From: Eutreptiella sp. 'Long Island Sound 2002'
Taxonomy: Eukaryota; Protista; Euglenida
Assembly (NCBI GenBank): GCA_964036045.1
Contig: OZ038378.1
Coordinates: forward strand, 190,154,001 to 190,218,000
Length of the DNA: 64,000 nt
Direction of reading: 5' to 3'
How positions within the stretch are numbered: the stretch's first letter is position 1; the number at the start of each line of letters is the position of its first letter. A model generated the notes under the pieces. It ran no database searches. It had not been told where the DNA came from and saw only the letters and a list, made by a program, of their open reading frames with translations. Below, one piece after another: positions 1 to 64,000 of the stretch. Position numbers and translations under genes: made by a program.

Positions 1-342
1 CTGCCGCTCGTCGCCATGAGGTGTATGGACGACTCTCACGGCATGCAACTCTAGCACGTCCGGGTGCATCAGGACTTCAAGGGTATGGTCACGGATGGTG
101 TAGATCTTGGGTTGGTCCTGCCCGTCCACGGGGCTCTCCGCGGTCGCTCCTTCCTTCTTGCCATGTCCCGTACCCACATGTACTTCCCTTGGCAGGGCGC
201 TCCAGGGGTTGGGAGTGGCGAAACTCAGTGGTATTGGCTCTTCTGGAGCCTTCTTCGGCACCCGATGTGCCTTCGCTTTCTCAGGGATTCCACTGATTTT
301 CGGAGGAGAGACCTCCGAGGTCCCACTCCCGTGGGGGCTCCT
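1..342 (-). CDS. Putative N-terminal part of pol (pre-protease region) of an LTR retrotransposon, in frame after the gag TAG; runs off the window
   Basis: Manual translation: after TAG (345-343) the same frame stays open for 114 codons to base 1 (RSPHGSGTSEVSPPKISG...HAVRVVHTPHGDERQ). No protease D(T/S)G motif is inside the window, so pol identity is inferred from position only. Confidence 0.5.
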
Positions 343-3300
343 CTAGACTTGGCTTCCCGCAGCCCCTTCCGGCTGCGATCCGCCAGGACTTTGTCCACCA
401 CGTTGCTGGGCCCTGAGTTCCTCCAACGTCCTCAACATGTCCTCAGCAACTTCCTCGATCGACCTCACTCGTCGGTCTTGGCCAGGTCCACCACCATAGC
501 CTCTTCCTCCGCCTTTTCCTTGGCCTTTGCCTTGGCCTTTTCCCCCGTCTCCGCCCTTCGCCTTCCAGTCGGAAATCCGCTGCTCTTTGGGCTTCTTCTC
601 GGGGTGGGCTGCGAAGTAGGCCTTCTTGTCCGCCTCATACACCTTGCACTGACGATGGTCGTGTGCATGGTTGTTTCCCTTGCCATAACAGACCCAGCAC
701 CCGTCGTGCTGAGACCTGTACTGCCGGAACGAGAGCGGTGGGTTCCCGATCCTCCTTGGCTCTTTGCCCTTCTTGGGTCCCACCTGGCTCCATCTGGACC
801 GATCCTGCCCATGGTTCTTCACGTTGTGCGCCACAAACGCGAAGAAATGGTCCTCCTCGTGATCCTCTCGGGACCAGTGGTCTTGGCCACTTCCACTACC
901 ATCCTCCGCAGAGTTGGCCGTGTCCTCCTGGATCTCCCGTTGATGGCGGTCTTCTCGGTGTCCTCGTTGTCCATGACCGTGTCGATCCTGCACGTGGGCC
1001 TCGTTCTTCGCATTGAGCTTCAACTGCACCGTGATGTACTTCACGATCTCGTCCAGGCTCATGCGGGCGAAGATGACCTGCATCCTCAGCGGCTCCCCGC
1101 GCCTCCACTCCACGTTGTTGAGGCGCAGCAACCTTTGCCCCATGGAGTCTCCGAATACCTCCACGTACACGGCGTTCTTCAGGCCCAACATCCGGTTGGG
1201 TTCGCCCAGGTTCCTCCTGAAGAACTCCATGATACCCGCATGGGTATCCTCCGCCGCCATAATCCGCACCGCCACCCGCTTCTTGGCGCGCTTCTTCTCC
1301 TCGTCCTCCACTCGTCGCTTCCAGTTGCCGGGGAGGACCCTCCTTCAGCAAGTGGCGGATCTCACTGGCCTCGTTCCAGTCTTCCACCAACTTGAGGCAT
1401 CTGCGGTACTTCCGCAGATACCGGTTCCACTCCCGGACCCGCAACTCACCGCGGTCCAGCGGCAGTGGAATGGACCACAGGTCCTCCAGCTTTTGGTTAG
1501 GAGCGTCCACCCGCTCCTCATCCTCCAACCACTGGAGGCAGGCCTGCTCCGTCCTGATCAGTCCTTCCCGGATCTGATCCCGCAGCTCCTCCTTCAGGTC
1601 CTGCGCCAGGCGGTGTGGGAATGTCCGGCATACCCACTTATCCCGCGGCGCTCCCCGCATCTCGCCGACGACCTCCTCGGCGAAATCCTCCCAATCCAGG
1701 GTGAAGTCATCCAGGTTGGAGGGGTTACCATCGTAGTAGGGGATTTTGATTCCCCTGAGGTCGTCGATCCTGATGGCGTCTCCGACGTCTCCAGCCACCA
1801 CTCCACCGAGACGGATACCACCTGTGGCCGGGGGGTGTGAGTACACTCCCCGTACATCCCTCTCCTCCATGGAGTGCGGTCCAGTTGGGCCTGAACCCAT
1901 GGGGTTTGGAATGCGGGAAGGACTTGCTCCATCGGCCGTCCATATCCCCGTATTGGGGTCCTTCGCCCACAGGTTTCCGCTTGGATGGCCTCGACCATGT
2001 CCGCCGGCGCTTCCCATGGTTCGCCCCTGCATGGTCTGGTTCTGGATCTCCTCTTCCGCATAAACTGCATAGGTAGTCGTACTTGGCGGTAGATCCTGGG
2101 CGGCATGGGACATCTGCACTGTCAGGCTCCTCGGGTCCGTGGCTACGTGCCCTTCCCGCATGGACCCAGCCGGTGCCGTGTGTTCCCCGAGCATTGTGGA
2201 CTCGCTGAATAGGGGAACAAACGGCAACGCACCCGGGTCAACACGCGGAGGCGCGTATGGTGCCTCTGTAGGGCCGCCCATGGGTTTCTCCATGGCGCTC
2301 CTGAGGGTCTTAACCCGCTCCACCAGCTCTACCGCGGCCGGGTTTGCCGGGAGCTCCGGACCCGAGGCGAGGGGCTGTCGCTCCTCTAGCCTTTTCAGGC
2401 GTCCCGACATGTCCTCCACTAAGTGGAGGAGGCTGTCCACCACTTGCTGCTGCTTCTGCAGGGCCAGCTCCAGATTCTCCCGGTACCGGGCCTGATCCGC
2501 TCGCAGCTCCTCCATGTGGTTCTCCGCGGCCGACTGGTCGTCCAGTATCCCCGCGACGTCCTCCTCTAGAGCGTCCTTGGCGTTGTCCAGGCGGTCAAGA
2601 TGACGCACGATGGCGTCCATCCCCATCTTCGGGTACTTGCCCATGAGGAAGGACACGTGCTCACAGTGGCAGGCAGCGTGCTTTCCGCCGGATTCAGCGC
2701 ATCCCGCGGTTCCCGGCACATCAGACTCATCACCCATAGGCGTATCGCCTATGGCGTCCGTCTCTGGTCCCGTGTGCCGGGGCACAGGTGCCGTCCGGGC
2801 CCTGGCTGGCCTCTCCAAGCCCTCGGCGTCGTGCTGCAGGGCGGGCTCGGGGGCCGTATGCGCCCTGGCGATCGGCGCGGACATCTCCGGCTCCGAAGGT
2901 GGCTCGTAGGCTGTCCGATAGCCCTCGGAGTGCCCCTCGGATTCCCACAGCCTGACCGGGCTGGGGTCCGTGTCCATAGCCCCGGCGTCCCTTGCCGCGG
3001 ACTTGGGTGACCCGCGCTTCCGGTAGCGCCGGGCCCGTCCTCCACTGCTGCCTGAATGGCAAGCCTCATCCGAGTCCTCCGCGGCGGAGCGGAGGTTGCA
3101 TGCTTTACGGCAGCGACGCTCACACATGGAGACCAGGTCCTCCATGTCACGTCCTCCTCTTCCCGACTGTCGTACTTCTCTTCGGGCTTCAACTTCCGGA
3201 GTTCGCCATGCTCTTGAACGTCTCCGCTCTTCTATGGCTCCAATCTCCGGCGTGGTCTCCACCGAGTCCACAATACGCACCCGGGGCGTACTTGGGCAGG

Positions 3301-3451
3301 GCTCATAAGGGCCCAAGTCCCCGGGTCGGCGGTTGGTAGGGGCAGCAGGTAAGCCTCTGCTACCATAAAGAAGGTCCCTACCAGGACCGGCCCCCGCTGT
3401 GCCCCTTCCGCCTGTCACCCCTGCTGACTTGCTCCGGATCAACGATTGCAT
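343..3451 (-). mobile_element. gag: Gag-like ORF, copy 1 (~1035 codons once one +1 frameshift at ~1338-1340 is corrected)
   Basis: ORFs 896..3451 and 343..1311 join at GAGGGTC, where copy 2 reads GACGTC (one extra base in copy 1). Motifs: coiled coil (LDRLDNAKDALEE...LKRLEE), IKIPYYDGNPSNLDDF.LDWEDF (Ty3/retrotransposon capsid-like), and CWVC...HAHDHRQC knuckle at 646-699. Lies directly downstream of LTR-A and the PBS. Confidence 0.8.
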
Positions 3452-3902
3452 TTCTCAAAATCCTCAAAATCCAGGGTCCAAATCCAAAAATATAGAAAAT
3501 GTAATCCTCCTTCAACCCTGAACAGCAACCAGATCCCACAAGTATAGCAATAACCCAATTCACAATCCAAATCAGGCTGCGGGCTTTCGTTCAGCACACC
3601 GGTATTCCCACGGTGGCGGGCATGTACAAGAATTGCACCAAGGAAGAAAGCCCTGAAATTGGCATATGAACACAAATAAAGCAAAGTTGGGGAAAGAGGT
3701 AAACATGCACATTCACAGCCATAAACCCATCATTCCCTGGACTCAAGACCTTCCCTTGACTCACCAACATATTACCCTGAACCAGGTCAAATGATATGGC
3801 TGAATGCCATGTGTCACAAGTCAATACACAAACCCCAAAAATGTGTTCACTCCCAAGCCTCTAAATCCTAGCCCAATAGGGGAGGTGGCGTGTCATGGCC
3901 TA

Positions 3903-3920
3903 GAGTGGCACTCAGGACCA
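3903..3920 (-). promoter_or_regulatory. Primer-binding site candidate
   Basis: TGGTCCTGAGTGCCACTC abuts the CA end of LTR-A (...TAGGGCA|TGG...). Confidence 0.6.
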
Positions 3921-5730
3921 TGCCCTACCCTGACATGTACTTGGTTGGACTTGGAGTCGAATGGGCTTGGAGAAATGACCTATGAGTTTGAACTCATAAC
4001 ATGCCAAAAAACTGCCAATTCACACCATATTGGCCATATATCACATATATGCTCAAAATTGAAGTTACCACTTATCCGAAGGCTCCAAGCATGCATGGAA
4101 TCGAAGTCTAGTATTCATGGAGGATATAGACCAAAGGTCAATGCCCATGTACATCCCCACTTTACCCTCGAAACCCCTTCGGATATGGGCGCCACGCACT
4201 GCCCAAGTCAGCCCATGATCTTGAGACCAATTTTTATAATCCTTCGTGCGCCAAGCCAAATGGAGTACGCGATCCGGCATATGGTGGTGTTCAACTCCAA
4301 AGCATATGCCAACATATGAACAACATACCATGGTTCGAATCTCCATAGGCTTCTTGTTGTAGGCTGACCAGGTGAGTACACAAAACGCAAAAATGAGCAA
4401 AAATTGAGGTCAAAAACATGAAAATATGACCAAATACAAAGTTGTCATGATAGTATATCTCTATGCTCACCCATGGTATCCGCTCATGATTCAATACACA
4501 AATGATTGGAACCATTTGCGAACAATTCCCCCACTTGGATCCCCAATCAGGCGCATGGAGATACCTTCGCCACTAATATCTACATGCCCCATGAAAATGG
4601 GAGTGCACCCATGGATCTCTTTGTCAAACATACCATGAGCAATACATACGCGGTAGACTTGGTCTAGCGCTTTGAATTCCCCAATTGGGACATGGGCAAA
4701 GCCCTCGTCACGTATGGCTCCCCATCTCTTCGGCCACACGAAGATATATAACATGGGCGTGAGCATATCAAACATATACCATGCATACAACACATACCCT
4801 CAAAATGTGGCTCCCACCATGATATGCCATGTCCCTCCATTGACATAACTTCACGTTAAAAATACGTAGGAACCCAAGGAAAGTTGCTATGCAACCCCAA
4901 CACTCATGCGATACACTCGAAAGTCACAATAAAATGTTCGGTTGCACGGTCCAAGAGTTATATATCACTTTATACCCTCTTGACCATTATCCCTTGCAAC
5001 ACCGGGCATGTGTACGTACCAAAGGCGTTTGATGCTTCCTAAATTAAGTTGAGACCAAGGCAGTTCCAACCCAACCTTCCTTATTCTCTTTCCTCACACT
5101 CGCGCGTAGATATGGCTCTTCAAAGTGGTCCCACGATTCGCTTTTGTTTCCCTTATATCTCCAAGTCAAATGGGTGGCAAGTATAAGGGAAACCTGATTC
5201 GGGTATAGGGAAAGGAGTATGACCAATCGACGAAGTCCAAATCAAGTGCGGCGATGTCGAAGTCGAAAATCCGATTTCGAAATCGCGAAAAATTCTGATT
5301 AAAATTTCGAGTGCTTATTTAGAGAATTGCGGAAGCAACGAACCCTTCGCTGATGAAATCTGACCCTTCAACGGAATATCCGCCAAAATATCTGGAAATA
5401 ACAGTTAACCAATCGGTTAACGCAAAATCGCGAGCCAACTGACAGTCGCCGATACATTGACTATCAGAACGGAAGGCTGAAAAATTACGGAAACATAATG
5501 ATAATAAAACCCTGTTGATTCCTGATATTCCGATATATAAATCTCCGCTGGCGGCGCCTCGGTACTGAATATTGCCGCTCATAGCCGCAATGACCAAACC
5601 TATCACACTATCACATCGGGTTAGGTCAGGTGGATGGGAGAGTATGATACCAGCCCATGGCGGCTTGCCGGCACATAGATACACACCTCAAGTGACCCCA
5701 AGATGGCCACGGGGGTCCGAACCGGCTTCA
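3921..5730 (-). mobile_element. LTR-A, 1810 bp
   Basis: Begins TGAAGCCGGTTCGGACCCCCGTGGCC and ends GGGTAGGGCA (TG...CA). Colinear with 8284-10085; similarity stops at exactly these ends. Confidence 0.85.
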
Positions 5731-5744
5731 CTCTCAGGTGGTCG

Positions 5745-8278
5745 CGGTCCAGAGATCTTGGCCGCTTCCACTCCCTTCCTCCGCGGTGCCGACCGTGTCC
5801 TCCTTGACCTCTCGGTGGTGGCGGTCTTCCTGACGACCTTGATGTCCTTGGCCCTGTCGATCCTGCACGTGGGCCTCGATCTTGGCGTTGAGCTTCAGCT
5901 CCACCGTGATATACTTCACGATCTCGTCCAGGCTCATGCGGGCGAAGATGACCTGCATCCTCAGCGGCTCTCCGCGCCTCCACTCCGCGTTGTTGAGGCG
6001 CATCAGCCTTTGCCCCATGGTGTCGCCGAATACCTCCACGTAGACGGTGTTCTTCAACCCCAACGTTCGGCTGGGCTCGCCGAGGTTTCGCCGGAAGAAG
6101 TCCATTATTCCGGCGTGGGTGTCCTCCGATGCCATGATCCGTACGGCCACGCGCTTCTTTGCTCTCTTCTTTTCCTCGTCCTCCACTCTCCTCTTCCAGT
6201 GGCCGGGGAGGACGTCCTTCAGCAGGTGTCGGATCTCGCTGGACTCGTTCCAGTCCTCCACCAGCTTGAGGCTTCTTCGGTACTTGCGGATGTACCGATT
6301 CCATTCCCGGACCCTCAACTCCCCGCACTCCAGCAGCAGCGGAATGGACCACAAATTCTCCAACTTCTGGTTGGGGGCGTCCACTCGCTCCTCGTCCTCC
6401 AGCCACTGGAGGCAGGCCTGCTCCGTCTGGATCAATCCCTCGCGGATCTAATCCCTGAGCTCCTCCTTCAGGTCCTGCGCCAGCCTGTGTGGGAATGTCC
6501 GACATACCCACTTGTCCCTTGGCGCTACCCTCATCTCGCCGACGACCTCCTCGGCGAAGTCCTCCCAATCCAGGATGAAGTCATCCAGGTTGGAGGGGTT
6601 GCCATCGTAGTAGGGGATTTTGATTCCCCTGAGGTCGTCAATCCTGATGGCATCTCTGACGTCCGCCGCCACCACTCCACCGAGACGGATACCACCTGTG
6701 GCCGGGGGGTGTGAGTACACTCCCGTACATCCCTCTCCTCCATGGAGTGCGGTCCAGTTGGGCCTCAGCCCATGGGGTTTGGGATGCGGGAAGGACTGGC
6801 TCCACCGGCTGTCCATATCCCCGTAGTGGGGTCCTTCACCCACAGGTTTCCGCCTGGATGGCCTCAACCATGTCCGTCGGTCCTTCCCATGGTTCGCCCC
6901 TGCATGGTCTGGATCTGGATCTCCTCTTCCGCATAAACTGCATGGGCAGCCGTAGTGGTCGGTGGATCCTGGGCGGCATGGGACATCTGTACCGTCAGGC
7001 TCCTCAGGTCCGTGGTTGCGTGCTCTTCCGGCATGGACCCAGCTGGTGCCGTATGCTCCCCGAGCATTATGGATTCGCTGAACATGGGAACAAACGGCAG
7101 CGCACCCGGGTCAACACGCGGAGGTGCGTAAGGTGCCTCTGCAGGGCCGCCCATGGGTTTATCCATGGCGCTCCTGAGGGTCTTGACCCGCTCCACCAGC
7201 TCTGCCGTTGCCGGCCTTGCCGAGAGCTCCGGACCCGAGGCGAGGGGTTGTAACTCCTCTAGCCTTTTCAGGCGTCCCAACATGTCCTCCACCAGGTGGA
7301 GGAGGCTGTCCACCACTCGCTGCTGCTTCTGCAGGGCCAGCTCCAGATTCTCCCGGTACCGGTCCTGCTCCGCTCGCAGCTCCGCCATGTCTCTCTCCGC
7401 TTCCGACTGGTCATCCAGGATCCCCGCGACATCCTCCTCTAGGCCGTCCTTCGCGTTGTCCAGGCGGTCGAGGTGCTGCACGATGGCGTCCATCCCCATC
7501 TTTGGATACTTGCCGATGAGGAAGGATACGTGCTCGCAGTGGCACTCAACGTGTTTTCCCCCTGATCCGGCGCATCCCACGGTTCCCGGCGCCTCGGACT
7601 CCTCCGCCATGGGTGTGTCGCCCATGTTATCCCGCTTTGGCTCCGTGTGCCGGGCCACCGGCGCCGTTCTGGCTCTGGTAGGCCTCTCCAACGCCTCGGC
7701 GTCATGCTCCAGGCTGGGTTCTGGGGCCGTGTGCGCCCTTGTGGGCGGTATGGCCATCTCCTCCGACTCCGAAGGGAAAGCGGTCCGATAGCCATCGGAA
7801 TGCCCCTCGGAATCTGCAGCTGACCACAGCCTGACCGGGCTGGGATCCGTCTCCATTGCCCTGGCTTCCGCCGTGGGTTTTGGGGACCTGCGCTTCCGGT
7901 AGCGCCGAGCTCTGCCGTTGCTGCCAGTCTCCTCCAACTCCTCCGCAGCGGAGCGGAGATTGCAAGCCTTGCGGCATTGCCTTTCACACATGGAGGCCAG
8001 GTCCTCCATGTCTAGCCCATGTCCTGCAAGGCTCTCCGTCCTGAGCATCTTTGTTCTTCTCGGGCATCTAAGTCCGGCGTCGACTGCACGGACTCCACGA
8101 TCTGCACGCGGGGCGTCCTTGGGCAGGGCTCATGAGGGCCCAAGTCCCCGGTGCGGCGGTAGGGGGCAGGTACTCCTCTGCTACCATAAAGAAGGTCTCT
8201 ACCAGGACCGGCCCCTGCTGTACCCGTTCCACCATTTCCTGTCACTCCTATGGTCTTGCTTCTCACCAGGTTCTGCAT
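5745..8278 (-). pseudogene. gag: Gag-like ORF, copy 2 (disabled, 3' truncated)
   Basis: ORFs 8012..8278, 6864..8048, 6448..6867 and 5734..6435 are consecutive homologues of copy 1. Two frameshifts, a CAG>TAG nonsense change at 6448-6450, and loss of similarity after GQDLW, before the zinc knuckle. Confidence 0.85.
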
Positions 8279-8283
8279 GATCT

Positions 8284-10085
8284 TGCCCTATCCTGACATA
8301 ACTTTGGTCGGACTTGGAGTCGATTGGGCTTGGAGAACTGCCCCATGAAGATGACCTCACAACATAGCAAAATTAGGCAAATCACACCATATTGCCCGAA
8401 ATTCAATTATATACTCAAAAATGCATACGGCAAATATTCAAATGCTCCATGCATGTGTCAAACCGGAAAGTAATATACAAGGGTGATATAGACCAAAGGT
8501 CCATGCCCAAGAATATGCCATCATTGGCTCCGAAACCCCTCCGGATATACACATGCCATGCTTCACAAGTCAACTCACGAATTTGAGACCTAATTTTGTG
8601 AGGCCTCGTGTGCCACGCCAAAGTGACCACGTGATCCGGCATATGGTGAGGTGCAACACTGAAGCATATGCCAACATATAAGCAACATACCATAGTTCAC
8701 AGATCTCTAGGCACTTTACTGTTAGCCGACCAGTTGAGCACATAAAATACAAAAATGAGCATAAAATGAGGTCAAAAACATGCAAATGATGCCAAATTCA
8801 AAGTAATCACAATAGTATATAACTTCGCTCACCCATGATATCAACATATGGTTCAAAACACAATTGCTTGGGACCATTTGCAAACAATCCCCCCACTTGG
8901 ATCCCCACATGGACGCATGGGGACACCTTCGAACCTCCTCCCAACACGCACCATGAAAATGGGAAAATTGATATTGGCGCTTGTGGGTCGCTCCGTAAAC
9001 CTTCCCACATGCACTATATGTGTGGTAGACATAGTCTAGCGCTATGGAGTTCACCATTGGGACATGGGCGAAGCCCTTGCCACGTATGACTCCACATATC
9101 TTCCTACAAACGGAGATATATAACATGGGCGTGAGCATAGCGAAGCATATACCATGCATATAACACATACCCTCATAAAGTGGCTCCCACCATGGTATGC
9201 CATGCCCCTCCATGGAAATAACTTCACGTTAAAAATACGTAGGAACCCAAGGAAAGTTTCTATGCAACACCAACACTCATGCGGTACACTCGAAAGTCGC
9301 ATTAAAATATTCGGTTGCATGGTTCAAGAGTTATATATCACTTTCTACCCTCTCGACCATTATCCCTTGCTACAACGGGCATATGTACACATCAAAGGCG
9401 TTTGATGCTTCCTAAATTAAGTTGAGACCAAGGCGATTGCAGCCCATATCTCAAAATTGTAACTCCTCGCAGTGAGCCGGAGATATGACCTTTCAAAGTG
9501 GCCCCACAAATCAATTTTGTTTCGCCTATATGTCCAAGAAAAATGAAGGAGACAACAAAAGGATGGTTGATTTGTGATCGGGGAAAAATGTATGACCACT
9601 CGAAATGCATCATATCAAGTGCGGCGACCTCGAAATCAAAAATCCGATTCTGAAAGTCTGAAAAAATCGGATTAATTTTGCGAGTGTATAACATGAAAAT
9701 TGCGGAAGCAACGAACCCTTTTCTGATGAAATTTAACCCTTCATCGGGGTTTCCGCCAAAACATCTGGAAATAACAGTTAACCAATCGGTTACCGCAAAA
9801 TCGCCGATACATTGACAATCAGAACGGATAGCTGATAAATTACGGAAACATTATGATAAAAAAACCCTGTTGATTCCTGATATTCTGATATATAAATCCC
9901 AGCCGGCGGCGCCTCGGTATTGAATATGGCCGCTCATAGCTGGAATGGCCAAGCCTATCACACTATCACATCGGGTTAGGTCAGGTGGATGGGAGAGTAT
10001 GATATCAGCCAATGGCGGCTTGCCTGCACATAGATACACACCCCAAGTGACCCAAAGATGGCCACGGGGGTCCGAACCGGCTCCA
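8284..10085 (-). mobile_element. LTR-B, 1802 bp
   Basis: Begins TGGAGCCGGTTCGGACCCCCGTGGCC and ends GGATAGGGCA. Diverged homologue of LTR-A, preceded by a purine tract. Confidence 0.85.
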
Positions 10086-10096
10086 CCCCCCTTCTC
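10086..10096 (-). promoter_or_regulatory. Polypurine tract candidate
   Basis: GAGAAGGGGGG immediately 5' of the TG start of LTR-B. Confidence 0.6.
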
Positions 10097-10576
10097 AGAG
10101 CGTTGTATCCGCTCGGAAGTCATTGAAGAGAGGACGGGAGGACCCCAATGGGCTCCAACCCCCCCCCCCCATGTCCCAAGGACACATGGAGGCCCCACAT
10201 ACGGCGTAGGCGTCCCCCATGCCCCAAGGGAGGGGTGAGGACACTCGTAATCGGTGCCCTCCGCCATATCCGGTCTCCTCTTGATCTACAACATGGACCA
10301 AGGGGATCAAAGATAGAGAAACGTCGTCGGTCGACCTAAATACGGATACCACAATGAAATATATATGTGGAGACCGAGTGAAGGGGGTATATGGCCAATC
10401 AAGGCCCAAAAATCCCCGGATGAACACCCTCACCCGTCTCCCAAGCACAAAGACAAACATAAATGCCAAGGGGGATCCATTACGGTGCTGTAGCAGCCAC
10501 CAAATGGACCAACACATCCTTGACACGTCCGAACCGGCTTCACCGCCTTGTGTATGCAAGGACTTGTATGTGCACT

Positions 10577-11007
10577 ACCCCCCCCCCCCCTGCGCCTCGT
10601 TAGCGCGCCAATCGCGCCTCGTTAGCGCCAAACCCCCCCCCACGCTCCTCGTTAGCGCCGAACCCCTCCCGCTGGTAACACCGCGCGCCTCGTTTGCAAC
10701 CCCCCTCCCCATGTGCCTCGTTAGCGCTAAACCCCCCCCCCCATGCGCCTCGTTAGCGCCAACCCCCCCCCCCCCCCCCGTGCGCCTCGTTAGCGCCAAA
10801 CTTCCCCCCCCCCCCGTGCGCCTTGTTAGCGCCAAACTCCCCCTCTCCCCGTGTGTCTGGTTAGCGCCAAACTCCCCCCCCCGTGCGCCTCGTTAGCGCC
10901 AACCCCCCCCCCCCCGTGCGCCTTGTTAGCGCCAAACTCGCCCTCTCCCCGTGCGCCTCGCCAGCGCCAAACTCCCCTCCCCCTGTGCGCCTCGTTAAAC
11001 GAGGCGC
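10577..11007. repeat. GC-rich minisatellite, unit about (C)nGTGCGCCTCGTTAGCGCCAAA
   Basis: About a dozen degenerate copies of CGCCTCGTTAGCGCCAA separated by C runs; the array ends in GCGCCTCGTT-A-AACGAGGCGC. Confidence 0.85.
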
Positions 11008-11850
11008 GCAGTCTTGGTCAAACAATGGACATTAAAGGCTCGTACTCACGCCGACGACGATAGAGCCTTAGAGGTGCCACAATTAGGTGAATAACTTCTT
11101 ATTAAGCATACATTTGTTGACACGTATGGATTGCAAACGAGGGGCAGAAACAAAACAAAGAATGCGACACGCACAACCGCAAGGGTTACAGATACATCGT
11201 CACATGCTGCCAAGTTCTGGCTTTGATGTATACAAGAGTGTGTGGCAGAGCATCTGCTTGGTGTAGGCATGAGCAATTCTTCTTGCGCACACCGAAAAAT
11301 TTATGAAGTGGCGCATTGCTGAGTTGGTCAGTTGTTCAAGCGGCTTGATGACGCACCAAAATACTCATGTAACCTCGTGCAGTGCTGCTGGCACCGATGC
11401 AAATGCCCATCAATGCATGCTAGGCAATCTTGTCTGTGCAAGACAACGCAACAAAACACTATGATGATCACGAACACGAATACACCAAATCATAGTGACG
11501 TTTGACAAAATGTTGGGAGTACAGAACACAATACTACAACAATTACATATCCAAATACGATATGAATCTTGCGATGAACGTATCTCAAATTTACAAACAA
11601 TCGCAAATCCTACAAGCGCAATGCATCTGCGACCACTTGCACGCACATGTGCCTGTGACCTCCTGCACATCCTAGGCCATCTAAGATAATGCATCGACTG
11701 TGGCGCAGCGATCCGCCGGAAAATCAGACTTGGGAACACGGGCCATGGCCTCTAATGTACATTTGGGTGTTCCCTTGGACCATTCCTTCAAGGCCATGGC
11801 CCATCTTCTTTCTGTCGGGTTTACCTACAATGTGAGTTGGGTACTGACAC

Positions 11851-12936
11851 GGCATGTAGACGAGATACGTCTAACGGAATAGTAAGAGTATTAAGTCTGG
11901 AACACTCCATATTGTTCCAGAACATGCGAGATTTGTTCCAGAAGACGTGATACATCTACCGGAACAGTGTGATACTTTGCTAGACGTTGTAGAACAGTCT
12001 ATTTTGCTTGAAGGATGTGAAAACCTATACGGGGCGAGTCAAAATCTTGTTTTTAAGAAGTTCCAAATTATTTATAGGGATGCACAGAAGGTGTATGCTC
12101 CAAGAACCACTGCACAGCAACATTGTTTCTTTTTTTCTAGGGCGATACATGAAACGAAATTGAGAGCCAAAAGAACGAATGTTGGTAACCTATGTTAAGC
12201 GACCGGCTGTTTTTTTTTTCTCTTTTGAAAAAAAGTATCGAAAACTTAAACGGCATTTGGAGGCAGTGAATCAAAAAACGATGATACATAGTCATACAAA
12301 CTATTTGCAATCATAGACTGATTGAACTGAATTTAAAAATGTGATATCTTTTTTTAAACAAATGTGGGACCGCTATAAATTTTTTGAAGGTACGAACCGT
12401 TGGAACAGAGAATTGGTCTGAAAGAGTTCAAACATTGTCTCACAAATGACCGCGAGGGATAGAAAGTCCAGACTAGTCTAGTATTTGAAGAAAGAAGAAA
12501 TGATTTAGATAGTGTACAAAAGCTAGTACATAAAAACGGTAGCCCTGCAAGACAGTTGAATAAAGACGTTAAAGATTTCTAAAATGGTATTACAGCAAAG
12601 TTGCTTATGAAATGAAAGGCGAAAGGTAAAAATATGAAAATGTGCAAAACAATTGTGTGGTAGTATACATATATATTATATTATAGATAATATAATAGTA
12701 ATATGTAAGTAATATATAATATAGCATAATGGTGCGTTTAGTGGAATTGTATGTTGCGTCTAACATTTTGCCATAGTGTTGTGACAGATGTATTACGTCT
12801 TTTGGAACAGTATAAACTGTTTTACGGTGTCTAGCAAAGTGTCTTCTAGAACACGTCTCGCGTCTTCTGGAACAGTATGGAGTGTTCCAGACTTAATGGT
12901 CTTATTGTTCCGCTAGAGGTATTTCGTCTACATGCC
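11851..12936. mobile_element. Non-autonomous DNA transposon (MITE-like) with ~100-bp TIRs
   Basis: Left GGCATGTAGACGAGATACGTCTAACGGAATAGTAAGAGTATTAAGTCTGGAACACTCCAT matches the reverse complement of the right end GGCATGTAGACGAAATACCTCTAGCGGAACAATAAGACCATTAAGTCTGGAACACTCCAT. AT-rich, non-coding interior; AC on both flanks. Confidence 0.85.
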
Positions 12937-13756
12937 ACCCCGAAGGAAGGGCGTTGAAGCAAGTGATGTGCAAATCTTGGGTCAAAAGTCGGCGGCAGCC
13001 AAGAGAAATGTAGAGGTATAAATGCGTAAAATCGCGATAATATCGCCGATGTTCAACCACTAGTGCAATGTACATGATATTGGTCCACCTGCTCTGGTGG
13101 CCAAGTTAGTGGTGCACAAGTTGTGAAATGTTTAGAAGACCTGAAGCTCGGGCTAAAGGAGGCTGCTGCAGCTGAGAAGGAAATGGCTTCTTCCTAAAAT
13201 ACGGCGTCCAGTGCCACATCGCTTTCCGCCTCTTGTAGACGCAAGCGTAAGGCGCCTTGATTGCCTTGTTTGTTGGGCAGGTCCACATCTGATGTTTATG
13301 GAGAATCGCTACTCTCAGGATAAGGAGTGTAAACACAAAATGTGAAAATGTCGCTCTTACTTGTTGTGCTTTTTGATTTTGGGCAGGCAGTGCTCAATTA
13401 GGAATGTGTCCCTTTTCCGAGGGAGATGAGTGCTAGATTAGGAATATGATCCATGCCTGCATCACCTAATTAGGAATATCGTCCATGTGCCATATTTAGG
13501 AATATCACAGTATGCAAATCGCGACACGTCTCACTCCTCAGGAGCCTGCCACGCAGGTGACAAGAGGTAGGAGAAAAGGCAAGGGAGACCAACAACACAA
13601 TCGTGAGGAGAGTGGTCCTCACTAGTGGGTTGTGCAGTGTGTGGCTTTCGTGTTCTCCCGGCCACAGCGACAGGCGGCGCGCGCATGCTCGGCCACAGGG
13701 CCAAATTAAAATGAAATTTGAAATTTCCTCCAGTATGCCATACGAGTAGCTAGCCC

Positions 13757-14262
13757 TGTGTGCCGAATAGAAGATCCGCTAATAAGAGACCGGGTTTGTC
13801 TTTGGAGGTCTTGCACGGGGACTTCATGTTTGCAACCGGGTTCCTATTAAGAGACCAAGGTCATCGGAGGAGATGCCAACAACTAAGCATGCAATGCATG
13901 GGCAACAACACAAGAAATATCCACCAACACGAAGCAAGCACATCCGGAGGCAATATGAATCCGGGAGGAAGTGATGGCAACTCGGACTCTATGGAAAGCT
14001 GAGCTTTGGTCCATTGGTCCTTGGGATGGGTAGCCATGGTGAATCTATGTGGGAATGGAGTATTTTGCAAAAGTTTAGCACCACAAATCGAGCACATCAA
14101 CGGATACAATATACATCAATTGACAGAGAATACATCGCTTACTTCAATGTTGCAATCGAACCGGCCAGTTCTTGGATCGGCGACCATGTTCCCAACAAGA
14201 GACCAGGGCCGGCTCAAAACCCCAAAAATGAATAAGAGACCAGGGACTTTTCTTTGGCACAC
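13757..14262. mobile_element. Possible MITE with short TIR (GTGTGCCRAA) and four internal AAGAGACCRGG-like motifs
   Basis: GTGTGCCGAA at ~13758 and TTTGGCACAC at ~14253; motif copies at ~13781, ~13848, ~14196 and ~14231. Confidence 0.4.
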
Positions 14263-14769
14263 TAGAATACGCAAGTAATATGCACGAACGGGGGGGATCG
14301 TTGGAAAAATGACACCCATCTTCATGGCTTAGATACTTCAAGAAATAGCTTAACGTACCACATCCACTGAGCTACAATTTCGAAATCCATGGTTGTAAAA
14401 GGTGTGTTATTTCCATTTGCTTTTCTACAAGGCCACAAAAACCAAAACCCTGGGAAACTTGTGGCTTGTACCCTTTTTGTTACGCAAATTGAGGCAAGCA
14501 TGGTTGACGGAGAAAAGGTGCCGGGGGGTAGGGGCGTAATTTTGTGATTCAAAATTGGATTGTGTTAACACAATAACACAAGGGGAGGGGGCCTAATTTC
14601 AAATTGCCCATAACATAGCGTATTAACACGCCCAAGTTAGTACCTGGTCCATGTGACACTGCACTTTGCCAACTTGAGTGCCTTGCCTTGTGTCGTCATT
14701 TTGAACATATGTCACGCAATTCACAACATCTTTATAACGTGGGCATTTAAATCCACGTGGAATTTGAAC

Positions 14770-15215
14770 TCTTGTTGCTTGGTGTTGTGTTGTGTTATAT
14801 GTGTTATGTGATGTTGTGTTGCGTGTCGTTGTTTTGTGTGGTGCCATGTTGTGTTGTGTTGTCGTGTTGTGTTATGTCGTGTCATGTTGTGTTGTACAGC
14901 ACGTGTTGTGTTGTGTTGCAAGACCTTTGCAACGTTGTTTTGAGCTTTTTTTCTTGTGTTTGTCCATGACTTTTGGAAGCTTCGGGAGGGTCTCCTTCTT
15001 GCGAGTCAAGCGCACGTCCTAGAGCACGTCTTTCACAAGTACGTTGCGGGCCGCAGAATTCTAGCAGACTGGGAACACAACACAACACGCGAACCAACGA
15101 GACACAATACAACACAACACAACACAACACTACGCTACGCTACACAACACAACACAACACAACACGACCACAAAACACACCACACCACACAACAACATAA
15201 CACCGACACAGAAAA
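14770..15215. repeat. Inverted pair of degenerate (TGTTG)n and (CAACA)n microsatellites
   Basis: TGTTG-type array at ~14770-14935 and CAACA-type array at ~15078-15215. Confidence 0.8.
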
Positions 15216-15519
15216 CAGGGCACGAAATGGCTTCATTTTGTTCAAGGACCATGTTCACCATGTTGGCCGTTTTGGGGACGGTACTACGGGGGGGGGGGGA
15301 TTTCGCCCTCCGCCCGGGCCCTTTGTTCGCACAACAACACAAGGGGAGGGAGGGTGCTTTCAAGGTGTCAGCACGTCTAGTTTCCGACGAACAACTAAGT
15401 ATATGAGGATGGGCGCATGGTTTGTGATTAGGCATCGGTGTGTGAAATCAGCTTCTCCCAAGAACTTTTCATAGAGAAGAGTCAAAATCCCACCTTCATC
15501 TTGTTTCGGATGGTTGCAA

Positions 15520-15545
15520 AGTGTTTGTGCTCTTCTCTCAGACAG
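15520..15545 (+). promoter_or_regulatory. Candidate trans-splice (or 5'UTR intron) acceptor of SLU7
   Basis: GTGTTTGTGCTCTTCTCTCAG|ACAG| ends 14 and 10 nt before ATG 15556. Confidence 0.5.
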
Positions 15546-15555
15546 ATCTTCGAAA

Positions 15556-18500
15556 ATGGAAGTCCCGACCCCGGGCACCGATGCCCCGTTAACCGCGCGA
15601 GAGAAGCAGAGGTCGGAGAAGGAGTTGCTTGAAGCGCGAAAGGCCGGAACCATCCCGGCAGAGTTGGATGAAGGTTTGTCCAAGCATTTGGCGAGTGGTA
15701 CGGCAAAGCACGTACGCAGTCCTCTCATGATGCGAAACTCAAACTTCGGGTGAAAATGTCGAGTGTGCGCTCCTCTCGTCTCTCCAGATGGGAAAGAAAT
15801 CAATCCCCATATTCCGCTGTACATGGCCAATGCGCCATGGTATTTGGGTGAGAGAAAACCTGGCTTGAAGCATCAAAAAAGTCAATTCACAAAAGAATAT
15901 GATAAGATGGGCACGTGGTGTGTGACGTGTAGCCTAAGTGTACCCAAAATTCGAAACATGCGCATGATTTTCCCCTTAGCCGGTTATTTACACAATGCAA
16001 TCATGTTTTTTTCTAGCTTCAATTGATGGCGACGTCAGTTTCGTATGCTTTCGTGCAGGTATGCGAGAGGTCAAAAGGCCGGCCCGGCACCCACAAAATT
16101 TCGCAAAGGGGCCTGTGAAAATTGTGGTGCGATGACTCACAAGGCCAAAGATTGCGTTGAAAGGCCACGAAAAACAGGTATGGCGAAAATGCCGCTTCGC
16201 CGAGGAACCCATGCACCGGAATTACATCCGCGTTTAATCGATGTCATACGCACGAACATGCAAACGTGTTTCATTGGGCGGCCAATGACTAAAAGTTCGT
16301 GTCAATTGGGCCCGCTTGACGTGGTGGATTTTGCTTCTTCGCCCCGTCGCATAGCTGCAAAGTATTCGGGCAAAGATCTACAAGCGGATGAGGTGATTGT
16401 GGAATGCAATCTCAACTACTCTGGAAAGCGTGACCGATGGAATGGCTATGACCCTTCTGCGCACAAGAAACATGTTACGGAGTACGAGTTGCAAGAGGCT
16501 GAGAGGAAGGCCGTCAAGGTGTATGATAATTTGTAGCAAGCCCGGTCGCACGCGGTCGACCATGCGCCATCTATCGAAGAAGCCATTTGCTCTGCTTTGC
16601 CATGTGCTCTTCGTAGGCCAAAGAGTTGGAACAAGCAATCAAGACGGGCACAATTTCCTCCGAAGCACTCAACAAAGATGAAGATCTCGAGCAAGAAGTT
16701 ATTGAGGAATCAGAAGAGTATGCCGGGGTTTGCTTGCGTTCTGTACGTAGTCATGGAGACAAGAAGCGGGTGTATCGTTTTTTCAAGTGGGCTTGATTAT
16801 TTCAGTCGGAGGATCCGGCTTGTCGCTTGTTTCACCGTGATGGATCCCCATGCCCCCCGAATGTGCTGGGCGAGCAACGTGTCGAGTGGATGCCCAATCC
16901 TTACCGCCAGACATGAGCTACTGAAGCGCCGCATCATTAGCCAACAACCTCTTGCCCAAGCGTCTTGCCTGTGTCGTACGCTCTTGATTGAGGTATCGCC
17001 GGACTGTATTGATTTTGGTCTGTGAGTTCCATTCCAAGTGTAATGGCCTAGACACCAACGTTGAGTCGTGCTTGGGTGATAAGGGGTGCGCACAGCGGTG
17101 TGCGTTCACGATAGTAGCATATTTGCATGTTGCAAGAAAGTTGGGTCATGGGACGGATGAGGATGGAGACCAAAGTCCAACCCAAGCGTGCTGTTGACAA
17201 GGCCCACCGCGGGTGCGCAAGTTCATGTTCATGGTGTTGGGGGAGGGGGGGGGGATAAGGCCGAGTAAGTGTGTGGTTGGGGCTACAACAATTATCAAAA
17301 ACCTTGCGGCGCTGAACGCACCTGTATTTGCATTGGGCCAATATTGTAGGGCTCGGGGGCAAGCAATTTAGTCCGTGGCTCAAAATCCAATTTCCGGATT
17401 TGCTACCCGGGTCTGCCTTCGAGGTGCAATGAGACCTCCTGTCCAAGCTACGGAGAAATACCAAAATTAATATGGTCCCTCCGCCTACTGTAACTTAGAC
17501 AAGGTCGTGGCTTGCACACAGCACATGGAATGGGAGCTGTTGCAGTGGTGCAAGCAAAGGGTCGGGATCATGCCCACACCCCCTCAAATGAATATTTGTG
17601 GGCACCATTGGGCACACAACAACAATGTCCCTCGGCCCACAAACGTGGCATTATTTGTGTTATGCGGTTGCAGCACACTTGGTACCGAATTACATTAGGT
17701 GCCAAGTGAATACGGTCCGTACGCCCGCTGTAGCTTGGACCAGACCGTAGATTGGACAAGGGAGGGGATGGGGGGGTAGCAACCTTGTTTCCAGCATAGG
17801 CACTTTGGTTTTGAGGAACGCATCTGTGTGTAGACATGATTGTCACATTCCAGGCACAAGATGGCCCGTGGTGCTGGATGTGAGGATGTCCGGACACGAA
17901 CCACAATCCGCAATTTGCGAATTCGCGAGGACACGGCCAAATATCTCCTGAATCTGGACCTCAGTTCGGCTCATTACGATCCAAAGACCCGCAGTATGCG
18001 TGGCAACCCCCACCTTCCGGTATGGGCTTCCTTGTTTGCTTGTATTTTGCTTTGGGTATTCGGGTTGGGTGCGCGGGTGGGTGGGTGGCTGAGCCCTGGC
18101 TGAGGCCCAAAATACCCCCCCCCCCTTCACTTGGGGTCACTAAGCAACGGCCTGGTGGGGAGGGTTAGCCCTAGAGGCAGATGAATGGGCGGGTCTAAAT
18201 GGCTCGGACAATTGCGCTGCTTGATTCCTTGAAACAGATGGTGAAGAGGTGTGAACATTAGGCAAGCGGTGATGGTCGACTTCAGCACCGCTACCCCACA
18301 GTTGTGCATCAACATTGCACAACACCGGGCGCACGGGGGGTGGGGGGGCAGGGACCCCCCCCCCCCTCTACGGACCCCAAAATGGTTGTATGGGTCAATG
18401 GATTATTTTGGCACTGGAGATACTACATACATACATACATACATACATACATACATACATACGGCACGGGGAATTTTTTTGTTTTACCCTATGTGTCTAT

Positions 18501-21500
18501 GCTCAAAATCCTCAGACTTTTGTGGAGAATTCCAAAATGGGTGAAAAACACAAAAAAACTTTGACCGCGACCCCAGCTCCGGGTGGGACCTTGGCTCATG
18601 GGCCTGATCTGAGGGGCAATTTTTTTCTGAAAATTTTTTACCCCAACTGTGTATGTTCAAAATTATCAGCGTGTCATGGGGATCATTTTGAGGTATGTAT
18701 GTTGGGGTACCCCCCTCCCCCTCCCCCCGGGGACCCTGGTGGCTGACCGCCCGACCCTCCTTCCCCCTAGGTTGGGGTCAACGAAGCCCCCCCCCTCCCC
18801 TCATGGGGGGGGGGGAGCCCCCCTACAACCCCTGAAATGGTTCAACACCCTTTGGGGTCCCATCCCACCAGGCAGCCGCCTCCGTGACCGGGCGTTACAT
18901 TCCCAACTACCGAAAGACACAAACCAAACGACCTCGACCAACAAAAGCAGGTCGCACAAAACAAAGCAGTGGACACCGCTTTGTGCCACACAGTCCACTA
19001 ACATTGCTCACCGGCTGTGTGTGTGTTTGTCTGTCTGTGTGTGCGTGCGTGCCTGCGTGCGTGTGTGTTCAGTGTATCTGCTTGGAAAATACCTGTAACA
19101 AAGGTGGTTGTAGATGGACAGAGGAAGGGACAAGAAGTGAATGCACACATGCATCAAGTGAAACATACTACGAGTGAGAAAAAGTACATGCAAGGGATAT
19201 GCACAACAAGTGACAAGATGATCTTGTTTTCTCTTTTGGTGTTGTCCCCTCGAGCCATGTCCAATTGTGCCGTCACGGCCGACGTTTACCCAGTTTGGAT
19301 CTGGGGAGCAGACACTGGACGAGCATACTGCGTGGCGCACATGGCGTGCATGTAGAAACACGCAGACAAACACAGTCATGCTTTTGTCGTGTGAGCAACG
19401 GAAAGTGAGGTTTGGCGTCTGATCCTCTGATCCCTGCAGGCACTGCTCGATGACAGTCTGGGTGTGTACCTCGCTGGGGTTCATTTCTTTGTTTGTGGGC
19501 CGTCCAGCATCTCACTGAAAGGCCCCGTTTTGATTCATTCGCGGTGTGTGCACAATTGAGTCATCTACCAAGGTGTAGGGTCGCCACCCCAATTTTTTTT
19601 TGAGGGTGGGGAATTCGAAAACACAGTTTGTAGAAGCGTTTGAGATTGGTTTGGGTAGGCATCGGTCTCCACAAGGGGTCGGGAAGGGCTAGCAATGGGT
19701 CATGACATCACTGCTGAAAGGATCCTGACCCCAAAAGGACCCCACCTGATTTGCCCCCCAAAAGTGCAATTTCCACACTAATAATGAAGGATAATGAGCA
19801 ATAAACTCGAAATATTTTCTGTTGTGGGTGTGCATGGTGCTCGGAAGGGATTTGTTCAGGGGAAAGCAATCGTTTTGGTACTCTTGTCAGGATCCTGTCA
19901 GCAGTGATGTCATATCCTATTGTTCGCCTTTCCCATCCTTGTTGGGGGATAACACCCGACCCAAAATTTCTAAACCGGGGTTTTTTTTTTAAGTTTCCCA
20001 CCCCCAAAATAGCGGGGAGGGTCCTCCTACACCCAGCGAAACCACACCTGGTGAGCTAAGGTGTCCATACATTACATATTTATTGGTGAATATTTTTCTC
20101 GCTGGTTTGGCGCTGATGGTGCCAGCTAGTGAAAACAGATAAACACCACGTGTTCTACAATGGGTAATAGGTAGTTAGGAAGAGCAGCACTGGTGTAGGT
20201 ATTCGCAGTAGCAGAAGCAGTAGTACGAACAGCAGAGGATTAGGACTCGGAGCAGGAGCAGTAACAGCAAAGCAGCCTCAGTAGGAGCAAGAGCAGCACA
20301 AGCAGCAGCAGCAGCAGGAAGAGGAGGAGGAGGAGGGGGAGAGATATTAGTAGGCAGTAGCAGCAGCAGCATCATCAGCAGCAGGAGGCCGCGGCGTCAG
20401 CGGTAACAGCAGTGGAGGAGGAGGGCGGCGGCAGGGGGAGCAGGCGGCGATGGCAGCCGACGAGGCAGAGGTGGAGGCAAAGGAGGAGGAGATGGCGGAG
20501 GAAGAGGGGGAGGAGGAGGGCATGCCTTTGCATTTGTTGTAGTGGTGGTGGTGGTGGTGGTGGTGGTGGCGGCGGCGGTGGTAGGGCACACCCCTGTGTT
20601 CTTTATTCCGTATGCTGCATTCTGCAACGTCCGACCCAACATCCGCACTGACCGCCGCAGGACCAGCGAGATGACAAGCTCTACCATGGGGACAACGCGT
20701 TGCGCAACAGTGGGAATGCTTTGGATGTGGTGCAGATGCAGGTCTTCTGCTGGGATGCCAACGACAAAGGCACAGAAGTGCATTTACAAGGAGCCCCGTC
20801 ACACGCTGAAGCGATGTACAACAATTTCAAAGGTTTGATTGTCAACAGAAGACGCTGTGGCATTGCCCTCTTTCCTATTCTCGGATGTGTGCCGGTGATC
20901 TTTGGGCACCGGAACCCCTTTGTGACAGTTGATGGTCAGCTGGTGGCATTTCGTGGCATGCGATTCACAAGTGCATTGGTCAACCAAAAGCGTCTAGCGG
21001 TGAGTGTGGCTTTTGCTTTCTGCGCTTTGGTTAAAGAACCAAGTATTTTTCCTTCTGAGGTACACTCTGAACGTGTGCAATGGATCTGAATTCCGCCCTC
21101 AGGTTGTGTGTCCACAAATGTGAGACCAAGCACGTTGCAAAAGCACGTATCATTGCCTACCACACCCAAATTATATGACAAAGCTGCCACAGCACGTTAA
21201 CCAAAATTGGCCCGGTTGTTTGGTAAGGGGGGGCAAAAACAGGCACGGGTGGGGAATGGTAAAAAAAAAAAGATGCCCGGTGCACGTCTGGCGCACTAAC
21301 ACTCCCCGACTTCTCCTCTGCCGTATATTTTTTAAATCGCTTGTTGGGCGTTGGGTTCAGCCTTTGGCCGTTACATACCGGCCAAGACGAAAGGCAGTCT
21401 CGTTACTGTGGCACGTTGGGATGTCAAATTTTCCGCAGCGCCCTCCCCCCCCCCCGTGTTATCAAGACAGCACGTGGTCCAAACCAACAACACGTCGTAG

Positions 21501-24500
21501 GTGCTGTTTCGGTCAAATGTGGAACTACTGGTTTTCCATTTCCATTTTGCTTGCAATCGGCGTACTTGCGTGTTTGCTGCCCCCCCCCCCCCTTCCGTGT
21601 GATGGGATGCATTTGCCGGCCGGGAAACGTGTGTTTCTGCTGTGCCATGTTTACACTCATGCTAGATGCCAACAAGGAGGGGATGACGCTATATGCGGGG
21701 TCAAACTGGGATGTTGGCTGTTCCTTTCGGGTAGGTAAGTAGGATGTGGTCGAGAGCTCCAGTGGCGCTGGTGCAGTGCCATGCTCACACAAGCTTTTGC
21801 AAAGAGGGAGAAGAGCCGGATCTTGAAACGTGGCTCCATGCGAAAAGTGTCTATCAGTAAGTGGCAAGTCACACTCATGCGCAGGGGAGTAAGTTGCATG
21901 CAAAGGTAGCACTGCTCCCCATTTGGGAGCTAATTTTTCAATGGTAGGGTCGGTGAAGGGTAAGTCCTGGACACAATGGAAATCGGCCGTCAATGGTCCG
22001 GTGGTATTTCACCATCATGAACCGGCCGGATGAGAGGTGCGGTCCAGCAGAACGCTGTGACCGCCAATAAAGTATCACTGTCCCATGGGTGAATATTTGC
22101 CCATGTGTGAGGCCGGGCACATGGGCCATCAGCAAGTGCAGGGGTCGTCAGAGTGGGCCTCTCGCACTTGCCAAGTGCTTAGGAAGAGTCGACGTGTTGT
22201 GATTTCTGCTTTTGTATCCTGACAAGTCTCGGAACAGTGACCATACCCTTGTACTTCAGAAAATTTGTGATCCTTTTGGTATGTTATCTGTGCAATACTC
22301 TTGGACCCACAAGGTGGGGCCCAGCTCTTGAGGATCTGCTCTTGGTAAACCTGTTTGCCTGCGCACATTGAACCGCTCTCACAGTGCTTGGTCTGCCCTT
22401 GGCATACTCTCTGACTGGAGGCACTGCGGCATAGTGCTGCTTTGTCCCTCTGCTGTGTATGCGGCTTGTCCTGTCCTGCTGGTGTGTGAAGTCTCGATTC
22501 CCTCTGTGTCTCCGCAGCGCGAAAAAAAACCAGAGTTGCCCAAGCATGACCCTTCTCACCCCAGAGGTCGCTGGCGAAGCGTGCCAAAAGGGAACAACCT
22601 CAGAGTGTACTCGATGCACCCAGGGGGAGGAATAGAGGAGGGTGGGAGTCTGAGAGGAGCATACCCGCAGGCAAGCGCATGAAAACTTCTAAACACAGCA
22701 CACTCAGAAAGAACTTCATTCGAAGAGCCCAAGGTTCCTGCCTGCGGGTTTCGTCGGCTACCCATTTTTGTGAGGGCTCTCATAGCTCGGGTCGTTGCGG
22801 TTGGTTCTGCTTTGTCTCTGTTTGCATGTTATTTTCTCTGTGTGTTGATCAAGAGCAATTGCCTAGTCACAGGGGTGCACATCGCAGTGTGCAACAACAG
22901 TGCGACCACCCCAGGGATCCAATTTGGGGAGACCCGCGGCCGCACGGGTAGCCAAGCTGATCCCTCCGTGTACGAAGTGTTGCTCGTCTGCTTCAGGGCC
23001 CCTACAACGGTGGACCTCAAGGTCAATCTGTACATTAGCCTGCGAGGTGGAGCACAGGGGAGTGGGCCCGTCAACCGCGCCTAACCGTCACAGCAGGGCT
23101 TCCCCCTCCCCCTCCCCCTCCTCTTTTTCCCTCCTCACTTGACCTCCTTACCTCCGCCAGTGCCCACCCCTCCATCTGTACAGCCAAGAAGGAAATGCTG
23201 AAGGCGGATTACAAGAAGCAGCTGCTGGACAAGTACGGGGGTGGCGAGCACTTGGAGAAGGCCCCGCAGGAGCTGCTGTTTGGGCAGTCAGAGGCATACG
23301 TGCAGTACTCCCGAGACGGCAAAGTGGTGAAAGGGGAGGTGCGCTTTGGCCCTTGTGGATGTTGTGCTCAGCTGCCTCTCTCTTGCCTTGTTCCAAAGTC
23401 TCGATTCGTTCCGCTTTCGCCTTTAGACGAGGTCATGTCTGTCTGGGCCTCGTTTGTCGCCTCTGTGTGTGTTGTTCGGATGGGTTGACCGGGCGGCGGC
23501 GGCATGGGGAGCGGGGTAATCACCACCAATTCTTGTCAACGACGGGCAAGCCTTTGCCACCACATCACTGGCATAGAGCCTGCCCCGCAGACTGTAGAGG
23601 GAGACGATGCACTGCGTGCACATTTGTTGCTGGGTCACCCGAGAAAGTCTCTCACGAACATCTTGTCTGTGGTTTTCATTCCGTTGCATTGGTCCCGGGC
23701 ATTCGCAGGAAAAGCAAGTGGCCAAATCCAAGTACGAGGAGGACCTCTACCTGCACAACCACACCTCCGTCTGGGGCTCTTACTGGGAGGCCGGTAAGTG
23801 GGGCTATGAATGCTGTCACCAGTTCGTCAAGAGTTCTTACTGCCTGGGTGCTGCTGGGAAGAATGCCGACAACAACGTCTTGAAACAGATTGAAGCTAAT
23901 GCTGAGAAGGTGAGCAGCGCAGTGCCTGCGCCAGATGTAGGCAACAAACTTGACACCGTGGTCAAGAGGCCATTGGATGGCAGTTGGTGTCAGCTCTCGA
24001 TTTGTGGGTTTCACACGCACGAAGACAGGCTCTTAGTGCATCACAGCCGCGCAACACAAATCAAGCCCATACATGGGATGTCTCCTCTGTCATCCCCCCC
24101 CCCCCCCGTCGCACGGGTCATCTGTTATGGCCAGTGTCGGAGCCCTCCCCCTACCCTGTTTTGTTCACCCTGAAACGTATCCTCTGTCTTTTTTACCATA
24201 CTTGTCTTGTTTGAATTCATTGGTATCCCATTTGATTTGTGTCGTTGTGGATGATTTGAGGTGAAACCAGGCGACATACCGTCCTTGTTGCCGGGGTGTA
24301 TCAATCAAATCACTAATTAAGTGTGGAGGGTGGTTGTAGCCGTAAGCTTCCCGCCATGCGTGCTGTCGTCGTGCAGTCTGCAAGACCATGCATCGGTGGA
24401 GGGGGCGAAGGACCTTGTACGAGTGAACGGATAAGACTGGACAACTCTAGCATCAAATGCAAACAAGAATGAGGCAAATGCTCTGCATTCTGCATCTGGA

Positions 24501-27500
24501 ACGAGTGTCTTTAATCGCCATATCAACCCCTGGACGTGCCATGATGAGCAGTAGGATCAACATTCGACTGTGATCCGCAAAACTGCGCTTCTTTATGGGT
24601 GCTTTTTCTTTCTGTGGTTTGGCATGGTTCGCTGGTCAGGGTTGCTTCGCTGTGCATTTGGGCTGTCTCAACGGGTGTGCATTAGTCCATTGTTGTGTAT
24701 CATGTCCATGGGAGCATCAACCATGTCCTTTCTCTCCGGCAGTCAAAACCCAACACTCATAGACCGAGCCCCTGGCTTGATGGAGCGTGGGCTGAGTGTG
24801 TGGGACACCCGGAATTTTTTTGTATTTTTAGGAAACAGACATGAGTCGAACATCCGTCAATGGGCTCACAACAGCGGTCGTTAGCCTCCAAACAGATTTA
24901 TCTTCAGACATGACTATTTTGAGATGTGGCGGCGGGGGGTGGGAGGCAGGAAGGGTGCGATTGCGGTGGGGAGCAGGCCATTGCTCAGTGGGCAAAATGC
25001 CCTACTCCAGTGATGTATTAGAACGGCCGTACACTGTAGGAGGAGTGGGGGTACCCCTCGCTGGACCCCCCCCCCTCCTCCGCTTCCAATTTTTGAGGCT
25101 GACAGCCAAAATTTTGCTTTGGCGCCTTCGGTGCCAAGAGGATTTAAGCTTAAATTTTTTTGGCCCGCCTTTGCTGGGGACCATAGGGGGACCCTAGGAG
25201 GAGGGGGGACCCAGCCAACCCCCCCCCCCCCCCCACAGACCCCCCCCCTTCTCCCCCTTCTAATACATCTCTGCCTACCCCCGGGAGAGGGTTACGGAGG
25301 TGTGTGGGTGGGTTGGCCCCAAATTCTCGCATTTTGGCACCCTCCCCGCGGAGGGTGGGGGCGCGCTTTTTTTGGGTCTTGGGTTTGTGAAGGGTTCTGA
25401 GATTGGCACTCAGGGATAAAGGACTTTAACCATTGGCTGTACTTCGTGGACTGGATGCCCTCTGTTCAGGGCACTGTGGGGAGATTTTCGTTCCCCAACT
25501 CTGTCCTTGTTTTCTTGCACTGTGCCACTCCAATGCCAACAAATCATTCTGGGTCATAGGGGACAACAAGTATCCGAGTGGCGCGGCGTCCTTCCTTCAA
25601 ATTACAGCCCATGGGGGTTTCGCAATCAAGTGCTTGTACGTGACTGTGGGTGTGGGGTACAGGACAACCCCTCACCGGGGGGGGGTGTCCTGTGTCCTGT
25701 GTCCTGATTTTTTAATTGGGTCTCACCCCCCGGGGGGTCAGCTGAAGCCCTGCCACCATAACCCCCCCGTAGAATATCAAGGACTGGATAATATTAAACC
25801 GCTGGATATTGTTCTTCAGGTGCTTGACATCAATTGGGATGTCCTGTGTTCTGCCACAGGTTTCATGCCCAGAGCCACTTTTTGTATTCTTTTTTGCGGT
25901 TGTACTGTTTGTGTGATGTCGTTGACAGCAGTGGGTTTTGTGCCTGCGATCCAATGAGGAGGACTCCTCAAGCAGAGTTCGAGATGAGTGTGCGAATGCA
26001 CACCATACATTTTAGTTCCACCTGCTGTGCATCCTGTGGCCCCTGTACCAGCACCTCAAGTACAGAGGGGAACACACAGCATCCTGTCTTACTTCGGCCC
26101 TGCTGCTGCACCGCACCAGGATCTTTCAGGAAAGTGCTGGGGCTCCGTTGGCACAACCGACTATGGTAGGCAAAGGGAACACACACGTCTGGCACATTTG
26201 TTTAGGGGGCGTACCGTGCGCTGTGCACGCGCTGTGCGCGCGCTGTGCGAAAAGTTGGCTGTTCTCCACCACCGGGAGTTCGGTAAGTTCAGAAGGTTGA
26301 AAGGACGTCATTGAATGGCGGCTGCAGTGGACGGGGCTATAGGGGGCAGAATTTAGGTCCCTGGGACCCATGGCAAGCATCAGATGTTTGAATTCTTGAG
26401 TTTTGAATTGATTGTGCATGATTCCGCAGGTGGATGGTTTTCAGGGTTGTTACCTGGATAAGCACCGTAATAATTGGCGCTGTGCCCGCGCTGTGCCCGC
26501 GCTGTGCGAACACGCCCCCTTAGCCTTGTGGTAACAACCTCCCCACACCTGTCCTTTGTGTGCCGGCTTGCACCTCAACCCATCGAGGCTCATTTTGTGG
26601 CCCTTCCAGGAGCAGAGCTTCCAGGAGTCGCAGGAGAAGATCCAACAAGAATTGGAGCAGCGTCGCTTGATGGAACAGATGCAGAAGCTGAACGAGGAGA
26701 TGATGCAGAACGAAGAGGACACAACCCGCAAAGAAAAGGAGGAGAAGCAGGAAGAGAACCGCAAGAAGCGGCAGCGTGTATGGCTCCCACCCATTGGTAC
26801 CACCCCTCAGGGAACATAGTGATGCTTTGTTGGCAGTTGTTGCCTGCTGGAGGACAATGCTGAGTCACACTACCGGTTGGGCTATGTGCTTGTGTTGTGG
26901 TGCGAGCGATGGTGTTTGTGCATTGCAGTTCGCACGGAGTGGTTTGCTGTGCTCTTGTTCACGGGTGCGGGTGTGTGTGCGCATGTGTGTGCATGCGCAC
27001 TGATCGATGTTGCGCTGCGCTACCGGTGGGGGGGGTAGGATTTGGTATGGCGAAATGTGGCACAACCAACATGTGGTACCACATTGTGGTACCACAAGTT
27101 GTACCACATTTTGCCATTGTGGTGGCTGGGGATTACAAGCAAGTCCACTGCATTTGAAACATGGCTGCATTCAGAAAATGTTGCACCAGCCCTTACACAG
27201 GTGAATAGCAGAGAAAGCAGAGAAAGCAGGAAGCTGAGTTGTAGAAGTACTATACTTCAACACTGGGGGTCTCTGGTTCAATTCCCAGGGTGTGCACAAT
27301 CTGGAAATTTTGTACCACATTTTTCCATGGTATTTAAGATTTCGGCCCTAATTTTTACCACACCGAATTTTGCCATACCAAAATTTGCTTGTACCAAATC
27401 CCCCCCGGTGCGGTGTGCTGTGCTGGGGCGCAGCGCGGCCGTGTGGTGTGGTATGCGTGGGGTGGTGGTGGTGGTGGTGGCGGGGTGTGGTGTGTGGTGT

Positions 27501-28850
27501 AGGGTGTGTGGTGTGGTGTGGCATGGCGTGCCATGGTGTTGGCATAGCATGGCATGGCATGGCATGACGGCATGGTGTGGTGTGGTGCGGTGTGGTGTGG
27601 TGTGGTGTGGTGTGGTGTGCCGAAGGCGCTGTTACCAAATGGCAATGGCTGGGATGGTCTTGCACACAGGAAAATGCAAGCCGGGAGGGCTGTGTGTCTA
27701 AGCGCGCGCTGTGTGTAGTGTGTTTTGCACTTGGTACGGCAGCGCATACGCCCCCCCTCCGCCGGTCTCAGCCTAAAGCTGTTCGGGGGATTCCCTGCTG
27801 CTCCGCTTGTTGGTGCAGTTGAAGTTCTTGCAACGCCCATGCCATCATGCCTCCGGGTGCCACGCAGGCCTTGATGAGGCAATCCGGGGCTGTGGCGTAT
27901 GCCAACCACACCCGTTGCGACTCCGACAACACTTGTCCGATGAACTCCGTCCCCATGTCGTGTGGCCCCTGCCAGCCCCATGTGCGCCGCCCGCATGGAT
28001 GGTGTTGCCAGGGTGGCTGACCACTGCTCCAGGGTCACTAAGTCCCACAATGGGCAGTGCGCTTGGGACGCCCGGGTCCCCACATACGTGCTCAGCCACG
28101 TGTGGAGGCATTGGCGGGCTGGCCGCCACTCATGGGACTGCACTGGGCACTCCCGAAGGTGCTGGGCCGTCTCCGGGTAGCCTCCGCAGAGTAGGCAGTG
28201 TGTGCATAGCTGCACGCTGCGGTGCTTGGAACGCTCTGCCAGCACCGTCATGGTTGGGAGGTTGCATCCGGTGGGCCACCAAGTGTTTCTGCTGGTCACT
28301 CGTATACCAGTCCAGAGGCAGGCCTCGGCCCCGGTTGTAGTTCAACCCCCATGGTGCTCATTGGTGTTCATATTGCACCTGGGCGGGGACGGCCGCCTGC
28401 TCCTGCAGCCACCCCTGCAGGTCGGACGGGGCTAGCTGCATGCGCTCCCGAAACTTCGCCGCCGGTAGGAATGCATATGGGTGTCGTAGTATCCAGGTGA
28501 GGTCCATCTGTGGCTTCTCCCTGGTGGCGGCGTCCACTTGCACATTGATGGCGGTGATCCAGTGCTAGGGGGTGACCACGATGTTGATCACAGCCTTGGA
28601 GGCGAGGCATTTGGCCCCCAGGGTGTGTGTGGTGTATGCCATCCTCCCATCCCCTAAACCAGAGCCAGTGCACTGACACGTTCCGTTGCAGGAGGAGTGG
28701 GCCGCCATGGACGACGAGACAGATGACCGCAAGAGAAAGTACAACAGCGGCCGCTCAGATTTCGAGGTGACCGAAGAAGAGGCAGAGGCATGGCGCAAGA
28801 CCCAGATCCACGAGGCAGACCCTATGAAGGCTTTCCTCGAGAAGGGCTGA
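15556..28850 (+). CDS. SLU7: Pre-mRNA splicing factor SLU7, 11 exons, 550 aa
   Basis: Exons 15556-15673, 15788-15917, 16059-16177, 16355-16518, 16617-16717, 17854-18019, 20661-20832, 23184-23338, 23709-23909, 26610-26777, 28692-28850. All introns GT-AG with matching phases; total 1653 nt. Hallmark motifs: [23 protein letters not shown] zinc knuckle, [48 protein letters not shown], and C-terminal RKRKYNS...DPMKAFL. Confidence 0.96.
18425..18462. repeat. (ACAT)n microsatellite
   Basis: Perfect ACAT tandem inside SLU7 intron 6. Confidence 0.95.
20176..20582. repeat. Compound trinucleotide low-complexity tract, (GCA)n/(GGA)n/(GGT)n
   Basis: Directly visible; sits just upstream of SLU7 exon 7 and produces low-complexity spurious ORFs. 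Confidence 0.85.
25008..25273. mobile_element. MITE with 16-bp TIR in SLU7 intron 9
   Basis: CAGTGATGTATTAGAA ... TTCTAATACATCTCTG (15/16 inverted match); flanks CCTACTC and CCTACCC (6/7 match, possible TSD). Confidence 0.7.
26205..26519. mobile_element. PIF/Harbinger (Tourist-like) MITE, copy 1
   Basis: TIR GGGGGCGT...ACGCCCCC, TTA on both flanks, subterminal GCGCTGTGC repeats; near-identical to 42530-42833. Confidence 0.85.
27412..28630 (-). mobile_element. 5'-truncated, degenerate LINE (3' part of ORF2 plus (CACAC)n tail) in SLU7 intron 10
   Basis: [17 protein letters not shown] at 28147-28197 is the CCHC zinc finger typical of non-LTR ORF2 C-termini. Frameshifted ORF pieces. The 3' end TGGTAACAGCGCCTTCGGCA runs into (CACAC)n and is shared with copies at ~43.6, ~45.0 and ~47.05 kb. 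Confidence 0.8.
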
Positions 28851-29499
28851 GCCTATGCACCAACCCCCGGTGGGTCTGCCATGGAATCGAAAGGGGGAGG
28901 TGTGGGTGGGCGAAGGGGTGATACAGTGGTGTGGCGTCAGTAACCGATGTGTCAATTATGAAGGTGCCCGATTAGGGCTACACCCACCCCTAGCAGGTCC
29001 ACCACTTGGAGCTGTGATGGGGGGGGGTCGGAGGTGTTTCATGGGAGGGTGCTGGGGACGGAGACATTGCAGGGCTGGGAAGAGGTATGGGGGAGCTACT
29101 GTGGGGGTGAGTGAGCTTGGGAGCATGCTGGGGGCGACTGGTGCCTGTGTTTGGCTGGTTTGTGACCAGTGTTGTGGGTCGGAGGTGACTGCGCTGAGGG
29201 GTTCAACTAAAGAGGTGGAATTTTGTCTGCCGCAATTTGCCCCACCCTGGCATGATGGACGATGGGGGACCGCTGGTTCGAACCTCGACTACTGCTGAGT
29301 GGGGGTCCCGGTGGGGCTACCACCCTGGGGTGGAGGAAAACAGAGGCCAAGACTCCTGCCTATGGAGAAGGGTTGACTGCCTCCTCTTAAGCCCTTGAGG
29401 ATCTGCCGTGGAATTATGCGGTAGAGTGTGCGTGGGCAGGCGGTCGGCAATGAAGCAGGAGTTAAGGTGATTGGGGGGGGGGGGGGCTTTGGCATCAGG

Positions 29500-32400
29500 T
29501 TCAGGGGTGGAGAGGGACCGCATGAGGACCTTGGCGGATGCATCGGTGAGCAACAGCTACCGCAATTGGGTGCCTGGTGCGATTGGGATTCTGTTGGAGC
29601 GGAGCGGGAAGGTCCGCGTAGTCTGTGCCATCTGCCCATTTACACCTTGGCGCAAACTCAGTGGATGTGCCTGGGTAAGTGAATGGTGTATGGTGTATGT
29701 TTTGGTGCTGGAGACCGTCTCGCCCCCGCCCCACCTCCGCACTGCCCTTTGTCACAATTTATGGGTCCTTTGTGGCGCAGACCACCCTCCGAACTTCACC
29801 GTCTGGGAATGACTGCGTGTGCAGCCTGTCAGCTCTGGCAGGGGAATGACGCCATGCAGGGGGGGTTGAGGTTCGCAGTTTTCCGCAATTTATCGCAACT
29901 TTTCAACAATTGCTTCTGGCTCATAGAACTGCGGACACCCCTCCCCCCCCACACGTGTGTGGCCGGTGATATGTCAGTGCTGCCCTCGTTGCTGCCGTCC
30001 CCGACCGTTCTCCATGGCGTCGGCCTGGGCGTGCGGGGCGACTTGCTTGTCCGGCGTGCGGATGGGGAGGTGGCGTGCGTAGGTGTGGCTGTGTTCCGCG
30101 TGTTGGGGGGGGCTGATTTGGGCAGTGGGGAGTGGTAGGCCCTGTGGGCCGATGGCTCGTCCGCGTGCGCTGCCACCGCACTCTCACGGTCCTCATCGGT
30201 GCAGGTTGCAGCCCTGCAAGTCACACACAATTTCCTTTTTGGAAGTTGGTTGCCCAGTGGCGTCCACGAGAAGAGGGGCCAGAAGGCGTGTGTCTGTGCC
30301 CCGTCCTAGTTGATCGATAGCCGGTCGGAGGGCTGCAGTGGAACGGGTCCGGACCCCCCCGCCCCAGTGCTTCTTGCACAGGTAACGTCCAATGTACAGT
30401 AGGATGAGGGGGGAGAAGGGAGGTGGAAAGGTGCTGAGGGGCCAAAGAATGAATGACCCCTGCCTCGAATTTCCCCCATTTCACGAATTTCGAATTTCTT
30501 TTCATTTTCCTTCCGCATGGTCCTTCCAATGGACCGTGTGCTTGGGGGAGTCTTTGTCAGTCTTTTCTGGCCCCCCCACAGGTGCAGATCCCCGGTGCTG
30601 CGGTGGGGTGGGGTGGATTGGAGGTGGTTTTTTTTGGGGGGGGGTGCCCCTCCCCCCGCCTTATCAGGCACTAGCGTGACTGCTGGTGCCCCACGCGCCG
30701 GAGGGGACTAATCATGGGTCGTGCCACCAGCGTGCTGCCGGCCACTAGGCTGGTGCCTGGTGTTTACCGGGATGTTGCTTTTACTCTGCCTTGGCCCAAC
30801 CCCCAGTACGAAGGGCGCTTGCACGGCGTCCCGGGTTGTGAACATTACACAGCTGTGGCCGGCCAGTCAAGGGCTTTAAATCACAAACGGCAAACTCAGT
30901 CCGCAGTATCAAGAAACATTTGCCGCCTCCATGACAGGCGCTTGTCACGGGGTCACTGGGCTGGTGTGAGTGATTTTGTAACGGGGTGTTGCGCTGTCTC
31001 CCATGGTCATTGGGTGGTGGACGCCGGTGGCGGCTCCGTTGCCCACTTCTTCCGGCGTGTTGCCCCGCATCTGTGACATAACCGATTGGGGCTGGTCGTG
31101 CATCTGCAAGGGAGAGCCTGTAACCCCTCCACCCGTTTCAACGCCTGGCACAGTGTTGTTGCACAGCCCGTGCTGAGACAATGGGGCAAGCGGTGTGTGA
31201 GTTGGAGGCCACCTACTCTACCCTTCCCATCCAGACAAACGTGAGGAGGGGGGGGGGTCAAACTTGGTCTGGGGTGTTTCTATCGAACGCGTGGGTCCCA
31301 CACTGTACTGCCCTGCCTCCCTCTCTCTTTGTCGAGGCAACAAAGTTAGTTTCGCCTTGCTTGTGGGTCCCAGAAGTATGGATCCTGCAGTACAAGTACC
31401 GTCCTGTCAAGAAAGCAAAATTTAACCACGGCTCGCCCTGCTGCACAGCGAGGCAACTTTATGCAGGACAAAACATTCTTCGGAGAACATTGGCATACAC
31501 CCGCTGTTGTTTGAAAGATTTCCTCTATTTCAAGGATTAGTACACCTCCAGCACTCCTTACGGGTTTGCGTGTCCATGGGGTGTGGCATGACTGGCGGTG
31601 TTGCACTCAGTGTGTTCTACATGTGCCTGGCAATTCCTCTGCGGGTGGCGGTTCTGCACGGATGGGTGCTTTGAAATCTTCGAGGCAACCAATTGGGGGT
31701 GTATTCTAAATCCTTCTTCCAATTTGAATGACGGGCTCGGAACTGCTCCAGTAGAATTTTGTTACGAGAGAAAAGACAGCCCCTTATTTTTGCCCCCCCC
31801 CCCCCCGCTGTATTTGCAACCGTATCCCAACTCTACTCACATCAAAAGTGACAAGACACATAGCACACCACCGAACGCGTGCCACTCGGTGATCCGGAAC
31901 CCCCGGGCCCCGCGTTGCACCTTCCACAGCGTCTGTCCGCCCCACCCACCGCCCACACCCACACCCACACTTCGTGGTCCCGGGTCTTGTGCCACAGGTC
32001 CCGTGCCCGTCTGTCCCAACAATGATTTCATCTGCACAGTGCACGGTGTTGGGGTGTGCAACAAGTTAACAAAGCTCTTCTCACCTCTTGGGGGACCCCC
32101 CACCCCCCAGTAGTACTAATCAATTTGGCCACACTTTGCTTTTCTTTCCACACCCACCATTCGTCTCTCAGGTAGCCCCCCTCGCCCCCTGGGTTTTGTA
32201 GTTGGTCCCACTGCAACGGAGCACAGTACCCGACAGCCGATACCTGTCTACGTCTCCGTGGGCATGCCCTCCACCCTCTGCTCTGGGGATAGTGTGAAAG
32301 CAAGTGACCGTATTTTGCCCTGTGTCAATGTGATGGTGCGGAATGTCTTTTTTTTTCTCTGCACCATTTTGAACGTCTTTCTTTTGCCGTGTAATCCGCT

Positions 32401-35400
32401 AACCCTACAAATACACAAATTTTGGCTGCCCGGATTTTGGTCTGTGTCAGATGAGTTGTTTAGTGCAGTGTTGCTGCGTTGTTGTGTTGTGTGGATCATC
32501 TTCCTGCATTTTCAAGATGCGAAATTTGGGGTTCAAAGCTCCAAAAGAACAACCTGGATCTTCATATTTGTCCAGATCTCTCAATTTCCTCTGCTCTAGC
32601 TCTGTTCGGGGTTCAGGTGCGGTTGCTTCATTGGTGGATTGCTTGAGCTGTTGGACCTCTGCTTTGCGGAGTTGCAAACCGATGACAACCATCACCATTG
32701 ATACTGCTCCAAAGGCTCGTGTCTCCCTGTACTTGTCAGGAGACAGGCTTGAGACAAGGCGTTGTCATGGCTACGATGGGTATTTGTCGAGGATGCTGTG
32801 CATCAGACAAGACTTGTTTTGAAAGTCAGTGCAGTTGGGGTTTCAGTTTCATGCTTTATCTGTCTGACCCATTTGCTCTTGAGCGTTTTGGGTTGTGGGT
32901 GCAAGCGCGCTTGGCCATTCCTGTGCCGCAGCACACCCCATACGGTGCTGTGCCCGTCATTTGCCCAAATGGTGGTGCATGCAGATGCAGCATTGGATTG
33001 CACCAACACATCTGGTAAAAGTGATTGGTTTGTGCCATGTCTGGATGTCAAAAAGTGATGATGGCATTTTTTGCAACGTTGTTGTTTGGTGAAGAAATGA
33101 ATCAGCAACGGATGTGACTGTTTGTTGATTTAAATTGGATCCGAACAGTGTTGCAGTTCGGATGCATCATGTGGCCCAATTTGGTGAGACATTGATAGAA
33201 TGCTACTTCAAGGTCCAGTCAGTGTGAGTTACAAATCAGAATTTGTTGGAATTTTTGCGACTGAGAAAACGATTTCTGGGAAAATGGTTTGGGTTAATTT
33301 GATTTTCCCCAGGTTTTGGGCCAACACCAAGTCACTAGAAATGAAATCATGTGAAAAAGCTGTTGCCTACCACAGGGCTCCAAATGCGAACGTAGCACCT
33401 TTAAGTAGGGATGGGGCACCACTGCTCAGAGTGTTATTTTGATGTGTCATGTTCAGGCCATTGCCTTGTAGCGAAAATCCCCCACTCCCAGGGCTGGGTA
33501 GGTGAGTGGCTGTGTGAATGGGTGGATGGGTGGATGGGTGAGTGGGTCAGATACGTGAAAAGCGTTTTGTGCCCCCGATAATTGACAGCAAATTTCCTCC
33601 CCTTATTGGACACTTCATTTGTTCCCTAGAAACATCTTCTGATGTGGTCGGGCTGGTGGTTGGCTGGGTTCAGCCAGGGTACCTGATTCGGGAGATGGGG
33701 CAAGCCCTGTCGGCATCGGAGCTTGCAGTCAGGGTGTATCTGGGGCCGTCGGCTGCGCAGCTGGTGGACCCCAGGTCCCAGGTACATTCAGAGGTTGGAG
33801 GTCCCATGGTGTGTGCAGAGAGTGCGATTTGACCGTTGAAAACCAGTACGGTACGAATCCTAAAGATTTTCGAAAGGAGAATTTCCCGGCACAAGGTGTT
33901 GTTGTCCGCGAAAAAAAAACAGTCAAAAAATTTTTGTTGGCGTCATGCCCTACGCAAAAATGGGTTCCGCAAAAAAATATCGCAAAAATAAATTGTTTTT
34001 TGCCCCTGCCCCCCCCCCCTTTTTGCAGGAATGCCAGAATCGCGGGAGGGATGCTGTGTTGGCCCCACTGCTTGTTGCCCCGCTTCCGTGTCTCATGCCC
34101 CATTCTGCATCTTTCAGAGAACGATGAATCAGAGACCAAGGTATGCACGGTCTCTTGCAGTAGCAACAAAATGATTCAACCCCAATCCCCAACACGCAAG
34201 AAAAAAACACAAAAAATAATTTTTGGTACAACGCCCTACGCAAAAACGGGTTCCGCAAAAAAAGCACGCAAAAAATAAAATATTTTTTGCCCATTTTGGA
34301 TGCTGTTGCAAAAATTTTGCTTATTATTATCATTAATTCAAAACACCCAACGCAATGATTAGGATTCCGCGAATCTTTAGGACTCGTGCAGTATCCTGGT
34401 TGGCAAGCTCCTAGATCAATGCAACACCCACACGCACATGTGACACAGCGCAACAGAGGCTCTAAAATTTGCTACAAATTTACCCAGAATTAAAGAAATA
34501 CATTGGAAATCTGGAATATTGCTGCTAGGTGTGGTGTATTCATCTGGATGACATACACCGTCTTGTCCACATCCAAGGTCACTCACCCCCGCCCCTCCAA
34601 TATTGCATGAACAAACACCTTGATCGGACGCAGCGAGCACCTAAGGGGCTTTGCGGTCAAGAAAAACACTAGCACGGGTCAAGAATGGGTTGATGTGGGG
34701 GACTAAAAGCGCCGATTCAGTGCATGACCCCAATCTGCAGCCTCAAAAAGGGAAGACATCCACATTGTTTACAATGACACCCTACCCATGAAAGTTGCAG
34801 GTATTTCCACAGGGAAGGTGTAGACGGCCGGTCCAATCTACCTTTTCTGGGCAGTCTCAGCACCATGGTGCAGCAGAATGCTGCATGATGCAATGGGCCA
34901 CCCACCAATGCTTGGTAATAGGGGCCAAATGGCTGAGGGAGCGAAGGCAGGCAGCGGTGGCACCAGCCTTGGTGCCACGGGAGTGATAGCCATAGTTCAG
35001 TCACCCCCCCCCCCCGCCGCCCAAAAATCACCTTGCACAGCAGAGGTAGGGGGACAGGGGCATTGGTTCGGAAATAGGGATTTGGCGGGTATGGGGCATT
35101 TTTTGTTTGTCTTAGCGCATTTTTGGTTTGCCCCAGGGCATTTTTGCTGTGGGCTCGGGCAATTGCCTCTTGCGCTTGGACATTTTGGGTATGTCTTTTG
35201 GGCATTAGCCTTTTGCCCTGGGGCAATTTTGGGTTCCCCTAGAGTATTTGCCCGGTATCCTAGGGCATTTGCTTTTTGCCCTTGGGCATTTATGGTTGCC
35301 CTAGGGCCTTGGGGGGTTTTTACCAACTAAGCAATGGCCAGGTTGGGCAAATGCTTGGTGGCATCAGCAAAAGCGCTGTTTGACCAGTGGGTGGTCGTTG

Positions 35401-36591
35401 CACGCCGGGGGTTATCAAGATAATTGGTGAAGATTTGGTTCGGTTGGTTTGACCCATTTTTTGGCATTCTCCCCAGCCATACCCCCTCCCCCCCAAGGGA
35501 GTGGATTTCGCTTGCCTAAGGTACTGAGTTGTGCAGGATTGAAAATGGTTACCATGTGTTGGCTGTATTGTGGCAGTTGACGTGTGCAGCCGGACAGTGA
35601 CGCCTGTGTAGATAGTGAGGCTTTGTCTTCATTTTCCTTGAGCAGGCAGCACTCTAAATCATAGCATATCAGGGCATAGGGGACTACCGTTGGTCTCGAA
35701 TGGTGGGGCGTCTTTCCCCTATGGGTTACAGCCAACATGGGTTGGATGGAGATGTCTTTGCGAGGCTGTGCTGACCTGAGCAGACGCCCCCGCCCATCTG
35801 TCCAAGTGGGGGCTGGTGACGAGCCAAAATATCCGGGGTTCATAAGCAATGACCTGTATCCAACGACCACCCAGCGGTCGAACGACGACACCTTCTTGGT
35901 GATTGCGCAAGGGGAGGGGGTAACCATCGTGAGACAGCAGCACTTGTAGGCACGTTGATTCCTCACCTTTTTCAGGGGGTCTCCAAAATGGCAGGGGTTG
36001 TGGAGCCACTTTGATTGTTACCCCTTTTGGGGGGGTCCCCCTCCCCTTCTGGTCCCCCCCCCGGGGGGGGCCCAAGATGGTGCAGACTGACTGAGTCGAG
36101 ACCTACTGAGCCAGGATTCCCGTGGTCTACACGCCCCATAAGCCCTGGTTGGGCAGCAGATTACTGTATTTTGGGATTTTGGGATCTGGACCCATGCTTG
36201 TAGCCATGAAGCTATGAGAGGTGATCGTTGAGCACACCCCTTGTGATGGGGTGTATGCTGTGGCTTGTATACCCGAGCCTCTCGTTTTCTGTTGCTCAGG
36301 CCGGAGTTCTGTTTGATGTACCATTCGTTTTCAAGGTGCTTTGTGCAACTACTAGGGATAGTAAGAATGTACCCTGCACATGAATCTCAGTGCACCACAA
36401 GTGCCAGGGGTCAGGTCCTTCCTCTCCCTTTCCTGTCTTGTTACAAACAGGGCGCAGGCGTAAAGCAGGGTGCACCTTCGGTGGATCTTACGGAGTATGC
36501 CACAAGTGCACTGGGTGTGCAGGCTCTTGTCAGACGGCTTAACTGTAGAGGACCTGTGATGTGCGGTGAAGTAGATTGGACTGCATTGTAG
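29500..36591 (+). CDS. Candidate multi-exon gene of unknown function
   Basis: Best-supported exons are 33630-33781 (ETSSDVVGLVVGWVQPGYLIREMGQALSASELAVRVYLGPSAAQLVDPRSQ) and 36451-36591 (GAGVKQGAPSVDLTEYATSALGVQALVRRLNCRGPVMCGEVDWTAL*), phase-compatible and with good pyrimidine tracts. Weaker upstream candidates end at 29674 (G|GTAAGT, phase 1) and lie at 30205-30287. No family recognised and no start found. Confidence 0.3.
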
Positions 36592-38655
36592 ATGTTGTAC
36601 TGCGCATGCTGCATGCGGAGATGGTTAATGTTGCCCAGGGCGGTTGTTTAGAAACGAGATGTTTCACTAAGGATGGCCCGAGGTTTTTGGTCGCAGGATT
36701 CGTGAGCTGATGACGGCTGACACTCAACCGACTGAGATTGGCCTAACCAACATGGGTTATTGGCCAACGGATGCCAGTTGGCTGATGGCCGACTGCGGTT
36801 GCTCGCCGGCTGGCGCTCTGTGGAGATCCGAGCGTACCGAAGGCTGGCAGTTGTTTGTTTTCCTTTTTGGCATTAAGGACAGCCAGTGTGTGTACATTGA
36901 GTGTGTGTGCGGGGGAGGGGGGGGGACGGTGGGGGGCTTCGGTGCTCTGGGCAGTGTGACAGCATTGTTCAAGTCCAAACTTGGTGTATGACGTCATTTT
37001 CATGGGGCTTTGCCATGTTGCGGCCTGTCCAATGAGAAGATCTATTATCTACCTTGCCCTTGTGGACTGCCTGCCCCCTCTTGTTGAAGTTGCAACAGGC
37101 ATATCAATTAGTCTTCCAATTTACCAAATCCAATGGCACACTTCACACAACGGTTTTGAGTTGAAATGATACTATTGGTGCCATGTTACAGATGGGTGAC
37201 ATGCAGTGTTACCAGTGCTTGCTTGTACCTGGGCAGATCCTGAATCAGAGCATCTGAAGGAAGGTGAGTGGTTGTCCAACGGCAACCAATTGCTTGCTGT
37301 GTGTGCATGCTACACTGGTACCCTAATCCAATAAGTTATGCATGCTTGCATGGTGGAAGGGAGGGGGGAGGGGGGGAAGGGGGATGGATGCAATTATGTA
37401 AGTATGTGCATATGCACAGACACATGTGTGTGCGTATGAATATATGTACGTATGTACCAACAACAACAACAACGACAGCACTATGGATGTATGTATGGTA
37501 TACACCCACTCTGCCAACCCCCCCCCCCCCCGTCGCCACCCATGAGAGCCCCCCACATATCCCCACCTGCATGGCTGTGTGTTTTGCTGCTGACGCCAAA
37601 GCGTCTGTACCCACTGGGGGTTTTCAATCCCAAGGACTAACATAACACACCAGGGCTGGTCACAGCGGCCAACATGAGTGATCCCTAACATCTCGTATCC
37701 CCCAGACTCTCCGTGCCCAGGCGAGACTGCAAGCAAGGTATGTGGCCAAGTGAGGCCCCTGCATGCAAGCATGCCCCATAGTCAGAAACAAGCCAACATG
37801 GAACACAGCATTAACGCCACGACCCACTCAGCACCTAAACAAGTGTGACCCGGCGATAAAGCCCTGAACCAAGCAGTCCTTGTCTCTAGCCGAACCAGGG
37901 ATGAATGAGAGGGGGACCATGGGCCAATGGAACGTTTGCTAGCTAGTTGAACATGCAATGCACTAAGATGACGATGAAGGCTGTGTGAAGGCAGGCGCGG
38001 GTGGAGCAATGTGGCGGGTCCACACTTGACCTTTTGAGGCCCCATTGGGGGCCTTTCTGCAAGAATCTGGAAGAATATGGACATTTTAACCCAAATGCCA
38101 CTCCGTTTGCGAGTGCACCCCACCCATTTACCCGTGGACCATAGGAATTGCGGTTTGTAGTCTGCAGACACTGTCTTCCCCAAGTAGATGTGGTCTGCTA
38201 ATCATAGACACTGTCGGCATGTTGAAGACGCGAAGTGCCAATATTGGGGAACAAGGCCGAAGGCCCCCCTGCCCGCAAAACGGTCCGCTGACATCGTTTA
38301 CTCTTGCACAATGGCATTTTGTGGTCCATAGTCTGTAGACATTGTCTGCCCCAAGTGGACACTTTTTGATACTTGTAGACACCGCCGGCATGTTGTAGAT
38401 ATGAAGTGCCAATATTGGGGAAGGGGGCCGAAGGCCAAGGGCCCCCTTCCCCAAAAAATGGGCTACTGAGGGAGTTCACCCATGCACAAATAAACACTTG
38501 TAAGGTGCATAGCGCCGCCGAGTGAGGTACCAATATGGGTTCTGGCCCACGGTGGGCGGGGCTATGCTGGGGCGTGGGGGACGGTAGAGTGGGCATAAGC
38601 CGTACGTTTGTGCCAACAACAATGACAACATCAGCAAAAAGCAGCCGCAAAAGCA

Positions 38656-38660
38656 ATAGC

Positions 38661-38710
<50 letters not shown>
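38656..38710. repeat. (CAA)n microsatellite
   Basis: Perfect CAA run. Confidence 0.95.
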
Positions 38711-38711
<1 letters not shown>

Positions 38712-38902
38712 AGCAAAAGAAGCAACACAACAACACAACAAAAGCAGCAGCAGTAGCACGGGGAGGGGGCTTACCCGTGAGGCTTGACCCCCCCCCCCCC
38801 CTTCTGGACCCCCCGGCCCATACTATTTACAATCTGGTTGGAACTGCCAACCCGGAAATTTTGCACTTGGCCCACACGGGTCACTTCTTTCTTACCCACG
38901 TC

Positions 38903-39038
38903 TTGGTGTGGCCCCTTGAGTTGGGGATACGGACTCCCACACTTTGGTGTGGCCCCTTGAGTTGGGGATACGGACTCCCACACTTTGGTGTGGCCCCTTG
39001 AGTTGGGGATACGGACTCCCACGCTTTGGTGTGGCCCC
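38903..39038. repeat. 41-bp tandem repeat, about 3.3 copies
   Basis: TTGGTGTGGCCCCTTGAGTTGGGGATACGGACTCCCACACT repeated head to tail with no spacers. Confidence 0.95.
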
Positions 39039-40619
39039 CCTTGTGCATGGGCTGTGGGCCCTCGTATCACCCGGCCCAATTAAATTGTTCATACATATAC
39101 GGACATATATTGGTTTGGCTGTGTTTGTAAGGATGGAATGAAGATGCTACATTGGAAAGAATGGACCCAGTTGCGGTTGTTTGATGTTGCCACTCGTCTT
39201 CTGCTAGCCGGGATGTCTTTGTTGGGGTTGGTGTCCAGAAGTGAACTGCAGACCCCCCCGTGAGCGGTAGCACCACCGCCGCCGCTAGCAGTAGCACTAG
39301 CTGCCACAACAACAACAAAAGTAGCCACAAAAACAGCAAAAGCAGCAACAAAAGACTAGGGATAGCATAAGCAGCATCAATAACACAAATGGCACCGTAG
39401 CAACCATGGTAACGGGCAGAAGGGCATCACCACGAATAGCAAAAGCAACAACAATACTAGTAGCAAAAGCAATGACCCTTAGAAGCCCTCACAATGGTGT
39501 CCCTTGGGGCCCTCTGGCATATGCCTCAATTATCTAGGGCAATTTTGAGGAGTTCACCGTCTCCAAAAGCTTGTTCACTTCTCGAGGTTGGCTGCTAACT
39601 TTTCACACTCAGCAACATCCCTAGCAGCACCACTAGCAACACCAACAGCAACAACAACACTAGCAACACCAGCCACAACAATAGCAGTGTAGCAACCGCA
39701 GCAGTAATACTAAGAGCAGGCCACCAAAGTGTCATACATCCAGCCCTTTTGTGCTGCATCATGGGCCTCCGGGCGGGTACGAATTCTGCACATAGGTGTC
39801 TTGACATCATTTTATGGCGTGCAAGGAAAAAAGGGTAGTTTGGGTACTGCTTGCACATTTCAAACTTGGTCTTTGAAAAAAAAGACAGTTTTCCCCCATT
39901 GACCCAAAAGTGGGGTGAAATAGGCAAAAACAGGGGCCTGGGGGATTTTCCACATTAAACATATGAACACCTGATGATGTCACTCCGGTGTTGCTGCTTG
40001 GGACGGTGGTGTTGGTGCTACTACTATTGGTGGTAATGCTAGTGCTGCCATTGCCACTGTTGTTCTTGTTCTTGCTGCTACAATTGTTGCTGTTGCTTGT
40101 GTTGCAACAACATTCATACAACGGTGTGCATGGGTGGTACATGGCATAGATTGAAGCAATTTCATTTGTTGCACTAGGGTTTGGTGTCGAGGCAGGTCTG
40201 TTACCCCTGACCATGGGAACGCATTCCTCCTCATGTTTGGATGACTGCTGACTGCAACCAATGAGGCCGCCACGTAAGATGATAGTCGGGATGAGGTCGA
40301 TGTGTGTGCTTTGCGCTGTCAAAAGCACACCACCACACTTTGTGGTGATGCCGTCGTAATGAGAATTATTGAGCTAAGGTCTAGGACAGTTACCCAAAAG
40401 TAGCGTGCCAGGCAAACGCTCCCCCCTATGTATTGTACCTGTATGCACCTATGTATGTGTGCATGTACGTATGCATGCATGTATGCATTTAAGTGTATGT
40501 GTATATGCATGTAGGTATGTAGTTATGTTTGTACATATGTATATATGTACGCGCTTTTATGCCTGAGCCAGGTGTGTAGGGGTCTCTTGGTGTTTTCTTT
40601 CATTCCCCAATTAGGTTTT

Positions 40620-40640
40620 GTATCTCCGGATTTTTTTCAG
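40620..40640 (+). promoter_or_regulatory. Candidate trans-splice (or 5'UTR intron) acceptor of the SR-like gene
   Basis: TATCTCCGGATTTTTTTCAG| ends 11 nt before ATG 40652. Confidence 0.5.
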
Positions 40641-40651
40641 TTGTTTGGAAG

Positions 40652-43600
40652 ATGGAGGTTGACCCTGGCTCCAAGACCGTGCACATCGGTAACTTGGATG
40701 TCACCATGACGGAGGCACACGTCAAAGCATTCTTTGAGATGCATTGTGGCACCGTTATTCGAATCAACCTCATGACTCCGAACGAAGGCCAGGCCGTGAG
40801 GCATGTGAGTTATAATGTGTTTTTTGTATTTTGTGTTTGTTGACACTTTTGTTTGGCTTTGTCTGCTTCAACAGCTCGTATGCGTGTCAGGGCAGCTGTG
40901 GCACCCTGCACATGCTTGCATGTTTTGCACACTATGTATGCATTGAGGAGGCCCAATGTCAAGGTTTGTGCATGTCTCATGCAGACACCTCTACTTCCTT
41001 GTCCCTCTCTGTCCCTCTCATTTGGGGACAGTTGAGAGGCCTTTTGCGGCACGTGTTGCATGAACGCCGAGGTGTTGCTAGTATTGAACCAAAGAGCGGC
41101 TGGGCTGGTGAGAATACACAAAATTCCCCCCTGGGTGCCAGCAGGCTGCTGGCCGAAACTGCACCAGCAGACACCCTGGCGCGGTACGCAGTCGAGTTCC
41201 AGACCCATGTGCCCGAAATGAGCGGATGCCCGAAATGAGCAGGCAATTCGGAACAATCCTAAAAGGGCCCCTGTCACTCCACCTGCCTCCCAACATCCGC
41301 CTGCACTTTGACACGATAACCTTCTGGCGAGCGCTCAAGGATTTCCCCTCAAGGGCAATCCTCTGGGCCGGCGGTTTACCGCCAACCGCCGGTCGGTGGT
41401 TGACAGCCCGGTCAGTTCTTCAACGAGCACCAACTGCGGATGAAGGTTCATATGTCTTCTCTTTATCAATGACAAATTTCAGATAACTGGATGATCTAAA
41501 ATTTTGCTGTGTGTAGTGGTACCTTCTCCACTGGCGGTGTGTGTGCATTTGTTGGGTCACACTTACGTCCATGAAATCTTTTTTTTTGCTGCGGAAGCCC
41601 CTGTTTGCACCCCTGCGTGACTTCTGATGTTTGTACGTCGGACGATTTGTGCTTCAGTACGGATTCCCAGCCGTTGTGGCAGAAATCTCGTTGTTGGACA
41701 CGGGTGGCTCTGCCGCTTGTGCCATGTTGGACAGGACCCCACCTGGCACCCAATGGCCAAAGGGCGCCAGAAGCATACAAAGAGGGTCTAAGACATGCTT
41801 TACATGGGGAATGACCATTGTGGGTGGTCACTACATCGAAAATCCGATTTTGCGCTCTTCAGGCTGAAAATGTACAACAGGTGCGGTTGGCTGACACGTC
41901 GAGTCGTAACAACCAATGTCTTCACTTTCCATTCTTTTCAACGTCGGGACGTTTGCCGAAAAGGTGCGAGCAGGGCGCGCGCGGCAAGCCTTCCCTCTCA
42001 GAAACGCCTGGAACCTGATGGCTGGCTGTGGCTCACCAAATGCCATTGCGCACGCGTCTTAGGTACGGATTCGTCGAATTTGCGAGTCCCGACGCAACGG
42101 ACAAGGCGTTCACCTTGACTGGCAGTGTACTCGGATCCACCGCCATAAAGGTCATGCCTATGCTCCCTGCCCACACCCATTCCGACTCAGAGGACCGAGC
42201 CTGTCTACTGCAGGGTGGGGGGGGAATACGATGAACCATTTCTTATGCAACCTTTGAGGATTCCTGGGGCCTCTCTTGGAAGGAGTCGTTGGGTTGTTGT
42301 AGTACTGGCACGGGTAACAACCCATTCGTGCGATTCATCCACGGGGAAACGAACCATGGATCATCCAGCAGGCAATGAACCGGGGCCTTCTCATTTCATG
42401 CCAGGTGTCTGGAACATACAGCAGGGCCATCAGATCCCACGAACACACAGTTGGGCCATCAGAATCATGCAACCCCCGCTCCATTATGAAGAATACATGG
42501 CATTTTCTCCTAAAATGTAGCTAGCTCTAGGGGGTGTACCGTGCGCTGTGCACGCGCTGTGCGCGCGCTGTGCGAAAAGTTGGCTGTTCTCCACCACCGG
42601 GAGTTCGGTAAGTTCAGAAGATTGAAAGGACGTCATTGAATGGCTGCTGCAGTGGACGGGGCTATAGGGGGCAGAATTTAGGTCCCTGGGACCCATGGCA
42701 AGCATCAGATGTTTGAATTCTTGAGTTTTGAATTAATTGTGCATGATTCCGCAGGTGCGTGGTTTTCAGGGTTGTTACCTGGATAAGCACCGTAATAATT
42801 GGCGCTGTGCCCGCGCTGTGCGAAAACGCCCCCCTAGTAGCACACTGGGATCCCTACAGTGGCACTGCAGGTCACTCAGTGGGTGAGTGATGATGGCGGT
42901 GCCACGGGGGTAACATTGCCGGGCCGGGTGTGTGCCAGACCTCCGATCCTGACCGGGAGGGCTGTTCCGACCGTTTTGCGCCTTCAAAAGCTTTGGGTGC
43001 CTTCAGCGCTGGATTGCCCTGGCCCCGGACCCTCCGCAAAGGGATATGGACCGCCGGAACGTGCACACAAGGGCACCGTGTCCGCCGCCACCCCTGAGGC
43101 CCACAAGTTCGTCCCATGAGTCTTATGAGGGTCCTATGAGGGCGCTCAGCCCCCCCCCCCCCCCCCGCCACTTCGGGTTATCGGTACCACAGACCCTCAG
43201 CCCAAGCACAGAACAGGGGCAGCCTGGCCTATGGCACAGGGAGCACACTCCACTCTCGCGCACCAACAGGCTGCTGCACTGTGGTCTGAAACCTGAAGTC
43301 TGAGCCGCATTTGAATGATTTCATGGCCCTGTCCAACCTACACTCCTAATATTGGTAGGTTTCTTTGCCAGCACGCCGTAGGGCGTGCTGCAGGGCACGC
43401 GGAGGGGAAGCAGCCCCTTATGCCCCACACTCCTTGCCACACCATACCACACCACACCACAACACCAATATGGGGAAAGGGTTCGTTCAGCAGGTGCTGA
43501 CGGAGTCCCAGAAGGTCTGGCTGGCCCAGTCAGGGCCTGGAGGCACGATGGCAGGCCTTGCGAGAGCTGCAGTTTCCGAAGAGGCTCTGGCCCCCCACCA

Positions 43601-46600
43601 TCTGGTAACAGCGCCTTCAGCACACCACAGCACAGCACAGCACAGCACACCGCTCCATGCTCCACGCCCCGCGCCACGCACCACTGCCACGCCATACCAC
43701 CCTACACCACCCATGTTTAGGTCTCACAGGCTCGCGGACAAGTCCTGAAAAGTGCAAACCACAACTTCAACCCCACCGCCGTCGATCCGACTATTCTTGC
43801 GTCGAACACCCATGCGTACGCCAGTGGACTACAGGCAGAGAACTTGAGGTATCAACAATGGATGGCGCAGAAGGCGGCGGCCAAGGCAAAGGGTCACGAT
43901 TCGGATGATAGCGAGGAGCGCGCGAAACAGCGGCGGCGACGTCGGGGTATGCCCGCGCCCGCTGTTCGACAGCCTTCGCTTTAATGCATTACCCTTGCAA
44001 ACTGGTTTCACTACTGTGTGTGTGGGGGAGGGGCTGGGGATGTATCGTAGACATTTTGTTGCATGAATTGTGACCGAAATCCTAACACAATTTTCACCCA
44101 TTTTTAGGGTTTGGTAAAATTTTTTGGCAATCAAGTGGTTGAACAAAGCGGCACAGTGACACTTTCATCGACTCAAGCCCATGCCAGGAAATGTGCGCAC
44201 TGCATCCCAAACACGGCTTCCACCATGGCAACAGCCCGAGCCCACAGTTGCGGTGGAATGGACGGCTTCGGGGCTGATGAAAGGAGAGCCCGTGTTGATG
44301 AGTACATGGCACATTGAATGGTGTGCGACTCTGGTGTCCAGCACCACCAAAAAAGTGTGCCGATGGCCACTTCTCATTTATTGTGTTTTTCGCAAATCAA
44401 GTTTGCCAGAAAATGAACACATTTCAAGCAAGCGTTTTCCCAACTGGGACCACATTGACACCGACATAATCTGTGGAAATATAACCGGACATTTTTGTCT
44501 CCCCCCCCCCCCCCCCGGGTATTGTACCACCACCAACTGCAGTTCTTGATGGTCATTGAAACGGAACAGAACATGCTCACTGCACTGCAGATGCTGCCGG
44601 TTGCCCTCATTTGATGCCTGAGCCCAATCCATAGTTGTCCATGCTGCTTTTTAAGTGCTTTTTGGATCGCTGAGCAGCTACTAGCCAACCAGGCGTGGGA
44701 CACAATCAAAATGAAGGGATAACAGCCCCCACAAACTGTTCTTACTGGTGCAGTTCCCGCGAAGCTGAGTGTGACAGGCTTCGGCTGATTGAGCTGATCT
44801 TTGGTGGCTAGTCTTGTGTGCCCGTAAGCCACAGTCACACTGATTAATCACCCAGACTGCCCATGCGACGATGTGGCAATGACCTGCATTGGTCAACTGT
44901 CGATGACAGTCCACAGAGCATCCATCACTGGTGTTGTGGTGCAACTGCCATAAATCAGGGCTTGCGGGGCGGGGTGTGTGTGGTGTGGTGTGGTGTGCCG
45001 AAGGTGCTGTTACCAGAGGGCAATGGCCAGGATGTCTTGCTTACGGGAATAGCAAAACGGGCAGGGGTGTGTGCGTGTGCGTGCTCTGTGTGGCTCCTGC
45101 ATGGCGGCTGGGTTCGTCCCTTCGTCCGGCGGTCTCTGTTCAAGGCCTCCCTGCCACTCCGCTTGCCGGTTCTGATGCAGCTCCCGCAAGGCCCACACCA
45201 TGGTGCCTCCGGGCCCTGCTGGGGCCTTGCACACTGCCTCACTGCCTTGTGGCAGCGGGCAGTGGAACTCTTACATTTCACTGTGTCGCTGCCCTGGGGC
45301 AGCGGGCAGTGGACCTCCTGCTTCTCACTACCACACTCCCTGGGGGCAATGGGAAGCAAAACTCCTGCAGCACACCGCCCCACCCTTTGGGGGCAGTGGG
45401 TAGTGAGTCTCCTGCGGCACACTGCCTCGGCCCCCGGGGGCAGTGGGCAGTGGTAATTCTAGTGGGCAGTGGTACTCCTGCAAGACACCGCCACAATGCC
45501 TGGGGGCAGTGGGTAGCGGATCACCGTCGTGGCCTACCCCCTCTATACCTAGTACCCATGGTATCCACTGTTCCCGGACCTGGGGGTTGTAGGCACGCAT
45601 GGTAGGGCAACAGTCTTGGGGGTCATAACCCTGGGGTAACAGTAGCAGGTCCTCACATCCGGTCCAAAGTGTCGCGAGTGTGAGTCCCTTTAACCAAAAA
45701 CCCTGGGTTCTACCGGGGCTTAACTCCCGAACAAGTACAGAACCCAGGGCCGCTTTGGGCAGTTGCCTCCTTGTGGCCGGTTGAGTCCGGCTCGGGGGGG
45801 GGGGGGGACTTGGGTGAGGCCCTTTAACCCTATTAAGCATTAGTTAAGGCAATATATGCGGTACGTTTATGGGTTATTACACAGCGCCATTTTTTACCCC
45901 GTAGACTTCTAGTGGTGTGCTCACCATGGGGGCTGCCAATGGGGGATCGGGGATTATTACCCCTCCTGAATGCCCTCTCTGTTGTGGGCACCGGGGTGGT
46001 GGCCGAGGGGCCTTGTACCTTACCCATATGGTGTGATGTGGTGTGGTGTGGTGTGGTGTGGTGTGGTGTGGTGTGGTGTGGTGCGGTGTGGTGTGGTGTG
46101 GTGTGGTGTGGTGTGGTGTGGTGTGGTGTGGTGTGGTGTGGTGTGGTGTGGTGTGGTGTGGTGTGGTGTGGTGTGGTGTGGTGTGGTGTGGTGTGGTGTG
46201 GTGTGGTGTGGTGTGGCAAAGGGTGGGGCACCTGGGGTTGCTTCCTCTGCTGCGCGACCTGTAGCACTCCCTAAAGTGTGCTGGCAAAAAAACCTACCGT
46301 GTGCTGGCAAAGATACCTACTAGTATTAGGAGTGTAGATTCCTTTGGCAATTTGCTTCTGAATTTTGTTCTCCAAGTGGACTAATATGGGACCATTGGTT
46401 GTTAGTGTTGAATGCCGCACTTGGACATTGCTTTTACAAGAGCATTTGCCAATGAGGCTCGTGAGTGTGGAGCCTAGGGTGGGTCGGGTGTATGACTTGC
46501 TTGTGTTTGTTGATGAACGTGGTGGCACATTTCATTAAATTTTGCAAACACAGACCCTGAGTTAGAAGAGTGGTGAGCACTTAGTATCTCACCTCTTGTA

Positions 46601-48930
46601 GAGAGTTTAAAGAAAGGCCCAAGAAACGGAGAAGGACAAAGGATTGGCCGCGCACATTTGGATCTCCTTAAAATTTGAAGTGCCAGGGCTAATGCCCACG
46701 TTGCCAAATGCATTTTGAGGGAGAAGAGTGCATTTGACGGCATCCTGGAAAGCACTGGTCAATGTGAGGCAAAAGTTGAAAAGAATGTGTGATTCTGATA
46801 TTTTGATCAGTCACATTGCATTTTAGAAATGTTGGAGGAAACTGGATTTCAAGGATTACAATGGGTTTCTCTTCCCCTAGCGTGCTTGTGGCGCGCTTGC
46901 GGCACGCGGGAAGCACCTCTGCAGTGTGTGTAGTGTCGTGTAGTGTAGTGTAGTGTGGTGTGGTGTGGTGTGGTGTGGTGTGGTGTGGTGTGGTGTGGTG
47001 TGGTGTGGTGTGGTGTGGTGTGGTGTGGTGTGGTGTGGTGTGGTGTGGTGTGCCGAAGGCGTTGTTGCCAAAAGGCAATGCCCGGGCTGGTCTTGCACGC
47101 GAGACAATGCAAGCCAGGTGGGCTGTGTATCCAAACACCTGCTATGTGTAGTGTGTTGCACACCTGTTGCAGAGGCGTCGGTCTCTCTAGCGCCGGGCGG
47201 GTGCTATCCATGGCTGCCATGGGGACGCCCTGCCGCTCTGCTTGATGGTGCCACCGAAGTTCTTGTTGGGCCTAGGCTTTTGTGCCTCTGGGCCCTGGTC
47301 AGGTTGTGATGAGGCTGGCACTTGGGCAGCTGAGATCTTTTTGTACACTGCCACACTGTGTCGGGCAGTGGGCAATGGGGATCCTTCTATGCACTGCCTC
47401 ACTGCCTGGGGGTAGTAGGCAGGAGAACTCCTTCTCTACACTGCCTCACTCCTTGGGCAGTGGGCACTGGAACTACTTTTGTACAATGCCTCATTGCCAA
47501 GGGCAATGGGCAATGGGACTCTTTTTGTGCACTGCCTCACCGCCTTGGGCAGTGGGCAATGGAGCTCCTTTTGTACTCTGCCTCGCTTCCTTGGGGCAAT
47601 GGGCATTGGAACTTGTGGTGAATAGTGCCTCGGGGTAGTGGGCAATGGGACTCCTACTGTACACTGCCGAACTGCCCGTACATGGCCACATTGCCCGGGG
47701 GCAGTGGGCAGTGGAACTCCTTTTGCACACTGCCTCACTGCCCGGAGGGCGGTGGGCAGTGAACTCCTTATGTGCACCGCCTCATTGCCGGGGAGTAGTG
47801 GGCAATGGATCTCCTTCACTACACTGCTGCTTGCCTTGGGGTAGTGGGCAATGGAACTCCTTCTACACAATGCCTCACTGCCTTGAGGCGATGGGCAGCG
47901 GAACTCCTTCTTCACACCACCTGACTACCTGGGGCAGTGGGTAGTGGGACTCCTTTTGTGCACTGCCTCCCTTTTGGGGAGCAGTGGGCAGTGGATTGCC
48001 TTTAGTACACTGCCACACTGCTGGGGATCAGTGGGAAGTGGGACTCTCTCAATACATTGCCACACTGATGGGGAGCATTGGGCAGTGCATTGCCACATTG
48101 CTAGGGAGCAGTGGGCAATGGGACTCTTTGAGTACATTGCCACATTGCTTGGGAACAGTGGGTAGTGGGACTCCTTCAATGTACTGCCACATTGCTGGGG
48201 AGCAATGGGCAGTGGGACTCTTGTTGTGCACTGCCACACTACCAGGGAGTAGTAGGCAGTGGGACTCCTTCAGTACACTTCCACATTGCCAGGGAGCAGT
48301 GGGTAGTGGGACTCCTTCAGTGCACTGCCACATTGCTCCACATTGCTCAGGAGAAGTGGGCAGTGGGACTCCTTCAGTGCATTGCCACATAGTAGGGGAG
48401 TAGTGGGCAGTGGGACTCCTCCGATGCATTGCCACACTGTTTGGGAGCAGTGGGCAGTGGTGTAGCGTGGCGTGGCGTGGTGTGGTATGGTGTGGTTTGG
48501 TATGGTGTGGTGTGGTATGGTGTGGTGCAGTTTGGTATGGTGTGGTATCGTGTGGCACGGGATCAAATGGCTTGGAATGGGGTGGGGTGGCATTTGGCGG
48601 GGTGGTGTTTTGGTGCTATAGATGTGCAGGTGAGGGCGGCTCTCCAGGGAAGGCAACACCACTGCATGAGGCGATGGTGGTGTTAACTGCATGACATATT
48701 GCTTTTTGCCAGGGCGCTCAAGCAGCAGTGAATCTGACGACAGACGGAGAAAACGCCGCCGCCACAGTCGAGATAGAAGCCGAAGCCGGGATAAAAGCCG
48801 CGACCGGGACCGCCGGGATCGAGGCAGGGACCGGGACAGGGATAGGGACAGAGACAGGGATAGAGACAGGGATAGGGATAGGCACAGGGACAGGGACAGG
48901 GACAGGGATCGGGATCGTGACAGGGATCGA

Positions 48931-48961
<31 letters not shown>

Positions 48962-49116
48962 GAAGAGATCGTGACAGGGACAGGGACAGGGATAGGGACA
49001 GGGACAGGGATAGGGACAGGGATCGAGAACGGGACCGGGGTGGGGACAAGGATAGGGAAAAGGACAAGGACAAAGACAAGGATCGGAGCCGGGAGCGGGA
49101 AAGGGAATCACGATAG
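40652..49116 (+). CDS. RRM + RS/RD-repeat protein (SR-like, SRSF11/SREK1-type architecture), 288 aa
   Basis: Exons 40652-40800, 42063-42150, 43721-43946, 48713-49116 (867 nt, phases match). RNP2-like TVHIGNL and RNP1-like RYGFVEF; the RRM ends STAIK|VSQAR; the C-terminus is RS then a long RD dipeptide tract. Intron 1 needs a GC donor. Optional 18-nt exon at 41863-41880. Confidence 0.88.
42530..42833. mobile_element. PIF/Harbinger (Tourist-like) MITE, copy 2
   Basis: TIR GGGGGTGT...ACGCCCCC, CTA on both flanks; near-identical to 26205-26519. Confidence 0.85.
43435..43655 (+). mobile_element. Short LINE 3' fragment bounded on both sides by CACAC-type arrays
   Basis: Encodes [18 protein letters not shown], homologous to [18 protein letters not shown] in the 27.9 kb copy; ends TGGTAACAGCGCCTTCAGCACACCACAG. 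Confidence 0.75.
44975..45520 (-). mobile_element. Composite retroposon copy: 47-bp VNTR + LINE 3' end + (CACAC)n
   Basis: (TGTGG)n at 44975-44997, LINE-homologous ~230 nt, then about six VNTR units from ~45228. Confidence 0.65.
46029..46216. repeat. (TGTGG)n microsatellite
   Basis: Near-perfect pentamer array of about 37 units. Confidence 0.97.
46924..48555 (-). mobile_element. Composite retroposon copy: 47-bp VNTR (~24 units) + LINE 3' end, bounded by (TGTGG)n on both sides
   Basis: (TGTGG)n at 46924-47052, LINE-homologous ~47053-47320, VNTR ~47340-48457 (measured periods 46-48 nt), degenerate (TGTGG)n at 48458-48555. Confidence 0.7.
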
Positions 49117-52100
49117 ATTGATACGTTGCACATCAGCAGGAGTAGGAAGGGGGTCCCGTGGACTGTAGAGGACTCTGGCAGTTTTTTTGACCTTTTTGTT
49201 CCCCATTCAAGACCGCCCTAGGAGTTGGTGGGTGATCCGAGACTGCTTTGGGCGTGGTTGGGTATGGCAGACCGGAGCTGCTGCTCAAAGCATCCTCCTG
49301 CTGATTGCAATTTTCTTTGTCTTTCGATTGTATTGTCATGTAGAATTTTGAGTTGATGCACTGCATAGGCCCCCGAAATGATGAAGCCCGCGAGTAGGAC
49401 GTTCTTCAGGGCGATTGCTGACTGCGTCAAGTGGTTAACTGATGCAGGTGGGGGCTCAACCACTGGTGGTTGGTGCTGAACCTCCAGCATTTGGCCGGTC
49501 CCGGCCAGACGACGGTTGGCCAGTAACTGCCAGCAATTGGCTGCAACCGTCTGGGGGCGACGCCGAAAAGCTTCCCCCCCCCCCCCCATGCCAGGGACCC
49601 CGTCGCGGCTGGCGGTTGGTAGGGTGAGGGTCACATTGGGGTGCAATGAGCGACTGTTGGCGCGACGAATGCCACCGGCCAGGGGTTTCTTCTGTCTCAC
49701 AGTGCTCTGCACAGCCACAGCCATTGTTTGTCCCACTTTCTTTTTCCCATGGTAATTTGGGAACGTCCTGCCCTCGAAATGCATTCTTAGGCCCAACACT
49801 CAGGAAAACAGTGGAACGTCATTGTACGTCCTCCTCTAACCGCCCTCGGGCAGCTTTTGACCTTTACCTTACAGCACACTATCCCAGCATTAGCGGTGCC
49901 CAGACTGGCAGTAGGCTTGAGTGACTGATACCTGCCTTGCAATAGCCTCACAAGGTACCATGATTACAGTTGCCTGGTGGCGGTCAGTGGTCGCTGTACA
50001 TAGAGGGAGCCGATGCACGGTGTGCACACGGTGAGCTGGCCGACAGTGAAACTGCAAGCATGCTGCCGTGGAATGCAAAGCCGCGAAACGATCCGAAAAT
50101 CGTGAAATTGAACCACCGAGTTGGAGCAGAGGCACCACCTCGCCCACAAAGATGGGCGAGTCCTCCGTTATCAAGTGCACCGTGTGCGCACCGTGCCTCC
50201 CCATATCATCCGACATACATCTTTGCTACGACGGGAACGACTTGAAACTTGGTCACAGGTCTAGGGACCCGTCACAACAGTCAATTATCACAGCACACAA
50301 AGGAACGGGGCGGGCGTTGGCAGTGCAAGAGCGACGGTATCGGTTGATGTCAGTGTTGACATTGCGTTGGGTCTGCGATGACATGATGCACAATACAGAA
50401 GAACGTGTTGCGGGGTTCATGTGGAATCATTGTCGTGTGTCTGCAGCCTATTTCAAATGTGCATCTCATGGGACAGGCGTGTAGCACGTTTCACTCGTCT
50501 ACCCCCCCCCCAATTTTGCCACTGTCTTGGCCTTTGCACATTTCCATGTTTTTCCATCCACCATGGAGCTCCCAAATTGGGCGTAAGGCATTGAGGAGGG
50601 GTCATCAAAGGGACTTTGGGGTTTTGAATCCTCCAAATGCGGTGGTTGCACAGCATTTTTGGAATCAAATGGGGATGTCCACGGCCCCGAGCGGTTGCAG
50701 GTCGTAGGCGCTCTAGGTGCTTTTTTTTTCTTCTAAAAATAACAACTCCAACCCAGGTCATCGCAGTACGGGGGACCGAAGTGAGATGCCTACACAGGAC
50801 CCCTTTCCGACATGCTGGTGCACGTCGAGGCGGGTTTTCAACCATCCAACCGTGGCGTGAACGGTGTTTGGGCCCCACGGCTTTACTTCCGCGACGGTTC
50901 AGTAGTTGTGCGTGCGCTACCTACTCATCGACTCAGGGATCAAGACCTTTTCTGCAGGAGCTGGGCACTACAGCAACTCAATAGTCAACAGTGGAGACGG
51001 GTGGCATTTTTTCAGATTTTGCATTTTGCACTTTTGCATTTTGGACCAAAGACTGTCTATGATGTAAAGCCTATTTGGCGAGTCTTTACACATGTAAACG
51101 GTAGTGACATGTCACCCATTTTTGGCATGATCACAATACAACATCCCCCTATCTTTGTCATAGCATATGTAGACATGGCACACGCCGTGGTGGACCGAGT
51201 GTGTTAGCATATTGGCTTGGTTTGTATGCAAAGGCTCAGCCTCTACACTTATTTGAGCACCGAAGCGGACATCAGGTACATATTGTGCAGGAAACCAATT
51301 TGTGGCCATGCCTCCCTGTTTCCTCTGCACAACATGGAGCCTCATGTTCACACTGACGGGACACATCAGATAACAAGAAGGCAGGTTGTGTGGAATCCAG
51401 GTCCAGGAGTGCCAGCAGGAATGCACGAAGAGAAAACAAGGTGAAACTATCAGATGCGACCATATTGCTGTGGCATGCGAAGCCGGGCAGCACTGGTGGG
51501 CAAGGGGACAATGTCGGGGCCGAACGCTGCATACATGAGCAGTGGTACCAAATATCTGCCCACTCTCCCCCCTCCTGCAGTATGTCAGTTACCTCACTGT
51601 ATATTGCGTGTCATGCACCTGAATGAAAAGGCATCGTGTTTGACACCGGTTGTTCTGGCTGATTTGATTTCGTCTGCATGGGGCACGTCCAACGTTTTTC
51701 AAACCTCCCACCATCTGCATTAGAATCCTATAACATGTTGGGGTTTACAGACACAGCCCTCACAATCTCAAAATCCCAGGATCCCGAAATGGGGCCTGTT
51801 AAAGTGGAGGCCAGGTGCAGGCACACCAGTAGCAGCGAATTCTCCACTGCTTTCTGCAGAGCCCTTCCTTTTAGCCAACCACTCCAAAGGCAGGCCCAAT
51901 GGTGACATTTTGCCAGTGACTAACCCCCCCTGTCGCCTTTTAAATGTAAAGTCCCCCACTCCTTCAATTGCCCCGGGGGGGGTTCACTGTGATTTTTTGA
52001 CATATTTCTCATGCTGAATAATGTGCATGCTGCGTCGGATATCTTCCCTCCAATGGCAGTGTTGTGTGTGTGCATCCTATTTGTACAGACACATGTGTAC

Positions 52101-53109
52101 ACAAGATGGGGCTTGGGGGGCGGACTGGGGAACTGTGAAATCGTGCCGCCGCCAGGGGTGGGGGGGTGGGGAGAAAGCCGTATTTTAAATTTCCCAGACT
52201 CAATCTCGTTCCTCCAGCCTGATAAAGCCGCTATGCTAGCAAACCAGACAGTCCATTCGATCCAGGGATCAAGACCTTTAGTGCAGCAGCTGGGCACTTC
52301 AGCTACTTAACACTCAACACTGAATCCAGGTGGCATGGTTTTAAATTTTGTGGCCAAATTGCATGCACAGGGGGGTGCTAGTATGGAGCCGGTCCCCAAA
52401 TCACTTTGAAGAGAGGTTGTTAGATCAAGGCACGGGCGCCATGTTTCCCCCTTTTGGACGGGTCATTCGTGTAGCATACCCCCAATGCACGATACCCGAT
52501 ATCTAACCCCTTGTAAAAAAAATCATTTTGGGAGACAAAATTGTTGCCCAATTGATTTTTTCAATTTTGTTCCCCCCACCTCCCAACCCCTCCCCCCATA
52601 CCTGGGTACCACTCCGGGGGGGGATCAAAACTTGCTTGGCCTATAGCCGCCACTGAGTGTCAATTCGGACCCAGGCCCCACTCCAATTTTTTCTTCTATA
52701 TCGACCCCCTAACCAATGACTGGGGTCCCGGGTGCTGTCTCCAATTTTCCAAGATCAGCCCCCCTGTGGGGCCACGCCATAGTCAGTAGTGAGGAGACCT
52801 GTTTTCAGGCTGGCATGGGTTGGCTGGAAGCGCCGTTTTGGGCATGTTTGCACTGTGGTGGGCAAAACTTCCGGCCTTCAGTGTATGACTTTTCCACAGC
52901 AGTTTCAGCCTCCACATCACTTGTCTCTTTTCGAGGTGCCTTGCCAAAAGCAAGAGAATTTCCTGCAATGTCCCATGCAATCTGTCTAAATCAGACCCCA
53001 TTTAGTTGACAATTTTTTAACATCTAGTTGCAGCTGTCTGTTTGTTATATTTAAAGGGGTCGAGGCGCACCTCAGTGCCTAGTCCATGTATGATGACCTC
53101 ATATGTAGG

Positions 53110-53134
53110 CTTTTGTGGTCTCCATTCACAACAG
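53110..53134 (+). promoter_or_regulatory. Candidate trans-splice (or 5'UTR intron) acceptor of RAPTOR
   Basis: CTTTTGTGGTCTCCATTCACAACAG| ends 22 nt before ATG 53157. An in-frame TGA at 53148-53150 shows the ORF cannot extend upstream within this exon. Confidence 0.5.
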
Positions 53135-53156
53135 ACGTGTTGGAGAGTGACGCAGA

Positions 53157-56100
53157 ATGCCAGTTCATGACCTTCACCTCGAGGACCTTGTGGACCACGA
53201 TGACTTCGTGTACAGACAGATCCAACGGGAGAAGCGCAAATGCAATCTCGTTTTCTATGGACCCGAGAAGCCGGATTGCATGACGTCAAAAAAGCCTAGT
53301 CCTCCTCCAAGCTGGCGGGTTAAGGATAAGGTGTGTGCATATGACCCTCCTTGCAGTGGGGCATAGGGGTTAAGGACGACGGCTGCGTGGGTCTTATGCA
53401 TGTGTATGCGGGCACAGTGGGCTACACGCGCACACTGTGCACCAACTGGGCCATTTTCGGATCCCCAACCAGTCCAGTACGTAACATGCTGTCTGTTGGC
53501 AACATGAACATTGTCATAACATTATCTATGTCATCATTTTCACATGCAGTTTGCACCGGCCAGGTTGGTATGGAATATGTGTCTGTGGTGATGATGTAAT
53601 CCTGCTCCCCTGTTGCCCCTTGCCTGCATACATGTTGCCAGCTGTGAAACAGGCACCCATTTGGAGAAAGGGAGAAGGGAGAGGAACAGGCTTGTAACAT
53701 TGATAGCAACGATGGTGACACCTCTCTGCGGAGTTTGCAGTAGAAGCGGCACGTCCGAAAAACGTCCGAAAAACGTGCCCCTTATTTGTGTGCCAACTGC
53801 ATGCCAATTGCAGAGGGCAAGAGGACAAGCATTACTTCACACAAGCCACTGTCAATGACAGTTTTGTGCTCAAACCTGTTGCAAAACCTGCAGCTAACCC
53901 GGCCAATCTATTTTTGGGCAGATATGGCTGACAATTTATGTTGGCGGCGGCCGGGACTTTTTTGTTTGGGCAGCGGGACCAGCCAGAAATTTATTGTGGC
54001 GGGGGACCCAGGGAGGTGGGAAAAAGGTTTGCGGGGGTCCAGGGAAACGGGCTCCTGTGACAGAGCCCTTTTGAAGTGGCAGTCGAGGACCAGGTGTGGC
54101 TCAGAAATTGGGCCGCAGAGCGGACGAATGAAAAAGAAATTTCGATAAAATATCCCCATGATATGTACCTCCTCCAAATGATCAGCGCGTCGTGGCGATC
54201 ATTTTGACGTAAATGTGTGTGTGTGTGTGTTGGGGCACCGTGGACGCCCCCCCCCCCCCCCTGTGGGCCCATCTGGAGCTCGTGTCACGGGAGCCACCCC
54301 CGGGCGGACAAAGGGTAAGCATGTGCAATGGTTTGAGATGAGGGGCAAAATAGTCAAAATGATTTTTTTCTCAAATCGAAAAGGGTATTCCACAGCCCCT
54401 GATGCCCCCAATGGGGAGAGGAGATCAAGAACATGCTGAATTTTGTTTACACAGTGTGTTGTGATGCCCTGTTGTGAGAACTTTGTTCTTCATGAGTTGT
54501 CGGCAGGTTTTTGGTGTGTCTCTCCTGTGTCGTACCACGGGTTGCGGCAGCAACGGCCTAAGTTCGGCGACCGCGTCATGCCGTCGTTCCTGATTTCGGT
54601 CGTAGTTGCGCAAAGGTCTGCGCGCGCGCGTGTGAGTGTATTTGTACGACAGGTTGCAGCCCCAAGGGTTCTGGTGCAAGTTGGAGATTTTGCAATGTTC
54701 TGTGATTCCTCAGTGTGTTTCAGTGTGTGGCCTTTACAATATTTTATCACGGAAGTGAACGGGTTTGACGCTGATCCCGGTGCAGTCGCTCCACTAACGG
54801 GCGCCGGCTGCACGCTGTGCACGCGTCCAGTGTATTCCGGGAACAGGGGAAGGGGTCAGGGACCAGGCCTTCCTTCACTGCCCTGCACTTCTGTACCATT
54901 GCACCTGCACCCTTCACCCCTGCACCCTGCAGCCCCTCGCCCTCGCAACGCTGACCATGCACGCTGTCATCCTGCGCCCCCTCGCTCTGTACGAGGTGGT
55001 GTCCTATGCCCGTCGGCCGCATCTCTATCCTTCAGTTCAAAACTGTGCAACTGGGCCTTATCCTGTGCCTGAATATTGGAGTGGACCCCCCCGACATCAT
55101 CAAGAGAAAGCCATGTGCGACGCTGCAGTGCTGGATAGGTGTGCCTGAATCAAGGCAGTGGTGGCTGATGGCGCAGTGCAAGCCCACCTTTCGTCCTACG
55201 TCCGCTCCTATATTGCTTTGTGGGGCAATCGTAGCATTGGACAGCTCTGATCCTCGATTCCAAGAGTTTGCTGGAGTGCCTTCTGGTGAGCGAGCTTCGC
55301 CAGCTTGCCATGGCCTGGACCCCCGCCCCTCCACAAAAAAAAAGCAATGCAGCTCACTTTTCCACGACGGGCAATCTGCTAGATGGTCCTTAACCACTCC
55401 CCCTCAACTTTTTTGTACCTTTTACGGTCACCCCTAACAATTCTTTGACATGCCGCTTGACAACCAGTGGTTGATGGTTGACCGACGCCTGTTGCTAGTC
55501 AACTAATGGCGTTCCAGAAGGGACGCGAGAAAAGGTGGAGACCTTGCACGGGGTTTTCTAGGGCCTGTCAGAAGGTGTGATGATTTCGCTGACATCTGTT
55601 GAAACTGGTCTCCCAAGTGGTGTTGAAGAAGACAGTGACAGTGCATCAGACACGGAGATTGTGTAGGCAAAGAGTGCGCGTGGTGTGTGGGGACTGGCAG
55701 ATGCCTTTGCCAACGGAAAATTGTATTTCACGCGCGATGTTCCTGAGGCAAGCTGCTTGCCTCAGCCGCAAAATTCTGACATGCTGTCAGCATCTCCGCC
55801 TTAAGAACCCTGGTTCCGGTGCTGGACGGAGTCCAGCTGCACTGTGCAGGCGTTGTGTTGACCCTGCTGGGACTGTGACGTGACATACCGCAGCCTGGCG
55901 GCAAGACCAATGACCAGGGAGGCCTCGGAGGGTTGGCTGAGCAGGGCACCCTGCTCGTCTGCCTGCCCATATTTTTGCTTGCAGTCGTGATGTTTGGTTG
56001 GTGGTCTCTTTTGGCGTTTTGCGCTGACACGCTTGTGCAATTCATGCACCCCAGCCGTGGATCGTTGGCGAATCGGGTTGCTGGAATGCGTTCCTCCTTA

Positions 56101-59100
56101 TACCTGTGGTGGCCACACTATCTACAAGGCTGTACACGTCTATAACGTGGTTTCATACCATCGGTTCTCTTGGCCACTTTGGGCGCCTTAGTTAGGGATT
56201 GTATTGCATGATTGCTAGCTGTTGGGACGTAGGACGGGCTTTGATATGAGGTAATCAGGCAATGGCCTAGCCCTATGAACGTACACACCATCTCAGTCTC
56301 AACTCGGTGGGTCTTCTTGCTTGCAGGCTTGTAGATTTGTGCCAACTCCCCTCCTTTTCCCCCACAAACGACCTCAATCAATAAATCATCTCAACGAGGT
56401 TGTTAGATCAAGGTTAGGCATGAGAAGTGGACAATGTGCACTTTTTGGGGGTAGTCATGTACCATGCCCTGAGGGTTCAAATGTGAAATGTTTTTTTCGT
56501 TTAAAATCATCATTTCATGAACCAAAAACATCCCCAGAAATTTGCAATTTGGCCCCTGCAACCTACTCCCCCCCCCCCCGCCGCCCCTACTTTTTGCTCA
56601 AAATCACGAATTTTGAGCCGAAAAAAATTGTGGACCGTCATTGTGTGAGTGGGACTTTTGATTGCTAAACCAGTTTTTGGGCTGCTCTGTAGCACTTGAA
56701 ATCTAAATCTTCTAAAAACCGACCTTTTCCAAAACCATTCTGCAGGCTCTGGGATGGTGTTGGGTCATCCTTCGGTGACAATGTGGGTACTCTAGCCCCC
56801 ATGGGGACCAATGTAGTGGCTGCACATTTTTTTTGGGCGGGGGGGTACTCTAGCACCCATGGGGACCCACCCACACAGTGGCTGCTCGGCCCATGTGGGC
56901 AGGGCCACAGGCCCCCTTGAAACCCCTGGAATTGCGTGACAAACATTTCGGAAATTGGACCTTTCCCAATACCCTTCTATGGGCTCTGGGATGGGTTTGG
57001 GTCGTCATTATGTGACAATACAGGTGCTCTAGCACCCATGTGCACCCACGTAGGGACTGCTGGGTCCATGTGGCCTCCTGAAACCCCTGACATTGCTGTT
57101 TTCCCCACTTGAAGTTCATCCAATACAAAAATTTTCCAACAAGTATCTTTCCGCCAATTTTTTTTGACGAAACAATTTTCCAATAATTTTCTGCAAAAAT
57201 AATTTTGACATTTTTTTTTTGAACCACAAGTTTTTCAACAGCAAATTTTTTTCCAACAAAATTCTTTTCGAAAATTCTTCCAACAAAATTTCTTGAACCA
57301 AAAGTATTTTCCAACATGCAATTTTTTCGAACAAAAAACATTTTTCCATTTGTCATGTTCTCTACTTCCACTAATCCTGTTCCCATGGTTTCTGGTATGT
57401 GGGGCCCTGATACAGCAGTGGTTATGTCGTCAACTATCCATGCTCACGTTGGGTGTGGCCCTGATACGGCTGGGTTTATGCAGGCGCATCACTCTCCTCT
57501 GCTTTGCAAGACCCGAGATAGTGGCTTATAGCCACCCCAATGCTCTACTCTGCTCCGAGATCGCAGGGGTTACAGTACTCCTCTCTGCCTTGTGTGGCTG
57601 TGTGTGGCTGGAGGGTATCAGGGCTGCATGCAAGTGAAAAGTGCAGCCCAAGCTTGGAATTTAGGCCATACATCTTCGGGTTGTTCTCAGTATGCATGTA
57701 TGCATAAATGGCTACTGTTCGTTAATTTGTCGTTTCTGATCCGATGGCAAAAATCAAACAGAAGAATGTTGCGCCTCAAGACAAAGCTACCACAGGGGAT
57801 TGGGTGTGGGTGGTTGCAACCCAACAGGCCATCACGTGACAGCACATGCATACATTGTGTTCCTTGCAGGCTGTTTTTTGAGGGGCATCCGTTTGAGGCA
57901 TTTTCCAGCAAAAAGCACTGAAAGCTGTTCGGAATTTTTTTCTAAAATTTTTTCCAACAACTAGTTTTTTTGAACCAAAGTTTTTTGCAACAAAAAGCTT
58001 TTCAACAGGGAATGTTTCCAACAAAGATTTTCAACAAAAATCTTTTTGAACAAAAACATTTTCTTGAATCAAAAGTTTTTCCAAAAAAAATTCCCAGTAA
58101 AAAAGTTTTTCTGACAAACAATCCAACAAATTTTTCTTCGAACTCACAAATTTTTCAAAACAAAAACTTTTTCCAACAAAAAATGTTTTGGAGGGGTTTA
58201 TGTAGCCAATTATCCACACTCCTGTTGGGTGTAGCCCTGAGATGGTTTTGGTTATGCAGGCGCATCACTCTCCTCTGCTTTGCCTTCTCTTGGAACCTGT
58301 TTGTCTGTGTATGTGGATGTGGGTGGTCACAACCCAACAGGCCACTATGAGAAAGCACATGCATGCATTGTGTTCCTTGCAGGCTACCTTTTTAGCAGCA
58401 TCCTTTTCAGGCATTTTCTGGGTAAAAGCACAGAAAGCAGCTTGCAGAGCGCACGGCACGGCGGACAAATGTTCTCTTGAGCCCCTTCCCTGGTTGGTCA
58501 CCTCCCTCTGCCTTCGAAATTCCATAGATCCGAATGAAGGAGTTGCTTTTTCACCAACCAAACCGATCGACAAAATTGTGAACCAACTGAAAGCGCAGTA
58601 CGATCGCTGGCAGCCAAGGGTATGCGTGTGGCCAGGGGCTTGGGGTCTGGGCTTGTATTGTTCTGTCTCCCGATGAGTTGGTTGTGTGACTGGGGAAGGC
58701 CCCACGAGCCAAGGAGTACACCAAATGGCGGACCCTGGGCTCTGCTGGCGCAAACAGCGGGACGTCCATCATAAACAAGAATGACATGTGCTCCATATAG
58801 AGTACCATCCAATAACTCAGTCCCACCAAGGGGTCTGGTGAAATTGTAGTCCCATGTGTGTTGTCAAATGGCTTCAGTAGCCCACTGGTAGGACAGACGG
58901 GGGTGGTATACAGGCTTGGGGGGGAGGGGGGGCACAAATGGTGTTTGCGCCCCACATATGTATTACTACACCCTTCTCCCCTTCAATCTAGCGAACAACA
59001 AGCAACAAGCAACAAGCATGTCATCATTCCGTTTTGGCCATTGCTACGTCCCAACGCCTCATATCCTTCCCTAATCTTGCCATCCTAGAGCCTAGATAGG

Positions 59101-62092
59101 CCCTTGCCAAACCCAAGTTATGAGCCAAAAACTCACCGGTGGCGCCCCAGAGCACTGGTGCGAAGTTGGGAGGTGCTCTCCCAAGCTGCGCATTTTCCTG
59201 CCCCAAAACAGCCCTTTTTGGCCCAAAACAGCCCTGAAACCCGTTCAAAATGGCCAAACCAAGGGAAATTGGTGGCTTACACTCCATGTGCACCTTGACT
59301 TCCCCGTCACAAAGAGCCCTTTGTTGCCCTCTAACTCCCTGATATGTCCGAGAAATGGCAAAAAAAAGGCCAAAAATGGCATAGAATGTGCAGTTTGTGT
59401 CAAACAGCCCTGAAACCAAGAACGGGCCATATCTTGGGCTACGTGGCTCAAATCCAAATTCCGAGGGCACCTAATCCGTCCGGAACCCCACACTTTTTGT
59501 GGATTCCAAGCCTTAGAATTGCCCAACGAGACAGCTAGATGCCCGTACCAATGGTCACTTGGTGGTGCTAGAGGGTTAGCCTGGGCCGTGCACGGTGGGG
59601 GCGAACGTCGAGTCCAGCAGGGTCCCCGGGGCGAAAAAAAGATTTTTCCAAAGTTGTTCCTAGACCACTTGGGATACTCAAACAAGTGTTTTTAGCCCGC
59701 TTTGAGCCCCTGGTGACATGTTTTGGCCCTTGGAAAGTCCCAAAGTGCCTTTAAAATGGGCTGTTTTGGGACCAAAGATGGGTCAAAAATGGGTCAAAAA
59801 CGTATTTTTCCAAAAGCAATTGTGGGCCATTTGCAGTGCATAAACAAGTGAAATGAGCCCATTTTGAGCCCGGTTTGAGCCATTTTGGCCCCTCTGAGGT
59901 CCCAAAAAGCCTTGAAAATGGGCCATTTTGTGAACAAAAGCGCGTCAAAAATGGGTCAAAAATGAGTTTTCCCAAAAATGATGTCGGACCATTGGGGTTG
60001 GGGTGCTCAAACGGGACAACAGCGCCCATTTTGAGCCCATTTTGAGCCAGTTTAGCCTATCTAGCCACTTGAATGCACCAAGTCAGGGGTTGCCATAAGG
60101 ACGCTCAGCCTTTTTTTTTTTTTTACTATGGCAGCCACTCTCTGACAATTGAACCTCAGCAGATCCTGGCATAGCTTAGTTGGTAGTAGCACTAGGCTGT
60201 CACTTGAGGGGACCTGGGTTCAAACCCAGCTGCCTGCAATAATTTTACCTTCGCTTTTTTGGTCTTTTTTATGTCCCCATGTTACTTACCCCCAGCGGTT
60301 ACCCACCAACCGCCGTCGGTCACCCACCAACCGCCGTCGGTTACCCACCAACCGCCAGCGGTTACCCACCAACTGCCATCGGTTACCCACCAACCGCCAT
60401 TGTAGGGCGTATTGGACACTCAGAGTTTTTATTTTTATTTTATGGCAACCCCTGCACCAGTTGTACACTTCGCACGAGGGGGCACCTACATCCCACTGTA
60501 CCATTTTTTGAGCCAACCAAACGCTATTTTGGGGCTTTCGGATGGAATTTTGGCCTCTCTACATATGGCCTTGGATCATGTATCTGCCGTGTGTTTACCA
60601 CCTCCCACAGTTGCAGCGCAAGGATACGGAAAACATGTGGGAACACTTGTTCCACCAGAATTACTATATAGGCGGTTGGGATTTGGCCTGTGCCATTGGT
60701 GGTGCAAGGATCATGCCACCTGTGTATAAGGGAAGAGGGTTAGGGTACTGTGTAGCACACCACTACTGAATTGGGTCAGGGTAGTTGTGTGGTGCATATT
60801 ACCCAACCCTATTCCCTTGAATGCTTGGAGTGGGGTTCGGGTAGTTGTGTGCTACATGATACCCCCAGTCCTTGGGAAGAGGGTTAGGGTACTATGTAAC
60901 ACACAACTAGGTTAGTGTTATTCACATTTACCCTAAGTCCATTCCATTTGATAAATGGAAGAGAGTTCAAGTGTTATGTGCCATAGCAATACCAAATGGG
61001 ATTAGGGTATTTGTGTGCTACATAGTACCCTAATCCTGGTCCTTTTGATGATGAAAATAGGGCTCGGGTATTTGTGTGCTGCATCATACCCGAACCCTAG
61101 TCTCTTTATGATGGGAACAGCATTAGGGAACTATGTGCCATACAACTACCCTACTCGCATCCCCGTCATTAAAAGGAATAGGGAACTCCACCCAGTAGTC
61201 GGGGTGGGGGTGGGGGGCAAAAATCATACTATGGCCCTCTACATGCATCCTCTACTCGACACCCCTCCCCCCATCCCCACGGGGCGCAGCTGGGCCACTG
61301 GTGCCCAACGTCAAAGACCGTGCCAGTCGTTATACAATTCTACTAGCACGGCCCTATGTCTTGCAGGCCCGGTACAAGACCTGCCTTGACCCTACGACAG
61401 ATGATGTGAAGCGCATGGCGGTCAACCTTCGGCGAACCGCTCGGGTATGGAACGGCGGGCGTGCAAGGGGCCAGGGCGCTTTCGAACGAAAGACAATTTC
61501 ATGAAGACCCACCCCCCAGATCAATGGTGGTACACGTCAACCCCCCAAAGCAAAAAGTTGGGGCAACGCCGCCCCAGAGCCTGTGCAGCGCAAACTGCCA
61601 CAGCAGCGGCCTCAGCGGTATGCGTCTACACTAAAACCCACACACAACCAGGCAGTTCCTAAAGGGGGAGATCGTCACAGTGGCAGCATGAGAGGGCTCC
61701 CTACCTCCCGCATTTTTTGAACCCGCCCTCTTCACCCCCAACCCAATGGGTGGACAACCAACCTACTTATCCACGAGTGGAGGATTCCCTCCTCAAAAGG
61801 CGAGCAAGTCCCGGAAGTACCAACCGGCACACTCCCTGAGCCTGTATGCCGCGCGCACACACACACGCACACCCTGCAGACCTCCCTGGGTAAAGTGTCG
61901 CTGGCGTATGCCGTACCGTACTCTCGTAGTGGTGATGGTGTATGGCATGGTAGATCCCCTCTGCTTTTGCGTATCCCCCACGCCCCCATCCCGTCCTCCA
62001 CCTGTGCCCAGGACGAGCGCATTTTGTTGCACTACAATGGCCACGGTTGTCCAAGACCAACCTCCAACGGAGAGATCTGGGTTTTCAACAAG
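53157..62092 (+). CDS. RPTOR: Regulatory-associated protein of TOR (Raptor/KOG1), 5' part; the gene continues beyond the window
   Basis: Exons 53157-53330, 55036-55138, 58528-58619, 61367-61444, 62012-62092, all GT-AG and phase-matched. They give SWRVKDK|[34 protein letters not shown]|DP...[11 protein letters not shown]|[26 protein letters not shown]|[27 protein letters not shown], the Raptor N-terminal caspase-like domain. Confidence 0.96.
56690..58430. repeat. Nested local duplications and degenerate A/T-run repeats in RAPTOR intron 2
   Basis: GGCTCTGGGATGG at ~56744 and ~56980; TTATGCAGGCGCATCACTCTCCTCTGCTTTGC at ~57476 and ~58253; TTTTTCCAACAAAA-type repeats at 57120-57340 and 57900-58190. 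Confidence 0.75.
60293..60397. repeat. 21-bp tandem repeat, 5 copies
   Basis: C(G/A)(T/G)CGGTTACCCACCAACCGC-type unit; related AACCGCC motifs at ~41375-41400. Confidence 0.92.
60730..61190. repeat. Degenerate minisatellite built on GGGTTAGGGTA...TGTG motifs
   Basis: Recurring GGG(T/C)T(A/C)GGGTA(C/G/T)T(G/A/T)TGTG units, often followed by TACCC; GGAAGAGGGTTAGGGTACT is exactly duplicated at ~60731 and ~60875. Confidence 0.6.
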
Positions 62093-64000
62093 GTACGCCT
62101 CCGTAGCTGGGGTGTGTGTGTGGGGAGGGGGGCCGTATTGGGGTCGTGGAGCGCTTGTCACAGTCTGTCACAGTATTGTCCCCTCACACTGGCATGACTA
62201 CATGTGGGGGGGGGGGGCGTTGTGAGGTCTGAATGGGTCGCGGTTGATTCAGGATGGTCCTCTGGGGAGGGGGGGGTCAGTTGCAAACTGCTGTTACCTT
62301 CTTTCACCCGCAATCAGGTTATACCGCACTCGCTTCACAGACCTGATGGCGTACGGGGGGGGGGGGGGGCAGGGAAAAATTTCGGGGGGGGGGGGAATTT
62401 CGTTTTTCAGATTGGTGCCGAAATCCCCCCCCCCCCCCGAAATGTTGTTGCGCAATCTGGGCCATTTCTTGCTCCCTGGGTCGGCAGCTAACAGTTTTCT
62501 TCTGCAGGGAGGTACTGGTGCCCGTGTATTGCATGTCAGGATCAGTCTATACGCTGGTGTGCGCCCCGAAACATTTTTCTTGTGTATCCTGCGTATCCCA
62601 AAGAATGATTTTGTGTACCCAGTGTGTATCCCACAAGCTGCCTTTGTGTATCAGCTGTGTATCCCAAGGACTGAGTTACCCGCAACTGTACACAAGGCAC
62701 CCAAATTTGGGGGTGCCGACATTCTCCCCACCCGACAGTTTCTCCGCCGAAATCCCCCCTCCCCCCCCGGAAAGCCCCTCCTGTAAGGCGCCTGGGGTTG
62801 TCTTTCGGCCCTTGAAAAGCGTTCCCCTCATTCTTGTGGCCTTGTGCTGCTTGTGGTGCCGACAGTGCCACCACCACCACGCACGTGACAGTCCACGCCT
62901 CACCATGTGGGGTGTCAGGCACGATGCGCGCACCGTGCGCACGTTCCGGTTGTGCAACACATGGGCCAAGACAATGATATGTTGGGTTCCCCGCCAAAGA
63001 AGCACCGCATCCGAAAAAGGCTCCAGGCAACCCCCTGCACAACGTGCTGTAGCATAGTGACGGCACACTCCATAAGCCTCCGGGGGACAGCCTCGTGAGA
63101 GGCACTGAAGGGAGGCCGTGGGTCCACAACCTCTCGTACGGTGCGTGCGCGGTGTCAGAAACTCTTGGCTGGCAGCCACAGCCCTGCCCTGCTCTGTCCG
63201 CTCTACATTGTGACCGCTCTCTTGATACCGCCACTCAACCCCCAGAAACCCCATGGCCAAACCCCCAGCACCGACTGAGCATTCGGCCACGATCCCTGTG
63301 ACGAGTCCCCTTCCCCACACAAAGTCTGCCATTGAATTCCCGGATCCCCCAGAGGTGGTCTTAGTCACCCGCTCCTCGTGCAGCATGTAGCCTCTCTTTG
63401 TGCCCGGGTGCCTGCTGCTGTCATGGTCTTCTCCGTCAGGGAGAGGAAGGCTGGCATGCCTTCCCATCAGGAACGGTGACAGATGATGGGTGGCATGATG
63501 GTGTAGCCTCGTCTGCCAACGCGCTCCCACTCGCATTGACTAATTTGCCGACTAGAAACATTTCATGGGAACATTTCATCGATGAGAAATGTGGTGCCGT
63601 TCTCCCCTGGCGAAATTTCGGGGCTTGTTGGGCCCAATTTGTGTGGTAGGAATATTTTGTTTTGGGCTGCACCCCCCCACCCCCTCTCAAGGTCCAATGG
63701 AAAGATCCTCAGGGCACACATGAGATTTGGTACCAAAAAAAAGTCTGTGCTATTGTTGGAGCACGTACCTCTAAGGTCTCAGACCCCCCCCCCCCGCATG
63801 AGCGCCAAGCAAAAACAGAGTGCGTGGTCGGAGAGAGGGACCTACTGGGGGCGAATCATTGGGGAGTATACATGGGAGGTTGCTGGTTGGGGCGGGTGCA
63901 CACACACCCAAATCACGTGCCACTGCTCTCAGCACAAGATGTCTGTTCCACAAACACGCTGGGGATACTCTTGAGGCCTATCCCCAGAGGGAAGGGCACC

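What the first reader, a model, noticed from the sequence alone, without database searches (positions are those of the whole stretch)
1072..1275. RRM-like domain apparently inserted inside the capsid region of an LTR-retrotransposon Gag
Seen: both gag copies carry VAVRIM-x4-THAGIMEFFRRNLG-EPNRMLGL-KNAVYVEVFGDSMGQRLLRLNNVEWRRGEPLRMQVI. Knowledge: this pattern fits the beta-alpha-beta-beta-alpha-beta RRM template, with AVYVEV in the RNP1 position and LRLNN...GEPLRMQV matching the usual AL.LNG..L.GRPLRV ending. It sits between SEIRHLLKDVLPGHWKRRV and RMSLDEIVKYI, which resemble the last two helices of a Ty3/gypsy capsid C-terminal domain. RRMs are typical of non-LTR ORF1 proteins (coiled coil-RRM), not LTR Gags. 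Inference: a hybrid ~1035-aa Gag combining coiled coil, capsid, RRM and zinc knuckle, possibly defining an undescribed retroelement lineage.
Basis: partly seen in the sequence, partly recalled or inferred. Interest (0 to 1): 0.82.

Follow-up and report, generated by a model that had tools for sequence, protein, structure and literature searches.

The report
RRM-fold domain in a gypsy Gag
A family of Ty3/gypsy-type jumping genes carries a small, conserved domain with the shape of an RNA-recognition motif at the end of its capsid region, an unusual but not unprecedented addition to a retrotransposon coat protein.

Summary
Window 1072-1275 (-) and 5947-6150 (-) encode the quoted 68-aa segment in two copies of one gag. 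An intact relative (L001) shows the element is an LTR retrotransposon: 2.36-kb LTRs, gag, then PR-RT-RNaseH-integrase-chromodomain pol.

- **Conservation:** the segment is kept in three gag lineages only 25-35% identical. It evolves as slowly as the capsid-like part (dN/dS 0.09 vs 0.11).
- **Fold:** a domain-only AlphaFold2 model (core pLDDT about 80) gives exactly the predicted beta-alpha-beta-beta-alpha-beta order. Foldseek then returns almost only RRM domains (E 4e-3 to 3e-2, probability 0.97-1.0, about 3 A).
- **Not a canonical RRM:** no RRM, PNMA_N or other profile matches, and the RNP aromatic residues are not conserved. It is RRM-like in fold only.
- **Capsid flanks:** homology is only weakly supported (sub-threshold Retrotrans_gag and SCAN hits, helix count, gene position). 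"Inserted before the last capsid helix" is therefore favoured, not proven.
- **Precedent:** the premise that LTR Gags lack RRMs is outdated. PNMA and related Ty3/mdg4 Gags have an N-terminal RRM-like domain.

I rate this a new architectural variant of a known kind, of moderate interest. The host organism is unknown.

The parts
1072..1275 (-). RRM-fold segment, copy 1 (68 aa; equals P0020 residues 625-692)
   Evidence: Translation. AF2 strands and helices. RRM structural neighbours.
5947..6150 (-). RRM-fold segment, copy 2 (older subfamily, about 85% nt identity to L001)
   Evidence: dN/dS 0.09 against L001.
1276..1311 (-). Conserved charged/basic helix (EDEEKKRAKKR) running straight into beta1. 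E, K, R, A, K are nearly invariant across the family.
   Evidence: Invariant columns. Helix 12-28 of the model.
994..1071 (-). Conserved I-[PF]-A-R-M-[ST]-x-D linker and long helix after the segment. It is a candidate last capsid C-terminal-domain helix, or an alpha3 of the RRM-like domain.
   Evidence: The helix has pLDDT 76-79 when modelled with the capsid-like region and 53-57 when modelled alone.
1343..1753 (-). Capsid-like all-helical region of copy 1 (P0020 466-602), from the YDG..L..F motif to SEIRHLLK. The frame is lost near 1340.
   Evidence: Eight helices in the AF2 model. Retrotrans_gag E=0.14 in kin P0349, in the matching register. SCAN E=2.4. Frameshift.
646..699 (-). Zinc-knuckle-like motif C-x2-C-x8-H-x4-C. 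The spacing is conserved in distant lineages. No Pfam zf-CCHC match.
343..3451 (-). gag of copy 1, read as two ORFs (896-3451 and 343-1311) because of one frameshift near 1340. It is 96% identical to the intact gag of L001.
2375..2599 (-). Probable coiled-coil stretch in the N-terminal half of Gag
   Evidence: Only weak matches to coiled-coil proteins and families: EzrA; DUF2937, Flagellar_rod and DUF1664. Not modelled.
3366..5730 (-). 5' LTR of copy 1 (2.36 kb). The first ATG of the long gag ORF lies inside it.
   Evidence: blastn against both LTRs of L001.
1..342 (-). Start of pol of copy 1, in the same frame as gag after a single stop codon. The rest of pol lies off the window.
5749..8048 (-). 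gag of copy 2 (pieces 5734-6435, 6448-6867, 6864-8048). It is cut off at about residue 758, before the zinc knuckle, where the LTR of copy 1 begins (nested insertion).
8284..10525 (-). LTR of copy 2, plus about 440 nt that match the 3' internal end of the element

Best explanation
The segment is a genuine, ancient domain of about 70 aa with an RRM-like (ferredoxin-like beta-alpha-beta-beta-alpha-beta) fold. It is built into the Gag of a highly amplified family of chromodomain-bearing Ty3/gypsy LTR retrotransposons. It sits at the C-terminal end of the capsid-like helical region, most likely in the loop before the last helix of the capsid C-terminal domain. Downstream come a disordered linker and a C-x2-C-x8-H-x4-C knuckle.

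Shown here:
- the identity of the element;
- conservation of the segment and purifying selection on it;
- the predicted fold and its RRM structural neighbours.

Inferred:
- The C-terminal face of Ty3/Arc/PNMA-type capsid domains points into the particle towards the nucleocapsid. The domain and its invariant basic helix would therefore lie on the inner capsid surface.
- There it would act as an accessory nucleic-acid-binding or assembly module next to the zinc knuckle.
- It lacks conserved RNP aromatic residues, so any RNA contact would be non-canonical (basic helix, alpha-helical face or alpha3), as in pseudo-RRMs and xRRMs.
For: Element:
- L001 has 2356-bp LTRs that are 99.1% identical.
- It encodes gag P0020 followed by a 1661-aa pol with PR, RVT_1, RNaseH, integrase and chromodomain.

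Domain is real:
- It is present in about 400-1300 paralogues per subfamily.
- It is present in three lineages 25-35% identical.
- dN/dS is 0.09, against 0.11 for the capsid-like part and 0.29 for the disordered tail.

Fold:
- The AF2 domain model has pLDDT 74-87 over residues 31-90, with strands 29-35, 57-60, 64-70, 85-96 and helices 38-52, 72-80.
- About 36 of the 46 listed Foldseek PDB hits are RRMs, including Mex67, RBM23, CBP20, DbpA RBD, SYNCRIP, NONO/PSPC1/SFPQ, U1A, RBM7 and ALYREF. They have E 4e-3 to 3e-2, probability 0.97-1.0 and rmsd 2.8-4.9 A over 70-100 columns.

Position inside the capsid:
- Retrotrans_gag profile positions 17-92/97 align to the stretch ending about 30 residues before the segment.
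- There are 4+4 helices before the segment and one after it, which matches a 4+5-helix bilobar Ty3/Arc capsid. That comparison rests on my own knowledge.
- The helix after the segment is more confident when the capsid-like region is in the model.

Precedent: RRM-like domains occur in other Ty3/mdg4 Gags (PMC10516033, PMC10945824).
Against: - No Foldseek hit reaches E<=1e-3.
- The model is of medium confidence, and its alignment is dominated by two clusters.
- No RRM-clan profile matches in the correct register.
- RNP1/RNP2 aromatic residues are absent in the distant lineages.
- Capsid homology of the flanks is sub-threshold everywhere.
- The weak SCAN alignment suggests a different register, in which the capsid C-terminal domain ends before the segment.
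- Function is pure inference; nothing here measures RNA binding.
Confidence: 0.6

Rival explanations
1. The RRM-like domain is appended, not inserted. The capsid C-terminal domain is complete upstream (ending near VEDWNEA). The segment, with its own C-terminal alpha3 helix, forms a separate module in the capsid-nucleocapsid spacer, giving the order CA - RRM-like - linker - knuckle.
For: - The weak SCAN-domain alignment covers P0020 526-595 up to the last SCAN helix.
- The I-[PF]-A-R-M-[ST]-x-D linker between beta4 and the following helix is nearly invariant, which suggests the helix belongs with the domain.
- xRRM-type domains carry such an alpha3; PMC10516033 reports PNMA RBD matches to the p65 xRRM.
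Against: - The SCAN hit is not significant (E=2.4).
- It leaves only three helices for the N-terminal capsid lobe.
- The Retrotrans_gag register in P0349 and the usual gypsy Gag motif order (my own knowledge) predict at least two more capsid helices after residue about 590.
- The post-segment helix is less confident when modelled with the domain alone.
Confidence: 0.3
2. The fold resemblance has no functional meaning. The segment is a generic ferredoxin-like alpha/beta elaboration of the capsid, used for protein-protein contacts (lattice or maturation switch) and not for RNA; or the AF2 model is partly wrong.
For: - No RRM profile hit.
- RNP aromatic residues are not conserved.
- Foldseek E-values are only 4e-3 or weaker.
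Against: - The top structural neighbours are overwhelmingly RRMs rather than other ferredoxin-like families.
- The secondary-structure order and the beta-hairpin before beta4 fit an RRM.
- An invariant basic helix abuts beta1.
- The domain sits next to the nucleocapsid-like region.
Confidence: 0.25
3. The segment is a recent capture of a host gene fragment, or an assembly or annotation chimera limited to these copies.
For: None found. One family member (P0041) is a chimeric gene model at its C-terminus, showing that such artefacts exist in the source.
Against: - The segment is present in every family member that spans the region, including lineages 25-35% identical and a degenerate third lineage.
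- It is under purifying selection equal to the capsid-like part.
- It is identical in register in the window and in independent contigs.
Confidence: 0.02

Closest known systems
PNMA family and related vertebrate Ty3/mdg4 Gags (Gypsy-12_DR, Gypsy-30, turtle Ty3/mdg4): RBD - capsid - nucleocapsid (PMC10516033; PMC10945824)
   Same: A Metaviridae-type Gag that carries an extra RRM-like fold of about 70-100 aa. It is recognisable only by structure prediction and fold search, and it accompanies a capsid and (in some) a zinc knuckle.
   Different: - There the domain is N-terminal to the capsid; in PNMA2 particles it is attributed to spikes on the outside. Here it lies at the C-terminal end of the capsid-like region, next to the knuckle.
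- No PNMA_N or other profile match.
- The position argues for an independent acquisition, though common origin was not tested directly.
Non-LTR (LINE-1 type) ORF1p: coiled coil - RRM - CTD
   Same: A retroelement nucleic-acid chaperone or coat protein that combines a coiled coil and an RRM-fold domain.
   Different: - This gene lies between LTRs and is followed by PR-RT-RNaseH-integrase-chromodomain.
- About 370 residues, including a roughly 160-aa capsid-like helical region, separate the putative coiled coil from the RRM-like domain.
- No sequence similarity was detected.
Ty3 Gag / Arc / Retrotrans_gag (PF03732) bilobar capsid
   Same: - Position in the element.
- An all-helical region with 4+4(+1) helices.
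- The YDG..L..F start motif and the esV.eY...F-like stretch (my own knowledge).
- A sub-threshold Retrotrans_gag match in the right register.
- Copia capsid and Arc CTD among the top, non-significant fold hits.
   Different: No significant sequence or fold match. An alpha/beta domain of about 85 aa interrupts or follows the C-terminal lobe.
Chromoviruses (chromodomain-containing Ty3/gypsy elements)
   Same: The pol order is PR-RT-RNaseH-integrase with a C-terminal chromodomain (Chromo also recorded for L002 and L004).
   Different: - The Chromo score in L001 is just under Pfam's cut-off (24.7 against 25.1 bits).
- About 470 aa without any family match lie between PR and RT.
- The Gag is unusually long (934-1036 aa).

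Membership tests
Canonical RRM (Pfam RRM_1 / RNP-type RNA recognition motif) | beta1-alpha1-beta2-beta3-alpha2-beta4 fold with a four-stranded sheet | tested here: met
   AF2 domain model with core pLDDT about 80. Foldseek neighbours are mostly RRMs, with probability 0.97-1.0 and E 4e-3 to 3e-2. This is a prediction of medium confidence, not a solved structure.
Canonical RRM (Pfam RRM_1 / RNP-type RNA recognition motif) | Significant match to an RRM-clan sequence profile | tested here: not met
   - No RRM family at E<=10.
- A recurrent sub-threshold BRAP2 hit (11 of 82 members, best E 0.0058) aligns beta4-alpha3 to the start of that profile. It is out of register and comes from near-identical members.
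- The PDB profile search found no RRM.
Canonical RRM (Pfam RRM_1 / RNP-type RNA recognition motif) | Conserved RNP2 (beta1) and RNP1 (beta3) aromatic residues | tested here: not met
   In the window's subfamily beta3 reads AVYVEVF (Y and F present). The distant lineage has ALLITVT. Beta1 has no aromatic residue in any lineage.
Canonical RRM (Pfam RRM_1 / RNP-type RNA recognition motif) | Binds single-stranded RNA | not testable with these tools
   Needs biochemistry.
Ty3/gypsy (Metaviridae) LTR retrotransposon | Long terminal repeats flanking the internal region | tested here: met
   L001 7425-9780 and 18266-20621 are 99.1% identical. Window 3366-5730 matches both.
Ty3/gypsy (Metaviridae) LTR retrotransposon | pol order PR-RT-RNaseH-integrase | tested here: met
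   Pfam on L001:12887-17872 gives PR 101-193 (sub-threshold), RVT_1 673-840, RNaseH 913-1048, and integrase 1198-1383 (Integrase_H2C2 27.9 bits above its cut-off; rve 29.5 bits just under its 32.6 cut-off).
Ty3/gypsy (Metaviridae) LTR retrotransposon | Gag with a retroviral-type bilobar capsid domain | tested here: inconclusive
   Only sub-threshold hits: Retrotrans_gag E=0.14, SCAN E=2.4, and Copia/Arc capsid Foldseek E 1.6-6 on a model of pLDDT 60. BFVD gave nothing.
Chromovirus clade of Ty3/gypsy | Chromodomain at the C-terminus of integrase | tested here: inconclusive
   Chromo scores 24.7 bits against a cut-off of 25.1 in L001. Precomputed Chromo hits exist for the pol genes of L002 and L004. 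No phylogeny was made.
PNMA-type RBD-capsid-nucleocapsid Gag | RRM-like RBD N-terminal to the capsid, matching the PNMA N-terminal profile | tested here: not met
   The domain lies C-terminal to the capsid-like region. No PNMA family hit appeared in any Pfam scan.
Non-LTR ORF1p (coiled coil-RRM-CTD) | Encoded upstream of an endonuclease-RT ORF2 in an element without LTRs | tested here: not met
   The gene lies within LTRs and upstream of a PR-RT-RNaseH-integrase pol.

The most novel reading that the evidence does not exclude
An RRM-fold module was acquired independently of the PNMA-type N-terminal RBD and of LINE ORF1p. It was inserted into the loop before the last helix of a Ty3/gypsy capsid C-terminal domain. 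Every capsid subunit would then display an extra, non-canonical RNA-binding surface on the inside of the particle, next to an atypical C-x2-C-x8-H-x4-C knuckle. That would be a third, convergent solution for coupling an RRM to a retroelement coat protein, and a natural example of a domain insertion tolerated within a retroviral-type capsid lattice.
Probability: 0.35. Interest if true: 0.65.

Novelty: new variant of a known kind. Interest (0 to 1): 0.48.

Why it matters
Gag architecture in Metaviridae is turning out to be more modular than the textbook matrix-capsid-nucleocapsid scheme. An RRM-like domain N-terminal to the capsid was described only recently, and its role is unknown.

A second, differently placed RRM-fold domain would show that retroelement coat proteins recruit this fold repeatedly. 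Here it is under strong purifying selection in a recently active, highly amplified family (99% identical LTRs, hundreds of intact copies).

It would also give a tractable system for two questions:
- what such a domain does in packaging or assembly;
- whether a retroviral-type capsid lattice tolerates an inserted domain, which is relevant to engineering Gag-derived delivery particles.

Tried and rejected
Searches that found nothing useful:
- Pfam on all gag pieces, on intact paralogues and on 32+82 family members gave no significant family.
- PDB sequence searches with single sequences and with two family profiles gave no capsid or RRM. The best hits (HoxX, Cas5, eS12) are non-significant.
- The CA+RRM model of 281 aa had pLDDT 60.6. 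Foldseek against PDB and BFVD gave nothing significant.
- A first large MAFFT alignment of untrimmed fragments (A2) was misaligned and discarded.
- Looking for the domain elsewhere failed. Pattern scans of JGI metagenomes and IMG/VR with the domain alignment, with P0308 and with the RT-RNaseH of L001 found only P0308's own contig.

Host identification failed:
- ten long ORFs of the window had no Pfam family;
- Rfam found only one marginal tRNA, which ARAGORN did not confirm;
- no dinoflagellate spliced-leader relic was found;
- no paper mentions the sample accessions.

Rejected reading: the recurrent BRAP2 hit was considered as sequence support for an RRM and rejected, because it is out of register and not independent.

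A natural intact paralogue (P0020, L001) and the intact ORF of copy 2 were used by reference instead.
Full report
**1. What is in the window**

On the minus strand the window holds two copies of one gag gene.

- Copy 1 is read as two ORFs, 896-3451 and 343-1311, because the frame is lost near 1340.
- Copy 2 is in pieces: 6864-8048, 6448-6867 and 5734-6435.
The second copy of the segment is at 5947-6150.
- In copy 2 the ORF 5734-6435 runs uninterrupted from the capsid-like flank through the segment and the following helix.
- I did not take the window for human sequence; the host is unknown.

**2. The element**

- A word search with the capsid-like part found 510 related proteins, nearly all listed from ENA. 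They include a 934-aa intact form (P0020) that represents an 881-member cluster.
- P0020's contig (L001) shows 2356-bp direct repeats that are 99.1% identical, at 7425-9780 and 18266-20621. Between them lie gag (10001-12805; the ORF from the first ATG is 1036 aa) and a 1661-aa pol.
- The pol carries an aspartic protease, RVT_1, RNase H, an integrase zinc-binding and core domain, and a C-terminal chromodomain.
- The gene is therefore the Gag of a Ty3/gypsy, chromovirus-like LTR retrotransposon.
- Window 1-5730 is 95.5% identical to L001 13147-7425, covering the start of pol, gag and the 5' LTR.
- Copy 2 belongs to an older subfamily (about 85% identity). Its gag is cut at about residue 758, where the LTR of copy 1 begins, so this is a nested insertion.

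**3. Is the segment a real domain?**

- The exhaustive representative search with P0020 450-730 gave 225 hits. Among them are proteins only 25-35% identical that align across the whole query, segment included.
- One of these, P0286, belongs to a second, equally abundant gypsy family in the same assembly (1300 hits).
- A third, degenerate lineage in L004 also carries the segment, split over three frames.
- One relative comes from a different data set, a JGI metagenome.
- No family member that spans the region lacks the segment.
- The hydrophobic pattern of every predicted strand and helix is kept across the three groups. Nearly invariant positions include the EEKKRAK helix before beta1, the G after beta3, RL at the end of alpha2, and the I-x-A-x-M-x-x-D linker after beta4.
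- Between copy 2 and L001, dN/dS is 0.09 for the segment, 0.11 for the capsid-like part, 0.07 for the following helix and 0.29 for the low-complexity tail.

The segment is thus an old, selected part of this Gag, not a recent capture or an artefact.

**4. Fold**

- No sequence method recognises the segment. Pfam gave nothing significant on pieces, on whole proteins or on 114 family members. PDB sequence and profile searches gave no RRM and no capsid.
- A 281-aa AF2 model of capsid-like region plus segment was poor: mean pLDDT 60.6, with the second half of the segment below 50.
- A domain-only model (P0020 596-730, 82-sequence alignment A5) was better. pLDDT is 74-87 over residues 31-90. The elements are beta1 29-35, alpha1 38-52, beta2 57-60, beta3 64-70, alpha2 72-80 and a hairpin plus beta4 at 85-96, followed by a less confident helix 103-124.
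- Foldseek against the PDB returned about 36 RRM domains among the 46 listed hits: Mex67, RBM23, CBP20, the DbpA RNA-binding domain, SYNCRIP, NONO/PSPC1/SFPQ, U1A, RBM7, ALYREF and La. They have E 4e-3 to 3e-2, probability 0.97-1.0 and rmsd 2.8-4.9 A over 70-100 columns. No hit reaches E<=1e-3.
- I conclude the segment very probably has an RRM-like, ferredoxin-like fold.
- It is not a canonical RRM. No RRM-clan profile matches in register, beta1 has no aromatic residue, and the Y and F of beta3 are replaced by L and T in the distant lineage.
- A recurrent weak BRAP2 match (11 of 82 members) aligns beta4 and the following helix to the start of that profile, and it comes from near-identical sequences. 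I do not count it as support.

**5. Are the flanks capsid, and is the domain inserted?**

The evidence is indirect.

- The region upstream (P0020 about 466-621) is predicted as eight helices.
- The most divergent relative, P0349, gives Retrotrans_gag as its only Pfam hit (E=0.14, profile 17-92 of 97). In the family alignment that stretch ends about 30 residues before the segment.
- The 851-aa ORF gives a SCAN domain, a capsid C-terminal-domain derivative, as one of only two PDB hits (E=2.4).
- Each hit is insignificant alone, but random weak hits would rarely fall on capsid families. With the gene's position, I accept the region as capsid-like.

The two weak alignments disagree on register.

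- The Retrotrans_gag register, the usual gypsy Gag motif order (sde..l..F..GL.p.i...v, then tl.ea...A..E; my own knowledge) and the 4+4+1 helix count all place the segment before the last C-terminal-domain helix.
- The SCAN register would end the capsid before the segment.
- The helix after the segment is more confident when modelled with the capsid-like region (pLDDT 76-79) than with the domain alone (53-57). This is a weak hint for 'inserted'.
- Overall, 'inserted' (about 0.55-0.6) is favoured over 'appended between capsid and nucleocapsid' (about 0.3).

**6. Rest of the architecture**

- Downstream come a low-complexity, His/Arg/Asp-rich stretch and a conserved FFAFVAHN-like motif.
- Then comes a C-x2-C-x8-H-x4-C motif whose spacing is conserved in distant lineages. 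It does not match Pfam zf-CCHC.
- Upstream, residues about 180-258 of P0020 match only coiled-coil proteins, weakly. The coiled coil is plausible but was not modelled.

**7. Comparison with what is known**

An RRM-like RNA-binding domain N-terminal to the capsid is described for the PNMA genes and for active vertebrate Ty3/mdg4 elements (PMC10516033). In PNMA2 capsids it is assigned to external spikes (PMC10945824).
- What differs here is the position, at the C-terminal end of the capsid next to the knuckle. There is also no detectable similarity to PNMA_N.
- The element is not a LINE-like hybrid. Its pol and LTRs are ordinary gypsy features.
- The gag family itself has no named relative in the lists I saw (sources ENA and JGI only). 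It is an undescribed gag family, but of a known kind of element.

**8. Mechanism (inferred)**

- In Ty3/Arc/PNMA-type particles the C-terminal end of the capsid domain points inward, towards the nucleocapsid (my own knowledge; consistent with PMC10945824).
- A domain at that position would line the inner surface.
- Together with the invariant basic helix, it could help bind or organise the RNA, or control assembly. Binding would be through a non-canonical surface, because the RNP aromatic residues are not conserved.
- A purely structural role in protein contacts is the main functional rival.

**9. Limits**

- All structure evidence is prediction, and I could not inspect coordinates or PAE.
- The alignment depth is modest and clustered.
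- The host is unidentified.
Natural intact sequences were used by reference instead.

Noticed in passing
L001:12737-12961; window 1-345 (-): gag and pol are in the same reading frame, separated by a single stop codon with no further stop. This suggests pol is expressed by stop-codon readthrough rather than by frameshifting.
   Followed up: partly
L001:12887-17872 (pol residues about 200-670): About 470 residues between the protease and the reverse transcriptase match no Pfam family. This is an unusually long unexplained stretch in a gypsy pol.
   Followed up: no
window 3366-3451 (-); L001 9695-9780: The first ATG of the long gag ORF (1036 aa) lies about 86 nt inside the 5' LTR. Gene callers start 102 codons later, giving the 934-aa product. 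The true start is undetermined.
   Followed up: no
window 5731-5749 and 8284-10525: Copy 1 is nested in the gag of an older copy. Upstream of the older copy's LTR, about 440 nt match the 3' internal end of the element. This suggests a tandem LTR-internal-LTR arrangement or a subfamily with a longer LTR.
   Followed up: partly
window 646-699 (-): The zinc-knuckle-like motif has C-x2-C-x8-H-x4-C spacing instead of the usual C-x2-C-x4-H-x4-C. The spacing is conserved in lineages about 30% identical, and Pfam zf-CCHC does not recognise it.
   Followed up: partly
window 45250-49130: A dense block of tandem arrays with periods of 10, 12/18 and 47 nt, showing strong positive GC skew (0.21-0.26).
   Followed up: no
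window 26203-26496 and 42528-42821: A 294-nt direct repeat, 98% identical, 16.3 kb apart. These may be the LTRs or ends of another mobile element.
   Followed up: no
P0041 (family member, C-terminal about 190 aa): A chimeric gene model. The gag is fused after the post-segment helix to a reverse-transcriptase-like tail (an FIDD motif) with a precomputed PF26215 hit. It probably reflects another element inserted into that copy.
   Followed up: no
L002 5211-7967: In the second lineage (P0286 type) the capsid-like region starts at residue 12 of its ORF. Two further ORFs of 492 and 414 aa without family matches lie just upstream. The N-terminal part of that Gag is either split or organised differently.
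   Followed up: no
window 60165-60238 (+): Rfam reports a tRNA just at the gathering score (29.5 against 29 bits). ARAGORN finds no tRNA there.
   Followed up: partly
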